From positions 4,241-68,240 of the forward strand of contig JAFUFH010000036.1 of the NCBI GenBank assembly GCA_017470005.1: a DNA stretch of 64,000 nt, read 5' to 3'. Below the pieces are notes generated by a model, which did not search any database, had not been told where the DNA came from, and saw nothing but the letters and a program-made list of their open reading frames with translations. Source of the stretch: Bacilli bacterium (GTDB lineage: Bacteria; Bacillota_I; Bacilli_A; RFN20; CAG-288). This document shows positions 1-64,000 of the stretch, piece after piece; position 1 is the first letter of the stretch; each line of letters begins with the position of its first letter. The position numbers and the translations under genes were made by a program.

Positions 1-599
1 ATGTAAGTATCAACGGCATCCATGAGTTCCATGATGCTCTTTTGAGCAGCTTCATCACCATTTAAGGCATTTAAAGCGGAACCTCTGATGACAGGGAGAT
101 CATCTCCGGGGAAGCCATAAGAGCTTAAGAGGTCACGAACATCCATTTCAACTAAGTCGATCAATTCGGGATCATCAACCATGTCGCACTTGTTGAGGAA
201 GACGACAATGTAAGGAACACCGACTTGACGGGCAAGTAAAACGTGTTCTCTGGTCTGAGGCATAACGCCATCAGTAGCAGCAACAACAAGGATAGCACCA
301 TCCATTTGGGCGGCACCAGTGATCATGTTCTTGATGTAGTCAGCGTGGCCAGGGCAGTCAACGTGAGTGTAATGTCTGCTAGCAGTATCGTATTCGATGT
401 GAGCAGCATTAATTGTGACACCTCTTGCCTTCTCTTCAGGAGCGGCATCAATCTGATCATAAGCCATAACTTGAGCTAAGCCAGCCTTAGCTAAAGTAGT
501 GGTGATAGCGGCAGTAAGAGTAGTTTTGCCGTGGTCGACGTGACCGATGGTACCGATATTAACATTCGGTTTGGAACGGTCGAATTTCTGTTTAGCCAT
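1..599 (-). CDS. tuf: Elongation factor Tu, N-terminal part (gene continues past the window start)
   Basis: The reverse complement from 599 reads [33 protein letters not shown]. It sits downstream of fusA in str-operon order. It is absent from the ORF track because no stop codon lies in the window. Confidence 0.95.
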
Positions 600-679
600 A
601 ATTTTTTGTTTTCCTCCAAAATTAGATTCTTAATGACTATACACTTTTGTTATGAATTTTTCAAGCAAAGAGGAGTGTA

Positions 680-2809
680 TTAACCTCTCTTCTTAATAAT
701 TTCTTCTTGAACGTTGCGAGGAACTTTCTGATAATGGTCGAATTCCATGGAGTAGATACCTCTACCCTGAGTCATGGCTCTCAAATCAGAAATGTATCCG
801 AACATATTTGCAAGAGGAATCTTGGCGGTGATGACTTGGGCATTTGCCTTTTGAATCATACCATCCACAGTTCCACGTCTAGAAGAAACATCACCCATAA
901 CGGTACCCACATAATCTAACGGACATGTGATATCAGCTTTAACCACAGGTTCGAGGATGACAGGGGTACACTTCTTGGCGGCCTCTTTCAAAGCGAGAGC
1001 AGAAGCGAGCTTGTAAGCAGCTTCAGAGGAGTCAACATCGTGGTATGAACCAAAGACCAAAGTGGCTTTGACATCGATGACAGGATAGCCAGCAATCATA
1101 CCTCTTTGTAAGGCATCCTTCAAACCGTCCAAAGAAGGTTTGATGTATTCCTTGGGGATGACACCACCAGTGATTTGTTCACCGATTTCAATACCCTTAC
1201 CAGGGTTGGGTTCCATTCTGAAGACAACGTGACCATATTGACCATGACCACCGGATTGCTTGATGTATTTACCTTCGCAATCACCAGTGCCTTCAATGGT
1301 TTCTCTGTAAGCGACTTGAGGAGCACCGACTCTAACTTCGATGCCGAAATCGTTTTTCAATCTGGTAACGTTAACATCTAACTGAAGTTCACCGACACCG
1401 GCAATGATGCCTTGGCCAGTTTCTTCATCCGTATAATAACGGAAAGTAGGATCTTCTTCTGTGAACTTGATGAGAGTAGCGGCCATCTTATCTTGGTCAC
1501 CCTTCTTGACAGGTTCAATAGCTTCAGAGATGACAGGTTCTTGGAACTTGATGGCTTCCAAAGTGACCTTAGGATCTCCATCGCCAACAAGAGTATCACC
1601 AGTTCTAGTGGAAGAGAAGCCGACAGCGGCAGCAATTTCACCAGCCTTACATTCGGTGATGTTCTCGTGAGAATCGGCGTTGACCAATTCCAATCTAGAG
1701 ACTCTTTCCTTAGTGCCTTTTCTTACGTTATAAACATAAGAACCAGACTTTAAGGTACCAGAGTAAACTCTGAAGAAGCAGAGAGTACCAAATTGGTCAG
1801 TGGTAAGCTTGAAGGCTAAGGCAACGAAAGGAGCCTTAGGATCAGGATTGAGAACTAATTCTTCTCCATCTTCGGTGTGAGCCACAGGGGCGGGAACATC
1901 CAAAGGAGAGGGTAAGTAATCTCTGACAGCATCCAAGATATATTGGACACCTTTGTTCTTGTAAGCAGAACCAGGGATAGTGGGGAAAATTTGACCAGCG
2001 ATGACTTGTTTTCTCAAAGCGGCTTTGACTTCTGCCACAGTGGGTTCTTCTTCCATGAGAACCTTTTCCATGATGGTATCATCATGTTCAGCTAAAGCTT
2101 CAATCAACATTTGACGATAGACTTTGGCTTGTTCAACATCGTGAGAGAATTCGACAGGAACTTGGTCTAATTCGACGATGTTAGGTTGCATCTTTTCGCT
2201 GACCTTAGGATCTTTATCCCAAAGCCAAGCTTTCATTTCGACTAAGTCGATAAGTCCTAACAAGGTTTGAGAGATACCGACAGGGTAGGCCATAGCCACA
2301 CCATTGGCACCTAATCTTTCCTTGATGGAAGCGACAGACATTTCATAGTCGGCACCAGTAGCATCGAGTTTGTTAACAAAGACGATACGAGGAACGTTGT
2401 ATTTATCTGCTTGTCTCCAAACGGTTTCGGTTTGGGGTTCGACACCATTCTTACCATCGAGAACGCAAACTGCGCCATCGAGAACACGAAGAGATCTTTC
2501 CACTTCAGCGGTGAAGTCGACGTGACCAGGGGTGTCGATTAAATTGATACGGATATCCTTCCAGATACAGGTAGTAGCAGCAGAATAAATGGTGATACCA
2601 CGCTTCTGTTCCTGTTCGTTGAAGTCCATTGCGGAAGCACCGTCATGGGTTTCACCGATCTTATGGGTCTTACCAGTATAGAAGAGGATGCGCTCACTAG
2701 TTGTTGTTTTACCGGCATCGATGTGAGCCATAATACCGATATTTCTGACATTTTCAAGTGGGACTGCTTTGTAGAGAGCAACTCTCGCTTGATCGTTATC
2801 CATAGCCAT
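680..2809 (-). CDS. fusA: Elongation factor G
   Basis: 709 aa with the G-domain motifs AHIDAGKTT and DTPGHVDF. It follows rpsG in the str operon. Some usually conserved positions are diverged (for example [20 protein letters not shown]). Confidence 0.95.
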
Positions 2810-2849
2810 GGGCTGTTTCTCCTTTTATGTGGGAATTTCTAAAACGAAA

Positions 2850-3323
2850 TTACCAACGATAGTGTGCATAAGCTTGGTTGGCTTGAGCACTCTTATGCAT
2901 ATCATCTCTTCTCTTGACAGCACCACCAGTGCCGTTAGCAGCATCGATGATTTCGCCAGCAAGTTTGTCAGTCATGGTCTTTTCATTTCTCAATCTGGAG
3001 AAAGTGACTAACCATCTGAGGCCTAAAGTGACCTTTCTTTCAGGGCTGACTTCAATCGGGACTTGAAGGTTGGAAGCGCCAACTCTTCTACCCTTTAATT
3101 CGACATCAGGCATGATGTTGCCTAAGGCGATTTCGAAGACTTCAAGAGCGGGTTTGCCGGTCTTGGCTTCGACTTTTTCGAAAGCACCATATAAGATGGT
3201 TTGAGCAGTGCCCTTCTTACCATCTAACATGATACGGTTGATCAATCTGGTAACTAACTTAGAGTTATAGATAGGATCGGGTAAAACATCTCTTTTTTGT
3301 ACTGAACCGTTCTTTCTAGGCAT
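2850..3323 (-). CDS. rpsG: 30S ribosomal protein S7
   Basis: 157 aa starting [29 protein letters not shown], which is typical of S7. It sits between rpsL and fusA. Confidence 0.95.
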
Positions 3324-3337
3324 TGTAGTTACACTCC

Positions 3338-3763
3338 TTACTTCTTCTGGATGCTTCCATCTTTCTTAGTTCCGTATAAGGATCTACCCTGTTTACGGTT
3401 CTCGACGCCAAAGCATTCCATAGCGCCTCTGATGATGTGATATCTGACACCAGGTAAGTCTCTAACACGACCACCACGGATCAAAACCACTTTGTGCTCC
3501 TGAAGGTTATGACCTTCACCACCGATGTAGGCAGTGACTTCATAGCCATTGGAGAGTCTAACTCTGGCGTATTTACGAGCAGCAGAGTTAGGTTTTTTAG
3601 GAGTCATGGTACCAACACGGGTACAGACACCTTTCTTTTGAGGAGCGCTGATAGTGCGTTCCTTCTTGTTAAGAGAATCCCATCTCTTACCGAGAGCAGG
3701 AGCCTTGGATTTGTAAAGAGGCTTTTCTCTCTCGTTTCTGACCAACTGATTAATAGTAGGCAT
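3338..3763 (-). CDS. rpsL: 30S ribosomal protein S12
   Basis: 141 aa starting MPTINQLVR and containing PKKPNSA.RK, which is typical of S12. Confidence 0.95.
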
Positions 3764-3876
3764 TTTTTTCCTCCCGGATCATTAAATTTGTATAAAGTTC
3801 CTATTGCACACAACCCCGGGTGTTTCCTGCTCTTCCCATAAAAAGAGCGGGCTTAGCCCGTAATTGCAGCGTGAAG

Positions 3877-3905
3877 ATTATAGACTATACAAACTCGTGT
3901 GTCAA
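3877..3905 (-). promoter_or_regulatory. Sigma-70-type promoter of the str operon: TTGACA, 17-nt spacer, TATAAT
   Basis: The minus strand reads TTGACA (3905..3900), a 17-nt spacer, then TATAAT (3882..3877). It lies ~115 nt upstream of the rpsL start codon. Confidence 0.7.
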
Positions 3906-4004
3906 AGGATTTTTTACTTTTTTTGAAACGCCCGGGTTCGTGTGCATAAAACTCTTAGCTTTTCCGTGATGAAATAACAATCTCAAAATATGTGGTGAAC
4001 CCTG

Positions 4005-4424
4005 TTATTGTAATTGTTTCTTCATCCAAATATGAGGGCAATACTCTTCATAACCCACCTCACCAAAGGCAGAGAACCCTACTTCTTCATAAAAGGGAAT
4101 CGCTTGGACTTGAGAATGTAAATAAACCTCTGTAGCACCCATTTCTTTGGCTACTTCACAAGCTTTTTTCACCATTTCTAACCCGATGCCTTTTCCTCTA
4201 TATGGCTTTCTAACAGCAAATCTACCCACTTTATATCTTTGCTCTTTTTCATCATAGAAAACGCGGGCAACCGCAATGGGTGTTCCGTTTTCATAAGCAA
4301 CTAAATGGGTAGCATAGGAATCGATGCCATCAAATTCATCACAAAAATGTTGTTCCTCTACAAACACTTCCTTTCGAATGAGAACGACATCATTTGTCAT
4401 GTTTTGGAATTCCAATATTTTCAT
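4005..4424 (-). CDS. GNAT family N-acetyltransferase
   Basis: 139 aa with an acetyl-CoA binding-type motif (RKPYRGKGIGLEMV) and a GNAT fold pattern. Its start abuts the uvrB stop. Confidence 0.8.
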   Translation of the reverse strand: MKILEFQNMTNDVVLIRKEVFVEEQHFCDEFDGIDSYATHLVAYENGTPIAVARVFYDEKEQRYKVGRFAVRKPYRGKGIGLEMVKKACEVAKEMGATEVYLHSQVQAIPFYEEVGFSAFGEVGYEEYCPHIWMKKQLQ

Positions 4425-6412
4425 TATAACTGTGCTTTTAATTCTAATATTTGATCACGCAACTGTGCTGCTTCTTCAAAATCCAACGCTTTTGCTGCAC
4501 GGTTCATTTCGGAAGTGAGATTCTTGATCATCAATTGAATCTGTTTGGTAGTCATCTTTCCTTGATCTTGTTTCTTGCTTCTCTTAGCATTTTCATCATC
4601 TATCATATGTATAGGAGGAGTGATGTTTTTAATGATAGTCTTAGGAGTGATTCCATGTTCTTCGTTATATTGTTGTTGGATTCTTCTCCTACGTTTGGTT
4701 TCTTCAATTGTGATCTTCATTCCATCGGAAATCTCATCACAATACATGATGACTTTACCTTGTGCGTTTCTAGCAGCGCGTCCCGCGATTTGAGTCAAGG
4801 ATCTCGCACTTCTTAAAAAGCCTTCTCTATCCGCATCTAAAATAGCAATAAGAGAGACTTCTGGAATATCTAAACCTTCTCTCAATAAATTGATACCTAC
4901 TAAGACATCATAGATACCTTTTCTTAATTTATAAATAATTTCGGTTCTTTGAAGAGTAAGAATTTCATGTTGCAAATAAGCCACTTTCAAATCATGAGCT
5001 TTAAAGAAGTCGGTGAGATTCTCAGCATCTTTCACCGTTAAAGTAACTACTAGTACTCTCTCATTCTTCTCAATTCTCTGTTTGATTTCTTCCATCAAAT
5101 CATAGACAGGGTTATTGGTGTTAAATCTAACTTCAATCACAGGGTCTAATAAACCAGTAGGACGAATGATTTGTTCTACTACCTTATTATCTACTTGGGC
5201 TAATTCATAATCACCAGGAGTGGCAGAAGTACAGATGACGTGATTGATTTTCTTTTCAAATTCTTCAAATCTTAAAGGTCTATTATCTAAAGCGGAAGGC
5301 AATCTAAATCCATAATTGACTAAAGTTTCTTTTCTGCTTCTATCTCCATGATACATTCCTCCAATTTGAGGAATAGAGACATGACTTTCATCAATGAACA
5401 ATAAAAAGTCTTTCGGTAAGTAATCAAACAGGGTATAAGGAGTCTCTCCTTCTTTTCTTCCATCAAAATGCCTTGCGTAATTTTCAATACCAGAGCACAT
5501 TCCAAATTCAGATAAAGAATCTAAATCATGTTCGGTTCTTTGTTTTAATCTTTCACTTTCCAAATACATTCCTTGCTGATCAAAGTAAGAGAGTCTCTCA
5601 TATAATTCTTCTTTGATGGTTTCACAAGCTCTTTTGATTCTTGCTAAACCAGATGCGTGCTCATGGGCAGGGAAGAAAGGATAATAATCTAATGTGTGCA
5701 AGACTTCTCCTGTAGTAGGAGTGACTTGATCAATTTCAGAGATTTCATCAAAATCCGAATAAACACGAATAAAGAAGTTATCTCCGTTGGGAGGATAAAT
5801 ATCCATCACATCTCCCTTGATAGAGAAAGTGCCTGGCTGAAGATCCATATCATTTCTTTTGTATTGAGCAATAATGAGTTTTTCTGCAATATCATGGGGA
5901 TTAAAAGGTTCTCCTACATGAAGAGTAAAAGCAAGGTCACGATATTCTTCTGGATCACTCAAACCATAAATGGCAGCGACAGAACAAACAACAATCGTGT
6001 CTTTTCTTTCTAATAAAGAATTGACTGCACTGGCTCTCATCATCTCAATTTCGTCGTTCATTACAACTTGTTTATCGATGTAAGTGTCTGTCTTAGGAAT
6101 ATATGCTTCCGGTTGATAAAAATCAAAATTGGAAATGAAATATTCGACTCTATTATGTGGGAACAATTCTTTAAATTCCCCATAAAGTTGAGCTGCTAAT
6201 GTCTTGTTGTGAACCAATACCATCGTTGTCCTTTGTAAGCATTGAATAATATTGGCCATCGTAAAAGTTTTACCGGTACCCGTTGCACCTTGTAACACTT
6301 GCCATTTCTTGCCTTCTTCTACCCCTTTGACAAGACGATCAATTGCTTGTGGCTGATCTCCTGTGGGAGAAAAGGAACTCACTAGTTCAAAAGGATGTTC
6401 GTTATCTGTCAT
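4424..6412 (-). CDS. uvrB: Excinuclease ABC subunit B
   Basis: 662 aa with Walker A GATGTGKT, helicase motifs, and a C-terminal UVR domain (ALDFEEAAQLRDQI). Confidence 0.95.
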   Translation of the reverse strand: MTDNEHPFELVSSFSPTGDQPQAIDRLVKGVEEGKKWQVLQGATGTGKTFTMANIIQCLQRTTMVLVHNKTLAAQLYGEFKELFPHNRVEYFISNFDFYQPEAYIPKTDTYIDKQVVMNDEIEMMRASAVNSLLERKDTIVVCSVAAIYGLSDPEEYRDLAFTLHVGEPFNPHDIAEKLIIAQYKRNDMDLQPGTFSIKGDVMDIYPPNGDNFFIRVYSDFDEISEIDQVTPTTGEVLHTLDYYPFFPAHEHASGLARIKRACETIKEELYERLSYFDQQGMYLESERLKQRTEHDLDSLSEFGMCSGIENYARHFDGRKEGETPYTLFDYLPKDFLLFIDESHVSIPQIGGMYHGDRSRKETLVNYGFRLPSALDNRPLRFEEFEKKINHVICTSATPGDYELAQVDNKVVEQIIRPTGLLDPVIEVRFNTNNPVYDLMEEIKQRIEKNERVLVVTLTVKDAENLTDFFKAHDLKVAYLQHEILTLQRTEIIYKLRKGIYDVLVGINLLREGLDIPEVSLIAILDADREGFLRSARSLTQIAGRAARNAQGKVIMYCDEISDGMKITIEETKRRRRIQQQYNEEHGITPKTIIKNITPPIHMIDDENAKRSKKQDQGKMTTKQIQLMIKNLTSEMNRAAKALDFEEAAQLRDQILELKAQL

Positions 6413-7902
6413 AAGTTCTCCATCGCATAATCATATACTTTTTGATATCTATCCAAATATTGGTCAAAACACTCTTTGGTGAATTTATTATTGAGCTCTT
6501 TCTTTACTTTCCCATCATCTTGATAAGGATCTTTATAAGAGAGATCTCCGTATTTTTCCGCTAGATGATTTCCATAAGCTTCGATTGCATCTAAGAAATG
6601 ATAATCTTTTCCATAAGAAACTGGATAATCGGAAGGATACATATAATTCATACATTTTAGGAAATGATCTTGCACAACTTCACTCACCCCTAAGGAAGAA
6701 GTGAAATCCGCAATACTGTTTAAAAATTGAAAATCTTCAGGGTATGTGACATCTGGGATAATTCCTTTCCCATGGATACACATCTTTTTATCACTATCTT
6801 TTCCTTCTTCATACATGGTTTCGTTTTCTCTTTCCGGTCCATAAATATAAGCCGAAGTATAACGAACTACAGAGCCATCAGAGAAGGTTTTAAATTCTTG
6901 TGCAATTCCTTTACCATAAGTTTTGAACCCATAAATCTTGGCATTTGCTCCCGCTCTTAAGGCTAAAGCAAATACTTCAGTAGCAGAGGCGCTGCTAGAA
7001 TCCGTGATAAAAGAGTATTGGGGAATTTGGAAAAGAGGATCTTTTTGTTGACGATAAGATTCCTTCACCTTTCCGTTTTTATCGACCATCTCATAAATGA
7101 GAGTATCTTTTTTTACAAATAAAGAAGCGGCTTCCGCGGCTTGATTTAAATATCCACCACCATTCCCTCTCACATCAAAAACAAGATGTTGAATTTGATC
7201 TTTATAAGTTCCAATCACACCTTGAAGTGCAGAAGTTGGATTTCCTAAAAAAGTAGAGATTTTAATGACCATTGTGTTTTGATTGGAAGAGGTAGGTGTT
7301 TGTAACACCGATATGACATCTCTTGAATAAGAACCTCTTGTCATCGTGATAGAGAGAGGTTCATTACCTCTTTTCCCTTCAAAGGTAAATTTTGTGGTCG
7401 TATCTTGAACAGAGGAGAGCTTTTCGTGGATTTCTGTCTGATTATGCACTTTAAAATCAAAATATTCTTGATTCTGTACCGTGACACCATATAAGACATC
7501 TCCTACCTTCAATCCAGCCACTCTTGCTGGAGAAGAATCAAAGACATCGGTGATATAAATGCCACCATCGTAAGGTCTTGAATAGAAACCAAAACCTTTT
7601 CCATCGGTAGAAAGGCCTTGTTCCTCTGTTGTTTTTGTATAGAACGTAAAAGGATCAGAGACAGATTGAGCCACAGCAGATATCAATCCAGAAGCAGCTA
7701 AATCTCCCATATATTGTTCTTCATTTCCAAATAACCATTCGTCTTTGAGCAATCGATACTCCTCAATCAGCTTTTGTTCTTCTTGGGTTGGGGAGAAAAC
7801 AGCTTTACCTAAAAGAACGCCTCCTCCTAAGCCAATCCCCGCACACAAAATGGCAGTGACAACAGAAGAGATGATTAGATTACGTTTTTGTTGATTATCC
7901 AT
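6409..7902 (-). CDS. S41 family C-terminal processing peptidase with N-terminal TM anchor and PDZ domain
   Basis: 497 aa with an N-terminal hydrophobic helix, a PDZ-like segment (GLKVGDVLYGV), and an S41-like core (DVRGNGGG, SASATE). It overlaps the uvrB start by 4 nt. Confidence 0.8.
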   Translation of the reverse strand: MDNQQKRNLIISSVVTAILCAGIGLGGGVLLGKAVFSPTQEEQKLIEEYRLLKDEWLFGNEEQYMGDLAASGLISAVAQSVSDPFTFYTKTTEEQGLSTDGKGFGFYSRPYDGGIYITDVFDSSPARVAGLKVGDVLYGVTVQNQEYFDFKVHNQTEIHEKLSSVQDTTTKFTFEGKRGNEPLSITMTRGSYSRDVISVLQTPTSSNQNTMVIKISTFLGNPTSALQGVIGTYKDQIQHLVFDVRGNGGGYLNQAAEAASLFVKKDTLIYEMVDKNGKVKESYRQQKDPLFQIPQYSFITDSSSASATEVFALALRAGANAKIYGFKTYGKGIAQEFKTFSDGSVVRYTSAYIYGPERENETMYEEGKDSDKKMCIHGKGIIPDVTYPEDFQFLNSIADFTSSLGVSEVVQDHFLKCMNYMYPSDYPVSYGKDYHFLDAIEAYGNHLAEKYGDLSYKDPYQDDGKVKKELNNKFTKECFDQYLDRYQKVYDYAMENL

Positions 7903-8111
7903 GCCTATTATTTTACCACTCTATACCTATATTTTGGGAGAAAAGACACATCCTTCTACACAAACAAGGATTGAAATAAATCTAAATGAAGGGATAAACA
8001 AAACACACCAAAAACAAATAGAAAACAAAATGTAATCGCTATCATTCTTGTTTTTGAGCGATTTAAAAATATTTTCTTGTTTTTTTCCACCATTCCTATA
8101 AAATATTAGCG

Positions 8112-8393
8112 AAAAGCACTGACGAGGAAGAGTACCTCAGCACCAACTGATAGAGAGTTCCGGACGGTGGAAGCGGAACAGTCAGGACTGAGCGAACATG
8201 GCCTCTGAGCAGAAACAGCGAAATCATAGTAGCTGTTTACGGGTATGCCCGTTATAGCAAATGAGTTTAGACGATTGAACTCTCCAAGGTCAAATAGGTG
8301 ACTATTTGATGAATTAAGGTGGTAACACGGGACAATATTGGGTCTCGTCCTTAACTGAAAACCAATGGTTCAGTTTTGGGCGAGACCTTTTTC
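8112..8393 (+). promoter_or_regulatory. T-box leader (probable Met specifier) with intrinsic terminator
   Basis: An AGAGA / GGTGGAA stem-I-like segment is present. The T-box sequence AATTAAGGTGGTAACACGGG lies at ~8311..8330. A terminator (GGTCTCGTCC...GGGCGAGACC plus a T-run) lies at 8341..8392. An ATG triplet at 8198..8200 sits in the presumed specifier region. The element lies immediately upstream of metN. Confidence 0.8.
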
Positions 8394-8415
8394 TTTTCTT
8401 GCCCTGGAGGTATGT

Positions 8416-9396
8416 ATGTCAACAATTCGAATTCAAAATTTATCCAAGAGATTTGAGGATAATCATCTCGTATTGGATAAAATCAATCTCAACATTGAAA
8501 AAGGAGATGTCTATGGCATCTTAGGTCTTTCCGGAGCCGGAAAATCCACCCTTGTCCGCTGTATCAACGGATTAGAGACCTTTGATGAAGGTGAAATCTA
8601 TTTCAACGATGAATTGCTCTGTTCCTCTACAAAGAAAATTGATCATAGTTATAGACGTCGCATCGGGATGATCTTCCAAAACTTCAACCTCCTCCAACAA
8701 AAGAACGTCCTTCAAAATGTCGCATTAGGATTAAAATTTGCACATGATGCCGATATGATTCAAAAAGCGAAAGAAGCCATCATTCGTGTTGGCTTACAAG
8801 ATAAGATGTACGCCTACCCTAGCCAACTCAGCGGTGGTCAACAACAGCGTGTCGCTATTGCAAGAACCCTCGCTTTAAACCCAGAAGTCATCTTATCGGA
8901 TGAGGCTACTAGCGCTCTTGATCCCGACACCACAAATTCTATCCTCGATCTTCTTTCTGAATTGAATAAAGATTATGGAATCACGATTGTGATGATCTCT
9001 CATCAAATGAATGCGATTGAAAGAATCTGTAACAAAGTCGCTATCATCTCCGATGGAACGATTGTAGAAGATGGTCCATTACAAGAAGTGTTCTTGAATC
9101 CTAAAGCGGATGTCGCAAAACAATTGATTTATTCTAGCCACATCCACACACAAATGAGTGATGAACAGTCGATTCGAATTCTCTTTGACGGAAATCTTGA
9201 TGAACCCATCATCGCTAACATTGTCAAAGATTGTGACGTATTAGTTTCTATCCTCTATGCAGACACCAAAATCGTCAAAGGAAAGGTTTATGGTCAAGTT
9301 CTTATCAAAGACCCTGAATCTTCTATCGAAAGCGATAAGGTCAAGCAATACTTGACTGCAAAAAATGTGAAATTTGAGGAGGTGAAACATGCTTAA
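8416..9396 (+). CDS. metN: Methionine ABC transporter ATP-binding protein
   Basis: Walker A GLSGAGKST, signature LSGGQQQR, and a C-terminal NIL-type domain. I moved the start to ATG 8416, which follows GGAGG at 8406. The track start at 8365 lies inside the T-box terminator. Confidence 0.9.
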   Translation: MSTIRIQNLSKRFEDNHLVLDKINLNIEKGDVYGILGLSGAGKSTLVRCINGLETFDEGEIYFNDELLCSSTKKIDHSYRRRIGMIFQNFNLLQQKNVLQNVALGLKFAHDADMIQKAKEAIIRVGLQDKMYAYPSQLSGGQQQRVAIARTLALNPEVILSDEATSALDPDTTNSILDLLSELNKDYGITIVMISHQMNAIERICNKVAIISDGTIVEDGPLQEVFLNPKADVAKQLIYSSHIHTQMSDEQSIRILFDGNLDEPIIANIVKDCDVLVSILYADTKIVKGKVYGQVLIKDPESSIESDKVKQYLTAKNVKFEEVKHA

Positions 9397-10090
9397 TCAT
9401 TTCTTCTTAGCAGATGTGAGTGCTGGTCAAATCTTCACAGGACTTGGCTACACCGTATTGATGACCTTTATTGCTACGATTGCTGCTTATCTCATCGGTC
9501 TTCCTCTAGGGGTTCTTCTCCATCTCACTTCGAAAAACGGAATGTTAGAAAATAAGCCTGTCAATTTAGTCTTAGGAATCATCGTTAATATTCTCAGAAG
9601 TGTTCCTTGCTTGATCCTTGTGGTCATCTGTATGCCTTGGACTAGAGCTTGGTTTGGAAGAGCTTCTGGAGAATGGTACACCATCTTGATTCCTCTTGTG
9701 ATGGCTACCTTCGCATTTGTGGCAAGAATTGTCGAACAATCTCTTGCGGAAGTTCCTGCCGGTGAAGTGGAAGCGGCTAGATCTTTGGGAGCCACGAACT
9801 TCCAAATCATCAAAAACGTCTTAATCCCAGAGAGTCGATCTGGTCTCATCACTGGATTTGTTGTCACTCTTGTCAATGTCATTGGATATACCTCCTTTGC
9901 TTACAATATCGGTGCGGGAGGTTTGATTGCGGATATCTGGACCTTCTATTCTAAAAACACCGCTGACTTCATGACACAATTTACCTTCTGGTTAATGATC
10001 ATTGTCGTTGTCGTTCTCGTCCAAGTGATTCAAGAGCTTGGCGCCTTAATTGCTAAATCTGTCGATCATAGAAGAAAATTTAAAAAATAA
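9389..10090 (+). CDS. metI: Methionine ABC transporter permease
   Basis: 233 aa multi-TM protein with an EAA-type loop (EAARSLGAT). It overlaps the metN end. Confidence 0.9.
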   Translation: MLNHFFLADVSAGQIFTGLGYTVLMTFIATIAAYLIGLPLGVLLHLTSKNGMLENKPVNLVLGIIVNILRSVPCLILVVICMPWTRAWFGRASGEWYTILIPLVMATFAFVARIVEQSLAEVPAGEVEAARSLGATNFQIIKNVLIPESRSGLITGFVVTLVNVIGYTSFAYNIGAGGLIADIWTFYSKNTADFMTQFTFWLMIIVVVVLVQVIQELGALIAKSVDHRRKFKK

Positions 10091-10111
10091 ATAAAGAAAG
10101 GAAACCTTACT

Positions 10112-10924
10112 ATGAAAAAGAATTTGTACTTATCCGTTTCCGTGTTGTTCGCTTCTGTTATTTCTCTTGCTGGTTGCGGTGCTGACCCCGCTAAGACAAT
10201 CACTGTCGCTGCCAGTGAAGATCCTCACGCTGTTGTCTTAAATAGTGATGCTGTTCAAAACTATGTCAAAGATAAAGGATATAGTTTAAATGTAAAAGTC
10301 ATTGACTGGACCATTCAAAACGATGGCGTTGCCAATGGGGATTATGATGCCAACTACTTCCAACATAGACCTTATCTTTTAGAATTCAACTCTGATTATT
10401 CTAAAGTTAAACCTCTCGCCACGGTTCACTTTGAACCTTTAAGACTCTACAAAGGAAAAGCTAGTGTCGCTTATACTGACCCTAATGCCACTTTTGAAAT
10501 CTGCGCTGATGTCTCTAACGAAATCCGTGCTTTAGACCTCTTAAAGAACGCAGGAATCATTGAAGATTATGAGTTAGATGATGATGGAAATCCTATCAAC
10601 CTTCCTTCTAGAATCAAACCTATCGATGAAAACCTCCTTGTTTCTTCTCTTCAAGATTATGATTACGCTGTTTTACCCGCCAACACTGCTTTGACTGGTA
10701 AATTAAGTGCGGATCTCACTCTTCCTGTAGAAGCAGATGATGTTGCTGACTTAAGAGCCAATGTTCTTGCTGTCAACACAGTAAAATACGATACAGACAC
10801 TGCTTATAAAGATAAAATCGATGTCCTTGTTGACGCTCTCTTACAAGAAAGTGTTGCTACATTCATCAACACAAGATACAACAACGTCATCAAACCGATT
10901 CAACAAGACTTAAGATCTAAGTAA
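10112..10924 (+). CDS. metQ: MetQ/NlpA family lipoprotein (methionine-binding)
   Basis: 270 aa with a signal peptide and lipobox LAGC. It is NlpA-like and is the third gene of the metNIQ cluster. Confidence 0.85.
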   Translation: MKKNLYLSVSVLFASVISLAGCGADPAKTITVAASEDPHAVVLNSDAVQNYVKDKGYSLNVKVIDWTIQNDGVANGDYDANYFQHRPYLLEFNSDYSKVKPLATVHFEPLRLYKGKASVAYTDPNATFEICADVSNEIRALDLLKNAGIIEDYELDDDGNPINLPSRIKPIDENLLVSSLQDYDYAVLPANTALTGKLSADLTLPVEADDVADLRANVLAVNTVKYDTDTAYKDKIDVLVDALLQESVATFINTRYNNVIKPIQQDLRSK

Positions 10925-10930
10925 TTCTCT

Positions 10931-10954
10931 AGGCCACAGCGATGTGGCCTTTTA
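10931..10954 (+). terminator. Rho-independent terminator after metQ
   Basis: AGGCCACA-GCGA-TGTGGCCT followed by TTTT. Confidence 0.75.
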
Positions 10955-11042
10955 AAGTATGCTCCAAAGTATACACTTTTTCCCTTTTCCTTGTAAAAAA
11001 ATCATAAGAGCCTATAATACGCCATTGTTGGAGGTTATTCTC

Positions 11043-11732
11043 ATGCGTAAAAATGTATTATTTAAACTCGTGTTTAGAGGAGTCGAAACCTTATTAGCTA
11101 TCGTTTCTAGCATCATTCCTTTCTTCATCTACAATATCGCTTCTGATGGCGGAAAACGTTCTCCCTTCCTCTTCTTCACGAACTATTCTGTTTGGCTCGC
11201 TCTTGTAGCAATCTGCTTAAGCTGTGTCTTCTCTCTTCTCATCTATCTCAAGAAGAAAGAAAATACTCCTTCTTGGGTAGAAGGTGTCCGACAAGCGGCA
11301 TTCATCATGGTCTTTGCCACCTTTGTCATCTCCGCCTTTGTTCTTCCTGACAAGATCTGGACCGCTGGATATTGGAACTTCGCCTCTATCTTCAAACACT
11401 TCTTATTACCTATCTTCTTCATGTTTGATGTCATCGCTTTAAGCGAAAAACACAGTGTCAAAGTTTTCTACCCTCTCACCTCTGTTGTCATTCCTCTTCT
11501 CTATTGGTTTGTCGTCATCCTTCGTTTCATGCTTGCAAGAGGTGGAAATCCCTTGCCTGAAGCCAAATGGGACTACTATTATCCTTATGGATTCACCAAT
11601 ATTGATAACGGACATTCCTTAGGTGGATTAATTGGATTATTAGCAGGTATCTTAGTCGGCTTATTAATCGTGGGATACGCTCTTTATTTCTTCGACAAGT
11701 TCGAAGATGGCAAACTCCAATTAAAGAAATAA
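11043..11732 (+). CDS. Six-TM membrane protein, Pr6Pr / FAR-17a-AIG1-like (tentative)
   Basis: Multi-TM protein with FFTNYS and FKHFLLP motifs. The start is set at ATG 11043 (MRKNVLF), which follows GGAGG. The family call is from memory of the motif pattern only. Confidence 0.5.
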   Translation: MRKNVLFKLVFRGVETLLAIVSSIIPFFIYNIASDGGKRSPFLFFTNYSVWLALVAICLSCVFSLLIYLKKKENTPSWVEGVRQAAFIMVFATFVISAFVLPDKIWTAGYWNFASIFKHFLLPIFFMFDVIALSEKHSVKVFYPLTSVVIPLLYWFVVILRFMLARGGNPLPEAKWDYYYPYGFTNIDNGHSLGGLIGLLAGILVGLLIVGYALYFFDKFEDGKLQLKK

Positions 11733-11745
11733 GTTTGTGAACTAT

Positions 11746-11771
11746 GCCGCCTCAATTGAGGCGGTTTTTTC
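11746..11771 (+). terminator. Rho-independent terminator
   Basis: CCGCCTC-AATT-GAGGCGG followed by TTTTTT. Confidence 0.8.
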
Positions 11772-11848
11772 TATCTGTTTCTTTTTAATTTGATAGGTTT
11801 TGTTTGTTTTGGTTTCACTTTATCTTCTTTTTTACTAAAATATATCGT

Positions 11849-12316
11849 ATGAAAAAACAAAGAATATTAGTCTCCGCTTGTTTGCTTGGAGAAAACTGCA
11901 GATACGATGGCAAAAATAACTTGGTCAAAGAACTGAAATCTTTGGCAAAGTATTTTGATTTCGTACCGATTTGCCCCGAAGTGAATGGCGGATTAAAAAT
12001 TCCTAGAAACCCCGCAGAAATTCAAGAAGATAGCGTCATAGATTGCAAAGGTAGAGATGTCACCGAAAATTATTTTGATGGGGCTGTATGGGCAGTATCT
12101 ATTGCCAATCAACTCAATATCAAAATCGCAATTCTAAAAGAAAAATCTCCTTCTTGTGGTGTTAGAAAGATCCACAACGGCAAATTTGATGGTGGTCTCA
12201 TCGATGGTGAAGGATTTACCACCAAACGTTTAAAGAAATATGGCATTCGCGTCCTTTCTGAAGAGGATATCCCTGCTTTGATAGAAGAAATGGAGGCAAA
12301 AGAAAGTGCTCGCTGA
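11849..12316 (+). CDS. DUF523 (YbbK/TudS-like) protein
   Basis: MKKQRILVSACLLGENCRYDG and SPSCG Cys motifs are typical of DUF523. The start is moved to the MKKQ methionine. Confidence 0.7.
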   Translation: MKKQRILVSACLLGENCRYDGKNNLVKELKSLAKYFDFVPICPEVNGGLKIPRNPAEIQEDSVIDCKGRDVTENYFDGAVWAVSIANQLNIKIAILKEKSPSCGVRKIHNGKFDGGLIDGEGFTTKRLKKYGIRVLSEEDIPALIEEMEAKESAR

Positions 12317-13238
12317 TTTTGCTAAATCGATTAAGAACGCACCTGAAATTCGCATTCATATCCAAAAGTTAGAATCAAATCACGAATTAAAAAGAATCAA
12401 ATATGAAGCTCAGCAAAAAAAGAGGTTAGGTATCTTTTTAGCTTGGGCAATTTCTCTAAGTATCACTGCTCTCCTTTTCACTCTGATATATCTTACCAAT
12501 AAATCTTTTCCCCTATCTGCTTTTGGTTTGATTCCTTTTGGAATCGTTTTTGCCCTTCTTTGGTCTTATGGTCTCAGTCAAGGGGCAAACAAACGTTATC
12601 AAACCTATGTGACGCCCGGCGCTGTCAAACTCATATATGGAGAGGAAGCTATCTATAAAGCTGAAGGTGGATTTGAAACCTCGTTTTTAGAAGAGCTCGA
12701 TGAATTTAAAATAAACAATTTAGAACAAGAAGATTGGATTGATGGTTATTTTGAAGGGGTTCATTGCACGATGGGAGACGTCAGTTCTTATCATTATTCC
12801 TCTTCCAAAAACGGCACAAACAGAGTATATGATTTTAGGGGAACCATCATGGTGTTCGATTTAAACAAAACCGCTAGTGAAACCTTGATTGTCCGTGAAG
12901 GAATCCACTTATTCAAAGGGAAAGGGCTCAAATATGGATCTGAGGAGTTTTCTCAGTACTTCAAAACCTATTGTGAGAACGAATTCAACGCTTCTTATAT
13001 TCTTACTCCAGAGATGCAAAAAGGAATCTTAGATATTCGTAAAACGATTTCTGGTAACCTCACCCTCATCTTTAGAGGAAACAAGTTAATTTTAATCCGC
13101 AATGGTAGAACTATCGATTTCCACTTAGATTTGAAGAAAGATGATGCATTTAATTTCAATATCATCATCGATGCCATCATTCCTATGGCTTATGTTGTCA
13201 AAAAATTAAATTTAGATATCCCATATTATTCCGATTAA
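12306..13238 (+). CDS. DUF3137-like membrane protein
   Basis: 310 aa with two central-N-terminal TM helices followed by a soluble domain. It has a GTG start overlapping the upstream stop. The family call is tentative. Confidence 0.5.
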   Translation: MLADFAKSIKNAPEIRIHIQKLESNHELKRIKYEAQQKKRLGIFLAWAISLSITALLFTLIYLTNKSFPLSAFGLIPFGIVFALLWSYGLSQGANKRYQTYVTPGAVKLIYGEEAIYKAEGGFETSFLEELDEFKINNLEQEDWIDGYFEGVHCTMGDVSSYHYSSSKNGTNRVYDFRGTIMVFDLNKTASETLIVREGIHLFKGKGLKYGSEEFSQYFKTYCENEFNASYILTPEMQKGILDIRKTISGNLTLIFRGNKLILIRNGRTIDFHLDLKKDDAFNFNIIIDAIIPMAYVVKKLNLDIPYYSD

Positions 13239-13250
13239 ACAGGACTTTGT

Positions 13251-14234
13251 ATGAAAGACTTTAAAATTGCAGGTATTACTCTCAACAATCCCTTTGTCAG
13301 CGCTCCTCTTGCTGGTTACACGGATTACGCCATGCGTAAAATGTGTGCAGACTATGGAGCGGCTTTAACCTACACGGAAATGGAGTCTTGTGAGTCCCTT
13401 TATTATTCCTCGAAACAAACCTATCTTGATTTAGATGCTACAAAACTAGATAAACAAAACACCAAGGCAAAATTAGCTTTGCAAATCTTTGGGGGAAAGA
13501 GCGATATCGTATTAAAATCGATTCCTTTATTTGAAAAGAATGGGGCGTATGATTTCCTAGATTTCAATGTCGGTTGCCCTGTTCCTAAGGTAGTAAGGCA
13601 AAATGCAGGAAGTGCTTGGTTAAATCGTCCCGAGGAATTGATTTCTCTTCTAAAAGAGATGGTAAAAATATCCTCAAAACCTGTGATTGTGAAAATCCGT
13701 ATTGGTTTTGATCATTTTATGGATATTGTTTCGCTTTGCAAACAAATGGAAGAAGTTGGGGTTCAAGCCATTGCCGTTCACGGCCGTCTACGTTCAGAAT
13801 ATTTCATGGGTTCTGTTCATTATGATGTGATCAAAGATATCAAAAACGCTCTTTCCATCCCTGTTATTGCTAACGGAAACATTTGTGAAACAAACTTCCA
13901 GGATGTTTTAAACGCAACTGGTGCTGATGCCGTTATGATTGGTCAAAGAGCAATCGGATATCCCAAAGTTTTCGAGGATATGAATCGCCTTTGGAACGGA
14001 GAGAAACCTTTCCCCACAACGATAAGTTCTCAAATCCAAGATTTCAAAAAGCATTTGGATTTAATTTTTGATACCAAAGACGAGCATTCCGCCTCTTCTA
14101 TCATGCGCTCTTTCGCGGTGAATTACATCAAAGGTTTTGATAATGTGAAGAAGTACCGTGCTCAATTGGTGCATTGTGAAACCAAGCAAGAATACCTAGA
14201 TATTTTAAACAATATGCAAGCCGAGAAAATTTGA
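13251..14234 (+). CDS. dus: tRNA-dihydrouridine synthase
   Basis: 327 aa with SAPLAGYTD, FNVGCP, and a TIM-barrel Dus pattern. Confidence 0.85.
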   Translation: MKDFKIAGITLNNPFVSAPLAGYTDYAMRKMCADYGAALTYTEMESCESLYYSSKQTYLDLDATKLDKQNTKAKLALQIFGGKSDIVLKSIPLFEKNGAYDFLDFNVGCPVPKVVRQNAGSAWLNRPEELISLLKEMVKISSKPVIVKIRIGFDHFMDIVSLCKQMEEVGVQAIAVHGRLRSEYFMGSVHYDVIKDIKNALSIPVIANGNICETNFQDVLNATGADAVMIGQRAIGYPKVFEDMNRLWNGEKPFPTTISSQIQDFKKHLDLIFDTKDEHSASSIMRSFAVNYIKGFDNVKKYRAQLVHCETKQEYLDILNNMQAEKI

Positions 14235-14294
14235 AATAAAGTTACGTAATTTTTTAATGTAATTAAAAAAATTAAATAGTAAAATAATTGTGTT

Positions 14295-15080
14295 ATGAGC
14301 AACAAAAACCGTGACGAAGAGATCTTACAGCTATTAGAAGAGAGTCCTAGCCAATTTGTTTCTGTCGAATCTTTGGCCCAATATTTTAAAACTAGTGAGT
14401 CAACGATACGAAGAACCCTTCAAAGGATGTCTTCTCAACATAAATTGATTCGTGTTCACGGAGGCGCCACTTCTCTTCACTTCTCTGGTAACTTCCGATT
14501 CGATAGACTCGACAAAGAATATCTAGAACGTGAAAGAACAGAACCAAACACTAAACGAATCATCGCCAAAAAAGCGGCTAGCTATGTCAAAGATCATCTT
14601 TGCATCTACATGGATGCTTCTACTACCGTAGCTAGTATGATTGATTTTATCCCTCCGCTAAAAAACACCTATTTTGTTACAAATTCCCCTACTCTTGCTC
14701 AAAAACTAGAAGAAAGAGGCTTCACTTGTTATGTCACAGGTGGAGAATTAAAAATATCCACCAACGCATTCATTGGCTCTTACGCTCTCGACTTCTTAAA
14801 GAGATTCAATTTCGATATTGGTTTCTTTGGAACCAACGGAATTCATCCTCAAGCAAAATTCTCGACTCCAGACCCTCAAGAGTGTATGATTAAATCTGCT
14901 GTTATTTCAAAATGCTATTCTATCTTTATCTTAGCTGATCACAGCAAATTTGATAACATCGCTACCGCCACCTTCTCAGACTTTGCTAGACCTACTCTCA
15001 TCACAGATTATGCAAATGATGTCTATAAAAGTCTCCTCAAAATTATTGAAGTAGAACCACAAAAAGGAGAACAAAAATGA
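14295..15080 (+). CDS. fruR: DeoR family transcriptional regulator (FruR-like)
   Basis: An N-terminal DeoR HTH and a C-terminal sugar-phosphate sensor domain. It overlaps the following pfkB-family kinase. Confidence 0.8.
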   Translation: MSNKNRDEEILQLLEESPSQFVSVESLAQYFKTSESTIRRTLQRMSSQHKLIRVHGGATSLHFSGNFRFDRLDKEYLERERTEPNTKRIIAKKAASYVKDHLCIYMDASTTVASMIDFIPPLKNTYFVTNSPTLAQKLEERGFTCYVTGGELKISTNAFIGSYALDFLKRFNFDIGFFGTNGIHPQAKFSTPDPQECMIKSAVISKCYSIFILADHSKFDNIATATFSDFARPTLITDYANDVYKSLLKIIEVEPQKGEQK

Positions 15081-16006
15081 TTTATTCACTAACCATTGCC
15101 CCCGCATTAGACTATTCCTTGTCCATGGGGGATAAACCAATCAAAACGGATGGTGTCAACCGTCCTAGAAATGATGGTTTTTCTATTGGTGGAAAAGGTA
15201 TCACTGTTTCTATGATGTTGAAAAACTTAAAGATGGATTCCACACCTATCGTTGCTTTAGGCGGAAGTGTTGGTAACGATTTAAAGAACATGATCGAAGA
15301 AATCTTTGATAACACCATCTACTTAGATACCATCGGTAATTCTAGAATCGATGTTCTTATCACTGGTTCTATCCACGATCTTCGTTTTGATCCCGCTGCA
15401 CCTAAGATTGCGGATGAAGGTTTAGAATATCTCTTTAAGTATTTCAAAGAACATTTAAAGAAAGAAGATATCGTGGTTCTCTCTGGTTCTTTAGGACAAG
15501 AAAAGAAAGATTTATATAAAGAAATCATCCATGAATGTATCAACCCTGTCGGTGCTAAAGTCATCTTAGACACCGTAGGTGAGGGTCTTACTTGCGCCTT
15601 AGAAGAACATCCCTTCATGATTAAACCTAACGATGAAGAATTAGGTGATCTCATCGGAAAAGAAATGAACACCGATTTGGATATCCTTGCTGGTGGGGAA
15701 GAATTAAAAAAGATGGGTCCTCAGACCGTTTTAGTCACCATGGGTAAGAAAGGCGCCTATTATTTTGCAGAAGATGGACACATCTATCGTTGTTCTAACG
15801 CAAAAGGCACCCAAATCTCCGCTGTTGGTGCAGGTGATTCCTCTATTGCCGGTTTCATCAAAGGCTTAGCAGAAGGTGTCAGCATTGAAGAGAGACTTCA
15901 ATTCTCCATGGCAGCTGGCGGAGCCACCGCTTTCTCTGAACATTTGGGTTCTTATGAACTTTGGGAATCCCTCTTGCCTCAGATCAAAGTAGAACTTGTA
16001 AAATAA
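15077..16006 (+). CDS. fruK: 1-phosphofructokinase (PfkB family)
   Basis: 309 aa with a PfkB signature near the C-terminus (GAGDSSIAGF). It is coupled to the DeoR regulator. Confidence 0.8.
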   Translation: MIYSLTIAPALDYSLSMGDKPIKTDGVNRPRNDGFSIGGKGITVSMMLKNLKMDSTPIVALGGSVGNDLKNMIEEIFDNTIYLDTIGNSRIDVLITGSIHDLRFDPAAPKIADEGLEYLFKYFKEHLKKEDIVVLSGSLGQEKKDLYKEIIHECINPVGAKVILDTVGEGLTCALEEHPFMIKPNDEELGDLIGKEMNTDLDILAGGEELKKMGPQTVLVTMGKKGAYYFAEDGHIYRCSNAKGTQISAVGAGDSSIAGFIKGLAEGVSIEERLQFSMAAGGATAFSEHLGSYELWESLLPQIKVELVK

Positions 16007-16025
16007 TTTCCTATATCACTAAAAT

Positions 16026-16057
16026 AAGATGGCCTCGAATAGAAGCCATCTTTTTTC
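16026..16057. terminator. Bidirectional terminator between fruK and the convergent epimerase gene
   Basis: AAGATGGC...GCCATCTT stem with T-runs on both strands. Confidence 0.7.
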
Positions 16058-16062
16058 TTTTC

Positions 16063-16938
16063 TTAATTATCAACCTCAATTTTATAACTGAAGTTGTAAA
16101 TATCATTTGGAGGAAGTATATGAATACCTTTCTTCTTAGAAATCTCTCTTTCCGGTTGAACATAATCCGGAATTCCGTTCCAAGGTTCAATCGCAAGATA
16201 ATCACTCCACTGTCTATCAGACCAAAGAGCAAGATAATCGCTGTGATTCGAATACAGAGAGAGTATAGACCCATCTGTTTTATGAAGCGTGATTTTATCG
16301 ATATCTTTTCCCAAAAGAATAATTGTATTAATCTCATTAAATAATTCTTTAGAAATATCGATTCTATCCGTATCTAAGTAGGGAATTTCTTCAATATTGA
16401 AAGAAAAAGTCTCTTCTTGTAAAAGTCTTCTCAGCTTCATTTTGTGGTCAAAAGTAATATAGTTTCCTGAGATATCGAAATAATTATCTTTCTTTTCGCC
16501 AGGAACTTTAAAGGCGGGGTGTCCTCCCACCATAAAAGGCATATCTACAGGAGATAGATTTTGAATCTCATAACGAACAGTCAGACTTTTATTCTCTAAA
16601 TGATAATATGCTTTTGCGCTCCACTGAAATGGATAGCGAGTCTGCGTTTCTTCGTTAGAACGGAAGGAAATAACAATATCTCCATTGATAATATTTTCTT
16701 CTCCCATCATATAACGAATTAAGCCATGATTCTTAAATTCATATTCTTTTCCTTGATGTGTATACTTTCCACCTACTAATCTAGCAATAAAGGGAAAAAT
16801 AAATACATCCTGACCTTGCCAACCGTTTTCAACGGGTTGGTAAAGAAGCTCTACATTTCTTTTCTTATCATAAATAGAATGTAGGCATCCTCCTTTAGGA
16901 TTCGTTTCAACTGCTAAAAATTCATTTTCGATTCTCAT
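16063..16938 (-). CDS. Aldose 1-epimerase family protein (LacX-like)
   Basis: 291 aa with a GGHPAF motif and a mutarotase-like pattern. Confidence 0.75.
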   Translation of the reverse strand: MRIENEFLAVETNPKGGCLHSIYDKKRNVELLYQPVENGWQGQDVFIFPFIARLVGGKYTHQGKEYEFKNHGLIRYMMGEENIINGDIVISFRSNEETQTRYPFQWSAKAYYHLENKSLTVRYEIQNLSPVDMPFMVGGHPAFKVPGEKKDNYFDISGNYITFDHKMKLRRLLQEETFSFNIEEIPYLDTDRIDISKELFNEINTIILLGKDIDKITLHKTDGSILSLYSNHSDYLALWSDRQWSDYLAIEPWNGIPDYVQPEREISKKKGIHILPPNDIYNFSYKIEVDN

Positions 16939-16939
16939 A

Positions 16940-17887
16940 TCATCTTCCTCCCTTTGAAAGTTCCTTCTTAAATGTGGAATATTCTACATATTCAATGTCG
17001 GGGTTAATCTTTTTATAATCTAATTGCTTCACATCCTTTTGAGAAAGGACAACAATCTGTGTTTCTTTCAAATTCTTTGTGATCTTTGCCCCGCGAAAAT
17101 AGATCTCTTTTTTATGGTGGAGTAAATAGTCTAACTCTTCTGACAACACAATGTTATCAAAGAAAAATGTTTTCTCGTAAAAGAAAGGATTATAAAGATT
17201 ACTATTTGGTTTAACACCATCATTTTTCATCAGTTCACTCACTTTTTTAGCATGAGTGGCATGCGCTTGTTTTTGTCTTTTTCTTCTTGCGATAGTCTCC
17301 ACAAGAGTCATTGTATCATTTATGGATTGTGGATATTTTTTTAAGACTTGTTCGACAGTTAGTTGATTGCTATCTAACAGAGCTTTAAACACTTCCATCG
17401 TCATCAAAGCATCGTCATCAGAACGGTGGTAAGTGAAAGACTGAACCTGGTATTCTTCTACCAAATGATCTAATCCAGACAAATTCTTTCTTTGATTTAA
17501 TTGTTTTTCCATACTTTGAATATCAAAAAACTTAAAATCAATCAAAGGTAAATGATACCTTTGACAAGTGTAAGAGATATAAGACACATCTTGATTGACG
17601 GCAAAGCCAAAACAAATCGTATCTTTATCTTCTAATAAACGCTTGATTTCCTGGTAATAAGAAGGAAATGTGTGCGCCCACTTAAAACGGAAAAGAGGAT
17701 AAGCCAAATGGATTCCTTGACCTGTTTTTGCATTTCCTAAAAGGAAGGGCGCATTAGGATCAATCAGGATATCCTTCTTTTTAAGAACATGAAACTCTTC
17801 ATCGGTTTTTACATAACCGAGAGAACACATTTTTCCCTCTCCATTGAGGCAATTGGCACATTCTACATCGAAGAAAACATAAAACAT
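16940..17887 (-). CDS. DEDDh 3'-5' exonuclease with BRCT-like C-terminal region
   Basis: FFDVECAN (Exo I), a central D motif, and HRSDDDA (Exo III, H-x4-D). The C-terminal ~80 aa look BRCT-like. Confidence 0.6.
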   Translation of the reverse strand: MFYVFFDVECANCLNGEGKMCSLGYVKTDEEFHVLKKKDILIDPNAPFLLGNAKTGQGIHLAYPLFRFKWAHTFPSYYQEIKRLLEDKDTICFGFAVNQDVSYISYTCQRYHLPLIDFKFFDIQSMEKQLNQRKNLSGLDHLVEEYQVQSFTYHRSDDDALMTMEVFKALLDSNQLTVEQVLKKYPQSINDTMTLVETIARRKRQKQAHATHAKKVSELMKNDGVKPNSNLYNPFFYEKTFFFDNIVLSEELDYLLHHKKEIYFRGAKITKNLKETQIVVLSQKDVKQLDYKKINPDIEYVEYSTFKKELSKGGR

Positions 17888-17949
17888 ACAAACATATTGT
17901 GAGACAAGAATATCTTTTTTACAAGAAACTTTTTCTTTATAATGATGTC

Positions 17950-18609
17950 ATGAAAAAAGAAGAACTACTCAAAGGTATCAAAAATGTCATCTTCGACATG
18001 GATGGTACTCTCATCGACTCCTTAAGTATGTGGTCTGATATTGATGTCCGCTTCTTTCAAGAGCATCATATGGAAGTTCCCAAAGACTATGACAAAAGAA
18101 TTGCTCATATGAATTTTATGGAGATGGCTCAATTCACTAAGGATGAATATGGCTTTGAAGAAAGCGTAGAAGAAATTGCGTTCATGTGGACTACTTGGGC
18201 ACAAGAGGCATATGAGAAAACTTTGTTAGCTAAACCTGGAGCCAAAGAGTTCTTAGCCTATTGCAAAAGCAAAGGAATGCAAATCTCTTTAGCTACCACA
18301 AACAAAAGAGAACTATATGAGCCTTGCCTAGAAAATAACAATATGTGGCAATATTTTGACTTTTGCATGAATGTCAATGAGATAGGATCCACAAAATCAG
18401 AACCCAAGATTTATTTGTTATTAGCTGAAAAAATGGGGTCTAAGCCTGAAGAAACTATGGTATTTGAGGATATTCTTCAAGCAGTGAAAACAGCAAAAAA
18501 TGCAGGGTTTAAAGTCACGGCAGTTTACGATAAAAGAAATGAAGCTGATTTAGAAGAAATTCAAAATAATTGCGATTTCTTCCTAGAATCTTATGAGACA
18601 TTAGAATGA
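17950..18609 (+). CDS. HAD-superfamily hydrolase (beta-phosphoglucomutase-like subfamily IA)
   Basis: DMDGTLIDS motif I, a TTN motif, and a distal ED motif. The start is moved to MKKEELLKG. Confidence 0.8.
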   Translation: MKKEELLKGIKNVIFDMDGTLIDSLSMWSDIDVRFFQEHHMEVPKDYDKRIAHMNFMEMAQFTKDEYGFEESVEEIAFMWTTWAQEAYEKTLLAKPGAKEFLAYCKSKGMQISLATTNKRELYEPCLENNNMWQYFDFCMNVNEIGSTKSEPKIYLLLAEKMGSKPEETMVFEDILQAVKTAKNAGFKVTAVYDKRNEADLEEIQNNCDFFLESYETLE

Positions 18610-18630
18610 GAGAAATCTCATTCTTTTTTA
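18605..18630 (+). terminator. Rho-independent terminator after the HAD gene
   Basis: AATGAGA-GAAA-TCTCATT followed by a T-run. Confidence 0.7.
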
Positions 18631-18776
18631 GTGGTTTTTCCTATGATATTTCAAAAAATCATTTATTTACTTTATTAGGATTTTAAAAAGCCATTTACTG
18701 GTTCCTAAAAGACATAAATTAAGTAAATGACTTTTATATAGCAATTATTATACTTTTATTGTTTTTATTAAATTGG

Positions 18777-19619
18777 TTATAGACTATTCCACCCTTGATA
18801 AGCAGCTTCTAAAAGTTCTTTACTTGCTTGCCCTTGTTGGAAATACTCTTGCAAATCCGTTGAAGTGTTAGCTTTTTCGTCATAAACAAAGAGGGCATAA
18901 TTTCTTCCTTCTTTCGGCGAAAACTCAAAATCAGATAATTGTACATTTTGTTTCCACCACTTTTTATAATAATCGTTACTTAGCTTTTGATTTTTCATCA
19001 TCAAAAGGTGGGTGCTTTCTTTGGAATATAAGACTTCTCCATAGACAGCATATTCTTCTGAATGATAATTGTTATCAAATGGTTCGAATTCTTTCTCAAA
19101 TCCACAATAAGTATTTATCGCCTCTCGAATTAATCCGCTTTGTTTTTCTTCATATAGTTTAGAGTAAACATTGTATAAAGAACATTTAGTCTTATTATCG
19201 TATTCCAAGGAATATTCGTCACCTCCTATATAGAGTAGACTAAGCTTTTCATATCTTGGACTCACATAAAGATTAAATAGCGAGTAGATAGGGTCTGGTT
19301 TTTCTTCAGAAGGAGTCACACGAAAATCAATTCTTTCCATCACTTGCGGAAAGAGCGTCTCTGTTCCATCCATAGTACAAGTTTCGCAAGAATAAAGAAC
19401 ATTATGTCTTAATAATTCTTGATATTCTTTTCGATATTGTGTTACTGGCACCTCTACATAAGGAAGGTATTCGAAATTGAAACGGATATAATTCACATCT
19501 TCCACTTTTTCTTTATGAGTTCTGTTGATATATAAACCCAATCTTTCTCTTTTCATTCCATCCCCACAAGAAGAAAGGAGAAGTAATCCTAAAGATAATA
19601 AAATAACTGACTTTTTCAT
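18777..19619 (-). CDS. Hypothetical lipoprotein
   Basis: 280 aa with a signal peptide and lipobox LSSC. No family recognised. Confidence 0.6.
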   Translation of the reverse strand: MKKSVILLSLGLLLLSSCGDGMKRERLGLYINRTHKEKVEDVNYIRFNFEYLPYVEVPVTQYRKEYQELLRHNVLYSCETCTMDGTETLFPQVMERIDFRVTPSEEKPDPIYSLFNLYVSPRYEKLSLLYIGGDEYSLEYDNKTKCSLYNVYSKLYEEKQSGLIREAINTYCGFEKEFEPFDNNYHSEEYAVYGEVLYSKESTHLLMMKNQKLSNDYYKKWWKQNVQLSDFEFSPKEGRNYALFVYDEKANTSTDLQEYFQQGQASKELLEAAYQGWNSL

Positions 19620-19810
19620 AACTTTTTACACCAAACTGTGTCTTTCCCTCCTCTTTTTTTCTATATTATAAAATTTTTCAAAAAAAATAAACCTAAAGTT
19701 TTTCCATGATACACGGTGCTTCCATTTCTTGTTCTAATGTGAAATATCTTAATTCGTCCTTTTTTTCTTTATTTTAAATATTTAAATATATAAAATAGTA
19801 TAGCGAATTG

Positions 19811-19902
19811 TTCAGGGGAGTAGTTGGCAATCTATCATTCGTCAGCACGAGGGTTGAATAACCCTTCCGGATGATAGCCGCAAGCGGCAATGAGACCTGG
19901 AG
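19811..19902 (+). ncRNA. yybP-ykoY (Mn2+) riboswitch
   Basis: The 5' side reads CAGGGGAGTAG and the 3' side reads GGCAATGAGACCTGG. These match the two conserved halves of the yybP-ykoY motif (GGGGAGUAG ... AAGACC). The element ends 6 nt before the AAGGAG RBS of the ATPase gene. Confidence 0.85.
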
Positions 19903-19920
19903 ATAAAAAGGAGTTCATTC

Positions 19921-22719
19921 ATGAAACAGAATGAAAACGAACCTAAAAAGGTTCAAGAGGCTTTTCTTGCCCACGCAAAAACAATTGAAGAGGTCTGTGA
20001 AAAATACCAGACAGATCCCGAAAATGGTTTGAGCAGCGAAGAAGCCAAAAAACGTTTAGAGGAGTACGGTCTCAACAAACTCCAAGAGGGAAAGAAAGTT
20101 CCCTTCATCATCAAATTGCTCAAGCAATTCATTGAGCCGATGGTCATCGTCTTATTGATTGCAGCTGCAATCTCCATGGTCATCTTCTTAGTCAACGTCA
20201 TCTTCCTAAAACAAGCATCAGATGAATGGATTGACGCCATTGTCATCATGGCAATCGTCATCATCAACGCCTTCATTGGCGCCATTCAGGAGCAAAAAGC
20301 GGAGCAATCCTTAGAAGCTCTTAAGAAGCTCTCCACTCCGATGTGCACCGTGAAAAGAGATGGCAAAATCTACACCATCAAGAGCGAAGAAATTGTTCCC
20401 GGTGACTTAGTTGTCTTAGAAGAAGGTGCCATCATTCCTGCCGACTTAAGACTTGTCACTTCTGTCGATATCAAGAGTGATGAATCTTCTCTCACGGGAG
20501 AATCTGTCCCTGTCGAAAAGGATGCTAATGTTGTCTTAGCGGAAGAAACAACTACCGCCGATAAGCACAACATCGCCTATTCTTCTTGCCCTATCTCTTA
20601 TGGTCGCGGTACTGGTATTGCCGTAGGAACCGGAATGAATACAGAGGTTGGTAAGATTGCTGATATGTTGACCAATTCTGAAGATGAGGAAACTCCTCTT
20701 CAAAAGAAATTAGCTGTTTTATCCAAACAACTCGGTTTAATTTGTCTCATCATTGTTATTGTCACCTTCTTAGCTGGTATGGTTTGGACTCTCATCCGTG
20801 TTGGTATGAACAATTGGGATTGGTCTAACTTTGGTAAGAACACCCTTGAATTATTTGAAGAAGCTATCGCCTTAGCGGTTGCCGCTATTCCTGAAGGCCT
20901 CTCCGCTATCGTCACCATCGCCTTAGCCTTAGGTGTTGGTAAGATGGTCAAAGTGAACACGATTGTTAGAAAGCTTCCTTCCGTTGAAACATTAGGCTCT
21001 GTCACCGTTGTTTGTTCCGATAAAACCGGTACTTTGACTCAAAATAGAATGACCGTTAAAAAGGTCTATATCAACGACACCATCTATGATGCGGATAAAG
21101 CTGGTGATGCCGCTATCTTCTTAGCTACAGGTATGATGCTCTGTTCTAACGCTTCTATCTCTGGAGATAGATACGGAGATCCTACCGAAATTGCCTTATT
21201 AGATTACGCATATACCTTCGGTATTGAAAAAGAAAAGACCGAAGCTGAATCTCAACCTCGTATCGATGAACTTCCCTTTGATTCCGTCAGAAAGATGATG
21301 TCTGTGGAAAACACAAGAGAAGGAAAGAAAATCATCTATACCAAAGGTGCCTTAGATTCTATTCTCAAACACACCGAATTCATCCAAATCGGTGATGAGG
21401 TTAGACCCATCACCCCTGAAGATATCGAAAGAATCAACAACGCCAGTAAAGAAATGGCTTCTCAAGCCTTCCGTGTCTTAGCCTTCGCTTACCGTTATCA
21501 CGAAGATGAAGAAAGAATGAGCGAAGAACACTTAGTTTATGTCGGTATGGTCGGTATGATCGACCCCGAGAGAGCAGAAGCTGCTCCTGCGGTTGCCACA
21601 TTCAAGAGAGCGGGTATCCGCACCGTCATGATCACTGGTGACCACAAAGATACCGCCTTTGCTATCGCAAAGAACTTAGGTATTGCCGATTCTATTGAAC
21701 AATGCTGTTCTTCCGATGAATTGAATGGTTTAAGCGAAGAACAACTTCGTGAAAAAGTCAAATACACCAATGTCTTCTCTCGTGTTTCTCCTGAAAACAA
21801 AGTTCAAATTGTTAAAGCCTTAAAAGCCAACGGAAACATCTGTTCCATGACTGGTGATGGCGTCAATGACGCTCCTTCTCTTAGAGCTGCCGATATCGGT
21901 ATCGCTATGGGTATCACCGGCACGGATGTTGCTAAGAGTGCTGCCGATATGGTCTTAACCGATGATAACTTCGCTTCCATTGAAAAAGCAGTGGAAGAAG
22001 GTAGAGGTATCTATGCCAACGTGAAGAAATCTATCTTCTACCTCTTATCTTCTAACTTCGGTGAAGTCTTAGTCATGTTCTTTACCTTATTGATCGGTTT
22101 GCCTTCTCCTCTTGCTACCCTTCACATTCTCTGGATCAATTTGATCACAGACTCTCTTCCTGCTATTGCCTTATCCATGGATGCCAAAGAAAAAGGTATC
22201 ATGGATCAAAAACCTAAAGATCCAAAAGATGGCGTTTTCGCCCATGGTGGATTCAAATTCACTTTAGGATACGGTATTGTTATCTTTATCATCACCATCA
22301 TTGCGTACTTCTTACCTACTTTCTATGGAGATTTGGCTTCTGCGGATCTCTGGGCAAACGGTATCTTCGGTCTCGCTGAAAAATTAGAAGCCAACAATGT
22401 CCTCTACATCGAATGTCAGACTTCCGCTTTCACTGTACTTGCTATGGCTCAAATCTTCCATATGGTTGGTATGACCGATATCAAGAGAAGCTTCTTACAC
22501 GTCTTCAAAGACGGCAACTGGATGCTTCTTGTCTCCTTCGTTTTAGGCTTCGCTCTCCAACTCGTTGTCACTGAAGTTCCTTTCTTCAACGATGTCTTCA
22601 AGACCAGCCACCTCAGTTGGGATTATTGGTTGATCTTAGCTGCTATGGCTAGTGCACCTCTCATCTTACACGAAATCTTAGCTCCTATCTTCAGAAAGAG
22701 AAAAGTCGAAATCATTTAG
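19921..22719 (+). CDS. P2-type cation-transporting ATPase (Ca2+/Mn2+ pump-like)
   Basis: 932 aa with DKTGTLT, TGDGVNDAP, and a 10-TM P2A/PMCA-like layout including an N-terminal cation-ATPase-N segment. Confidence 0.9.
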   Translation: MKQNENEPKKVQEAFLAHAKTIEEVCEKYQTDPENGLSSEEAKKRLEEYGLNKLQEGKKVPFIIKLLKQFIEPMVIVLLIAAAISMVIFLVNVIFLKQASDEWIDAIVIMAIVIINAFIGAIQEQKAEQSLEALKKLSTPMCTVKRDGKIYTIKSEEIVPGDLVVLEEGAIIPADLRLVTSVDIKSDESSLTGESVPVEKDANVVLAEETTTADKHNIAYSSCPISYGRGTGIAVGTGMNTEVGKIADMLTNSEDEETPLQKKLAVLSKQLGLICLIIVIVTFLAGMVWTLIRVGMNNWDWSNFGKNTLELFEEAIALAVAAIPEGLSAIVTIALALGVGKMVKVNTIVRKLPSVETLGSVTVVCSDKTGTLTQNRMTVKKVYINDTIYDADKAGDAAIFLATGMMLCSNASISGDRYGDPTEIALLDYAYTFGIEKEKTEAESQPRIDELPFDSVRKMMSVENTREGKKIIYTKGALDSILKHTEFIQIGDEVRPITPEDIERINNASKEMASQAFRVLAFAYRYHEDEERMSEEHLVYVGMVGMIDPERAEAAPAVATFKRAGIRTVMITGDHKDTAFAIAKNLGIADSIEQCCSSDELNGLSEEQLREKVKYTNVFSRVSPENKVQIVKALKANGNICSMTGDGVNDAPSLRAADIGIAMGITGTDVAKSAADMVLTDDNFASIEKAVEEGRGIYANVKKSIFYLLSSNFGEVLVMFFTLLIGLPSPLATLHILWINLITDSLPAIALSMDAKEKGIMDQKPKDPKDGVFAHGGFKFTLGYGIVIFIITIIAYFLPTFYGDLASADLWANGIFGLAEKLEANNVLYIECQTSAFTVLAMAQIFHMVGMTDIKRSFLHVFKDGNWMLLVSFVLGFALQLVVTEVPFFNDVFKTSHLSWDYWLILAAMASAPLILHEILAPIFRKRKVEII

Positions 22720-22729
22720 AAATAGAAAT

Positions 22730-22766
22730 GGCGATATCCCACAAACCTGGGAATATCGCCTTTTTT
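22730..22766. terminator. Bidirectional terminator between the convergent ATPase gene and the giant-protein operon
   Basis: GGCGATATCCC...GGGAATATCGCC followed by TTTTTT on the plus strand and a U-rich tract on the minus strand. Confidence 0.8.
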
Positions 22767-22772
22767 GATGCT

Positions 22773-25700
22773 CTAGGATTTTCTTACAATACGCTTTGTC
22801 ATACGGATGAGCGCTTGTTGTTCTAAGAAGAGAACAAACAAAGCAATGTAATCCATGAGTCTTTCTTTGTCTAAGAATTGATTCATCTCAGGAAGAGAGA
22901 AGTCTTTCAGTGTTTTCTTAAGATAATCGCTGTATCGATAGCTTTGCGTCGCGTTGATAGAAGAAATGACGAAGTCTTTATCTTTGTGATATTCATAAAG
23001 AAGAGCTTCTCTGACAAAGAAGAGCACTTCTGGAGAGATTGCCGTTCCTGTATACAAGTCAATAAATTGATCGACATAATAGGAATAAACACCCTCAGAA
23101 GCTTGAACAAATGCTTTCACTTCCTCTTTTGGCTCATGAACATAAACCAAATTCGTCATTATCTTTTGATGAGCTTTTCTTACATCCTGACTGAGCTCTT
23201 GATAGGACAACAAAGAAGGAACAAGAAGTTTGCTGTTCAAGAAGAGGAACAAACCATTTCTAGCGGTAAGATTGGTCAACTGTGAAGAGAAAAACACCGC
23301 AGAAAAAATATTCTTTTCCAAACAGAATTGACTTCTAAAAGTAGGGAAGGCCTTCATATCATATTCGTCTTCTGTAAACGGAATTGCGTCTTTTAATTCT
23401 TTTAACGTGATTTCTTTCTTTTTATAGACTAAGTTATAAATTGCCTCATACATCACTTGAGGAACACCGATATGAGCGATAAGACGTAACGCTTTGCTCT
23501 TATTTCCTTCATAGGATAAAGAACAAGATTGCATAAACCCATTGATAGCCAAAAGAAGAGCTTCTTGGTCCGCGTTCATAAAATAGAACTTTTTGCCGCT
23601 CTTAGAAAAGGCGTAGAACCGTTCTCCAGGGGCGACATATAATTTGTTCCCTTCATATTCTGTCGTGAAATAAGAAACAAACGCACTCTTATCTTTAATA
23701 CAAAATGCTTCTTCATAAAGAGTTTGATATACTGCGCTTTCATACTCTCCTACGTATCCAAGAGCAAAGTTGTGGAAGGCTTGTCCATCCTCATTTAAAT
23801 CTACAAATTCTTGGTCCATAGCGCATACTTCGTGGAAGGTTTGCGAAGAATAGCCACAAAGCTCTCCAATCTGCACGCAATCACGCTTGAGTTTCTTTTC
23901 TTCCTCTTTAAACATTTGAACTTTGATGGCAATATCGGAAAGAGGAACAGAAAATCTTGGATCATTCGTAGAGAAAGCGTTGTAATATAACGGTCTCGAA
24001 TTGTTGCTCTTTCCCATCAAATAAATTTTCTTTTCAAATGCTTTTCTCATCACCAAGTAATAAGAAAGAGAAGGATCCTTTTGGAGAAGAGTTCTATGGT
24101 CTTCTCGGTCTAATAAAGAAATATTCTTTTTAAATATGTCTTCATCCACAACCAAACGATTAGAAATCGTCATCGAGTCTCCTTCTGTAGGGACTCCGAT
24201 GAAGTGAGCAAGATGGCCACCTTCTTGTTCTACTTTTCCTTCAAAGATCATTTCCCTTCCAAATAAGGGCATAAAGAAATGAATTCTATCTTCTGAAAAC
24301 GCCTCTGCTGAATAAGCATCAAAGAATAATCCCATTAGATATTCGATGTTTTCTCTATCTTTTTCATCAAAATAGATAGGACCGTCGATCGTTTCTTTAT
24401 AACCGATGAAATTTCTTCCTTTCACAACATATGGAAGAGGTAAATAAGGATCAAAGAAGATTTCACCAGAGTCTACCTGACTCATCAAATGTTCCTTTTC
24501 GTTTCTTTGTATCTTTTTTAATTCTGCTTGTGCTTTGCCGTCAAACGTGGAAACAATCGCACAATTAATTAAAATTCTTAAGACAGGAGGAATGATATCC
24601 ATCTTGGAACAAACTTCTTTTAACGCTTCGTTGCAGGTATATCCTTCCATCATCAAAGAGAAGATATCATGTACACAAAGTAACACTCCATTCTCTTCAT
24701 TTGTTAATAACAATGATTTTAACTGGGGAAGATAAGGTAGAGTAGAGTTGGTGATGATAGCTTGTTGTTCAATCAATTCAACTGCAGATCGATAATAAGA
24801 GATATCTCCATTAAAAATGGGATAGAATTCTTTATTTGTGACTTCACAATCACAAATGAAATCTGGGAAGCTAGGAGTAATAAAGGAAAAAGCTTCCTGG
24901 AAATATAAATCTTTACCTTCTTTGGCTTTCACATAGAAAGAGATCGCATCCATCTCATTCATATTGCGAAGAGAATACTGCCCACCATATAAATCTAATA
25001 CCGGTAAAAGCAATCCAATCTTTCGATAATTCACGCCTTGGATATATTCAAATAAAGAGGCAAAGTCCTCTCCATCTCCTTCTTCAAAATCGAAATATTT
25101 TGCTTGTTGGAAAGCGGGATAAGGAAGACCCATCAATTTCATAAAAAGGGATGGTAATTTGGCACAATTTGGATGTTTTTGAATATATTTTTTTACCGCT
25201 TTATAAGAGTAAATGATACCTTTTTTATCTTGGCTATCAAAAACAAAATGAGTGGGTTGTACTTTCTGAACTACTTCATTATCTATTTTCTCAAAGAAAC
25301 GAGATTCTAAAGCGTACATATTAAATCTCGCTCCAAGATAAACGAAACGATTCTGTAAAAAGAAGGTTTCATAATCTTGATCTAATACCGTGAATCCAAA
25401 AAGACCACGAATAGAGAACATCTTTCGATAATAATCGTTCAACAAACGCTTGATCAAAGCTAAGAAATATCTTCTTAAACACAGAATAGCTTCCAATTCT
25501 GCTCCGTTGTATTCTTTGTTTTTCTTACCGAAGGCTTTGACAAATTTTTCTTGCAAACTCAATTGATCTAAAGGTTTGTAATACGTCAAGAAAACGTCTT
25601 TATCCACCTCTAAAGGAGCGCTGCAAAAGTCCATCAAAAGTTTATCTGATGTTTCTTCTTCTAAGAGAAGCTCGGCTGGAATCTTTTCTGGGTCGATATA

Positions 25701-26234
25701 AATTGGATAGATAAGACCATCATCTAAACTAAGGACATTAAAGATGCATTCTGGTTCTAAGACATAAAATCCATTTTCAATCAAATAATTGATGGCACCA
25801 ATCACAGAAGGGTGGTTTTCTTCTAAAACTCGTATCGGATTGTCTGGTAATCGGAAAGAAGGATTTTTTAAATTCTCTTCAAAATGAATGTTGTAAAGAA
25901 TCTCATCAAAAGTAAGAGGCGTATTTCCTTTTTTGTCTTTTCGAATCATGCATTCTAAAGGAAGGCCTAAACACTGTCTAAAAATCTCTGTCGTCATGAC
26001 AGAATCGATCATCAGACCTAATTTTTTCGTATAAATAGGATACTTTTCTTTAGAAATATATAGTTCATAAAAACGAAATCTCTCTAAAAGGGAGGCTTTG
26101 TCTTCTATGGCCATATGATAATCGCCCTCACCGTTAGAATACACGGTATAAAAGGGGCCTTGGATTTCATATTTATAAGGACTATCGACAGACAATATGG
26201 TCTTGGTAGTGAAAAACTCTGCATTGTATTCCAT
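22773..26234 (-). CDS. Giant hypothetical protein B (1153 aa), paralog of the upstream 1133-aa protein
   Basis: A long uninterrupted ORF with RBS GGGAGG 7 nt upstream. No signal peptide or TM helix is apparent. It shares colinear motifs with protein A (LGLP, CLRRYFLALIKRLLNDYY vs VLRQYLSALINLLYDQY, LMGLPYPAF vs LLGLPYPGY). Confidence 0.85.
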   Translation of the reverse strand: MEYNAEFFTTKTILSVDSPYKYEIQGPFYTVYSNGEGDYHMAIEDKASLLERFRFYELYISKEKYPIYTKKLGLMIDSVMTTEIFRQCLGLPLECMIRKDKKGNTPLTFDEILYNIHFEENLKNPSFRLPDNPIRVLEENHPSVIGAINYLIENGFYVLEPECIFNVLSLDDGLIYPIYIDPEKIPAELLLEEETSDKLLMDFCSAPLEVDKDVFLTYYKPLDQLSLQEKFVKAFGKKNKEYNGAELEAILCLRRYFLALIKRLLNDYYRKMFSIRGLFGFTVLDQDYETFFLQNRFVYLGARFNMYALESRFFEKIDNEVVQKVQPTHFVFDSQDKKGIIYSYKAVKKYIQKHPNCAKLPSLFMKLMGLPYPAFQQAKYFDFEEGDGEDFASLFEYIQGVNYRKIGLLLPVLDLYGGQYSLRNMNEMDAISFYVKAKEGKDLYFQEAFSFITPSFPDFICDCEVTNKEFYPIFNGDISYYRSAVELIEQQAIITNSTLPYLPQLKSLLLTNEENGVLLCVHDIFSLMMEGYTCNEALKEVCSKMDIIPPVLRILINCAIVSTFDGKAQAELKKIQRNEKEHLMSQVDSGEIFFDPYLPLPYVVKGRNFIGYKETIDGPIYFDEKDRENIEYLMGLFFDAYSAEAFSEDRIHFFMPLFGREMIFEGKVEQEGGHLAHFIGVPTEGDSMTISNRLVVDEDIFKKNISLLDREDHRTLLQKDPSLSYYLVMRKAFEKKIYLMGKSNNSRPLYYNAFSTNDPRFSVPLSDIAIKVQMFKEEEKKLKRDCVQIGELCGYSSQTFHEVCAMDQEFVDLNEDGQAFHNFALGYVGEYESAVYQTLYEEAFCIKDKSAFVSYFTTEYEGNKLYVAPGERFYAFSKSGKKFYFMNADQEALLLAINGFMQSCSLSYEGNKSKALRLIAHIGVPQVMYEAIYNLVYKKKEITLKELKDAIPFTEDEYDMKAFPTFRSQFCLEKNIFSAVFFSSQLTNLTARNGLFLFLNSKLLVPSLLSYQELSQDVRKAHQKIMTNLVYVHEPKEEVKAFVQASEGVYSYYVDQFIDLYTGTAISPEVLFFVREALLYEYHKDKDFVISSINATQSYRYSDYLKKTLKDFSLPEMNQFLDKERLMDYIALFVLFLEQQALIRMTKRIVRKS

Positions 26235-26240
26235 ATTTGC

Positions 26241-29200
26241 TTACCTCCCTATATGACTTTCTTTAATCGCATAGCGATGAATCAGTTTCTGAACAAGATA
26301 AGTAATAAATCCTAAGATACTTTGGGCGGTAGAAGAGATATATCCCGCTCGGACCCTCTCTATCTCAGGGAAATGTTTTTGAACGCTCTGTAAAAGGGTA
26401 TCTTCTGAATTTAAATCAAACAAGAAATTCAAAATACACTTGTTCTCTCTAGAATACGTATCCAATATGACCGAGGAAGCATAAGCGACACTTTCTACTT
26501 TCTCCATATTGATTTGTCCAAATTCTGTTAGCCACTCTCTTAACTGATCCTTAGAAGGAGTAAAGAAAGTGAATAACACTTCAGGTATCGTAGAAGAAGC
26601 GTAATCAAAATAAGGAAGCAATCCATCACCATATCCGTCTAAATCATAATTGTGTCTAGGATGATATTTGATATCAATTAGAGCATAATCACTCAAAATC
26701 TTAAATTGATCATGAACCATGCCGTTTAAAGCAAAATCATAATCCGCGGATAAATCTTCTTTGAACGGAAATGCTTTTCTAAAAGGCTCATCATAAGCGG
26801 AGTGATTGATAGAGGTGCATCTTCTACAAATAGAATCTCTAAATTGAATCTTTTCAAAGAGATCTTCAATACTTCCTACAGACAAGTCATAGTCTTTATA
26901 CTTCAATATGGCTAAATAAGGGAAACCAATCAACCCTAAAATAATGGGAGTCTCATATTCTTTTGCCATATTGCGTTGATTATATAAAGAATCAAATCTC
27001 GTGGCGAAATCTAACATAGGTTTCTTATCACACTGACAGAAATAAAGATCATCCGAATAAATATCGGAAGTATAAGCGTTAAAGATTGTACCTAAAATGA
27101 TATAGGGATAAGGAAGTCTTGGATTGTAATCAAAGTTGAGACAGAATTCGTTTGCGTTTTCCGGAACAATGTGTCTTGAGACATAGACAGAGTAGGCAAT
27201 CTCAACCATCTTATAGATATACACCAAACGTGTAAATATCATCATATGCTTGTAAATAACTGGATATAATGATTCGTTACAATCAAATAAGATACGATAT
27301 AAATCTCCGTTATCTGCCAGTTCAGCAAACGAGATTGCCTGTTCATAGAAGTCATCATAGGAAATCTCATTAGGGAAGAAGGCGGCAATGAGAGATAACA
27401 TCATCTTTTTATCCACATGGATATAAGGATAGAGAATCGGGTCTACTTTTTGAATGTCAAAAGAGAGAACGGAAGTATAAGTTCCGTCCGCTAATTTTCC
27501 AAAGAAAGCACCAAAATCATAATCTAAAGACATCGGTTCATCAAAATATACGCCTCTTTCACTCGCTTTGGCACGAATATAGGACATATAAATGTTATAT
27601 GGTTCCGCTTCATTAGAGTCGATCTTCTCATGGATGGAAGGAGAGGAGTTCATGCAAAGATGACAAATATGATGTTTATACGGAATTTGAGAGCTGATAT
27701 CTTTTGTTGTTGTCAATTTGGAGGAGAGGTTCTCGGGTAATCCAAGATTTTGAATGATATATCCTCTCTTTGCTATCACGCTATCTTCTTTGGGATGATG
27801 CCTTTCATAAAGGTCTCCCAAGTATTGAATTTTAGATTCGATAGCACTCTTTTGACAAGAGCAGACATAAGGTTGAGAGAAGTAGCCTTCTCTAAAGGAA
27901 TACGCGAGTTGTCCAAAGCTGACATACGGATAAGGAAGGTTAGGTTCAAAGGACTCGTTATATTTGGTCGGACGATCTAACGCCATCAAAGAGAGGGTAT
28001 CTTTGTTTTCAATCAGAATGATTCGATATTCTCTTTCCGCCACCAAAACAGGATAAGTTAACACATAATAGAAGAAATCTAAGAATCTCTCATCCTTATA
28101 TTGTTGTAAATCATAAGTGACAAGCATCAAATCGATAGCGCGATCTAAAGAGATATCCACAAAACTGTGGTAGAAATAATACAGAGCTTGATTCTTAGAT
28201 TTTGAATCAATTTCTCTTAGTTTCTTTTCTAATTTCTCGTCTTCTAACAATCCTCTATCTAAAAGATAGGTCGGATATAATTCCTCGACAAAAGACATTC
28301 TCTTTTTATCAAAGAGAGAGGCTAAAGATTCACACCTCTTCTTCTTTCTAAAAGTCAAAGAGACCTTATTTTCTTTGTCTTCGATCAACAATGGCTTTTC
28401 ACAAGAATATTGAACGCCATTATCCAACAAGAAACGAAGCATGAACGCATATTGATGTTCTTGTTCTCCGGATAAATAAGAATAGAAAACATCATAACGC
28501 TTTGCGGATAAATAAATTTCACTATTGGTAATAGAGAAAGAGAAAGGAAGAGAATTGACGATATCCTCTACGGTAAAGGTTTCTAAATGCTTTACAAATT
28601 TATATCCAGGATAAGGAAGGCCTAACAAAGAATAGATGGTTAAGATATCTCCACCCGGTTCTTTTTCCATCGCATCTGCAACCAATTCAGTAATCTTTCC
28701 TTTATCCATGGTAGAAAAATACCATTTCTCTTTATCTAAAGAAAACATATCCGCATTAAAAGAGGATAAAGTATATAAATCTCTTTCAATATGAATCTTA
28801 GAAATAGACATAAAGGAAAGCTTTGCGGTCACTTTATTCAATACTTCAAAAGAATATTGATCGTATAAAAGATTGATCAGGGCAGATAAGTATTGGCGAA
28901 GAACATAAGCGTATCTTCTCTTAAACGGAAGGCCAACAGGGATGGAAGCTAATTCCATATCGTAATCATCGTTGACAAAATAGGAGAGTCTTCTATCGAA
29001 AGAATAACCATCAAACTTCTTCATATCTGCGATGAATTGTTTATCCGCTTTAGATCCCAAAAAATCGATAGAGAATCTTTCACTTCTCGCTTCTTTATAT
29101 CGTTCCATCAACTCAGGAGAAAGCATGGATTCCTCTACAAAAACAGGGACGCTCTTCTCATTTCTTTCCATGAAGGGCTTTGTTTCATCATAAAGGAAGA

Positions 29201-29642
29201 AGAAACCTTTCTTCAAACAATATAATTTAAAATCATCCGTATACCATTTACGATTTAGTTTCTGATACAAAAGAATATAAGATTCTCGTTTTAAATCAGA
29301 AAGTGAAGAATCAAAATGAAGTTGTGTGATGATCTCTTGGCTCAAATCCAAACGTTCAAAAAGAGCATCGGGTAATCCCAATACCTGTTTGAGGACTTCA
29401 TTATCTTGGCTTTCTTTCTCATCAAAGGTGTTTCCGTTAGTAACGGTATACGTTTTACGATTCAATATTCTTTCTTTATAGAAACGAAGCGCACTTTCTA
29501 TGCTATCTTTGTCATCTAAAGAGAGAACAATGTCATCTTTATTGTCTAAAAAAGCCACATGAAACATGCCGAAGAGAGCTTGTCGATAATCTGCACGAAA
29601 ACTGATATTCAGTTTTCTGTTTTTATATAATTGATAACCCAT
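26241..29642 (-). CDS. Giant hypothetical protein A (1133 aa) with internal duplicated Cys-motif module
   Basis: A long ORF whose ATG overlaps the upstream stop by 1 nt (TAATG). No signal peptide is apparent. The repeated motif series is described in the findings. Confidence 0.85.
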   Translation of the reverse strand: MGYQLYKNRKLNISFRADYRQALFGMFHVAFLDNKDDIVLSLDDKDSIESALRFYKERILNRKTYTVTNGNTFDEKESQDNEVLKQVLGLPDALFERLDLSQEIITQLHFDSSLSDLKRESYILLYQKLNRKWYTDDFKLYCLKKGFFFLYDETKPFMERNEKSVPVFVEESMLSPELMERYKEARSERFSIDFLGSKADKQFIADMKKFDGYSFDRRLSYFVNDDYDMELASIPVGLPFKRRYAYVLRQYLSALINLLYDQYSFEVLNKVTAKLSFMSISKIHIERDLYTLSSFNADMFSLDKEKWYFSTMDKGKITELVADAMEKEPGGDILTIYSLLGLPYPGYKFVKHLETFTVEDIVNSLPFSFSITNSEIYLSAKRYDVFYSYLSGEQEHQYAFMLRFLLDNGVQYSCEKPLLIEDKENKVSLTFRKKKRCESLASLFDKKRMSFVEELYPTYLLDRGLLEDEKLEKKLREIDSKSKNQALYYFYHSFVDISLDRAIDLMLVTYDLQQYKDERFLDFFYYVLTYPVLVAEREYRIILIENKDTLSLMALDRPTKYNESFEPNLPYPYVSFGQLAYSFREGYFSQPYVCSCQKSAIESKIQYLGDLYERHHPKEDSVIAKRGYIIQNLGLPENLSSKLTTTKDISSQIPYKHHICHLCMNSSPSIHEKIDSNEAEPYNIYMSYIRAKASERGVYFDEPMSLDYDFGAFFGKLADGTYTSVLSFDIQKVDPILYPYIHVDKKMMLSLIAAFFPNEISYDDFYEQAISFAELADNGDLYRILFDCNESLYPVIYKHMMIFTRLVYIYKMVEIAYSVYVSRHIVPENANEFCLNFDYNPRLPYPYIILGTIFNAYTSDIYSDDLYFCQCDKKPMLDFATRFDSLYNQRNMAKEYETPIILGLIGFPYLAILKYKDYDLSVGSIEDLFEKIQFRDSICRRCTSINHSAYDEPFRKAFPFKEDLSADYDFALNGMVHDQFKILSDYALIDIKYHPRHNYDLDGYGDGLLPYFDYASSTIPEVLFTFFTPSKDQLREWLTEFGQINMEKVESVAYASSVILDTYSRENKCILNFLFDLNSEDTLLQSVQKHFPEIERVRAGYISSTAQSILGFITYLVQKLIHRYAIKESHIGR

Positions 29643-31252
29643 TAGAATTCCGCAAATTTAAGCACGCAATCATTACTAGAAATCGAATCTACTTTGAAAC
29701 CATATTTTGGTTTATTTCCATCATCAAAGACAAAGTTTGGGTAGGATTCATGGTTAAAAGTAGAATTCAATCTGTATAAAGAATTTGTTCCTGAGAATGT
29801 TCCACCATTGATTCTCTTTCCTGTAGCAGGAAGCAAAGAAATCAATCTTCCACGATAGAAAGACATATCCGTATCATCTAAAGCTTGTTCCCAAGAATAA
29901 GACTTCGTATTGTTATAAAGATAGGTGTATGCATAACTGGTTCCCCACTCACTAGAATAAGGGGGTAATTTATCATAAGCATTACCATCCCAGACCGTTC
30001 CGCTTCTTGTTGCCACTAATTTTCCTACGGTTGCATTGACGTGATAGAGAAGTACACCCACCGTAGAATAAGTGGAAAGTCCATTAGAATATTTGTGAGT
30101 AGAATCACTGTAATTTAACCCAGTTGGTGTGTAATATTCCATGATCAAATATTCATCAAATGCGGTGTTGTTATACACCATATTAGAAGAATGATAAATC
30201 GGTAAAATAAAGCAGTTTCCTGTCTCCGTTTGAGACTTCAAAGTTAAAGTATAATCATTTGCTGCCAAATATTCTTCGGTAATAATGGTTGGCTTCACCC
30301 AATCTAAAAGATATTTAGAGAAAGCACAATGATCTCCAATATTGAAGTCCATCATATCCACACCACCCATAGGAGTATCCAAGCATTTATCTACTCCGCT
30401 AGGTTCATAATCGTAAGAATAATAATCATCTAAACCTAACATATGGCCTGTTTCATGGATGAAGGTGTGAGCATCAGCGCTCTCTTCCTGCTTTCTAAAA
30501 TATCCAGCATAGTCATATTCTGTTAAGAAATCGACACTAGCCCAGGCATATAAACAAGCATGTTTTCCATCATAAGTGTTTTTCGTATAAGGAGCCCAAG
30601 TAGTGAAAGCCCAATATAACTCACTATCTCTTTGATATGGAGGAGCATAAACTAGCCACACCGCATCAATATAGCCGTCTGCATCCGTATCATATTGAGA
30701 TAAATCCATTTTACTGGCCAAAGAAGTAAGGACTTTATCTAATAAATCTGCAGTATAAACAGCAGCTCCATCCGTAACCTTCTTCGTCTCTTGTTCAAAT
30801 GCTTTTGCGGTCTTATTAATGGTAAAAACAGGAGCTACTTCACCAGAGAGATGAAGCTTGTCAAAGGAAGACTTCTCATAATAAGAAGCAACAGATTCCC
30901 ATCCCGTTTTATCCGAGTTTCCAAAGAACGCATTTTCAATCATGGTCAATTGAGAAGAGGTAAAGGAATAATCTAAAGTCGCGATAGGAACAACAAGAAT
31001 CTTTGAATCACCTGTTGTCGGAAGATATCTGTATCCCATACCTAAGCCGAGATTCTTGTTATTGAGATTTGCACTAGAATAGTTTGATCCATATTTTGGG
31101 GTTCCATAAGTGACATATTCTTTACTTCCGGTATCGTTATAACTGGATTGTTCAAAAATCCCTAAAATATCAAACAAACTAAAGTTGCACGACGTTAGTG
31201 TCGTCAATAATAAGAAGCTAGCAATAGTAGTAAACAGTTTCTTCTTATGCAT
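29642..31252 (-). CDS. Lipoprotein zinc metalloprotease, M6 (immune inhibitor A)-like
   Basis: 536 aa with a signal peptide and lipobox LTSC. The motif HETGHMLGLDDYY fits the HExxHxxGLxDxY pattern of the M6 domain. The subfamily call is tentative. Confidence 0.7.
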   Translation of the reverse strand: MHKKKLFTTIASFLLLTTLTSCNFSLFDILGIFEQSSYNDTGSKEYVTYGTPKYGSNYSSANLNNKNLGLGMGYRYLPTTGDSKILVVPIATLDYSFTSSQLTMIENAFFGNSDKTGWESVASYYEKSSFDKLHLSGEVAPVFTINKTAKAFEQETKKVTDGAAVYTADLLDKVLTSLASKMDLSQYDTDADGYIDAVWLVYAPPYQRDSELYWAFTTWAPYTKNTYDGKHACLYAWASVDFLTEYDYAGYFRKQEESADAHTFIHETGHMLGLDDYYSYDYEPSGVDKCLDTPMGGVDMMDFNIGDHCAFSKYLLDWVKPTIITEEYLAANDYTLTLKSQTETGNCFILPIYHSSNMVYNNTAFDEYLIMEYYTPTGLNYSDSTHKYSNGLSTYSTVGVLLYHVNATVGKLVATRSGTVWDGNAYDKLPPYSSEWGTSYAYTYLYNNTKSYSWEQALDDTDMSFYRGRLISLLPATGKRINGGTFSGTNSLYRLNSTFNHESYPNFVFDDGNKPKYGFKVDSISSNDCVLKFAEF

Positions 31253-31254
31253 GT

Positions 31255-31599
31255 TTAGTCTCCGTAATCTGATCCTCTAGATTCTCTTTCAATGATGCAT
31301 CCGACCTTATCTGCAACATCCATCGCGGTTAAATAGATGGCATCGTGTGCGTCAACTAAGGGATTATCCTCCATTCCGACGAACACAACCTTCTTGTTAG
31401 CACGAGTTACTCTGTCCATTTCTTTTAAGAGATCATCGTATCTTTCTGGTCTTAACATCTTATATCCTTGAAGATAAGTATAGAACTGGGGTTCGATATA
31501 GAAAATAGAACCATCATCGTTTTGATAACAAGTCGCAAAGCGGTTTTTTAAATCGATTAATATCTTCTTATCTTCCCATTCGGGGTATTTTGTTGGCAT
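31255..31599 (-). CDS. Hypothetical protein (114 aa)
   Basis: The ORF has an AAGGAAGG RBS and ends 2 nt before the protease gene start. No family recognised. Confidence 0.6.
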   Translation of the reverse strand: MPTKYPEWEDKKILIDLKNRFATCYQNDDGSIFYIEPQFYTYLQGYKMLRPERYDDLLKEMDRVTRANKKVVFVGMEDNPLVDAHDAIYLTAMDVADKVGCIIERESRGSDYGD

Positions 31600-31622
31600 A
31601 TACTATAAATCCTTCCTTAAAT

Positions 31623-31631
31623 ATTATAACA
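31623..31631 (-). promoter_or_regulatory. Extended -10 promoter element (TGTTATAAT) ahead of the 114-aa gene
   Basis: The minus strand reads TGTTATAAT ~24 nt upstream of the ATG at 31599. The -35 is weak (TTAGAG at 17-nt spacing). Confidence 0.45.
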
Positions 31632-31685
31632 CTTATAATATTTAACTCTAACGGATGATAACAAATTGAGCAACAGGAGACTTTT

Positions 31686-32051
31686 TTATTTCAAGAAACT
31701 ACGTGCTAAAGAAATGGTTTTAGAAATCCACAAATAGTCGTTTCTTAATGACTCCATTTTAATCTCTTCTCTTGCTTTTAAAGAGATATCAGAGAGTTTT
31801 TCTAATGCACTTTTCACTTCGTTTTTCTCTCCATCTAAGAAGGCATAGATCTCTTTTTTGCCTTCATCGATAGCTTTTCTTGAATTTTCATATTGGAAAG
31901 CATCACTGAATGGTTTCTTCCCGTTCTGTTTTCTTTCGACCAATTTAATAAGCATTTCAATAGCAGGTAAGGTGGAAAGAACATAAGCGTAGGCGTCTCT
32001 TTCTTTGAGAGGAACCTTCTTAATCTTCCCAATATATTCTTCGTGTTTCAT
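31686..32051 (-). CDS. Hypothetical helical protein (121 aa)
   Basis: The ORF starts 2 nt after the upstream stop. It has a Lys/Glu-rich helical character and no recognised family. Confidence 0.55.
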   Translation of the reverse strand: MKHEEYIGKIKKVPLKERDAYAYVLSTLPAIEMLIKLVERKQNGKKPFSDAFQYENSRKAIDEGKKEIYAFLDGEKNEVKSALEKLSDISLKAREEIKMESLRNDYLWISKTISLARSFLK

Positions 32052-32053
32052 AA

Positions 32054-32530
32054 TTAGGCTCCTTTTCTAATGTTGGTCAACACTTCGTTTTCTGCTCTAG
32101 CAAATTCGGGAGGTAAATCCTCTCTGTTTTCAAAGATAACCAAAGTCTCTTTTAAGATAGCAACTAAGAAGTCTACATCCATGCGAAGTTTTTCTACATG
32201 TTGCTTTAATCCGGCATCACGAACCAAAGCAATCAGTTGATTCATATCCTCTAACCAAGAAGCATAATCATATAAGATATTGATTGCTTCTTTCCATTCC
32301 TCTTCAAAGAAGGCTTCTTCCTTCTTAGAGAGTTCAAAGAGGCGCGGATCCTCATCAAACAACTTTAAAACGTTTTCTTTCAAATGTGGGAATGCTTTTT
32401 CAAAATCTACTGTATTTAACTCAATTTCACACAACACATCATACAAAGATAACAAACAGGATGAACCACAAAAATAAGGGCTATCTGCTGCGCTGAGCAA
32501 TTCTAATTTTTCTTGTAATTTTTCTTTCAT
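32054..32530 (-). CDS. Hypothetical helical protein (158 aa)
   Basis: The ORF start overlaps the sirtuin stop (ATGA). No family recognised. Confidence 0.55.
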   Translation of the reverse strand: MKEKLQEKLELLSAADSPYFCGSSCLLSLYDVLCEIELNTVDFEKAFPHLKENVLKLFDEDPRLFELSKKEEAFFEEEWKEAINILYDYASWLEDMNQLIALVRDAGLKQHVEKLRMDVDFLVAILKETLVIFENREDLPPEFARAENEVLTNIRKGA

Positions 32531-33261
32531 ACATGTAACCTCGAGAATAATTCACCAACCTTTTGATGAATGACAACATTCGCTCTACTATCCGCAGAAG
32601 AAGGATCTTTATTGATCAAGACCATATTTCTTCCTCTGAAATAATCAATAAACCCTGCCGCGGGATAAACAACTAAGGATGTACCAGCCACTATCAACAA
32701 GTCCGCATTTTGAATCAAAGTCAATGCGTGTTGAATATCATATTCGTTCAGCCCTTCTTCATAAAGGACAACATCAGGTTTAATCACACCATTACATAAA
32801 GTGCAACGAGGAATTCCATCGCTTTCTTTCACATATTGAGCAGAATATTCTTCATGACAGTCCATACAATAATTTCTATGAACGGAACCGTGCAATTCTA
32901 TGACTTTCTTACTTCCCGCTAATTGATGTAAACCATCAATATTTTGTGTAATGACCGCTTTTAATTTTCCACTCTTTTCTAATTGGGCTAGATAGAGATG
33001 AGCAGCGTTTGGTTTTGCATCTAAAGCTAACATTTTATCCTTATAAAATCGATAAAATTCTTTGCAATTATAGTAAAAGAAAGAGTGAGAAATGATTTGT
33101 TCTGGAGGGTAATCGTATTTTTGATGATAGAGACCATCTACGCTTCTAAAATCGGGAATTCCGCTTTCTGTAGATACACCTGCCCCACCAAAAAAGACGA
33201 TATTATTACTGTCATCAATTAATGCTTGTAATCTTTTTACGTCTTCTTCTAAAGAACTCAT
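32527..33261 (-). CDS. cobB: NAD-dependent protein deacylase, Sir2/CobB family
   Basis: GAGVSTESGIPDFRS, QNIDGLH, and catalytic HG (ELHGS). A Cys4 zinc ribbon is present (CMDC ... CTLC). The start is set at ATG 33261, 7 nt after GGAGGTGG. Confidence 0.9.
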   Translation of the reverse strand: MSSLEEDVKRLQALIDDSNNIVFFGGAGVSTESGIPDFRSVDGLYHQKYDYPPEQIISHSFFYYNCKEFYRFYKDKMLALDAKPNAAHLYLAQLEKSGKLKAVITQNIDGLHQLAGSKKVIELHGSVHRNYCMDCHEEYSAQYVKESDGIPRCTLCNGVIKPDVVLYEEGLNEYDIQHALTLIQNADLLIVAGTSLVVYPAAGFIDYFRGRNMVLINKDPSSADSRANVVIHQKVGELFSRLHV

Positions 33262-33388
33262 ATTCTTTCCACCTCCTGATAACATATTTTAAAATATTTC
33301 CTTAAGTATTGTATATGAATATCCCCTTTTTCCACTGTTTTAACATACTTTTTATCGTTTTCAGCAAATAAGGAGTCACATTTAAGTA

Positions 33389-33419
33389 AACTTGTTCGTA
33401 TAAATTGAACGAACAAGTT
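33389..33419. promoter_or_regulatory. Perfect 11-bp inverted repeat (candidate operator) upstream of the sirtuin gene
   Basis: AACTTGTTCGT, a 9-nt spacer, then ACGAACAAGTT. No flanking T-run, so it is not a terminator. Confidence 0.4.
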
Positions 33420-33558
33420 CAAGATGATATAACGTTTGTGATAAAGGAATGGCAGAAATGATTGACTTAACTAATACAACTTTTTCTCTCAAAAAAGACA
33501 AAGAAGTTCTCAAGAAACATTACAAAGAATCAAATTAATTCTTTTCCATCAACACCAC

Positions 33559-33600
33559 CAAAAATGGGTGTCAGAATGGCTCTGACACCCAATATTTTTT
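33559..33600. terminator. Terminator after por (works on both strands)
   Basis: GGGTGTCAGA-ATGGC-TCTGACACCC flanked by an A-run on one side and a T-run on the other. Confidence 0.8.
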
Positions 33601-33612
33601 GGAAAAAGAGAA

Positions 33613-36600
33613 TTACTTGTTGAAGATACCGTATCTTAAGATATCGTTATATCTTCTTTCAGCATACTTCGCGTTCTTAGCAAAGAGTTCTTCTGCATGT
33701 TCAGGGTTGACTCTAGGAAGCTGAGAATAACGAGTAGAAGTAAGTAAGAAGTCTTTGATCTTGGAGAAATCAGGATTCTTACTCTTAGCACCTAAGACAA
33801 GAGGATTCTCACCTTTTTCAGCAAGTCTAGGATCGAAGGTGTAGGTTAAGAAGTAACCGCATTCGACAGCCATTCTTTCCTGGGCCATTGCGTTAGCAAG
33901 ACCGCCTCTGATACCTTGTTCCTGGCAAGGAGCATAGCACATGATGAGGGAAGGTCCATTATAGGATTCGGCAGCCTGTAAAGCCTTGATGGCGTGAGCA
34001 GGGTCAGCACCTAAGGAGATAGAGGCAACGAAGACATGATCGTAAGCCATAGCGATTAAGCCAAGGTTCTTCTTAGCAGTCTTCTTACCGGAAGCAGCAA
34101 ATTTAGCAATTTGACCAGTTTGAGAGGACTTGGAAGCTTGTCCACCAGTGTTGGAGTAGACTTCAGTGTCTAAGACTAAGATGTTGACATCGTCTTCAGA
34201 AGCGATGACGTGATCTAATCCGCCGTAGCCGATATCATAGGCCCAGCCATCACCACCGACAATCCAGACAGACTTATCAAGTAAGTCGTTCTTGACTTCT
34301 AATAAGGCCTTGATGCCTTCGTTCTTAGAAGCTTCGATGAGAGCTAACATGTTAGGTAAGATAGCCTTGATGTGCTTTCTATCCTTGATGTTGGCGAGAT
34401 AATCATTTAAGACATCCTTAAGTTCGGGTTCAACAGCATCGATGTTGTTGAGGATGATAGCGCAGATAGACTGTAACTTGAAGTCGGTTGCAAGTCTCAT
34501 ACCATAACCGTATTCAGCGTTATCTTCGAATAAGGAGTTGGCCCAAGCAATACCATTGCCATCCTTGTCGGAAACGAAAGGAGTCAAAGGAGTGGAACCA
34601 TTGTAGATGGAAGAACAACCAGTAGCATTGGCGACTAACATATCAGGACCAAATAACTGGGAGACCAATCTGTAGTAAGGAGTTTCACCGCAGCCAGCGC
34701 AGGCGCCAGAAACTTCTTGATAAGGTTTGTAGAAGGCAACTTCCTTCACGGTACCAGCAGGGAAGAAACCAGTCTTAGGTTCAACCTGTCTGTAAAGGAT
34801 TTGAGCAGCTTCTTCTCTATTGGCCTGAGTCTTAGCATCGACCATAGTGAGAGCCTTCTTGAATTCCATGACGGGTTTGCCGTTTTCATCCTTGACGATC
34901 TGACCGTTTTCATCTTTCTTGACAGAACCTTTGCCAGGGCACTGGTTCACACAGAGAGAGCAACCGACGCAGTTCTGAGGAGAAACTTGGATACGGAACT
35001 TGAGACCCTTGACATTGGGACCCATTGCATCGAGGACATCGCCTCTTTCATCTTCAGGTAATTTAGCGAGATCGTTTTCATCTAATAAGAAGGCACGGAT
35101 GGTAGCATGAGGACAAACGAAGGCGCATTGGTTACACTGGATACAATTTTCTTTATCCCAGACAGGGACTCTGTCAGCAATAGCTCTGTTTTCACGTAAA
35201 GTGATGTTGGGTTCCATGGTACCATCTTCTAATTCCCACTTTCTGAAAGTAGAAACAGGGAGGTTGTAACCATCGAGGTTGCCGATGACAGCAACATAGG
35301 AATCCCAATAATCATCGCCAGTTAAAGCGACATGATTGTTGACAGGTAAAGAAGCCCATTCAGGATTGACAGGAACTTCTCTTAATCCGTCAGTACCGCT
35401 ATCGATGGCTTTGTAGTTCATGTCAACGACTTCTTGACCTTTCTTGGCATAAGTCTTGGCAGCGAACTTCTTCATCCAATAGTTGGCACCATTTTCACCA
35501 TCATAAGGCATGATCTGAGGGTTAAGATAGAAGAAAGCGGACTGTAAGATGGTGTTAGTATGTCTACCCATACCGATGCTGAGAGCGATCTTGTTGGCAT
35601 CGATGACATATAACTTAGCCTTCTTTTCAGCTAATTGTTTCTTCATTCTGTTAGGCATGGCCTTGGCAAGCTCTTCATCGGTCATGTTGGTGTTGAGCAA
35701 GAAGGTACCACCAACCTTGAGGTTGGAGATCATGTCATACTTGAAGATGTAACTATCTAAAGAACAAGAGACAAAGTCAGCGTTCTCAACATAGTAAGTG
35801 GAGTGGATAGGGCTGTGACCAAATCTTAAGTGAGATCTAGTGACACCGCCAGATTTTCTAGAGTCATAGGCGAAGTATGCTTGAGCATATTGATTGGTTT
35901 CATCACCGATGATCTTGATGGAAGACTTGTTGGCACCGACAGTACCATCAGAGCCTAAACCATAGAAGAGACAAGAAGTGTAATCGTGATCGATGATGTA
36001 ATTTTCATCGGCAGGAACACTTAAGTTGGTGACATCATCGTTGATACCAACGGTGAAGGAATGCCAATTCTTGTCGCTGGCTAAGAAATCAAAGACACCC
36101 TTGATGTGCTTAGGAGCAGTATCCTTGGAGGAGACACCATATCTACCACCAATGACCTTGATATCTTTTCTTCCACAGAGATCTAAAGCAGCGATGACAT
36201 CTAAGTAGAGAGGTTCACCGATAGAACCAGGTTCCTTAGTTCTGTCTAAGACAGCGATTCTCTTAACAGAAGCAGGTAAGACTTTTAATAAGTATTTAGC
36301 AGAGAAAGGACGATATAAGTAGACTTTGATAAGACCAACTTTCTTTCCTTTCTTATTGAGATCTTCAACAACTTCATGAACTGTTTCAGTAGCACTACCC
36401 ATAGCGATGATGACATCAGTAGCATCGGGAGCACCAACATAAACAAAGGGAGCATAGGTTCTGCCTGTAGCATCGGAGACTTTCTTGAAGTATTCGTTAG
36501 CAACTTCAACGATGGCCTCTTCGTGAAGGTTTTGAGCTTCTCTACCTTGGAAGGTAATATCGTCATTTTCAGCACCGCCTCTAGTAACAGCGTGTCCATG

Positions 36601-37239
36601 AGGATTTAAAGCTCTCTTCTTGAAATCGGCAACCATATCCTCATCAAGGATAGATTTCCAATAAGCTTCATCGACGAATTCGACTCTCTGGATTTCATGA
36701 GAGGTTCTGAAACCATCGAAGAAATGGATGACAGGGGTCTTACCCTTGATAGCAACCAAGTGAGATAAAGGTGCTAAGTCTGCGACATCCTGAACAGACT
36801 GAGAACAGATCATTGCAGCGCCAGTTTGTCTACAAGCATAGACGTCACCATGATCACCAAAGATGGATAAGGAACGGCTAGCTAAAGAACGGGCGGCACA
36901 ATGTAAGACAATAGGTAATTCCTCACCGACCCACTTATAGATGTTAGGGATCATGAGTAATAAACCCTGAGAAGCGGTGTAAGTAGTAGCTAAAGCACCA
37001 CCTTGAGCGGCACCGTGAACAGCACCGGAAGCACCAGCTTCAGATTGCATTTCCATGACCTTGACGACATCTCCGAAGAGATTCTTTTGGCCTTGGGAAG
37101 CAAAAACGTCGACATTTTCAGCCATAGGGCTGGAAGGAGTGATGGGGTAGATTGCGGCAACTTCGGTAAACATGTAGGAACCGATAGCGGCAGCAGTGTT
37201 ACCATCTACAGACTTAAATGAGAATTTCTCTTTTTCCAT
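33613..37239 (-). CDS. nifJ: Pyruvate:ferredoxin (flavodoxin) oxidoreductase
   Basis: 1208 aa single-chain PFOR with two 4Fe-4S ferredoxin motifs (CIQCNQCAFVCP, CVGCSLCVNQCP) and a TPP-binding GDG motif (GGDGWAYDIG). Confidence 0.95.
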   Translation of the reverse strand: MEKEKFSFKSVDGNTAAAIGSYMFTEVAAIYPITPSSPMAENVDVFASQGQKNLFGDVVKVMEMQSEAGASGAVHGAAQGGALATTYTASQGLLLMIPNIYKWVGEELPIVLHCAARSLASRSLSIFGDHGDVYACRQTGAAMICSQSVQDVADLAPLSHLVAIKGKTPVIHFFDGFRTSHEIQRVEFVDEAYWKSILDEDMVADFKKRALNPHGHAVTRGGAENDDITFQGREAQNLHEEAIVEVANEYFKKVSDATGRTYAPFVYVGAPDATDVIIAMGSATETVHEVVEDLNKKGKKVGLIKVYLYRPFSAKYLLKVLPASVKRIAVLDRTKEPGSIGEPLYLDVIAALDLCGRKDIKVIGGRYGVSSKDTAPKHIKGVFDFLASDKNWHSFTVGINDDVTNLSVPADENYIIDHDYTSCLFYGLGSDGTVGANKSSIKIIGDETNQYAQAYFAYDSRKSGGVTRSHLRFGHSPIHSTYYVENADFVSCSLDSYIFKYDMISNLKVGGTFLLNTNMTDEELAKAMPNRMKKQLAEKKAKLYVIDANKIALSIGMGRHTNTILQSAFFYLNPQIMPYDGENGANYWMKKFAAKTYAKKGQEVVDMNYKAIDSGTDGLREVPVNPEWASLPVNNHVALTGDDYWDSYVAVIGNLDGYNLPVSTFRKWELEDGTMEPNITLRENRAIADRVPVWDKENCIQCNQCAFVCPHATIRAFLLDENDLAKLPEDERGDVLDAMGPNVKGLKFRIQVSPQNCVGCSLCVNQCPGKGSVKKDENGQIVKDENGKPVMEFKKALTMVDAKTQANREEAAQILYRQVEPKTGFFPAGTVKEVAFYKPYQEVSGACAGCGETPYYRLVSQLFGPDMLVANATGCSSIYNGSTPLTPFVSDKDGNGIAWANSLFEDNAEYGYGMRLATDFKLQSICAIILNNIDAVEPELKDVLNDYLANIKDRKHIKAILPNMLALIEASKNEGIKALLEVKNDLLDKSVWIVGGDGWAYDIGYGGLDHVIASEDDVNILVLDTEVYSNTGGQASKSSQTGQIAKFAASGKKTAKKNLGLIAMAYDHVFVASISLGADPAHAIKALQAAESYNGPSLIMCYAPCQEQGIRGGLANAMAQERMAVECGYFLTYTFDPRLAEKGENPLVLGAKSKNPDFSKIKDFLLTSTRYSQLPRVNPEHAEELFAKNAKYAERRYNDILRYGIFNK

Positions 37240-37307
37240 TAGATTTCCTCCAAAAAAATAGGTATTTAAGCATTACGTATTATAAAACATTATTTAAATA
37301 ATATTAA

Positions 37308-37328
37308 ATACTTATTTTAAATAAGTAT
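37308..37328. promoter_or_regulatory. 21-bp perfect palindrome upstream of por
   Basis: ATACTTATTT-T-AAATAAGTAT, ~70-90 nt upstream of the por ATG. Confidence 0.35.
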
Positions 37329-37388
37329 CATTGTTAGATGTAACTAACTAAAAACAAGCGGGTTTACTATACAAAAAGTCCCAGAAAT

Positions 37389-37574
37389 TAAAAAAGTCAC
37401 TCGAAACCAAGTGACACATGTCTCGTTTTCTTGCTGAGAAATTCCTTTTCGTCTCGTGTCTCTTACTAGTCTATTCGACTATACCCTCAGAAACACAAAA
37501 TAGGGTAAGGTTTGCATTCCAACCTTAGAATTCCTTTTGCTCACCCTCAAGATACATAAGATTCATGGGGGACG
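37389..37574 (-). ncRNA. Candidate ~186-nt small RNA or por 5' leader (class unknown)
   Basis: A minus-strand promoter (TTTACT at 37609..37604, 17-nt spacer, TATAAT at 37586..37581) precedes it. A minus-strand terminator (GTCACT-TGGTTTCG-AGTGAC plus TTTTTT, 37415..37390) closes it. No ORF with an RBS lies inside. The interval contains GAGGGU ... ACCCU ... GAGGGU, which allows alternative pairing. Confidence 0.4.
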
Positions 37575-37738
37575 AATGTAATTATATGACCAAGAGAGTG
37601 AAAAGTAAAGTGTAAAGGCTTACATTTTTCCTCAAAATGTTAGATAACGCCTAAAAATAGAACTTGTAAGCTCTTTTTTTCTTACAGAATGTGCACTTTT
37701 TAATCAAAAGTATTGCAAATTAAATATGAATAGTCTAT

Positions 37739-37760
37739 CATATGAACAGTTATTCATATG
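37739..37760. promoter_or_regulatory. 10-2-10 inverted repeat, ArsR/SmtB-type operator-like, abutting the RBS of the heavy-metal ATPase
   Basis: CATATGAACA-GT-TATTCATATG, with 9 of 10 positions symmetric. A further ATATGAA half-site lies at 37724. Confidence 0.5.
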
Positions 37761-37770
37761 AGGTGGATAT

Positions 37771-39783
37771 ATGGCTTGTCATTGTAAAGATTGTGACCTC
37801 GAAATCGAGGAAGAAAAAGAAGAGGAAGAAGAGGAAGAAGAAAGTCGTGTAGACAAGATCTTCACCACATTCAGTTTCCTTCTTGGTGTCGCTTGTTTGA
37901 TTACTGGTTTTATATTGAGTAAAACTGATCCTATATATTCTGACTTTACTTGGTCAGTATTAGCAGATACCAACTTTTATCAATCGAAGAGTTTTGGCGC
38001 TTTCATCCTTTATACTGTAGGTTATATTCCTTTATTACTTCTCTGTTTTAAAAACAGCATCGAAGAAATGAAAGAAGGGGAATACATCAACGAATATACA
38101 TTGATGATTGTTGCTACCATTGGCGCTTATGCTATCGGTGAGTTCCCTGAATGTTTGTTTGTATTGCTATTCGCTATCATTGGAAACTGGTTAGAAACAT
38201 ACGCTACGTCAAAATCTAAGAAGTCCATCAAAAAACTTGTCAATTCCATGCCTTTGTACGCACATTACGTTCAAGAGGATGGAAACATCATAGAAAAAGA
38301 ACCTCAAGAATTATCCATTCATGACCTCATTGAAATCCGACCTGGAGAAAAGATTCCTGTAGATGGTGTGATTGTTAAAGGCAAATCTTCTTTAGACTTA
38401 TCTTCTATCAATGGAGAATCTCTTCCGAAAGACGTTGAAGAAAACACTTTAGTTTATTCTGGTAGTGTCAACTTAGAATCAGTAATTGTTGTTGAAGTAT
38501 TAAAAGAATTCAAAGATTCTACTCTTTCGAAAATTATGGAATTAGTAGAAAAACAACAAAAAAATAAAGCAAAAAGCGAAAAATTCATCACAAAATTTGC
38601 AAAATACTACACTCCTACGGTTATTGTGATTGCTCTTCTTGCCTTCTTGATTGGCTTTGGTTTATCCAACTGGTCCTGGGATGCTGGAGGAAGAACAAGT
38701 CTATTCAATGCATTATCTATCCTCTTAATCTCTTGTCCTTGCGCCTTAGTCATCTCCGTTCCTATCGCTTTCTTTGCTGGAATTGGTGTCGGCTCGAAAA
38801 ACGGAATCTTAATCAAAGGATCTGTCTCTTTAGAAAAGTTAGCAAAAACAAGAACTTTTGTCTTTGATAAAACCGGTACATTGACCACTGGTAATTTCAA
38901 ACTCATCAGCAATCCTAACCAAGAAGCCTTACAAATTGCCGCTAGCTTAGAAAGCAAATCCACTCACCCGTTAGCAAAAGCCGTCTGTGAAGATTACAAA
39001 GGAGAATATCTACCGGTAGAAAACTTCACAAATGTTCCTGGTAAAGGAATCAAAGGAAGTATCAATAACACTGATTATTTAATTGGTACAAAAGACTTTT
39101 TAGTAAACAACAACGTATCTAACATCAAAGAAGTTGTCTCTCCGTTCAAAGTATTATATCTCGGTGTAGAAAATGGTGATTTCTTAGAATCTTTCATCGT
39201 CTCAGACACCTTAAAAGACAATTCAAAAGAAAGCTTTGCTGCTTTAAAAGAACAGAATGTTGATAACCTTATCATTCTTTCTGGAGATGAAGAAGGTATT
39301 GTAAAACAAGTAGGTGAAGACTTAGGAGCAACAAAAGCCTTAGGAAGTCTATTACCCGATGAAAAACTAGAGCACATTCAAAAATGGAAAGAAAATAAGA
39401 ACTTAGTTTCCTTTGTTGGTGATGGTATCAACGATTCTCCTTCTCTCTTAGCTAGTGATATCGGTATCAGTATGGGTTCTTTAGGATCTGATGCCGCTAT
39501 TGAAGCAAGCGATGTTGTCATCACAGATGATAATCTAATGAAAATTCCAGAAGCAAAACGTTTGGCAAAAAGAACCATGTTGATTGTCAAACTTTGTATT
39601 TCGGTATCTATACTTCTCAAGGTTCTCTTCATGGTTCTTGTTCTCACCCAAGTTTTAGGGCCTTTGGCCATGATTATCTCCGCTGTTTCTGATACAGGAG
39701 TCATGGTAATCTGTGTGTTAATCGCAATCAGCTTATTGACGTATAAACCAAAATACAAGGCACAAACAAAAACGCAAAATTAA
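37771..39783 (+). CDS. P1B-type heavy-metal-translocating ATPase (Zn/Cd/Co-type)
   Basis: 670 aa with a CPC motif in the TM helix (LISCPCAL), DKTGTLT, and GDGINDSP. The N-terminus reads MACHCKDC followed by a poly-Glu tract in place of a classical HMA domain. Confidence 0.9.
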   Translation: MACHCKDCDLEIEEEKEEEEEEEESRVDKIFTTFSFLLGVACLITGFILSKTDPIYSDFTWSVLADTNFYQSKSFGAFILYTVGYIPLLLLCFKNSIEEMKEGEYINEYTLMIVATIGAYAIGEFPECLFVLLFAIIGNWLETYATSKSKKSIKKLVNSMPLYAHYVQEDGNIIEKEPQELSIHDLIEIRPGEKIPVDGVIVKGKSSLDLSSINGESLPKDVEENTLVYSGSVNLESVIVVEVLKEFKDSTLSKIMELVEKQQKNKAKSEKFITKFAKYYTPTVIVIALLAFLIGFGLSNWSWDAGGRTSLFNALSILLISCPCALVISVPIAFFAGIGVGSKNGILIKGSVSLEKLAKTRTFVFDKTGTLTTGNFKLISNPNQEALQIAASLESKSTHPLAKAVCEDYKGEYLPVENFTNVPGKGIKGSINNTDYLIGTKDFLVNNNVSNIKEVVSPFKVLYLGVENGDFLESFIVSDTLKDNSKESFAALKEQNVDNLIILSGDEEGIVKQVGEDLGATKALGSLLPDEKLEHIQKWKENKNLVSFVGDGINDSPSLLASDIGISMGSLGSDAAIEASDVVITDDNLMKIPEAKRLAKRTMLIVKLCISVSILLKVLFMVLVLTQVLGPLAMIISAVSDTGVMVICVLIAISLLTYKPKYKAQTKTQN

Positions 39784-39795
39784 ATTTACGCAACC

Positions 39796-39832
39796 AAAAA
39801 CGGCACCTCAATGAAGAGGTGTCGCTTTTTTG
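39796..39832. terminator. Bidirectional terminator
   Basis: CGGCACCTC-AATGAA-GAGGTGTCG followed by TTTTTT, with an A-run on the other side. Confidence 0.75.
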
Positions 39833-39843
39833 TTAATCCGTTT

Positions 39844-40266
39844 TTACTTTGATTCTTCGGGTTGTCCGATGAAACCAGCAACAGCTAAGGCAATGACAGA
39901 GATGACTAAGAAGACAATAGAAGTATAAGTGACTCCGAGAGCTCCATAGAAAGCGTCTGCTCTTTGCATAGGAATGAAGCTATCACCGATGAAGTCTGCT
40001 TTATCATGGATGAAGAAGGCTAAGGCTAAAGCAAGAACGACAGCAGCAACCAATTGAAGAACAATAGCAAGTTTTCCTCCTACCCATTTAGATAAGGAAG
40101 AACCAGCAATAAGTACAGCGGCAACAATGAGGAGAATACCAACAGCGAAGTTGAAGGTAGATCCAGTTAAGTAACCGGTAGTAGAAACAACGAAGAATAA
40201 GATTCCGCTAACGAGAGCGGCGATGGCAGAAAGGCATAATAAACCAGGATAAATGAATTTTTTCAT
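39844..40266 (-). CDS. Small four-TM membrane protein, unknown function
   Basis: 140 aa with four hydrophobic helices. It starts 2 nt after the GH3 stop. Confidence 0.6.
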   Translation of the reverse strand: MKKFIYPGLLCLSAIAALVSGILFFVVSTTGYLTGSTFNFAVGILLIVAAVLIAGSSLSKWVGGKLAIVLQLVAAVVLALALAFFIHDKADFIGDSFIPMQRADAFYGALGVTYTSIVFLVISVIALAVAGFIGQPEESK

Positions 40267-40268
40267 GA

Positions 40269-43200
40269 TTATTTTGCTCCTTTTTCTTTACGGATAAAGC
40301 CGAAATAGACCAAAGATCCAAGACCAGCAAGAGTGGTTAAAGAGAAGACAGAAATCATAACGACATAAGTAACTCTCCACCAAGTAACTTGTTGTTTGAT
40401 GATGGCTTTATAATCGGAAGAAACACCATTTAAGGCATTAGAATTCGCAAGAGAATAGAGGATGTACTTAATATCTTCGTGAATTGCATTTGTTAAGGTA
40501 GCATCACCTTTCAAAGCATCTTCACTCCAATAATCTACTTGAACACCGAATCCGCAGAAAGCAGTAGTTCCATAGAGGATGGATTCTTTAGGGCAAGCTT
40601 TCTTAGTGACACCAGTGAAGTCAGTGACATTGTATCCGTGGAATCCCCACTGTTCTCTCATGATATCTTGAACAACGGCTTTGTTTGCACTACTAGCAAC
40701 AGCACCAATTCTGTTATAAGAAGTCATGACGCCTAAGACTTCATGAGAATAAGAATCCTTCTTTTCTTCGACACCAACCCACTTAGCAGGCATACCTTTC
40801 TTCTCAAAGATATTACCAAGGTTTCTCAATTCTAATTCTCTAGCAGATTGTTCATTGAAGAAGGTGGCAACACCACTTCTATTGATTTCCTGATCGTTGA
40901 AGGCAACGTGTTTGATATTGACTAAACATCCTTTAGATTCCGCACCTTGAACAACAGCACTTCCGACATATCCACTAAGGATAGGATCTTCAGAGAAGTA
41001 TTCACCGCCTCTACCGTTCAATCCGTGTCTATGAAGGTTGACGCCAGGACCGATGATGATGGGGAGTTGGAGAATCAAAGAAGTTTCACCAATGATGATT
41101 TCGCCATTTTCATAAGCGAGTTCTTTGTTGAAAGCGGCAGCAAGGTTTTGTTGAGAAGGACCAACACGAGTACCAGGTTTAGTGGTTTCATAATCTTTAG
41201 CATCCGCATAAGCAACGCCTTGATAGGTACCTTCATCAAAGTAATGGGTATCAGATCCACCAGGGCCGTCATCCGCCTTATCGCCATTGTATCCGACAGA
41301 TTCGATAGGAGCGATATTGTGGAAGGCACTTTGTGCAAAAGCGAGGAATTCCGCGATAGTAACTTTATTCGCTAATTCATCCCATCTTTCATCATCCCAA
41401 GAAGCACCTTTAAGATCGACTAAGTTTAAATCACTCTTCTGACCGAACTTTGCAGTGACTTGTTCCCCAGTCTTAATGGTGTAGAAATCATTGAGGAAGA
41501 CTTTCTTCATCGCATCATTAGGAGTTAAGCCAGAATAAGTCTTAGGATAAGTAGAATTGAAGTCAGATCTAGAGAGATAGTTAACCGTATTAGGCATAAA
41601 GGCATTTAAGTCAGTAGCAAAGTCGCCTTCGCTCAACTTATTGGTAATCTTTGTGCCGTTTGCGGAGAAAGCAAATGTATTGCTATCAAAGTCTCCCCAG
41701 TTCCAAGTATAAACTTTGGAAGCATCACCATTTTCTGTCATACCATCGGCAGTGGTTTTGCCCTGTTTTGCTAAAATATTGTTCAAAGCATCATGAGCAC
41801 CATTACCAGTGGTGAAGTAATAATCGCCAGCATCTAAGATATAAGTCTTTGCAGTCTTGTAGTCATAGCTAGCAAGGTTGCTCATATCAACATGAAGAAC
41901 GACCTCTTCGCTTTCGCCAGCTTTGATAACTCCACTCTTTTCAAAGTCGACCAATTGGATGGCACTCTTTTCAACACCGTTATCCTTATCATATTGTGTA
42001 TAAGGAGTTTGAGCATAGAGTTGGACAGAATGTTTTGCGTCTACAGTACCTGTGTTCTTAACATTGACTTTAACAGTAGCCGTTTTCTTGTCGCCTTTGA
42101 TTTCCACACTAGTGATTTCTTCTTTGAATGTGGTGTAGCTGAGACCATAACCGAAAGGATAAACAACCTCTCTGTTATATCTCCACTCACCATCAGTGGT
42201 AGCAAGACGATAGTCATCTTGTGTCCAAGTGCCAGCTTTAGCGCTCTTGGCACCATTGTTACCGTTAACGATTTCTGCGTAACGAGTTTCAAAATAACGA
42301 TAACCAGTATAGATGCCTTCCGCTTGAACTAAGTAAGAGTTGACGTTATTTCCGTTGATTTCCTCTTCGGTTAAACCAGTCCAAGGAGTCATATCACCAA
42401 AGTTCTTCATTGCAGGGGTGGCTTGAGCGTTAGTGACATGGGTATCTGTTAAGTAAGCACTAGGAGAAACTTTACCGTTTAAAACATCAGCTAAAGCATA
42501 GCATCCATAAGGGCCAGGATATCCCATCCAAAGAATGGCGTCGATGCCATCATCATCTTTGAGTTCTTTGAATTCCATGGTATCCACAGAGTTGATTAAG
42601 ACAATGACTTTGTTGAAGTTTGCTTTTGCTTCTTCAATCAATTGCTTTTCTTCTGTAGAAAGTCCCATGACATTTCCGGTAGAAGTGTTTTGACCTTGAT
42701 CATTGAGTCTATATTCTTTACTTTCACCACCAGGTCTACCGACAACAACGATGGCAGCATCGTTATAATTGGCATATTCACTCTTAAATGCAGGGTTTGC
42801 AGCACTTAATTCCTCTAAGCTGAGTTCATAAACCTTGTCCGTACCAGTGATGCATCCATATTCAGGGCTAGAAGCACCAAAGCCTTGGCTTCCCCAGGCC
42901 TTATCTGCAAAATAGTTTTCGTATGCTTTCTTCATAGAAGGATTGATATTGAATCCTTTTTCTTTAAAAGCATTGTAGATTTCGGTGTGGAAGTTGTCAA
43001 TGGTGTTACGGTCAGCAATAGAACCAGCAGAGTTACCATAAACAGGGGCGTAACTTCTGACACCAAACATCGTAATCTTAGCGTTAGAAGCAATAGGAAG
43101 AGCATTTTCGTTGTTCTTTAAGAGTGCGAAGGTTTCTTCTGCCTCACGAATTGCAAATTCCTTATAGCCTTCCACAGCTTCTTTGGCTGTCTTAAATTTG

Positions 43201-43388
43201 GACTTGAAAGTCCAGGGATCAGAAGCTTCGCCTTCAGAGACTTTTTCATACGTCTTGATTTGACTGACCGTTCCGAAAGTCTGATCCATCTGATTGGTGT
43301 ACTTCTCCATCAAAGTACCGGCGGTAATAGACGCGCCAAGTAAAAAGATTGAGAGAATAGATGCACCATGTAAAATCTTGGGTTTCAT
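40269..43388 (-). CDS. Glycoside hydrolase family 3 (beta-glucosidase/xylosidase-like), membrane-anchored, permuted domain order
   Basis: 1039 aa. GH3 catalytic-domain motifs (KHVAFNDQE, VMTSYNRIG, WGFHGYNVTDF) lie in the C-terminal third. The alpha/beta-sandwich and Fn3-like parts come first. It has an N-terminal signal/anchor and a C-terminal TM helix. Confidence 0.85.
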   Translation of the reverse strand: MKPKILHGASILSIFLLGASITAGTLMEKYTNQMDQTFGTVSQIKTYEKVSEGEASDPWTFKSKFKTAKEAVEGYKEFAIREAEETFALLKNNENALPIASNAKITMFGVRSYAPVYGNSAGSIADRNTIDNFHTEIYNAFKEKGFNINPSMKKAYENYFADKAWGSQGFGASSPEYGCITGTDKVYELSLEELSAANPAFKSEYANYNDAAIVVVGRPGGESKEYRLNDQGQNTSTGNVMGLSTEEKQLIEEAKANFNKVIVLINSVDTMEFKELKDDDGIDAILWMGYPGPYGCYALADVLNGKVSPSAYLTDTHVTNAQATPAMKNFGDMTPWTGLTEEEINGNNVNSYLVQAEGIYTGYRYFETRYAEIVNGNNGAKSAKAGTWTQDDYRLATTDGEWRYNREVVYPFGYGLSYTTFKEEITSVEIKGDKKTATVKVNVKNTGTVDAKHSVQLYAQTPYTQYDKDNGVEKSAIQLVDFEKSGVIKAGESEEVVLHVDMSNLASYDYKTAKTYILDAGDYYFTTGNGAHDALNNILAKQGKTTADGMTENGDASKVYTWNWGDFDSNTFAFSANGTKITNKLSEGDFATDLNAFMPNTVNYLSRSDFNSTYPKTYSGLTPNDAMKKVFLNDFYTIKTGEQVTAKFGQKSDLNLVDLKGASWDDERWDELANKVTIAEFLAFAQSAFHNIAPIESVGYNGDKADDGPGGSDTHYFDEGTYQGVAYADAKDYETTKPGTRVGPSQQNLAAAFNKELAYENGEIIIGETSLILQLPIIIGPGVNLHRHGLNGRGGEYFSEDPILSGYVGSAVVQGAESKGCLVNIKHVAFNDQEINRSGVATFFNEQSARELELRNLGNIFEKKGMPAKWVGVEEKKDSYSHEVLGVMTSYNRIGAVASSANKAVVQDIMREQWGFHGYNVTDFTGVTKKACPKESILYGTTAFCGFGVQVDYWSEDALKGDATLTNAIHEDIKYILYSLANSNALNGVSSDYKAIIKQQVTWWRVTYVVMISVFSLTTLAGLGSLVYFGFIRKEKGAK

Positions 43389-43463
43389 ACAAATATCCTT
43401 TCTTTTTCACTCTTTCGAGTTCGCACGCACATTATAAGGATATGAATAAAAGCCCTTTCAAAA

Positions 43464-43493
43464 CTTGACTTACTTTGCTCTATATTTGACTTA
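43464..43493 (-). promoter_or_regulatory. LytTR-type 9-12-9 direct repeat upstream of the GH3 gene
   Basis: CTTGACTTA (43464..43472), a 12-nt spacer, then TTTGACTTA (43485..43493). On the minus strand the pair spans about -40 to -69 relative to a TATAAT at 43436..43431. Confidence 0.6.
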
Positions 43494-44798
43494 TTTTGTT
43501 ATTCGTTTGTCTTCTAATGGGATCACAATCTTGAGGGTGAACAAGTGATTTACCACATTTGCACTAGTGGTTCCTTTATATTTCTTTGAAACATATTGGA
43601 TAGATTTTAAGCCATATCCATGGAGTCCGTTGTCTTTTTTCGTGGATTGAATATTCTTAATATCAAAATCATCCACATTGTGAGCGTAATTGATACATTC
43701 AATTATTAATAATGATTTATTCTCTCTCACATTTAATTTGATAACGCGATAATCGCCTTCTTCTTTTTCTGTGGCTTCAATGGCATTATCAATCATGTTG
43801 CAGAATAAAGAAACTAAATCGGATTTATCTAAGAATTTTAATGTTTCTCCATCAACAATATAGTTGAATCGAATTCCTTTCGAATTACAAAGTAAACTTT
43901 TCTCTGTCAAAATGATATCCAACGCTTCATAACCTGTTTTAGCAAAACCTTCATATAAATCGATTTGTTTACGCAAGGATTGAATATTGTTTTTCACCTC
44001 ATCCGTAGTACAGGTTTCCATGAACTCTAATTGATGTTTGATATCATGGATTCTAATATTGGTGATTTCTCTGATTTCTTGGGATAATTCGTTTTGTTTA
44101 TTTTGATTCACAATCAATTGTTCCATGGTTGTCACTTCAGAGGCAAGTTTTTCTTTTTGAATTCTATTCTCATAAACTTGAGGAAGAACAAAGAGAAGGG
44201 ATATGCTGACAACACCGCTTAAAATCGCATAAAAACGAAGAGAAAGATTCCATGAATCCACAAACTGTGAGAAGAGGAAATCAGCAAGAATAATTATCGT
44301 TCCAATCGATAATAATGCTACGTTCAATCTTTGGTCGCCAATACGAATTTGGAACCTGTAAAAGAAGAAACCAAACAAACCAGAAACAAACGCGATCAAC
44401 ATGAAATAACTGAAGGAAACTGTCCATCCGATTGGCACTGTTCCTTCTGGCAACATATCTAACGATATCCAAATGATATTCCACACAAGGTTTTGAATAG
44501 CAAAAGCACTGATAGAATACAAGGCGATAAGGGAAACCTTTTCTTTGAACATGAGTAATCCAAAGCCAAATAAGACTAAATCTAGCAAAATATAGCTAAA
44601 ATTCACATTAAACAATGTTAATTCCGGTAAGAAGTAACAAGGAATTGCAACCAAAAGGGCAACAATATAATAAATCCAGAAATACTTCTTCTTTTTTAAC
44701 GGGATTGTGATACAAAAGAAGGGAATAAGAAGTTCTAAATAAAACTGTGCGTTCTTCAAAAGAACTAGATATTGAAAGAAGGTGCTATTCTCTAACAT
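43491..44798 (-). CDS. Sensor histidine kinase, AgrC/ComD-like (HPK10, GHKL ATPase) with polytopic N-terminal domain
   Basis: 435 aa with ~6 TM helices, an H-box (RIHDIKHQLEF), and a C-terminal GHKL ATPase with an N-box (NMIDNAIEA). It overlaps the RR stop by 1 nt. Confidence 0.85.
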   Translation of the reverse strand: MLENSTFFQYLVLLKNAQFYLELLIPFFCITIPLKKKKYFWIYYIVALLVAIPCYFLPELTLFNVNFSYILLDLVLFGFGLLMFKEKVSLIALYSISAFAIQNLVWNIIWISLDMLPEGTVPIGWTVSFSYFMLIAFVSGLFGFFFYRFQIRIGDQRLNVALLSIGTIIILADFLFSQFVDSWNLSLRFYAILSGVVSISLLFVLPQVYENRIQKEKLASEVTTMEQLIVNQNKQNELSQEIREITNIRIHDIKHQLEFMETCTTDEVKNNIQSLRKQIDLYEGFAKTGYEALDIILTEKSLLCNSKGIRFNYIVDGETLKFLDKSDLVSLFCNMIDNAIEATEKEEGDYRVIKLNVRENKSLLIIECINYAHNVDDFDIKNIQSTKKDNGLHGYGLKSIQYVSKKYKGTTSANVVNHLFTLKIVIPLEDKRITK

Positions 44799-45520
44799 TA
44801 TCGAGTCACCTCCTCGATAAATCCTTTTTTATGGCTTCTAGAAACAGAACAAGTCATTCCGTTCTTCAATCTACAAATATTATCGGTAGGATTATAAGAT
44901 TCCACCATATCTTTATTCACGTAAGTTCCGCTGTTTGCTCGAATTAATTCTGTGCCTTGTAATTCTTTTTCAATCTCTTTTAAAGCACCTCTATAACTCA
45001 GTTTTTGTTCATCCCCATTGTTATCATAATAGAAGATAGTGACATCATGTTGGACCATGCTGATTGTCACAATGTTCTTTGTGCTTAATCGATAAGTTCC
45101 CGCCTTTGTTTTCACTACCAAAACCTCATCTTTATTGTGTTCTAATACATCTAAGGCTTTGGTTAAGGAAATATAGACATCGTGATAGGATACTGGTTTC
45201 AAACAGAAATCTAGGGCATTCACTTTATATCCTTGTATCGCAAATTGAGCCATATTGGTAACAAAAATAATGATTTGATTATCACTGTTTTCGTTTCGAA
45301 GTTTCTTAGCCAAATCCATGCCATTGATTCCCGGCATTTCAATATCTAAAAAAATTAAAGAATACTGTTCTTTTTTCTCTAAAAAGTCAAATCCATTCAA
45401 AAATACATCTAAAACATAATCTTCTTTATTTTCTAAAAAGAAATCTTTGATATGTTTTTCTAATACCTTAGCGTCCTCGATTTCGTTTTCAACAATAGCA
45501 ATCGTTATTTTCTTTTCCAT
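44798..45520 (-). CDS. LytR/AlgR (LytTR DNA-binding) response regulator
   Basis: 240 aa with a receiver domain (FLDIEMPGINGMD) and a C-terminal LytTR domain. Confidence 0.9.
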   Translation of the reverse strand: MEKKITIAIVENEIEDAKVLEKHIKDFFLENKEDYVLDVFLNGFDFLEKKEQYSLIFLDIEMPGINGMDLAKKLRNENSDNQIIIFVTNMAQFAIQGYKVNALDFCLKPVSYHDVYISLTKALDVLEHNKDEVLVVKTKAGTYRLSTKNIVTISMVQHDVTIFYYDNNGDEQKLSYRGALKEIEKELQGTELIRANSGTYVNKDMVESYNPTDNICRLKNGMTCSVSRSHKKGFIEEVTR

Positions 45521-45549
45521 ACGAATATTATAAATAGAATTTTGAATTT

Positions 45550-45586
45550 AAAAAAGGAAAGAGATAAATAAACACCCTTTCCTTTC
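45550..45586 (-). terminator. Probable terminator after the 69-aa gene
   Basis: Minus-strand AAAGGAAAG, a 15-nt loop, CTTTCCTTT, then TTTAAATT. The loop is long and the U-tract weak. Confidence 0.4.
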
Positions 45587-45601
45587 TAATTGTTAGTTAA
45601 A

Positions 45602-45811
45602 TTACTCGTTGTCGTAGATTAAGACAACATCATTGGATTGACAGTCAATTAATTCTCCAACCGATCCATCCGCTTGGAAGAATTGAACTTTGCAAGTTTC
45701 CCCGCTTTCTGCCACCCACAATACGGTTCCTCTTGTTCCTTTGGCGACAATGGTTCCCATACCTGTGATGATGGTATCTTTTGCTTTTACTGCATCTCTA
45801 ACACCTAGCAT
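45602..45811 (-). CDS. Small hypothetical protein (69 aa), beta-rich
   Basis: The ORF has a GAGGAGGG RBS and lies 35 nt downstream of the ArsR gene. No confident family. Confidence 0.55.
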   Translation of the reverse strand: MLGVRDAVKAKDTIITGMGTIVAKGTRGTVLWVAESGETCKVQFFQADGSVGELIDCQSNDVVLIYDNE

Positions 45812-45846
45812 ACAATATCCCTCCTCTTATTTATGAGAAAAGTTGT

Positions 45847-46209
45847 TTATTTATTTTTTGCTCTTCTATCTCGGTATAATTCTTCATCTTTTTCCGAGAC
45901 GTGTTCTAATCCAGTTTTGAATAAATCTTTGATGTGATTATCGGTCAAACCATAGACCACTTGTTTGCCTTTACGATAGTAAGTGACAATGTCGTGATCT
46001 CTTAATACCGCGAGTTGGTGGGAGATTCTACTTTGAGACATTCCCATAATTTCCGCAATATCATTCACGCAAAGATCATATTCTGTCAATAAAGCGATGA
46101 TAGCTAATCTTGTTCTATCGGCAAATAAAGAATAAAAATCCGAAAGCTTTGCATAGGAAGCTTCTTCTAACATCTCTTGCTGAATCTTTTCTAAATCTTT
46201 GTTTTCCAT
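45847..46209 (-). CDS. ArsR/SmtB family metalloregulator
   Basis: 120 aa with a winged HTH (LFADRTRLAIIALL, NDIAEIMGMSQSRISHQLAVLRD). Possible alpha5-type ligands lie in LTDNHIKDLFKTGLEH. Confidence 0.85.
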   Translation of the reverse strand: MENKDLEKIQQEMLEEASYAKLSDFYSLFADRTRLAIIALLTEYDLCVNDIAEIMGMSQSRISHQLAVLRDHDIVTYYRKGKQVVYGLTDNHIKDLFKTGLEHVSEKDEELYRDRRAKNK

Positions 46210-46395
46210 GCTTATATTATAACCTTTTTGCCAAAATAGTCTTCAGTATTTTACGTTTGTTGGAGTGAATTTTGTTCTCCTTCCTCTCATACGCGCGCTT
46301 GCCTGCGCGTTATTATACAAACTTTAACTTTAAAAAGACGTTATATTATTATAAAATAATATAAGTATGCTTGATATTTATTTATAGGAGACACT

Positions 46396-46626
46396 ATGAC
46401 ACAAAAAGGTAATTCTATCTACATGAAAGGCGAATACATCACCCTAGGCCAGCTTTTAAAATTCTTAAATCTGGTTAACACAGGCGGTGAAGAAAAGCTT
46501 TTCTTAGCCACGAACGACGTCTCTTTCAATGGCGTAAGAGAAGATAGAAGAGGCAAAAAATTGCGTCCTGGTGATGTTGTGAATATCAATGGTAAACAAT
46601 ACACCATATGTTCGTCTCAAGATTAG
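46396..46626 (+). CDS. yaaA: S4-domain RNA-binding protein YaaA
   Basis: 76 aa with ITLGQLLK and GGE motifs. It sits immediately before recF, as in the Bacillota origin-region cluster. Confidence 0.8.
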   Translation: MTQKGNSIYMKGEYITLGQLLKFLNLVNTGGEEKLFLATNDVSFNGVREDRRGKKLRPGDVVNINGKQYTICSSQD

Positions 46627-47711
46627 TCTTAAAAGATTTCCGAAATTATGAGAATGTGGATATTTCCTTCGGTCCGGATAGGATTTATATCACTGGGAAT
46701 AATGGAGTAGGAAAAACAAGCATCATTGAAGCGATTCATTATCTCACTTTGGGAAGAAGCTTCCGTAAAGCTGAAGATAAAGAATTGATTCGAAACGGAC
46801 AAAATCAAGCAAGCATTTATCTAGAGTTCTTCTCAGATAAAGATCAAAGCAATCACCATCTCTCTTGTGTGATCTCCAAAACAGGAAAGATGTTTGCTTA
46901 CGATGATGAGAAAGTAAAATCTCTATCTAACATCTTAGGAAAGCTTATCAGTGTCTATTATGAGCCTTCTCTTGTCTTCTTCTTCAAAGACGAACCAGAA
47001 CAAAGAAGAAAGCTTCTAGATGAGACGCTAAGTCAGCTCTCCCAGCAATACTTATATGCAATTGGAAGATATAAGAAATTACTGAAAGAAAGAAACGCTG
47101 CCATGCAGCAAGATTATGACAGCGATGTCATCAACGCTTACAAAGATCAATTGATCAATCTCTCCTATCGCATCGTTAAAGATAGAAAAGATTTGATTAA
47201 AACTCTCTCTCAAAGAGCACAAACTTACTACAACGCCTTATTTGGAGAGAACACAAAGAAATTCTCTCTCACCTATAAAACCAACTGCCCATTAGATGAT
47301 GATCAAGAGAGTTATCGAAAGAACTCTCAAGAACTCTTCCATCGAAATCAAAGCGTAGAGAACATCAAAAAAGTCACCGCAATCGGTCCTCACCGCGACG
47401 ATTTAACGGGTAGATTGAACGAAAACGATATTGCAGGATATGGAAGTCAAGGAGAAAATCGATTGGCTTCTCTAGCCCTAAAACTTGCCATTCTCGACTT
47501 GTTGAGTGAAAGGCTAGGAAGTAAACCTCTCCTCTTATTAGACGATGTAACATCGGATTTAGATGATATCCGTAATGAAAACCTCTTGCACTGCATCAAC
47601 AAAGACAACCAACAGGTTTTCATCACAGGAACCAAGATATATGGTGGTTTCAAAGACTACCAAATCTTCCGCACAAACGGAAAAGAAGTAACAAAGGAGG
47701 TTCAAGCATGA
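46608..47711 (+). CDS. recF: DNA replication and repair protein RecF
   Basis: 367 aa with Walker A GNNGVGKTS, signature-like GSQGENR, and Walker B LLLLDDV. Confidence 0.9.
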   Translation: MFVSRLVLKDFRNYENVDISFGPDRIYITGNNGVGKTSIIEAIHYLTLGRSFRKAEDKELIRNGQNQASIYLEFFSDKDQSNHHLSCVISKTGKMFAYDDEKVKSLSNILGKLISVYYEPSLVFFFKDEPEQRRKLLDETLSQLSQQYLYAIGRYKKLLKERNAAMQQDYDSDVINAYKDQLINLSYRIVKDRKDLIKTLSQRAQTYYNALFGENTKKFSLTYKTNCPLDDDQESYRKNSQELFHRNQSVENIKKVTAIGPHRDDLTGRLNENDIAGYGSQGENRLASLALKLAILDLLSERLGSKPLLLLDDVTSDLDDIRNENLLHCINKDNQQVFITGTKIYGGFKDYQIFRTNGKEVTKEVQA

Positions 47712-49933
47712 GCGAAAAAGAACAGCTTGAAGAACAAACAGAGCTTACAGAAGAAGAAAAAAGAGCTTTGGAAAGACAAAAGATCTATGAAAAGCAATTA
47801 GCTAAGATCGAAAAGGTCGCTAAAGATGAGAATGTAGGCCCAAAGAAAGAAACTCAAGAAAAGAAACCTGTCATCGAAGTTCCTGAAGAAGAGAACTTTG
47901 ATGAAGAGCATGTCTCCCATGTTGAACTGGATGAAAAAGAGCAAGAGAAAGATTTGAAAGCCAAAGATGATTACACTGGCGCAGATATCGAAATCTTGCA
48001 AGGCTTAGAAGCCGTCCGTCAACGTCCTGGTATGTATATCGGCACCACTTCTTCCCGTGGTCTTCACCATTTGGTCAGAGAAGCGGTCGATAATGGTATC
48101 GATGAAGCTTTAGCGGGCTTTTGTAAGCACATCAAAGTCACCATCCTTCCTGGAACGGATAAGAATCCAATCAACCGTATCCGTGTGGAAGATGATGGAC
48201 GTGGTATCCCTTGTGATATCAATGCCCAGACTGGTTTAAGCACCGTTGAGACGGTTTACACCATCCTTCACGCTGGTGGTAAATTCAACGATAAGACTGG
48301 TTATAAGATTTCTGGTGGTCTTCACGGTATCGGTGTCAAAGCCGTCAACGCTTTGTCTACCGCTGTCACTGTCACGGTTTATAGAGATGGTAAGATTCAC
48401 CGCATTTCCTTTGAAAACGGCGGTAAAACCATCGCTCCTGGCCTTCAAGTCATCGGAGAATGCCCCTTAGAGAAGACGGGTACTTCTGTTGAATTCACAC
48501 CCGATCCCCTCATCTTTAAAGAGACAACCACCTTTGATTTCTCTACCATCGCTACTTATTTGAGACAAACTGCTTACTTAACCAAGGGTATCAATATCAC
48601 CATCACCGATGAAAGAGACCCTGAAAATCAACAAACTGCCACTTACCAATTTGATGGTGGTATCCAGGAATACGTTGCTTATATCAACCAAGAAAAAGAT
48701 AGAGTTATCGATGAAATCCCTTATTGTATCGGCGCTTCCACCGTCCAAACTGGTGGATTAGATGTTAAACCTACCACCATCATCGTAGAAGCTGCCTTCC
48801 AGCCTACCAAGGGTGGTGTGTTGAACATGAACTCTTTCTGTAACAACATCAGAACCAATGGTGGTGGAACTCATGAAGAAGGTTTCCGTTTGGCTGTCGG
48901 TAGAGAACTTAACTCCTATTTTAAAGGAAAAGAATGGCTCAAAGACAGCGATGATAACTTCCGTTCTGAAGACTGCTTAGAAGGTTTGACTGTCGTTTTG
49001 TCTGTCAAACACTCTAACCCTCAATATGAAGGTCAGGTCAAAGATAAGCTCGGTAACGATGAAGTGAGAAAGGTCGCTTCCTCTATCGTAGGTGACTATC
49101 TCCGTGAATGGTTGATGGAACATCCTAAGGAAGGTAGACTCTGGTATGAGAGAGTCGTTTCCGCTTATAAAGGAAGAAAAGCTGCCGAAAGAGCAAGAGC
49201 TCTCGCTCAAGGAAAACTTTCCGCTGGTGCTGGTCTTCCCGACAAACTTACCGACTGTATCTCTAAGAATCCTTTAGAAAGAGAATTGTTCATCGTCGAG
49301 GGTAACTCTGCAGGTGGTTCTGCTGTTCAAGGTAGAGATGCAAGAACTCAAGCGATCCTTCCTCTCCGTGGTAAGATCCTCAACGTAGAAAAAGCTCAAG
49401 CGACCAGAATCGAAAAGAATGCGGAAATTTATAACATGGTCACAGCTATCGGCGGTGGCCAAGGTGAATCTTTCGATGTCAGCAAGATCAAATACGATAA
49501 GGTCATCATCATGACCGATGCTGATGTCGATGGTAGCCACATTCGTATCTTATTGATGACTTTCTTCTATCGTTTCATGAAACCTTTGGTAGAGACAGGT
49601 CATCTCTATATCGCTCAACCTCCTCTTTATCGTCTTACCTATCAGGGACATCACTATTACGCCTTCAATGATGAAGAATTGGATGCGATCAAAGCAAAAT
49701 TGCCTGAAAATGCCCGTTATGCATTACAGCGATATAAAGGTTTGGGTGAAATGGACCCTGACCAACTCAATGAAACTACCATGGATAAAGATCATCGTCG
49801 TATGCTTCAAGTCACCATCACCGATGCACAAGAAGCCAATGACGCTTTGATTGATCTCATGGGTGAAAATGTTGAACCTAGAAAAGACTTTATCACCGCA
49901 AACGCCAAGTTCGTTAAGAACTTAGATATCTAA
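47708..49933 (+). CDS. gyrB: DNA gyrase subunit B with ~85-aa charged N-terminal extension
   Basis: 741 aa with LEAVRQRPGMYIG, a GHKL ATPase, Toprim (EGNSAGGS, PLRGKILNVE), and DADVDGSHI. Its start ATG overlaps the recF stop (ATGA). Confidence 0.95.
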   Translation: MSEKEQLEEQTELTEEEKRALERQKIYEKQLAKIEKVAKDENVGPKKETQEKKPVIEVPEEENFDEEHVSHVELDEKEQEKDLKAKDDYTGADIEILQGLEAVRQRPGMYIGTTSSRGLHHLVREAVDNGIDEALAGFCKHIKVTILPGTDKNPINRIRVEDDGRGIPCDINAQTGLSTVETVYTILHAGGKFNDKTGYKISGGLHGIGVKAVNALSTAVTVTVYRDGKIHRISFENGGKTIAPGLQVIGECPLEKTGTSVEFTPDPLIFKETTTFDFSTIATYLRQTAYLTKGINITITDERDPENQQTATYQFDGGIQEYVAYINQEKDRVIDEIPYCIGASTVQTGGLDVKPTTIIVEAAFQPTKGGVLNMNSFCNNIRTNGGGTHEEGFRLAVGRELNSYFKGKEWLKDSDDNFRSEDCLEGLTVVLSVKHSNPQYEGQVKDKLGNDEVRKVASSIVGDYLREWLMEHPKEGRLWYERVVSAYKGRKAAERARALAQGKLSAGAGLPDKLTDCISKNPLERELFIVEGNSAGGSAVQGRDARTQAILPLRGKILNVEKAQATRIEKNAEIYNMVTAIGGGQGESFDVSKIKYDKVIIMTDADVDGSHIRILLMTFFYRFMKPLVETGHLYIAQPPLYRLTYQGHHYYAFNDEELDAIKAKLPENARYALQRYKGLGEMDPDQLNETTMDKDHRRMLQVTITDAQEANDALIDLMGENVEPRKDFITANAKFVKNLDI

Positions 49934-49952
49934 AGAAAGGAGGTAACAAACA

Positions 49953-52679
49953 ATGGCTGAAAATGAAGATAAGAAAATCAACCCTGAAGAAGAAGTTGAA
50001 GATGCTACCTCTGAAGAAGTAGATGAATCTTTAGATGAAAGAGCGGAAGAAGAAGTGGATGAATCCACTCTTTCCGACAAAGAAGTTGCCGAAAAGAAAG
50101 GAAAAGGCATCGAAGGATTACAAGAAGGTATCGTTTCTGGTATCTCTCCGAACGAATTCGGTCCTGAAATCAAGTCTTCTTTCTTAGATTATGCTGTTTC
50201 TACCCTTACCGCTCGTGCTATCCCTGATGCAAGAGACGGTATGAAGCCTGTTCAAAGACGTATCATCTATGATATGTGGGAAATGGGTGTCACTCCCGAC
50301 AAGCCTTTCAAGAAGAGCGCTCGTGTCGTCGGTGACGTCATGGGTAAATATCACCCTCATGGTGACTCTTCTATCTACCTTGCTATGTGCCGTATGGCTC
50401 AAGATTTTGCTATGCGTTACACCCTTGTCCAAGGTCATGGTAACTTTGGTTCTCCCGATGGTGATGAACCTGCCGCATCCCGTTACACGGAAGCTAGACT
50501 TTCTAAGATTGCCTTAGAAATGACAAGAGATATCGAAAAGAACACCGTTCCTTTCACTGATACTTATGACGCAGATGGTAAAGAACCTACAGTTTTACCT
50601 TCTCGTATCCCTAACCTTCTTTGTAACGAATCCTCTGGTATCGCTGTCGGTATGGCTACCTCCATTCCTCCTCACAACCTCACCGAAACCATTAATGGTG
50701 TTCAAGCCTTATTGAAGAATCCCGATATGGAAGTAGAAGAATTGATGGAAATCATCAAAGGTCCTGACTTCCCTTCCGGTGGTTTGATCATGGGAAGAAG
50801 CGGTATTCGTAACTACTTCTTAACCGGTCGTGGTTCTGTCAAAGTTCGTTCTAAATATTACACCGAAGAAAAAGATGGCCATGTCGAAATTGTCTTTACC
50901 GAACTTCCTTACATGGTCAATAAGAGAGATCTTGCCAAAAAGATCGTTGAATTAGCGGATAATAAGACCATTGAAGGAATCGCTCAGGTCGCCGATTACT
51001 CCTCTCAAAAGATGGGTACTCACTTCACTGTCATCTTAAAGAAGGGCGCTTTCACCGAAATTGTTCTCAATCACTTATTCAAATACACTGCTTTACAGTC
51101 TAATTTCCCTGTCAACATGCTCGCTTTGGATAATGGAACTCCCAAAGTTCTCTCCATGAAGCATGCTCTCAGAATCTATATCGACCATCAAAAGAGTGTC
51201 ATCACTAGAAGAACAGAGTACGATTTAGGCAAAGCGATGGATAGAATCCACATTTTGGATGCCATCCTCACTGTCGCTGATGCTATCGATGAAACGGTCC
51301 ACATCATTCGTTCTTCTAAAACTACGGAAATTGCTCAGAATCGTTTAATAGAAAGATTCGGCTTTGACGAAATTCAGTGCAAAGCCATCTTAGATATGCC
51401 TTTAAGAAGATTGACCGGTCTCGAACAAGAGAAATATGCCGCAGAAAAGGCTGGTTTACAAGAAGATTGCAACCGTTATAACGCCATTCTTAGCGACAAC
51501 GCTGTCTTGGAACAGACCTTAATCGATGAATTAGAGGTCATCAAGAAACGTTATGGTGACGCAAGAAGAACCGAAATTTCTGATTTCGACTTAGATTCTA
51601 ACGATGAAGACTTCATTCCCGATAAAGAGATTCTCATCTTCCTTACCAAAGGTGGATATATCAAGAGAGTCGATCCTAGTGAATTCCGCACTCAGAATAG
51701 AGGTGGTGTCGGTGTTCAGGGTATGAAGACCAAAGCGGACGATGATATCAAGATTCTCCGTCACTCTAAGACAAAGACGGATGTTCTCTTCTTTACGAAC
51801 CTCGGTAGAGTCTATCACTGCCGTGGCTATCAGATTCCAGAAGGAAATAGAACCAGCAAAGGTATTCCTGCCGTCAACATTCTCCGTCTCATGGATGGTG
51901 AAGTGATCAATTCTGTCATCTCTATGGATAATTATGGAGAGGAAGATTATCTCTTCTTCGCCACAAAACAGGGTGTGGTCAAACGTGGTAACGCCGCGGA
52001 TTATGAGAATATCAACGCCAATGGTAAGATTGCTATCGGTTTGAAAGAAGGCGATGAACTCATCGATGTCAGACACACCAATGGTAAAGCCATCATCTCT
52101 TTGGGTGCTTCCAATGGTAAAGTTTGTTCCTTCTATGAAAACGATGTTCGTGTCATGGGTAGAACTGCGGCTGGTGTCAAAGGTATCAACTTAGAAGATG
52201 ATTCCACTGTTGTGGGTCTTGTCTCTTCTGTGGAAGGTAATAAGATCTTCTCCTTATCTACAAATGGTTATGGAAAGATCACAGAAGGTAGCGAATATCG
52301 TATCACTTCTCGTGGTTCTAAAGGTGTTCGCACCATCAAATCTACCGATAAGAATGGTGGTCTCTTTGTCATCAAGACCGTCAAAGGCGATGAAGATATC
52401 ATCGTGGTAACCGATCACGGAACTACCATCAGAACTTCTTTGACTCAAGTTTCTCAAACCAGTAGAAACACTGTCGGTGTCAAAGTGATCTCTTTGAGAG
52501 GAAAAGAAAAGATTTCTTCTGTTTCTGTCCTTCCTAGTGAAAGTGAATATGAAGCTATCTTACCTGAAGAGGTCAACACTCAAAAAGAACAACCTGTCGA
52601 AAAAGATGATGCTCTCCAAGAACTTTTGAGAAGAGCAGAAAAACAGGGCGATGATGATTTTGGAAGTGACGACGAATAA
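49953..52679 (+). CDS. gyrA: DNA gyrase subunit A with ~55-aa acidic N-terminal extension
   Basis: 908 aa with [28 protein letters not shown], the active-site region [10 protein letters not shown], a GyrA-box-like QNRGGVG, and an acidic tail. A strong RBS (AAAGGAGG) precedes the ATG. Confidence 0.95.
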
Positions 52680-52690
52680 ATAGGTCATTC

Positions 52691-53650
52691 ATGAAATACG
52701 ATTACTATTTTGGTTTTGATTCATTTCGATTAAAAACCACCTTCTCCTACGTGGTGAAGGCACATCTCACCGAATTGGCAAAAACCTTAAACAAAACTTA
52801 CACTTTTGATATTGAGGATGATTTTGATGTTGCTATCATCGGTTCTGGTAATGATTATTTCAATCTATTATCTAGACTCAACAAAAAAGAATGTCAAAAA
52901 GCGATTGTCGCTTATGATGATATCGATGACATCATCACTGAGATTCATAAGAAAGGTATTTTCGAATTCCTTTCTCCTGATGCTCTCTCTTACTACAATG
53001 TCGTAGATCATCTTTGTGTCTATTTCCCGTCTCAAAAAGAATATTTAGAAAGTAAGAAGATCAAAAACATATTTGTTCGTCTCCCTATCACTAATCCTTA
53101 CGGAGATTTCTCTTGTCTTTCTGAAGTAGAAAAGAAAGCTTTCCTCTCTTATTACCAGATTCAACCTGGAAAAGAATTGATTGTTTCTTATGGAAGTCTT
53201 TCAGATAAAGAGACGGTGGTGACGATGGAAGGTATTGCGCAAAACTTCCCGGAAAAAGAATTCATCTTCTTTGGAAAAGGCGATAGAGACGCTCTCACCA
53301 AAAAGTTATTAGAGAGAGTGACGATGCCAAAAAACATCCGTTTCATCAACAATTTACCCGAAGAACTCTATCGTTCCTTCCTCTATAACACCAATCGATT
53401 GTTGTTAGTAGGAGATTATCTCTCCTATCCTGAAATCATCTTTGATTGTATCAACCATGATATTCCAATCATCTCTTACTCTCAAAAAGGTTTCACAGAG
53501 ATTCTCAACGACGAAAATGTTTCCCTCTGTAAAGACTTTGCTTCTCTATTCAGAGTCATCAATTCCGACATTGATCAAGAGAAAGTAAAAAAGGCGAAAC
53601 AAACGATTCAAGCGATGATGGCAAACAACATTCTTGAATATATGAATTAA
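52691..53650 (+). CDS. Glycosyltransferase-like protein (GT-B / GT4-like C-terminal half, diverged)
   Basis: 319 aa. The C-terminal half resembles the nucleotide-sugar-binding half of GT4 enzymes. Weak call. Confidence 0.4.
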
Positions 53651-53688
53651 AAGGACTACAATTTCATAAGCATATTGGAGGTACTACC

Positions 53689-55011
53689 ATGTTAGATTAC
53701 AAATATGTGATTGATCATTTAGATGAAGTGATCACTCGTCTGGAAACAAGAACAGGCGATTATTCATACTTAAAAGAACTTCCTTCTTTGGATGAAGAAA
53801 GAAGAAACTGCATTGTTAAAGTGGAAGCTTTAAAGGCAGAAAGAAACACTCAATCCAAGAATATCGGTAAATTAAAAGCTCAACACAAAGACGAAGAAGC
53901 AAAAGCTTTAATGGATAAAATTTCTTTCGATAAAGAAGAAATTGCTAGATTAGACAAAGTCAGAGCTGATGTGGAAGAAAAGATCCATCAAATCATGCTC
54001 AAGACTCCGAATATTCCTGACAATTCTCTCCCTATCGGACCTGATGAAAGTGCTAATAGAGCAGAAAAGTATTGGGGAGAACCCACCGTCTTCTCCTTCA
54101 AACCTCTTTCCCACTGGGAATTAGGTCAAAAGACAGGTTATTTTGATGTTGAAAGAGCCGCAAAAGTTACTGCTTCTCGTTTCACTTTCTATCTTGGCGC
54201 CTTCGCTAAATTAGAAAGAGCCTTAGCTTGCTTGATGTTAGATACTCACACCGAAGCTGGATATACGGAAGTATTACCTCCTTTCCTTGTCAACACCGAT
54301 TCTCTCACTGGTTCTGGTCAACTTCCTAAATTCGCTGATCAGGCCTATATGAGTGAAAACACTGGTGATCAATTATGGTTGATCCCTACCGCTGAAGTCC
54401 CTGTCACCAACTATTACAGAGATGAAATCTTATCCGCTAGCGATTTACCTAAATGGTTTTGTGCTTATTCTTCTTGCTTCAGAGCGGAAGCTGGTGCCGC
54501 TGGTAGAGATACAAGAGGTATCATCCGTCAACATCAATTCCAAAAAGTTGAATTAGTCAAATACTGCTTACCTGAGAATTCCTTCAACGAATTAGAAACT
54601 TTGACCGAGGAAGCGGAAAAGATTCTCGAATTGTTAAAGCTTCCTTATAGAAGAGTTTGCCTCTCCACTGGTGATTTAGGTTTTGGTGCCGCTAAGACCT
54701 ATGACTTAGAAGTTTGGCTTCCTTCTTATAATGAATATGAGGAAAAAGATGGTAAATGGGTACCTTCTACCTCTGTTTATAAGGAGATTTCTTCTTGTTC
54801 TAACGATACCGATTATCAAGCGAGAAGAATGAACATCCGTTTCAAGAGAGATAAAGATAGCAAAACTGAATTCGTTCACATGTTAAACGGTTCTGGCTTA
54901 GCTGTTGGTAGAACCACTGCCGCTGTCATTGAAAACTATCAGAATGCGGATGGCACTATCACCGTTCCTGAAGTCTTAAGAAAGTACATCGGTACAGATA
55001 TCATCAAGTAA
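53689..55011 (+). CDS. serS: Seryl-tRNA synthetase
   Basis: 440 aa with an N-terminal coiled-coil arm and class II motifs ([30 protein letters not shown]). Confidence 0.95.
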
Positions 55012-55012
55012 A

Positions 55013-55042
55013 AAATTGCGGTCTCATCGAGACCGCTTTTTG
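55013..55042. terminator. Bidirectional terminator between serS and the carbonic anhydrase gene
   Basis: GCGGTCTC-ATC-GAGACCGC flanked by an A-run and a T-run. Confidence 0.85.
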
Positions 55043-55075
55043 TTTCCAACTTTCTGTTTTCTGTTTTGAGTTGTT

Positions 55076-55615
55076 TTAATTTAAGAATTGAACTTTTCCA
55101 CTTTCAATATCATATATGGCACCAACTACTATCTCTTTTTCAACGCCAAGTTCTTTTAAAATGACGTTTTTACTGTAATTAACATTCAAAACAACAGCAG
55201 CATCAGGATCTTTTTCTTCTCCGATAGCTTTTTCAATCATATCTGTGGCTTTTTTAATGAATCCGTGACCTTCTTTTTCAATGGTAGCTTGGATTGCTCC
55301 ACAGTGGGTGTGACCTAAAACGATAACTGCAGAAACTCCTAAATGAGAGACTCCGTATTGGATAGAAGCTAATTCGGTATCCGAAATCACATTTCCGATG
55401 ACTCTGATGATAAATAATTCTCCGATTCCACAAGAGAATATCTCCTCTGGAATCACTCTAGAATCCGAACAAGTAATAACCAGTGCAAAAGGATGCTGTC
55501 CTTTTTGGCAAGTCTCAATTCTTCTCTGCTCTGAAATATCTCCACATCCCGTTTTTGCACATACATATCGTTTGTTTCCGTCGATTAATTTTGTTAAAGC
55601 TTCCTTTGTTGTCAT
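55076..55615 (-). CDS. Beta-class carbonic anhydrase
   Basis: 179 aa with CSDSRV and GHTHCGA zinc-ligand motifs. Confidence 0.85.
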   Translation of the reverse strand: MTTKEALTKLIDGNKRYVCAKTGCGDISEQRRIETCQKGQHPFALVITCSDSRVIPEEIFSCGIGELFIIRVIGNVISDTELASIQYGVSHLGVSAVIVLGHTHCGAIQATIEKEGHGFIKKATDMIEKAIGEEKDPDAAVVLNVNYSKNVILKELGVEKEIVVGAIYDIESGKVQFLN

Positions 55616-55693
55616 TTTACGATCCTTCTTTCTTCTATTATAGCCTTTTTCGCTTTCAAATCCGTGCTTCTATCGCTAAAATATTACTGCTTT

Positions 55694-57199
55694 ATGGTCA
55701 ACGTATTTCAAAAATTTAAGAATTTATTCCATCCTATTGATTTAACTAAGGGGAAGATTGGGACATCTCTCTTTCTTTTTTTGATTCCTATCGTTTTAAG
55801 TCAAATCTTCCAACAGATTTATTCTTTAACCGATAGTATCATCATCGGACAGAATTTAAACGCTAATCAAGTAGCAGGAATCAATGATGCAGTTCCTCTT
55901 GCCTTCTTAGTTTTAGGCTTTGTCCAAGGAACAACTGCTGGTTTCTCCGTCATTTTATCCAGAGCCTTTGGTGCTAAAGACTTTTCTCTTGCAAGAAAAA
56001 GTGTTTTTGTTCAAATCATCCTATCTATCATATTTGTTTTTATATTAACTATCGCTTCTTTCTTTTTAATTGACTTCCTTTTATCCTTCTTAAAACTCAC
56101 TCCATCTCAAAGTGATCCAAATATGAATGAGATTTATCAAGCTGCCAAGATGTATTTGACTATCATCTTCTTAGGTGGTGTGGTTTCTCAGATGTTCTAC
56201 AACATGATTTCTTCTATCTTAAGAGCTTTAGGAGATTCTTTTGTTCCTTTCTTATTCCTTGTTTTATCTACTTTATTAAATATTGGATTAGATTTATTGT
56301 TTATCGTTGTCTTTTCCTGGGGAATTGAAGGTAGTGCTATCGCTACCGTGATCTCTCAGTCTTTAGCAGCAATCGGTGCTTTTATCTATGCTTTTACCCG
56401 TTATCCACAAATTCGTTTCCAAAAAGAAGATACAAAAGTCTCTTTCTCCTTTGTTTGGGAACATATTCGTTTAGGCGTACCTCTAGGTTTACAATATTCC
56501 ATCACTTATATTGGAGTCATAGTGATGCAAGCTGCTGTTATTCCTTTTGATATTCTTCCTGATGGAACTTCGGTTGTTTCAAACAATCCTTTCCAAGTAG
56601 GATACGGAGTTTCTAATAAATTAGGTGGATTAATGATGGTCTTCATGTCTTCTTTAGGTACCGGTATGCTTTCATTTATTTCTCAAAACTTTGGTGCAAA
56701 AGAATATAAAAGAATCCAAAGAGGATTCCGTTTGTCTCTTATTGCTATGACTCTCATTTGTATATTGTTGATGACAATTACTCTATTATTAACCATCAAT
56801 GGTTCTTACCAATATTTGTTCTTATCAAAAGACAATATCACTGAAGGCTCTATCTTAACAGGTAACACTTATCTCTATATTTGTGTTCCTTTCTATATTC
56901 CTCTCGGTTACATTTATCTAACAAGGAATGTCATTCAAGGTTTAGAAAAACCTTTTTATCCTTTGATTGGTGGTTTTGCTGAATTGATTATCCGTGTGGT
57001 AGTTTGCGGATTTTTACCACAAATCTTAAATGGTGGTCCTATCAATAGTGAGGCTTCTTTCTCCGCTTATGCTCTGATTTGTTGGGCAGACCCTATCACT
57101 TGGGTAGTCTCAGCTTTGATTGTCTTCCTACCCTCTGTCGTTTATATTAGAAGATTAAACTCAAAAACAATTACAAACCTATCTAAAATAGATTCCTAA
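55694..57199 (+). CDS. MATE family efflux transporter
   Basis: ~12 TM helices with a MATE N-terminal pattern (IPIVLSQIFQQIYSLTDSIIIG). The start is moved to MVNVFQKF. Confidence 0.8.
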   Translation: MVNVFQKFKNLFHPIDLTKGKIGTSLFLFLIPIVLSQIFQQIYSLTDSIIIGQNLNANQVAGINDAVPLAFLVLGFVQGTTAGFSVILSRAFGAKDFSLARKSVFVQIILSIIFVFILTIASFFLIDFLLSFLKLTPSQSDPNMNEIYQAAKMYLTIIFLGGVVSQMFYNMISSILRALGDSFVPFLFLVLSTLLNIGLDLLFIVVFSWGIEGSAIATVISQSLAAIGAFIYAFTRYPQIRFQKEDTKVSFSFVWEHIRLGVPLGLQYSITYIGVIVMQAAVIPFDILPDGTSVVSNNPFQVGYGVSNKLGGLMMVFMSSLGTGMLSFISQNFGAKEYKRIQRGFRLSLIAMTLICILLMTITLLLTINGSYQYLFLSKDNITEGSILTGNTYLYICVPFYIPLGYIYLTRNVIQGLEKPFYPLIGGFAELIIRVVVCGFLPQILNGGPINSEASFSAYALICWADPITWVVSALIVFLPSVVYIRRLNSKTITNLSKIDS

Positions 57200-57200
57200 A

Positions 57201-57242
57201 CAAAAAACTTGTTACCCTTTCGAAGTAACAAGTTTATTTTTT
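57201..57242. terminator. Bidirectional terminator
   Basis: AACTTGTTAC, a 9-nt loop, then GTAACAAGTT, flanked by an A-run and a T-run. Confidence 0.8.
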
Positions 57243-58336
57243 TAATTTGATTTACGAATGGAACCTTTCATGGAGTGGACACGGATAGATCCACCATTGG
57301 TTTTTACTAAGCTTTTTGCGTATTCAATTGCTTCTTTTTGGGTCTTGAATGTCTTGATGACTTTCTCACCTTTTGCTAGTTTTACCTGCCATCCTAAGAT
57401 ATGTTGACTGACATGATAGACTCTAGCGGTATCTTTATATTTCTTTGTTTCTTTCTTCTTAGTGATACGTTTCTTTACAGCGTGAAGAGTACCAGTCTTC
57501 GTCTTATATTGTTCAGTGAAGACACCTTCTTCGGTTGTTTCTTCTTGGTTATTCTCTCCTTCATTCTCTTTTACGATAGTGTCAGAGATAATTTCAACCA
57601 CTTCTTCTTCGCCTTCATCATGATAATCATCCCCATCTTCAGAACGATATTCATCTTCACTCAATTCGGTAAGATCCACATCTTCCTCTTCTTCATAGAA
57701 AAGAACCATGTGAAGAGATCTACGAAGGAAGAATAATAAGAAGCCGATGAAGAAAGTGATATATAGCATGATAACTAAGACCAAAAGACCTTGAGGGAAT
57801 AATCCCCATCTTCCAAATCCATACCAGTCATTGGCATCATATTCTGCTTTAATCTCTACATGAAGTCCTAAATTGATGATGTAATAGAAGGCATAAACAA
57901 GAACACAACTAGTAGAGAACAAAGAAGCTCTTGCTCTAGGTAATGTTCTGCTTTCAAAAAGAAGGAAAGAAACTAAAGAAAGTAAAGGAATGACAATAAA
58001 TGGTAAGAAATTCCATCCTTCATAAACAGTGCTATATCCTTTGATAGGACCTAAATATGTGACTGCACTAATGGCATTTAAAACCAAAGCAGTAGTGAAA
58101 ATTAATCTTAAACCATCTAAGACTTGAGGGATTTCTTTCTCTTCTCTTAAACTGCGAATCACCATGACAATATAAATAAGAGAGACAATGCCAGCTAAAA
58201 GGGAGGTATCCATAGCAAAAGAACGGAAGGCAAGTCCACCTTTTTCAACAAGAGAAATCACAAAAAAGATGATAGAACCAACAAAAAGTAAACCGTTCAT
58301 CGCAATTGTGAGAAATGAAAATGTTCTAGCCTTCAT
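57242..58336 (-). CDS. Polytopic membrane domain - acidic linker - DUF2188-like domain fusion protein (paralog 1)
   Basis: 364 aa with ~6 TM helices, a linker (EEEEDVDLTELSEDEYRSEDGDDYHDEGEEE), and a C-terminus reading YHVSQHILGWQVKLAKGEKVIKTFKTQKEAIEYAKSLV..GGSIRVH. Confidence 0.7.
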   Translation of the reverse strand: MKARTFSFLTIAMNGLLFVGSIIFFVISLVEKGGLAFRSFAMDTSLLAGIVSLIYIVMVIRSLREEKEIPQVLDGLRLIFTTALVLNAISAVTYLGPIKGYSTVYEGWNFLPFIVIPLLSLVSFLLFESRTLPRARASLFSTSCVLVYAFYYIINLGLHVEIKAEYDANDWYGFGRWGLFPQGLLVLVIMLYITFFIGFLLFFLRRSLHMVLFYEEEEDVDLTELSEDEYRSEDGDDYHDEGEEEVVEIISDTIVKENEGENNQEETTEEGVFTEQYKTKTGTLHAVKKRITKKKETKKYKDTARVYHVSQHILGWQVKLAKGEKVIKTFKTQKEAIEYAKSLVKTNGGSIRVHSMKGSIRKSN

Positions 58337-58345
58337 AATTACCTC

Positions 58346-59464
58346 TTACTTTTTCTTTATATCCGTTGTGTGAACAAAGATGATTCCGCCGTGTTGTTTC
58401 ACAATTTTCTTTGCATATTCCACGGCTTCTTTTTGAGAACGGAATAACTTGATTGGTTTTTCTTCCCCATCTTGTTTCAATTGCCAGCCTAAAAGATGCT
58501 GACTGATATGAAGTTGTTTAGATGTATCTTCTTCCACGACTTTTCTTGTGACTTTCTTTTTCACAGAGTGAATCGTTCCCGTCTCTGTCTTATAACTCTT
58601 GGTGACAAGTTCAACTTCTTCGTTTCCACCTTCTTCCACAACTTCAGAAGAAGTATCACTTTTAAATTCTTCATCGTCATCGACTTTTCTAAGGGCAACA
58701 TCATCAATGATTTCTTCAGAAACAATAACTTTCTTATCTGGTTCACGATAATTGACATATTCTACATCCGCACTCTGTTGATGCTTTTCCGCATAAAGCT
58801 GTAAGTGAATTGCTTTTCTAGCAAACCACAAACCCAATCCGATGCAATAAGTAACAGCAATAACCGCAAGATATAAAAGTAATCCGATTGGAATACCCCA
58901 AGAAGCAAATCCATAAAAATCATTTTCGTGATTTTCTCCAGGACCATTGATGATGACATTGAGCAAATAGCCAATGCCATAAATACCAGGAGGAATCATA
59001 GAGAATAAAGTAGCACGTAACTTTGGCACATCTTCGCTTTCTAAGAAGATATATCCAAAAATGCCTAAAACAGGAACGATGAAATGGAAGAAGAAGTTCG
59101 CTTTGGTATATAAATCAAAGAAATTTCCTCCATAACTGATCCATTGAGGCTCTAAGAATATAAGGACAATTAAAGCCGTTAATGTAGTAGAAGCCGTAGA
59201 GACTGTCTTGATGATACCCACCCAATAAGGAATCTCTTCTTTCTTGATAAAAGCAATCAATCCAAAAACCGCATAAATACCACAAGTGATACCTAAAAGA
59301 AGATTCGATTCCGTGGTGAAAAACTTCAAAACAGCAAAGCCAACACTGTTGAATGGTTGTACTTCTGCTGCAGGAAGATTTATACGGTAAATAAAAACAG
59401 CAACCACCATAACAAACAAGGCGATATTTAGCGAGATTGCCGCAATTTTGAATCCTTTTTTCAT
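58346..59464 (-). CDS. Polytopic membrane (Pr6Pr/AIG1-like) - acidic linker - DUF2188-like domain fusion protein (paralog 2)
   Basis: ~372 aa counted from MKKGFKIAA. It has FFTTESN and HFIVP motifs in the TM domain. The C-terminus reads HISQHLLGWQLKQDGEEKPIKLFRSQKEAVEYAKKIV..GGIIFVH. Confidence 0.7.
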   Translation of the reverse strand: MKKGFKIAAISLNIALFVMVVAVFIYRINLPAAEVQPFNSVGFAVLKFFTTESNLLLGITCGIYAVFGLIAFIKKEEIPYWVGIIKTVSTASTTLTALIVLIFLEPQWISYGGNFFDLYTKANFFFHFIVPVLGIFGYIFLESEDVPKLRATLFSMIPPGIYGIGYLLNVIINGPGENHENDFYGFASWGIPIGLLLYLAVIAVTYCIGLGLWFARKAIHLQLYAEKHQQSADVEYVNYREPDKKVIVSEEIIDDVALRKVDDDEEFKSDTSSEVVEEGGNEEVELVTKSYKTETGTIHSVKKKVTRKVVEEDTSKQLHISQHLLGWQLKQDGEEKPIKLFRSQKEAVEYAKKIVKQHGGIIFVHTTDIKKK

Positions 59465-59631
59465 ATAAAAATTTCTTATCCTTAATAAATATAAAGGATA
59501 ACCTCGGCATAAATCAAACCCATTTTGATAAAAAAATAAAAAAACTATGTTTTTTATTTTTGTGAACAAAAGACATAGTTTTAAATTTTTATTTATGTTT
59601 TATAAGTTGTCTTTACGTTTTGAACTAGACT

Positions 59632-60273
59632 TTATCTCAAGAAAGGATTGTCTTGTTTTTCGTTTTGCAATCTCGTAACTGGTCCGTGGCCAGGATAGAC
59701 CACCAGATTCTCGTTCAAGAGACCTAATTTCTTCAAAGAATCTTTCATCAATGAGGCATCAGAACCATATAAATCCGTTCTTCCAATGCCATCTTTGAAC
59801 AAAGTATCTCCCGTAAAAAGGGCATTATCATCCTCAAAAAGATAGCAAACACTACCCATGGTATGGAAGGGAGTATGAATCACTTGAACATGGAAGTCTT
59901 TAATCTTTAATTTTTCTCCATCAGTAACAGGGATAGGATTCACATTCACCACGATATTCTCATTGGTTAATCCACCGCTGTTCTTTTGAGGGCTCGTCAA
60001 AAACTCTTTATCATATTCAGATAAATAAACAGGAATCTCGTATTTATTCTTATAGTGCTTTAAGAGTTTGTTTAAACCACGGATATGATCAAAATGGCCG
60101 TGTGTTAACAACACACCAACAACACGATCATAATGGCTGTCTACGTAAGAAATAATATCATCCTTGTTAGATCCAATATCGACAATTAGACAATTTCCAC
60201 CGATTTTTCCAATGATATAAGTATTTGCGATTAATTCAGTGGAGCTTTCTTCATAGCGAAAAATCTTAACCAT
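59632..60273 (-). CDS. MBL-fold metallo-hydrolase
   Basis: 213 aa with an HGHFDH motif and distal H and D ligands. Confidence 0.85.
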   Translation of the reverse strand: MVKIFRYEESSTELIANTYIIGKIGGNCLIVDIGSNKDDIISYVDSHYDRVVGVLLTHGHFDHIRGLNKLLKHYKNKYEIPVYLSEYDKEFLTSPQKNSGGLTNENIVVNVNPIPVTDGEKLKIKDFHVQVIHTPFHTMGSVCYLFEDDNALFTGDTLFKDGIGRTDLYGSDASLMKDSLKKLGLLNENLVVYPGHGPVTRLQNEKQDNPFLR

Positions 60274-60348
60274 GTTTCACCTCAATGTCTATATTATACA
60301 ATAATTTCAGTTTTTAGGAAGTCTCACACATATTTCCCTTTCACACTT

Positions 60349-61956
60349 TTAATATTTAGATTCTTTATAGGCAAGTGAGGCTCGGATGAATTCTCTAAAG
60401 ATTGGATGAGCTTTATTCGGTCTACTCTTGAATTCTGGGTGGAATTGAACGGCTACAAAGAAATTATTTTTAGTATATTCAATCGCTTCTACTAACTTAC
60501 CATCAGGAGAAGTTCCCGCAATTTCCATTCCGTTCTTTTCAAAACCATCCATATATTCATTATTAAACTCGTAACGGTGTCTATGACGTTCACTGATATC
60601 TAAAGCTTGATAGATGTTTGCTAACCGGGTTCCTTCTTTGACTTTGCAAGGATAGGCACCTAAACGCATGGTTCCGCCTTTATTAATCTCATCATTTTGA
60701 TCTGGCATAAAGGCAATGACAGGATTTGTAGTGTTAGGATCAAATTCAAAAGAGTTTGCATCCGCTTTTCCTAATACATTTCTCGCAAATTCAATCGCAG
60801 AAATCTGCATACCTAAACAGATTCCAAAATAAGGAATGTTATTTTCTCTAGCATAACGACAGGTAGTGATCATTCCCTCAATACCTCTCTTACCAAAACC
60901 ACCAGGAACAATGATACCATCGATATCACGGTAGATTTCTTTCACATTTTCTTCAGTAACTTCTTCAGAATCAATCCAATGAATCTTCACATGGCAATCA
61001 CTTTCGTATCCACCGTGATGTAGAGCTTCTTTCACAGAGAGATAAGCGTCATGAAGTTTGACATATTTACCAACCAAAGCGATATTCACTGTTTTACTAC
61101 GATTGTGAATGCGATAAATCATATCATTCCAACGAGTTAAATCAATTTCTCTTGGATCTAAATTCAATTCTCTACAAACAATGCTAGAAAAGTTTTGATT
61201 TTCTAACATGATGGGAGCTTCATAAAGAGATTCAACAGTAGTATCGTTGATAACACAATCTTCAGGGACATTACAGAAAAGAGAAATCTTTCTTTTAACA
61301 TCCTCAGGTAGCTCTCCATCACATCGAGCAATGATGATGTTAGGGTTGATTCCACATCCTTGCAATTCTTTCACAGAATGTTGAGTTGGTTTTGACTTAT
61401 ATTCATCACTTCCAGGAATATAGGGAATCAAAGAAACATGGATATATAAAACGTTTTCTCTCTTTTGCTCCATTCCAACTTGACGAATCGCTTCAATAAA
61501 AGGTTGGGATTCAATATCACCGACCGTGCCACCGATTTCTGTGATAACAATATCAGCATCCCCTCTATGACCCACTTTATAAATAAAACGTTTAATCTCA
61601 TCTGTGATATGAGGGATGATTTGAACCGTTTGTCCTAAATAGGCACCTTCTCTTTCTTTATGAAGGACATTCCAATAGACTTTTCCGGTAGTTAAATTTG
61701 AGTATTTATTTAAATTCTCGTTAATAAATCTCTCATAATGACCTAAATCTAAGTCTGTTTCTGCACCATCTTCGGTCACAAAGACTTCTCCATGCTGAAA
61801 AGGAGACATCGTTCCTGGATCCACATTGATATAAGGATCCAATTTTTGAGAAATCACTTTATAACCTCTTTGTTTTAATAATCTTCCCAAAGAAGCTGCT
61901 GTGATTCCTTTTCCTAAACCAGATACAACACCGCCAGTTACAAAAATAAATTTCAT
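60349..61956 (-). CDS. pyrG: CTP synthase
   Basis: 535 aa starting [17 protein letters not shown], with a glutamine amidotransferase domain (GICLGMQ, HRHRYE). Confidence 0.95.
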
Positions 61957-61977
61957 AAGTGTTTCCTCCGAAATTAA

Positions 61978-62031
61978 AAGAAAAAAAGGGTAATAAACTA
62001 GCCACTTTCATGAAGTGGAGTTTTTTTAACC
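61978..62031 (-). terminator. Candidate attenuator (intrinsic terminator) in the pyrG 5' leader
   Basis: Minus-strand core CCACTT-CATGA-AAGTGG, extended by imperfect GGUUAAAAAAA/UUUAUUACC pairing, then CUUUUUUUUCUUUU. It lies ~20 nt before the GGAGG RBS. Confidence 0.4.
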
Positions 62032-62237
62032 TTTCCTTTAATTCGATGCTGTTATATGTAGTTTCCCCATAAGAAAAACTACTTTTTTATTCTAATTCTA
62101 GTCGCTTTTAATGTCAAATAAGAATTTATTTTTTTACAAAGTAAAAACTTTCTTATAACCACATTCTTTTTCTCTCTTTCACAAATAATCGTTATTCGCT
62201 ATAATATTAAAGCTAAAAATAATGAGGTGTAACAAAT

Positions 62238-62504
62238 ATGAGTGAATATACTACTTATGCTGTTGAAGAAAAGAAAAGAGATGGCATTTTAATTTTACTT
62301 TTATTCTTAGTTGGTTGGGTTGGTGCCGATAAATGGTACGCTGCGAAAAATACGGAAAAAGGAGTTCTTAAAGGAGGATGGAAGTTCTTCTTGATCAAAT
62401 TCCTTTATTGCTGCATCGGTATTGGTTTCCTTTGGAACATCTTTGATATTGTCAAAGCTTTCCAAATGAAATACCAATTAGATTTCAGAGAATATTTCCG
62501 TTAA
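62238..62504 (+). CDS. TM2 domain-containing small membrane protein
   Basis: 88 aa with two TM helices and a GWVGADKWY motif. Confidence 0.55.
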   Translation: MSEYTTYAVEEKKRDGILILLLFLVGWVGADKWYAAKNTEKGVLKGGWKFFLIKFLYCCIGIGFLWNIFDIVKAFQMKYQLDFREYFR

Positions 62505-62567
62505 GCATATCTCACTATCTAGCAAAGATAGTATGATATAATCAAATCAGCATTGGAGGAATGAATA

Positions 62568-62939
62568 ATGGTCGATGTTAAATTCTTAAAGAACAAAGTA
62601 ACCAACGAAATCACAATGGTTCTCAACAATGAAGAACCCAAAGAAAATGAAGTTGTCTTAAAAGCCAACGATACAGATGCTGCTAAAGAAAAGCATGTCC
62701 CTGTCATCGAACAGAACGGAAATGATGTCATTGTCACTGTCGGTTCTGTTCTCCACCCTATGACCCCCGCTCACTATATCACCATGATTGTCTTAGTCAC
62801 TGACAAGAAAGCTACTATGGTCAAGTTGACTCCTGAAGCTCAACCCAAAGCTTGCTTCTCTCTTGAAGAAGGTGAAAAAGTCGTTGCCGCTTACGAATAT
62901 TGCAATCTCCATGGCCTCTGGGTCAAAAAAGTTGCTTAA
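62568..62939 (+). CDS. Superoxide reductase (desulfoferrodoxin/neelaredoxin family)
   Basis: 123 aa with the EKHVPVIE, HPM..H and CNLHGLW iron-ligand motifs. Confidence 0.85.
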   Translation: MVDVKFLKNKVTNEITMVLNNEEPKENEVVLKANDTDAAKEKHVPVIEQNGNDVIVTVGSVLHPMTPAHYITMIVLVTDKKATMVKLTPEAQPKACFSLEEGEKVVAAYEYCNLHGLWVKKVA

Positions 62940-62960
62940 TTCCAAATCAATTTAAAAATT

Positions 62961-62989
62961 AGCTAAGCTGAAAGGCTTAGCTTTTTTCT
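62961..62989 (+). terminator. Rho-independent terminator
   Basis: AGCTAAGC-TGAAAG-GCTTAGCT followed by TTTTTT. Confidence 0.8.
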
Positions 62990-63067
62990 TAAAACAATTT
63001 CTTTAATTTCTATAAAATCAAAAAGGAGTTACCCTTTTCTTTATAAGAGTAGGTAACTCCTTCCTTT

Positions 63068-64000
63068 TTATTTGTATGCTTTATAAACTTCGCTAGTAGC
63101 TAAGTCTTCTGCGATAGCGTTGATGACTTTAGCAATCATCTTAGCGAGAGAGACAACACGGATATCAATATCTTTGGTATCCACAAACTTTCCTGTGAGA
63201 GGAATAGAGTCTGTCACATAGAAGCGATCAATCGCTTTCGATGTAGAGAGTCTCTCATAAGCAGGATCAGAGAAGACAGCGTGAGTGGCGCACATCATAA
63301 CAGAGAGAGCACCCGCTGCTTTCAATGCGTTAGCGGCAGCAACAGCACTACCTGCGGTATCAATCATATCGTCAACGATTAAACAATCATGTCCTTCGAC
63401 AGAACCGATGATGTTCATGACTTCGGGTTGATATTTGTTATTTCTTCTCTTATCGATGATAGCGATAGGAGTGTTGAGTCTTTCCGCAAACTTTCTTGCA
63501 CGATTGACACCACCGTGGTCAGGAGAAACAACAACCATATTGGTTTTGTCTACATCACTTGCATTGGCAATGGTGTAAGCAAGTAAAGGAATAGCGGACA
63601 TATCATCTTCAACACAAGAGAAGAAACCTTGTTCTTGTGGTGCATGTAAATCGAATGTGACAACTCTATCTGCACCAGCAGTCACTAATAAATCCGCGAC
63701 AAGCTTTGCAGTGATAGGTTCTCTAGGTTTAGATTTACGATCTTGTCTAGCATAACCAAAGTAAGGAATAATGACGGTGATTTCACCAGCGCTTGCTCTG
63801 CGCAAGGCGTCGATGAAGATCAAGACTTCCATCAAATTATCGTTCACTGGCGGGCAGGTGGATTGAACGATAAATACCTTTTTACCTCTAACCGTATTCA
63901 CTGGACACGCTAAGAATTCCTTTGAAGGAAATTTGTTTAACGTAACAGCTCCGACTTCCGTACCTAAATAGTCACAGATGCTTTTTGCTAACTCAGGATT
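63068..64000 (-). CDS. prs: Ribose-phosphate pyrophosphokinase (N-terminus beyond the window end)
   Basis: Contains PYFGYARQDRK and DLHAPQEQGFF plus a PRPP-binding loop. The frame stays open upstream of the track's GTG start to position 64000 (NPELAKSICDYLGTEVGAVTLNKF). Confidence 0.9.
   Translation of the reverse strand, partial: NPELAKSICDYLGTEVGAVTLNKFPSKEFLACPVNTVRGKKVFIVQSTCPPVNDNLMEVLIFIDALRRASAGEITVIIPYFGYARQDRKSKPREPITAKLVADLLVTAGADRVVTFDLHAPQEQGFFSCVEDDMSAIPLLAYTIANASDVDKTNMVVVSPDHGGVNRARKFAERLNTPIAIIDKRRNNKYQPEVMNIIGSVEGHDCLIVDDMIDTAGSAVAAANALKAAGALSVMMCATHAVFSDPAYERLSTSKAIDRFYVTDSIPLTGKFVDTKDIDIRVVSLAKMIAKVINAIAEDLATSEVYKAYK

Follow-up and report, generated by a model that had tools for sequence, protein, structure and literature searches.

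A conserved operon of RFN20-type Bacilli encodes two giant, paralogous proteins that share a predicted metal-binding module with nucleases of phages and mobile elements

The window, the whole stretch of 64,000 nucleotides analysed here, contains a compact minus-strand operon in which a 114-residue protein (p114) and two giant proteins (gA and gB) form an invariant, obligate core, while a lipoprotein protease and an adjacent sirtuin are dispensable neighbours. Profile comparisons show that gA and gB are ancient full-length paralogues. Within each of them a unit of about 560 aa, itself holding two modules of about 100-150 aa, has been duplicated in tandem, giving four modules per protein. The module is a previously undescribed alpha/beta metal-binding family that neither Pfam nor NCBIfam covers with a model and that lacks a relative in the PDB. 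Our tentative reading, to which we give a probability of about 0.4, is that p114, gA and gB form a cytoplasmic complex whose modules recognise nucleic acid and which has a housekeeping role in a lineage-restricted native operon. Confidence in this best guess is low: complex formation, nucleic-acid binding and the housekeeping role are inferred. The novelty lies in the protein family and its fold and not in a demonstrated mechanism. The features of the operon are as follows.

31623..31664, minus strand: promoter-like region before p114 (consensus matches only)
31255..31599, minus strand: p114, 114 aa
29642..31252, minus strand: M6-like zinc metalloprotease lipoprotein, 536 aa, with signal peptide, lipobox LTSC and HETGH
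26241..29642, minus strand: gA, 1133 aa, predicted to be cytoplasmic, with two halves of about 560 aa and four modules
22773..26234, minus strand: gB, 1153 aa, full-length paralogue of gA with four degenerate modules
22730..22766, no strand assigned: hairpin in the gap where the gB and P-type ATPase genes converge (fold energy and shuffles)

The four reading frames proposed by the initial annotation were recovered exactly in the window sequence, and the tight junctions that it described could each be read directly. A 2-nt gap separates p114 from the protease gene (TAA-AC-ATG, with GGAGA inside the end of p114), the protease and gA genes overlap by 1 nt (TAATG), and gA is followed by gB after 6 nt (GGGAGG-TAA-GCAAAT-ATG) with the ribosome-binding site within gA. 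Upstream of p114, the postulated extended -10 element, TGTTATAAT, was found at 31631-31623 and a promoter scan gave TTGTTA-18-TATTAT at 31664-31635, both being consensus matches only; the ribosome-binding site AAGGAAGG lies downstream of this region. In loci L032 and L040 the homologous operon must have its own promoter, because the upstream genes there lie on the opposite strand. At the other end, the hairpin previously described as a terminator, at 22730-22760, folds at -20.2 kcal/mol (z = -3.9; 0 of 200 shuffles as stable), has a run of A on one side and a T-rich stretch on the other, and is likely to terminate transcription in both directions. Rfam revealed no regulatory RNA at the operon. 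The operon encodes no nuclease, helicase or other nucleic-acid enzyme, an observation that speaks against nucleic-acid binding.

The paralogy of the giants, suggested earlier from shared motifs, extends end to end at the profile level (hhalign E 1.1e-45 over 1039 columns), whereas BLASTP aligned gA with gB weakly and over the N-terminal 400 aa only (E 4e-6, 21% identity). In an exhaustive profile search, every full-length relative was of either the gA or the gB type. The impression of soluble, aromatic-rich proteins was also borne out: the 19-residue Kyte-Doolittle maxima of 1.24 and 1.55 are below transmembrane strength, and Tyr plus Phe make up 15% of both giants compared to 7-8% in PFOR and the ATPase. 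With a pI of 5.2-5.3 and about 33 net negative charges, both giants are acidic, another property that speaks against nucleic-acid binding and that sets them apart from short proteins carrying the same module, which are neutral to basic (median pI 7.8). Their AF2 models are compact and confident (gA, pLDDT 90.4 and pTM 0.79; gB, pLDDT 84.3 and pTM 0.83).

That the giants belong to no recognisable family held in every sequence library and fold search used. When all seven proteins from the sirtuin to gB were scanned against Pfam, NCBIfam, PADLOC and PHROGs, neither the giants nor p114 had a match, and neither RHS/YD repeats nor a toxin domain was matched in the giants by Pfam or NCBIfam at E <= 1. 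Profiles of gA, gB, p114, the short proteins and their nuclease domain found nothing significant among PDB sequences. Foldseek searches with full-length gA (PDB, BFVD) and gB (PDB) gave best E values of 0.7-1.4, although small zinc domains may escape detection when a whole multi-domain protein is the query. For gA, Pfam, NCBIfam and Foldseek revealed neither a catalytic signature nor a matching fold; its invariant polar residues include H28, D136, E153, T154, K381, R382 and H661. The small acidic p114 (pI 4.8) likewise had no match in Pfam, NCBIfam, PHROG or PDB. It was considered as a cryptic module copy and rejected (hhalign E 0.4). The modules of gA are located as follows.

29172..29609, minus strand: gA module N1, about aa 12-157, without cysteines; hhalign against M1 E 7e-12
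28413..28835, minus strand: gA module N2, about aa 270-410, without cysteines; hhalign against M2 E 2.8e-8
27528..27965, minus strand: gA module M1, about aa 560-705; predicted metal site C594/C596/C660/C663, invariant H661
26688..27140, minus strand: gA module M2, about aa 835-985; predicted metal site C869/C871/C939/C942

The two halves of gA are homologous (E 2.1e-11), M1 aligns with M2 at hhalign E 1.4e-18, and the M2 profile finds four sites in gB, at approximately aa 20-121, 294-402, 595-648 and 866-953. The module runs from a meander of four beta strands through a long helix and a helix-'LGLP'-helix element to a CxC...CHxC metal knuckle, and closes with a helix and a strand. Among 33 sequences, the cysteines of M1 (C594, C596, C660, C663) are conserved in 31, 22, 31 and 30, and those of M2 (C869, C871, C939, C942) in 33, 32, 32 and 29. 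The two intact Cys4 sites that remain are both in gA and could bind zinc or an Fe-S cluster. The gB family alignment contains no conserved cysteine, and the metal ligands are lost in six of the eight modules, which also counts against nucleic-acid binding. The top-conserved motif of gA, KWYxDDFKLYCLxxGFFF, looks structural because it aligns with the terminal helix and strand (YGWYI...G) that the other modules and the short proteins have.

These short proteins, about 65-70 in number, were found by profile search and match only profile positions 560-710, with one module each; in turn, their profile matches M1 of gA at iE 2.7e-26 and M2 at iE 1.9e-12. The four cysteines are their only invariant columns, and 37 of 65 carry a PD-(D/E)xK-like nuclease domain, which was not detected in the giants (hhalign E 0.25 against the gA family and 0.32 against the gB family). 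All are annotated as hypothetical and none is characterised, the exception in name being WP_206658083.1 of Alicyclobacillus mengziensis, which NCBI calls a 'PDDEXK family nuclease'. The surroundings of five were examined, and all five lie in phages or other mobile elements: in one prophage and in Clostridium phage phiCT19406A the gene is directly upstream of the terminase small subunit, and further contexts are one ICE-like element and integrase islands. The module also occurs in isolated Clostridium and Staphylococcus phages, and some relatives have conflict-type contexts, namely a weak HEPN neighbour and a SNIPE/T5orf172 island. No p114-like ORF was found next to the short module proteins.

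The locus occupies the same chromosomal site in 35 species of RFN20-type Bacilli, one per species genome, usually with PFOR on one side and the P-type ATPase on the other. The lineage includes Ca. Enterosoma, which corresponds to RFN20 family CAG-288 (PMC8035907) and is predicted to be deficient in peptidoglycan (PMC10868615); the hosts are uncultured, probably wall-less gut bacteria with reduced genomes. p114, gA and gB are kept in every locus with enough sequence, and the question raised earlier of whether the giants co-occur was answered in the affirmative: in related genomes they are always found together and with the 114-aa gene. p114 is the most conserved gene of the set (46-81% identity within the lineage, on a par with PFOR, SIR2 and the ATPase) and gB the fastest-evolving (22-39% across species), the order being p114 > M6 > gA > gB; PFOR is 76-86% identical among the compared genomes. 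Among genomes this close, vertical descent alone predicts conserved synteny, which proves functional linkage only where the neighbourhood has changed, in L032 and L040. In L040, p114 is directly upstream of gA and the protease gene is absent.

The hint of a distinct composition, drawn from a spot check, did not hold. The GC content of the giants (0.350 and 0.355) and their GC3 (0.338 and 0.335) are native, as the medians of the other 37 genes are 0.365 and 0.344 and many ordinary genes are as low as the giants. A foreign island was rejected on the basis of GC, GC3, fixed synteny and absence from IMG/VR, whose viral contigs gave no relative in a scan with two short peptide patterns. The genes of the p114-gA-gB locus are vertically inherited, native chromosomal genes. 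The initial annotation had allowed that they might be simply lineage-specific, with an association not conserved in related genomes; the first of these holds, together with vertical inheritance, but the association proved to be conserved and the family is still without explanation.

The 536-aa lipoprotein carries an N-terminal hydrophobic stretch and, in its translation, HETGH, an HExxH zinc-binding motif. It scored 29.9 bits against Pfam PF05547 (cutoff 22) but over profile positions 53-141 of 294 only, matched TIGR03296 at E 6.6e-25 with 88.6 bits, below the cutoff of 110.8, and has no sequence relative in the PDB. A 535-aa ORF at 60349-61956, tried as a second M6 paralogue, proved to be CTP synthase. 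For the sirtuin, NF001752 scored 335.7 bits (cutoff 221) and Dsr1 only E 0.02, which makes it a housekeeping deacylase equivalogue of the CobB type; it is missing beside the operon in L030, L032 and L040. A functional link was rejected on its CobB identity together with these absences, and SIR2-based defence (Dsr1, SIR2-Argonaute and similar) was not supported, as the sirtuin is not of the defence type.

With a two-module unit of about 560 aa duplicated in tandem in each giant, the paralogous pair carries eight module copies. In the reading that we favour, p114, gA and gB would form one compact cytoplasmic hetero-complex with gB as a degenerate scaffold partner and p114 as a tightly constrained small subunit. 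The module most likely recognises nucleic acid, probably DNA, because more than half of the single-module proteins carry a PD-(D/E)xK-type nuclease domain, the five whose surroundings were examined reside on phages or other mobile elements, and the two-module form has an SLFN-g3/DUF2075 helicase neighbour. On this view the giants would serve these bacteria as a housekeeping factor, a multivalent scaffold without a nuclease that binds nucleic acid or carries out surveillance. Alternatively, the module may bind proteins or act as a sensor. A bolder version, which we regard as doubtful, holds that p114-gA-gB is a new large cytoplasmic machine, restricted to the RFN20-type gut Bacilli that carry it, in which eight copies of a metal-binding fold not represented in the PDB, domesticated from the DNA-targeting domain of phage and ICE nucleases, perform essential genome maintenance or surveillance, replacing a function lost in genome reduction, and that the module is a new DNA-recognition class common in packaging-associated nucleases of phages.

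Several other readings were weighed against this one. It is unlikely, in our view, that gA is a novel enzyme, metabolic or macromolecule-modifying, with the metal sites and invariant polar residues as active sites and gB as a pseudo-enzyme partner. The many invariant polar residues of gA, its two conserved Cys4 sites that gB has lost, the large, compact, globular models and the housekeeping-like inheritance would all fit, but the best-conserved motif looks structural and neither a catalytic signature nor a fold match was found. We rate as distinctly unlikely a chromosomally fixed system against phages or mobile elements, in which invading DNA or proteins would be detected by the array of modules, with the protease or one of the giants as an effector so far unrecognised. 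The conflict-type contexts of module relatives (fused PD-(D/E)xK, SLFN-g3/DUF2075 helicase, HEPN, SNIPE/T5orf172), the fast evolution of gB and an AAA_21 plus RloB pair inserted directly after gB in L001-L003 point that way. However, defence systems are typically patchy, and here a single locus of native composition is fixed at one site in 35 species; p114 is as conserved as core metabolic genes, no effector is recognisable, and PADLOC-DB 2.0 gave no match for p114, M6, gA or gB and noise only (E > 0.005) for p158 and the sirtuin.

That the four genes form one functional unit with the surface protease is very unlikely. The giants and p114 could, for example, control maturation, export or activity of the lipoprotein. 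In favour are the signs of translational coupling (the TAATG overlap, the gaps of 2 and 6 nt) and the position of the M6 gene, which nearly every locus has between p114 and gA. However, L040 keeps p114-gA-gB intact with 4-6-nt spacing and no M6 gene, the predicted compartments differ, and mixed-function operons are common in reduced genomes. The protease is therefore a separable neighbour outside the mechanism, although translationally coupled here, and the compartment mismatch that had seemed a functional puzzle is better read as co-transcription of such a neighbour. A structural or cytoskeletal element of wall-less cells, with a role like that of the lineage-specific giant proteins of Mycoplasma and Spiroplasma, appears very unlikely too. 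The predicted lack of peptidoglycan in the lineage (PMC8035907, PMC10868615) and the encoding in tandem of large, aromatic-rich, lineage-specific proteins agree with it, but each model folds into one compact body (pTM about 0.8) without long coiled coils, the giants lack a transmembrane segment or signal peptide, and no homology to any such protein was found in Pfam, PDB sequences or Foldseek.

If the favoured reading holds, it would define a new metal-binding domain, found again in nucleases of phages and ICEs and a candidate DNA-recognition module accessible to experiment. It would also trace a stepwise growth from single module to two-module unit, four-module giant and paralogous pair, with progressive loss of metal sites as a mobile-element domain was taken into a conserved chromosomal operon. 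Finally, it would draw attention to about 7 kb of conserved coding sequence that is entirely unexplained, some 0.35-0.5% of the genome (1.5-2 Mb) in a lineage of uncultured bacteria from gut and rumen, with p114 under as much constraint as core metabolic enzymes.

Compared to known systems, the 536-aa lipoprotein shares the HExxH zincin motif with peptidase family M6 (immune inhibitor A type), but it is short, covers part of the Pfam profile only and falls below the NCBIfam cutoff. gA and gB show neither the signal peptide or membrane anchor nor the extended coiled-coil or fibrous architecture expected of cytoskeletal or surface giants of the Mollicute type. In cos phages, HNH endonucleases adjoin the terminase, and single-module nuclease relatives sit at the same position, directly upstream of the small terminase gene; the nuclease fold differs (HNH versus PD-(D/E)xK-like) and the likeness concerns the short relatives, not the giants. 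The single-module Cys4 plus PD-(D/E)xK proteins, such as phiCT19406A gp29 (AJA42719.1) and Clostridium algidicarnis WP_216111822.1, share a module of about 140 aa with the giants, with common CxC...CxxC ligands, LP.P.V, LGLP-type and F[KR]D.[IL]CH.C motifs, and reciprocal profile detection. The Cys4 ligands are present in M1 and M2 of gA and lost in gB and in N1 and N2 of gA. These relatives carry one module, are neutral to basic and reside on phage, ICE-like or integrase-bearing elements, whereas the giants have four modules, are acidic and lack the C-terminal LELDIY...EYQG.QH nuclease-like domain. A further group comprises two-module proteins of 580 aa from Erysipelotrichales/Bacilli MAGs (e.g., MEA4822224.1), which correspond to half a giant (module, helical linker, module) and align to gA 564-982 at E 4.6e-26. 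They are half the size, have neither a tandem paralogue nor p114, and are followed on two contigs by a Schlafen-group-3/DUF2075 helicase gene; they keep both Cys4 sites, as gA does.

The four minus-strand reading frames of the operon lie exactly where the initial annotation had placed them, and their tight junctions were likewise borne out: the sequence reads TAA-AC-ATG between p114 and the 536-aa M6-like protein, TAATG between the latter and gA, and GGGAGG-TAA-GCAAAT-ATG between gA and gB. The hairpin 3' of gB forms a stable fold (-20.2 kcal/mol, z = -3.9). The features of this region are as follows:

31686-32530, minus strand: p158 and p121, small, lineage-specific proteins of no family, encoded between the sirtuin and p114 (ORF translation)
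31664-31635, minus strand: -35/-10-like pair (promoter scan)
31631-31623, minus strand: extended -10 element TGTTATAAT (sequence reading)
31255-31599, minus strand: p114 (ORF translation)
29642-31252, minus strand: 536-aa protein (ORF translation)
26241-29642, minus strand: gA, 1133 aa (ORF translation)
22773-26234, minus strand: gB, 1153 aa (ORF translation)

The giants gA and gB are indeed rich in Tyr and Phe (15% together), and hydropathy analysis found no hydrophobic segment of transmembrane strength in either, as had been claimed. Their supposed low-GC signature disappeared upon computation: they have a GC of 0.35 and a GC3 of 0.34, whereas the 37 other genes of the window have medians of 0.365 and 0.344. 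The GC minimum of the window (0.33, at 16000-20000) is below that of the giants. Within this block lies the following gene:

18777-19619, minus strand: ORF of 280 aa without a Pfam match; its N-terminus bears a hydrophobic segment

In the 536-aa protein, the N-terminus is hydrophobic, and the lipobox LTSC and HETGH are both present; its matches to Peptidase_M6 and TIGR03296 are only partial.

Lineage-specific giant ORFs are in themselves not rare in MAGs. In its 'Bacilli bacterium' MAG, gA of the window is annotated as a hypothetical protein. At a threshold as loose as E <= 1, Pfam, NCBIfam, PADLOC and PHROGs had no match for gA, gB or p114. Family profiles (33 sequences for gA, 22 for gB and 16 for p114) yielded nothing significant against PDB sequences. 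AlphaFold2 models built from the family alignments are compact and confident (pLDDT 90.4 and pTM 0.79 for gA; 84.3 and 0.83 for gB), and Foldseek searches of the full-length models against PDB and BFVD gave a best E of about 0.7. With all these searches blank, the view that the giants belong to no recognisable family holds, and the gA/gB family is undescribed in sequence and fold.

The proposed homology between the giants, weak in pairwise BLASTP (E 4e-6), extends from end to end in profile-profile alignment (E 1.1e-45, 1039 columns). Four segments of gA are homologous to one another:

aa about 12-157: module N1
aa about 270-410: module N2
aa about 560-705: module M1
aa about 835-985: module M2

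Module comparisons within gA gave E-values of 1.4e-18 (M1-M2), 7e-12 (N1-M1) and 2.8e-8 (N2-M2). Over about 390-430 columns, helical linker included, the N-terminal half can be aligned with the C-terminal one, with E-values of 2.1e-11 in gA, 4.3e-7 in gB and 2.6e-17 for the gA N-terminal against the gB C-terminal half. These alignments show that each giant arose by tandem duplication of a module-linker-module unit of ~560 aa, and the gene pair by a further duplication, giving eight modules altogether. Cysteines C869/C871/C939/C942 of M2 are kept in 29-33 of the 33 gA sequences and C594/C596/C660/C663 of M1 in 22-31, with H661 invariant; the gB family has not one conserved cysteine.

An exhaustive HMM search with the gA profile over 1.84 billion representatives returned 237 matches. 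The full-length ones are of gA or gB type only, and in about 70 shorter proteins (150-670 aa) the match is confined to profile positions of about 560-710. The four cysteines are the sole invariant columns of the short-protein alignment (n=53), and the short-protein profile reciprocally recovers M1 (iE 2.7e-26) and M2 (iE 1.9e-12) in gA. No Pfam or NCBIfam model covers the module region of these proteins. In 37/65, the C-terminus carries a domain with the PD-(D/E)xK-like signature LELDIY...G[IV]EYQG.QH...WGG; one short protein is named 'PDDEXK family nuclease' at NCBI, one weakly matches DUF2726, and TerB_N, CpXC and HRDC are further fusion partners. The genomic surroundings of the five short proteins examined are mobile. 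In Clostridium, the gene lies directly 5' of the small terminase gene both in phage phiCT19406A (gp29) and in a prophage of C. algidicarnis, an Alicyclobacillus copy sits within a TraG/SSB/primase element, and integrases adjoin others. A Staphylococcus SPbeta-like phage has a homologue as well, and one short protein, from a Methanoplasma archaeon, adjoins a ResIII helicase. Furthermore, a two-module 580-aa protein from Erysipelotrichales/Bacilli MAGs aligns with gA 564-982 (E 4.6e-26), and its gene is followed 3' by a Schlafen-group-3/DUF2075 helicase gene in 2/2 contigs examined. The nuclease domain of the short proteins is absent from the giants. Many phages of Streptococcus thermophilus, Clostridioides and Bacillus encode this nuclease-like domain with no Cys4 module attached, in proteins always annotated as hypothetical; its position in the S. 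thermophilus phages falls in the initial 1.4-2.2 kb of the genome record, and in Streptococcus phage P7151 it is at 1890-2174.

With each GTDB species represented by one genome, a scan detected 35 loci, exclusively in uncultured Bacilli of gut, rumen or digester, including Candidatus Enterosoma (GTDB UBA7642, order RFN20, family CAG-288; PMC8035907). Peptidoglycan is predicted to be missing from family CAG-288 (PMC10868615). Among the other RFN20 families, CAG-826 is counted as peptidoglycan-deficient too, and CAG-449 and CAG-631 as walled. The gene order SIR2-p158-p121-p114-M6-gA-gB is almost universal, usually with PFOR 5' and a convergent P-type ATPase gene 3'. Identity to the window protein is 71-86% for PFOR, 64-74% for the ATPase (orthologous matches), 47-79% for p114, 44-58% for M6 (with a 25% match far from the operon in L038), 31-55% for gA and 22-39% for gB. 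One locus (L040) has p114-gA-gB without the protease and with unrelated, divergent 5' genes, another (L032) keeps p114-M6-gA-gB with divergent genes 5', and a third (L030) lacks the sirtuin; p114-gA-gB is therefore the invariant core. Because L040 shows the protease to be dispensable, the compartment mismatch once regarded as odd needs no special explanation. A link of the sirtuin to the operon was rejected: it is missing in L030 and, being a CobB-type deacylase equivalogue, is an ordinary neighbour. A scan of IMG/VR with two short peptide patterns found no giants. The locus is native and vertically inherited, one per species genome, and encodes a novel protein family; its native GC and GC3 and its fixed synteny led us to reject an island.

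Several local variations were observed. The acidic p158 has a start overlapping the sirtuin stop by 4 nt, and the basic p121 starts 2 nt past the end of p158; both are poorly conserved (25-45%) and absent in L032 and L040, and L004 has a single 237-aa ORF in their place whose C-terminal part resembles p121 (35%), with no match to p158. In L001-L005 the PFOR-SIR2 interval encodes two or three small zinc-ribbon proteins (PF13240), one also with a TM2 domain (PF05154); that of the window holds a terminator hairpin alone (33565-33591). In L001-L003, which represent one species (UW_DM_BACIL1-type genome), an AAA_21 ATPase and RloB pair lies directly 3' of gB (about 17068-18925), in the place taken by the P-type ATPase gene in the window, and resembles an insertion of defence type at the edge of the operon. 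The Bacilli-specific locus also occurs on contigs named Bacteroides uniformis, Alistipes onderdonkii and Oscillospiraceae (L011, L021, L023), which are probably mis-binned in those MAGs. In the window as a whole, no tRNA genes were found, and Rfam matched nothing besides a T-box leader immediately 5' of the ORF at 8365-9396:

8110-8355, plus strand: T-box leader (Rfam RF00230, 125.7 bits, E 1.9e-27)
40269-43388, minus strand: 1039-aa glycoside hydrolase family 3 protein (Pfam), with permuted domain order: GH3 C-terminal domain at aa 89-343, Fn3-like at 454-529, GH3 N-terminal at 743-929

Because gA and gB are tightly coupled tandem paralogues that constantly co-occur with p114, one partner being degenerate and fast-evolving, we infer that the three proteins would form one cytoplasmic complex. 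The repeated partnering of the module with nucleases and helicases suggests that it may recognise nucleic acid. The acidity of the giants (pI 5.2-5.3; short proteins are neutral to basic) and the loss of metal ligands from most modules count against such recognition. It is unlikely that gA is a novel enzyme with a pseudo-enzyme as its partner; its most conserved motif, KWYxDDFKLYCLxxGFFF, coincides in alignment with the terminal helix and strand of the remaining modules and looks structural, not catalytic. Somewhat less likely still is a fixed defence system. We give little credence to a structural role in wall-less cells, and just as little to one functional unit of giants and protease, against which the core persists without the protease in L040.

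For this uncultured gut lineage, the giants of the p114-gA-gB complex proposed here represent a large conserved unknown. Profile comparison ties them evolutionarily to a module of predicted mobile-element nucleases, a new and experimentally tractable domain that is found in cultured phages too.

Follow-up and report, generated by a model that had tools for sequence, protein, structure and literature searches.

A four-cysteine module repeated in a paired-gene operon of uncultured gut Bacilli and shared with phage-associated nuclease-like proteins

The analyzed window, a stretch of 64,000 nt, carries two adjacent genes of approximately 3.4 kb each that code for the large paralogous proteins A and B. 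Upstream of A lies a tightly packed gene cluster (29642..33285, minus strand), which is syntenic in approximately 35 species.

33565-33591, terminator upstream of the cluster
32527-33285, minus strand, CobB-type sirtuin in the upstream cluster
within 29642..33285, minus strand, three small proteins of 158, 121, and 114 aa in the upstream cluster
29642-31252, minus strand, M6-like lipoprotein metalloprotease in the upstream cluster
26241..29642, minus strand, protein A, 1133 aa (ORF and translation), four homologous modules
22773..26234, minus strand, protein B, 1153 aa, four-module paralogue collinear with A, no conserved Cys

The start of B is located 6 nt past the stop of A, and both genes are kept in all 35 species representatives found, which belong to a reduced-genome lineage of gut Bacilli. 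A and B are part of a conserved chromosomal operon of these uncultured organisms, and as the synteny is confined to one lineage it may reflect simple inheritance. Horizontal transfer of the region as an island was rejected, because it lies in the core chromosome (with EF-G, UvrB, gyrase, CTP synthase, and PFOR) and its synteny is fixed across approximately 35 species. An assignment of the neighboring sirtuin to the defence-type SIR2 proteins was likewise dismissed, since it matches the CobB equivalog with 335.7 bits (cut-off 221) and its matches to Dsr1 are at noise level. Neither the 114-aa protein nor the M6-like peptidase had a match in PDB searches.

Protein A consists in its entirety of four copies of one module of 265–300 aa, two of which contain a tetrad of cysteines formed by a CxC and a CxxC pair:

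28848..29642, minus strand, module 1 of A (aa 1–265), no Cys tetrad; GLP at aa 89–91
27978..28847, minus strand, module 2 of A (aa 266–555), tetrad absent (YFSTMDKGK); GLP at aa 341–343
27153..27977, minus strand, module 3 of A (aa 556–830; copy 1 of the original prediction), LPYPYV, C594-x-C596, GLP at aa 634–636, C660-H-x-C663
27855..27863, minus strand, CxC of module 3 (C594, C596), where the fourth strand ends and the long helix starts
27654..27665, minus strand, CHxC knuckle of module 3 (C660, H661, C663), from orthologue conservation
26244..27152, minus strand, module 4 of A (aa 831–1133; copy 2 of the original prediction), LPYPYI, C869-x-C871, GFP at aa 906–908, C939-R-R-C942
27030..27038, minus strand, CxC of module 4 (C869, C871), from orthologue conservation
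26817..26828, minus strand, CRRC knuckle of module 4 (C939, C942), from orthologue conservation

In the AF2 model of A (pLDDT 90.7, pTM 0.79) the same order of strands and helices recurs four times, and module 2 follows the order of the others. The core of the module spans approximately 140 aa, in which four short β-strands (LPxPxV…) precede a long helix starting at CxC-x-K. This is followed by another helix and the GLP turn, after which a pair of short helices and a short strand lead to the C(H/R)xC knuckle. Module 1 is the best conserved of the four and also the closest to B; the sequence LSLDDKDS occupies its CxCxK position, and G89 and P91 are invariant. Protein A has an aromatic content of 15% and is acidic (pI 5.3, net charge −33), and hydropathy revealed neither a signal peptide nor a transmembrane segment.

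For positions 26718–27941, which correspond to aa 568–975 of A, the original prediction had described an internal duplication in which a series of motifs recurs about 274 residues apart. All quoted motifs are indeed present (LPYPY at aa 569 and 843, CxC at 594/596 and 869/871, GLP and GFP at 634 and 906, CxxC at 660/663 and 939/942, DYDF at 707 and 967), and the duplication has statistical support. A BLASTP alignment of the two Cys-bearing copies covers 235 aa at 22% identity (37 bits, E 2e-7), and their Smith–Waterman score of 110 was reached by none of 1000 shuffles (38 ± 6; z 11.4). Using profiles built on 36 orthologues, HHalign matched the two Cys-bearing copies (C1 and C2) with a probability of 98.8% (E 9e-17) and a score of 120, compared to ≤19 in shuffled-column controls. 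Module 1 (N1) was linked to C1 with a probability of 96.4% (E 1e-9), and module 2 (N2) to N1 and C2 with 91.9 and 92.2%, respectively (both E ~6e-7), while shuffled-column controls did not exceed scores of 22 and probabilities of 1.6%. These comparisons show that A has four modules rather than a two-fold duplication and that the two motif series form the cores of the third and fourth; B adds four further modules that lack the cysteines. DYDF turned out to be a chance match, as the corresponding region is hypervariable across orthologues in copy 1 and has the consensus AEYxFA in copy 2.

Protein B has the four-module plan of A, so that the gene pair holds eight modules. HHalign aligned the A and B families over 1037 columns with a probability of 100% (E 3e-51), and register-shifted alignments between them were recovered as well (probability 95–98.8%). 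B itself is acidic (pI 5.2, net charge −34), and the median pI is 5.3 in the A family and 5.4 in the B family. The residues homologous to the cysteines of A are D623/K625/S706 and M886/A888/Y958. The sequence FICDCEV, which had been read as a degenerate CxC, maps to aa 428–434 of A, and its cysteines C461 and C463 each occur in 2 of 29 B-family members; the resemblance is due to chance. LPLPYVVKG of B, also suggested to be a remnant, is in contrast genuinely homologous to LPYPYV. Elsewhere in the 64,000-nt window, neither additional paralogues of A and B nor more copies of the module were found.

Among the eight modules of A and B, the tetrad is kept only in the third and fourth module of A. 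In 36 A orthologues the first site is represented by C594 in 34, C596 in 25 (replaced by Ser in nine), C660 in 34, and C663 in 33, and H661 is present in all. The second site has C869 in all 36, C871 in 34, C939 in 35, and C942 in 30 orthologues (Asp in five), and R940 and R941 of ICRRC are conserved at ≥90%; K598 after the CxC is conserved as well. When 59 A orthologues are considered, both tetrads are intact in 30. Single substitutions are limited to one position per site, namely C596 to Ser (12/59) and C942 to Asp (6/59). The first site lacks at least two Cys in six orthologues, and the second lacks three or all four in four. Each tetrad is thus kept or lost as a unit, which fits one stabilizing but dispensable metal site per module. 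The four cysteines are moreover invariant in 64 stand-alone relatives (see below) and in the joint module alignment, with 62–67 residues between CxC and CxxC in the modules of A and 60–90 residues in the wider family. Concerted loss together with invariance in relatives is what a split metal site, as originally suggested, predicts, and the two pairs are conserved family features that behave as one unit. In 10 of the 12 CSCC orthologues with C596S, Q597 is also changed to Glu, and one may conjecture that Glu597 stands in for Cys596 as a ligand. H661 is unchanged in all 29 Cys-variant orthologues listed and, being invariant even without the cysteines, has a role outside the zinc model.

Searches of Pfam, NCBIfam, PADLOC, and PHROGs with the sequences of A and B returned no matches, and as A alone found nothing among the PHROG models, its link to phrog_19778 requires profiles. 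The A-family profile finds at least 70 short proteins that match only aa 560–730 of A, with E values from 1e-17 to 1e-7 that refer to the whole library (size 1.8e9). An HMM built from short stand-alone proteins alone matches A at aa 566–701 (85 bits, i-E 4e-19) and at aa 841–946 (40 bits, i-E 3e-5), and 57 of the 64 stand-alone proteins match phrog_19778 (best E 9.5e-135). At the level of sequence profiles the module core is shown to be the same domain as the N-terminus of this phage and mobile-element family. While A had been regarded as otherwise unassignable, its module thus belongs to a recognizable, albeit unnamed, phage-associated family, which, clustered at 50% identity, has no fewer than 240 representatives and whose stand-alone members are all named “hypothetical protein.”

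The phrog_19778 proteins (e.g., Clostridium phage phiCT19406A gp29, AJA42719.1; Clostridium algidicarnis WP_216111822.1) resemble A in an N-terminal domain of approximately 140 aa with the ordered motifs LPxPxV, CxCxK, (G)(L/F)P, and CHxC. Unlike A, they have a length of 290–460 aa, are borne by phages or mobile elements, and contain a single module, behind which a DUF2726/Vsr-like PD-(D/E)xK nuclease domain is usually found; the 1133-aa protein A has four modules, two of them with Cys, lacks a nuclease domain, and has its gene in a part of the chromosome devoted to housekeeping functions. Modules 3 and 4 of A possess the four invariant cysteines of the phrog_19778-type module; modules 1 and 2 lack the tetrad, and so does the whole of B. 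An HMM of the nuclease domain scored approximately 0 bits on A and B, and A, having no such domain, shares the module yet is not a member of the full-length phrog_19778-type family. The nuclease domain carries the conserved motif E..D(I/V)(Y/F)…EYQGxQH…D..K, in which K reaches ≥90% and E, D, EYQG, Q, H, and D do not vary. Pfam DUF2726 was identified as the partner in 13 of 26 and DUF559 in one, and up to 35 of the 64 stand-alone proteins match PHROGs annotated as HNH, homing, or intron-encoded nucleases. DUF2726 has been grouped as PD-(D/E)XK together with Vsr/DUF559 (PMC3424549). The nuclease-domain profile gave no significant match to PDB sequences, and neither 3R3P nor Vsr was reached. The domain is present in at least 511 IMG/VR stretches, but is preceded by the module in only 10 of the best 80, so the N-terminus is modular. 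In a C. algidicarnis prophage and in phage phiCT19406A the gene of the relative is directly upstream of the terminase small subunit, and another copy adjoins ParE, a primase, and an integrase. In one case the module is fused to HRDC. A two-module relative is P0066, a 580-aa protein from the metagenomic contig L047 with 26% identity to aa 564–945 of A (E 8e-21): like the C-terminal half of A it has two Cys4 modules, each with a helical extension, and no nuclease domain, but it is half the size of A, retains the tetrad in both modules, and has a different genomic neighborhood. The gene next to it encodes a product in which a P-loop (GGPGTGKS) and a DEAH-type motif were read by eye.

The module falls outside all Pfam, NCBIfam, and PADLOC models. 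No consistent match was obtained for 31 modules in Pfam and NCBIfam at E values up to 5 or for the 64 stand-alone proteins in the same databases, and PADLOC gave no consistent family for the latter. The A-family and module profiles had no significant match among PDB sequences, the weak matches of the module profile being thioredoxin-like (E 0.055 and 0.62, not significant). Foldseek found no match for the model of full-length A (best E 1.2 against PDB and 0.7 against BFVD) or for a module-only model against PDB (best E 3.7). An HNH identity, considered because of a CHxCN motif, was dropped, as no HNH family or fold was matched.

We assume, with a probability of roughly 60%, that A contains a repeated phrog_19778-type module with a structural zinc site, which serves in nuclease targeting in phages and has been co-opted in A and B. 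The module is probably an uncataloged zinc-stabilized domain that otherwise occurs on phage nuclease-like proteins. In each Cys-bearing module the four thiolates would bind one Zn2+. The site would play a structural part, fastening both the knuckle and the long, irregular loop behind it to the point where the long helix begins. A catalytic site is not indicated, since the fold signature persists in the six modules that have no Cys and whole tetrads were lost several times among A orthologues. In the predicted model the site recalls the structural Zn(Cys)4 sites known from zinc knuckles and treble clefs, with a CxxC knuckle after a short strand, two ligands at a helix N-terminus, and dispensability in paralogous copies. 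A differs from these in the reversed order of the halves and the 62–67 residues between them, and matches no zinc-finger Pfam family or PDB fold. The zinc model is weakened by the Ser that stands at position 596 in 12 of 59 orthologues, since Ser coordinates Zn poorly.

In the phage proteins the module most likely directs the nuclease to its substrate, as suggested by the domain architecture. It would constitute an exchangeable recognition unit placed ahead of a common catalytic domain, an arrangement comparable to that of the Vsr-like (EDxHD) homing endonucleases. In I-Bth0305I (PDB 3R3P), motifs for DNA binding occupy the N-terminal part and a Vsr-like nuclease forms the C-terminus (PMC3239194). 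Both groups would combine an N-terminal recognition region, putative in the phage relatives, with a C-terminal PD-(D/E)xK domain of the Vsr/DUF559/DUF2726 type with conserved E, D, H, and D, but I-Bth0305I uses NUMOD/HTH motifs in place of the Cys4 module, and any homing activity of phrog_19778 is putative. The fusion of stand-alone relatives to a PD-(D/E)xK domain sustains, by domain association, the originally suggested connection to nucleic acids, although no known DNA-binding fold or family was matched by the module in Pfam/NCBIfam and in PDB sequence and fold searches.

This connection could be extended to A and B themselves, which might act as multivalent nucleic-acid binders that read a long DNA or RNA target with the Cys sites as part of the binding surface, every module having retained its recognition role from the phage nucleases. 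The fusions of the module to nuclease domains and once to HRDC, the putative P-loop and DEAH-type protein next to P0066, and the conserved Arg pair of ICRRC and K598 are in line with such a function. We nevertheless consider it unlikely: only two of the eight modules retain the tetrad, the searches detected no DNA-binding fold or family, and both proteins and their families are acidic; for A in particular, nucleic-acid binding is disfavored by its pI, its strong negative charge, and the missing nuclease domain. It is also rather unlikely that the tetrad holds iron or an Fe–S cluster instead of zinc and serves as a redox or oxygen sensor. Four Cys thiolates would suit a rubredoxin-type Fe site equally well, a cluster less typically; hosts and phages are strictly anaerobic, and a PFOR gene is located next door. 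Asp, which replaces C942 in six orthologues, is a known cluster ligand. However, CxC and CxxC separated by 62–67 residues are not a recognized Fe–S motif, no Fer4 or rubredoxin family was matched, and a site that is dispensable in six of eight modules and approximately 10 of 59 orthologues fits a structural staple better than a sensor. Very unlikely are redox-active or catalytic cysteines, acting as a CxxC thiol-disulfide switch or a nucleophile: although CxxC is also a thioredoxin-type motif and the weak PDB sequence matches were to thioredoxin-like proteins, these were not significant, the predicted fold is unlike thioredoxin or any other, most modules have no tetrad, and the joint loss of all four Cys from two distant segments is unexpected for a two-Cys switch. 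Lastly, that the motifs recur by chance in an aromatic-rich protein, as DYDF and FICDCEV indeed do, is already refuted by the shuffling and column-shuffle controls and by the HMM from unrelated proteins that finds both copies independently.

Under the preferred reading of a zinc-stabilized phage-type module, A and B, which are strongly acidic and have no nuclease domain, would probably have co-opted this domain to build a large A–B assembly in the cytoplasm, confined to a single lineage of uncultured gut and rumen Bacilli. The two proteins may form a complex, as their adjacency and paralogy suggest. More speculatively, and in our opinion improbably, A and B could represent a lineage-specific eight-module machine derived from a phage nuclease-targeting domain with a fold not found in the PDB, either as a new class of modular, multivalent recognition protein resembling TALE or zinc-finger arrays in its logic or as an acidic decoy that would trap phage nucleases or their substrates. 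If the multivalent recognition reading were true, the phage module would offer a new means of recognizing DNA that could be put to use in engineering.

The module defines a domain family without a Pfam, NCBIfam, or PADLOC model or a detectable fold relative in the PDB, despite confident structural models, and its practical value lies mainly in providing a well-defined target for structural and biochemical work. For phrog_19778, the Cys4 module in front of a Vsr/DUF2726-type nuclease offers the first structural and functional handle and is a candidate for a new kind of recognition domain in phage nucleases of the homing type. In the Bacilli, A and B represent an eight-fold amplification of a phage-associated module, a clear case in which repeat expansion was accompanied by the progressive loss of an ancestral, putative metal site.

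Translation of the locus placed every motif that the original prediction had quoted for protein A, a giant protein, at the residues it gave, and no rival open reading frame of at least 100 aa overlaps this gene.

Proteins A and B and the motif series in the translation of A
26241-29642, minus strand: protein A, a single 1133-aa open reading frame
22773-26234: protein B, 1153 aa, gene directly downstream of A, collinear paralogue
Protein A, aa 569 and aa 843: LPYPY
Protein A, aa 594/596 and aa 869/871: CxC
Protein A, aa 634 and aa 906: GLP/GFP
Protein A, aa 660/663 and aa 939/942: CxxC
Protein A, aa 707 and aa 967: DYDF

The two motif-bearing stretches, which had been proposed to form an internal duplication, are homologous beyond the sharing of motifs according to BLASTP (E 2e-7, 235 aa), Smith-Waterman alignment (110 versus 38 +/- 6 in 1000 shuffles, z 11.4) and HHalign comparison of slices of the 36-orthologue alignment (C1 with C2: probability 98.8%, E 9e-17, 197 columns; column-shuffled controls scored at most 19 throughout). 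Chance recurrence of the motifs is refuted, with practically no probability left to it. DYDF, listed as part of the module, had to be dropped: in the orthologue alignment copy 1 shows no conservation of it, and copy 2 has AEYxFA instead. As for the degenerate versions suggested in protein B, 'LPLPYVVKG' is a true homologue of the A motif, and 'FICDCEV' maps to aa 428-434 of A and is a chance match.

The repeat itself is real, but profile comparison of the quarters of A (N1, aa 1-265; N2, aa 266-555; C1, aa 556-830; C2, aa 831-1133) revealed four copies instead of the two originally described. All quarters are tied together (N1-C1, 96.4%, E 1e-9; N1-N2, 91.9%; N2-C2, 92.2%; control probability at most 1.6%), and each contains the (L)G(L/F)P turn (aa 89, 343, 635, and 907). 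A confident AlphaFold model of A (pLDDT 90.7, pTM 0.79) gives them a common order of four short strands, a long helix, a helix, two short helices, and a short strand. The families of A and B align over 1037 columns (HHalign probability 100%, E 3e-51), and alignments out of register by one to three modules still reach 95-98.8%; from this collinearity and the module-shifted matches it follows that the locus encodes eight copies of one module. Among these eight, the cysteines are limited to modules 3 and 4 of A. The CxCxK position reads 'L-D-D-K' in module 1 and 'T-M-D-K' in module 2, the homologous positions of B are occupied by D623/K625/S706 and M886/A888/Y958, and the 29 sequences of the B family have no conserved Cys column.

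Each motif-bearing copy had been predicted to supply four cysteines spaced like a split zinc-binding site, and conservation of these residues was scored across the 36 closest clusters and 59 orthologues.

Conservation in the closest clusters of A orthologues
C594: 34/36
C596: 25/36
C660: 34/36
H661: 36/36
C663: 33/36
C869: 36/36
C871: 34/36
C939: 35/36
C942: 30/36

The pattern among the 59 full-length A orthologues is bimodal. Both tetrads are intact in 30, and single replacements affect only one position per site: C596 is changed to Ser in 12 (10 of these with Q597E) and C942 to Asp in six. Site 1 (module 3) has lost two or more cysteines in six orthologues and site 2 (module 4) three or all four in four orthologues, with loss at both sites in one orthologue only. 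If one metal site were shared by the two segments, which are 65 residues apart, their cysteines would be expected to behave in just this all-or-nearly-none way. The conservation pattern thus suggests indirectly, with a probability of roughly 0.7, that the tetrads of modules 3 and 4 are metal sites; that the metal is zinc specifically is probable, if a little less so. One Zn2+ per tetrad would anchor the CxxC knuckle, together with the long loop behind it, at the point where the long helix begins. This loop lacks regular secondary structure, yet is modeled confidently. Since six of the eight modules and several orthologues lack the tetrad, the putative site would be structural and dispensable. 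An Fe or Fe-S site in place of zinc appears quite improbable, and a redox or catalytic role of the cysteines is very improbable indeed. Two features are unexplained by the simple zinc-staple model: H661 (27660-27662), the His of the module 3 CHxC knuckle, does not vary in any of the 29 Cys-variant orthologues, even where every Cys has been lost, and module 4 has a conserved Arg-Arg (R940, R941; 26820-26825) at the equivalent position.

An exhaustive A-family profile search retrieved 241 cluster representatives at E <=0.001, comprising about 37 full-length A orthologues, about 30 B-type paralogues and at least 70 short proteins (200-650 aa) that match aa 560-730 of A only. Among 64 of these stand-alone proteins the four Cys are the sole invariant columns of the consensus LPxPxV..YG.F.F....CSCxKxAIxNYI ... 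FP ... FKDxLCHxCNxxxP....YGxxFxQxYGWYI. Their modules are near neutral (median pI 7.2), and phrog_19778, whose function field reads unknown, takes in 57 of the 64 (best E 9.5e-135). CpXC, TerB_N, and HRDC each occur once or twice as other fusion partners. The metagenomic protein P0066 contains two Cys4 modules without a nuclease and is similar to A in its C-terminal half (E 8e-21 for that half of A). It has 580 aa (L047, 1952-4966 region), and the next protein, which begins 4 nt later, shows by eye a P-loop (GGPGTGKS) and a DEAH-type motif (DEAHR).

About half of the stand-alone proteins carry a C-terminal domain with E..D(I/V)(Y/F)...EYQGxQH...D..K, in which E, D, EYQG, Q, H, and D are invariant and K is kept in at least 90%. 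It matches Pfam DUF2726 in 13/26 and DUF559 in 1/26, as well as PHROGs annotated as HNH, homing or intron-encoded nucleases; DUF2726 is placed among the PD-(D/E)XK families, alongside Vsr and DUF559 (PMC3424549). The gene contexts are those of phages or mobile elements: in both a Clostridium algidicarnis prophage and Clostridium phage phiCT19406A (gp29) the module-plus-nuclease gene immediately precedes that of the terminase small subunit, further relatives occur in Staphylococcus SPbeta-like phages, and another adjoins ParE, primase, and integrase.

Module-plus-nuclease genes upstream of the terminase small subunit
L005, 8001-8951
L045, 4001-5089

The nuclease domain is abundant in IMG/VR (at least 511 stretches), and the Cys4 module precedes it in only 10 of the best 80 loci, so that this shared catalytic domain comes with several interchangeable N-termini, the module among them. 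By analogy with I-Bth0305I, which joins an N-terminal recognition region to a C-terminal Vsr-like domain (PMC3239194), the module of the phage proteins might target the nuclease to its substrate; we give nucleic-acid targeting about even odds.

No Pfam, NCBIfam or PADLOC model matched A, B or the module, and no PDB sequence matched the A-family, module or nuclease-domain profiles. Foldseek found no match for the full-length A model (best E 1.2 in PDB, 0.7 in BFVD), nor in PDB for a module-only model of aa 556-745 (pLDDT 90.0, pTM 0.85; best E 3.7). Judging from these models, the predicted module fold is absent from solved structures within the sensitivity of the searches used.

The window belongs to the core chromosome, with genes for EF-G, UvrB, gyrase B/A, CTP synthase, PFOR, and P-type ATPases. 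A and B are the last genes of a tightly packed minus-strand cluster, with some overlapping start and stop codons, in the order CobB-type sirtuin, 158-, 121-, and 114-aa proteins, M6-like lipoprotein metalloprotease, A, B.

33565-33591: strong bidirectional terminator just upstream of CobB, parting PFOR from the CobB-type sirtuin (region 32527-33591, minus strand)
31255-31599, minus strand: 114-aa protein, encoded immediately before the M6-like peptidase
29642-31252, minus strand: M6-like metalloprotease, 536 aa
40269-43388, minus strand: glycoside hydrolase family 3 protein, 1039 aa

Given this terminator and the overlap of the CobB stop codon with the next small gene, CobB through B (~10.5 kb) looks like one operon. 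The order is kept in essentially all 35 species representatives encoding A, all of them uncultured gut or rumen Bacilli (labeled 'Mollicutes' or Candidatus Enterosoma MAGs). A (31-55% identity across loci), and B especially (22-37%), diverge faster than PFOR (71-86%), CobB (59-75%), and the 114-aa protein (47-79%; 60-79% except at one locus). The latter, one of the most conserved products of the cluster and well above A, B, and the peptidase, has no match in Pfam, NCBIfam, PHROG or PDB. The metalloprotease, whose stop codon overlaps the A start codon, carries a lipoprotein signal (…LLTTLTSC), keeps its HETGH motif intact, and scores 88.6 against TIGR03296, under the cut-off of 110.8; an extracellular enzyme beside two cytoplasmic giants is an odd pairing. 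The family 3 hydrolase has the order GH3_C, Fn3-like, GH3_N, permuted relative to the usual GH3 domain order.

Neither A nor B has a signal peptide, a membrane segment or the nuclease domain of the stand-alone relatives. The module may have been co-opted as the repeated building element of a large assembly in the cytoplasm, in which A and B would probably form a hetero-oligomer. That both retain multivalent nucleic-acid binding is improbable: it is disfavored by their charge (A, pI 5.3, net -33; B, pI 5.2, net -34) and by the loss of the tetrad from most modules. The repeat architecture, family relationship, conservation pattern, and contexts are established; any one specific function for A and B is unlikely at best. 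Metal-stabilized accessory domains on nucleases and internal repeats shedding an ancestral metal site are familiar kinds. The module itself is uncatalogued and without detectable fold relative, and what is new is that it has been amplified eight-fold to make two giant proteins specific to one lineage. Family curation and structural or biochemical study have a solid and clearly bounded target here.
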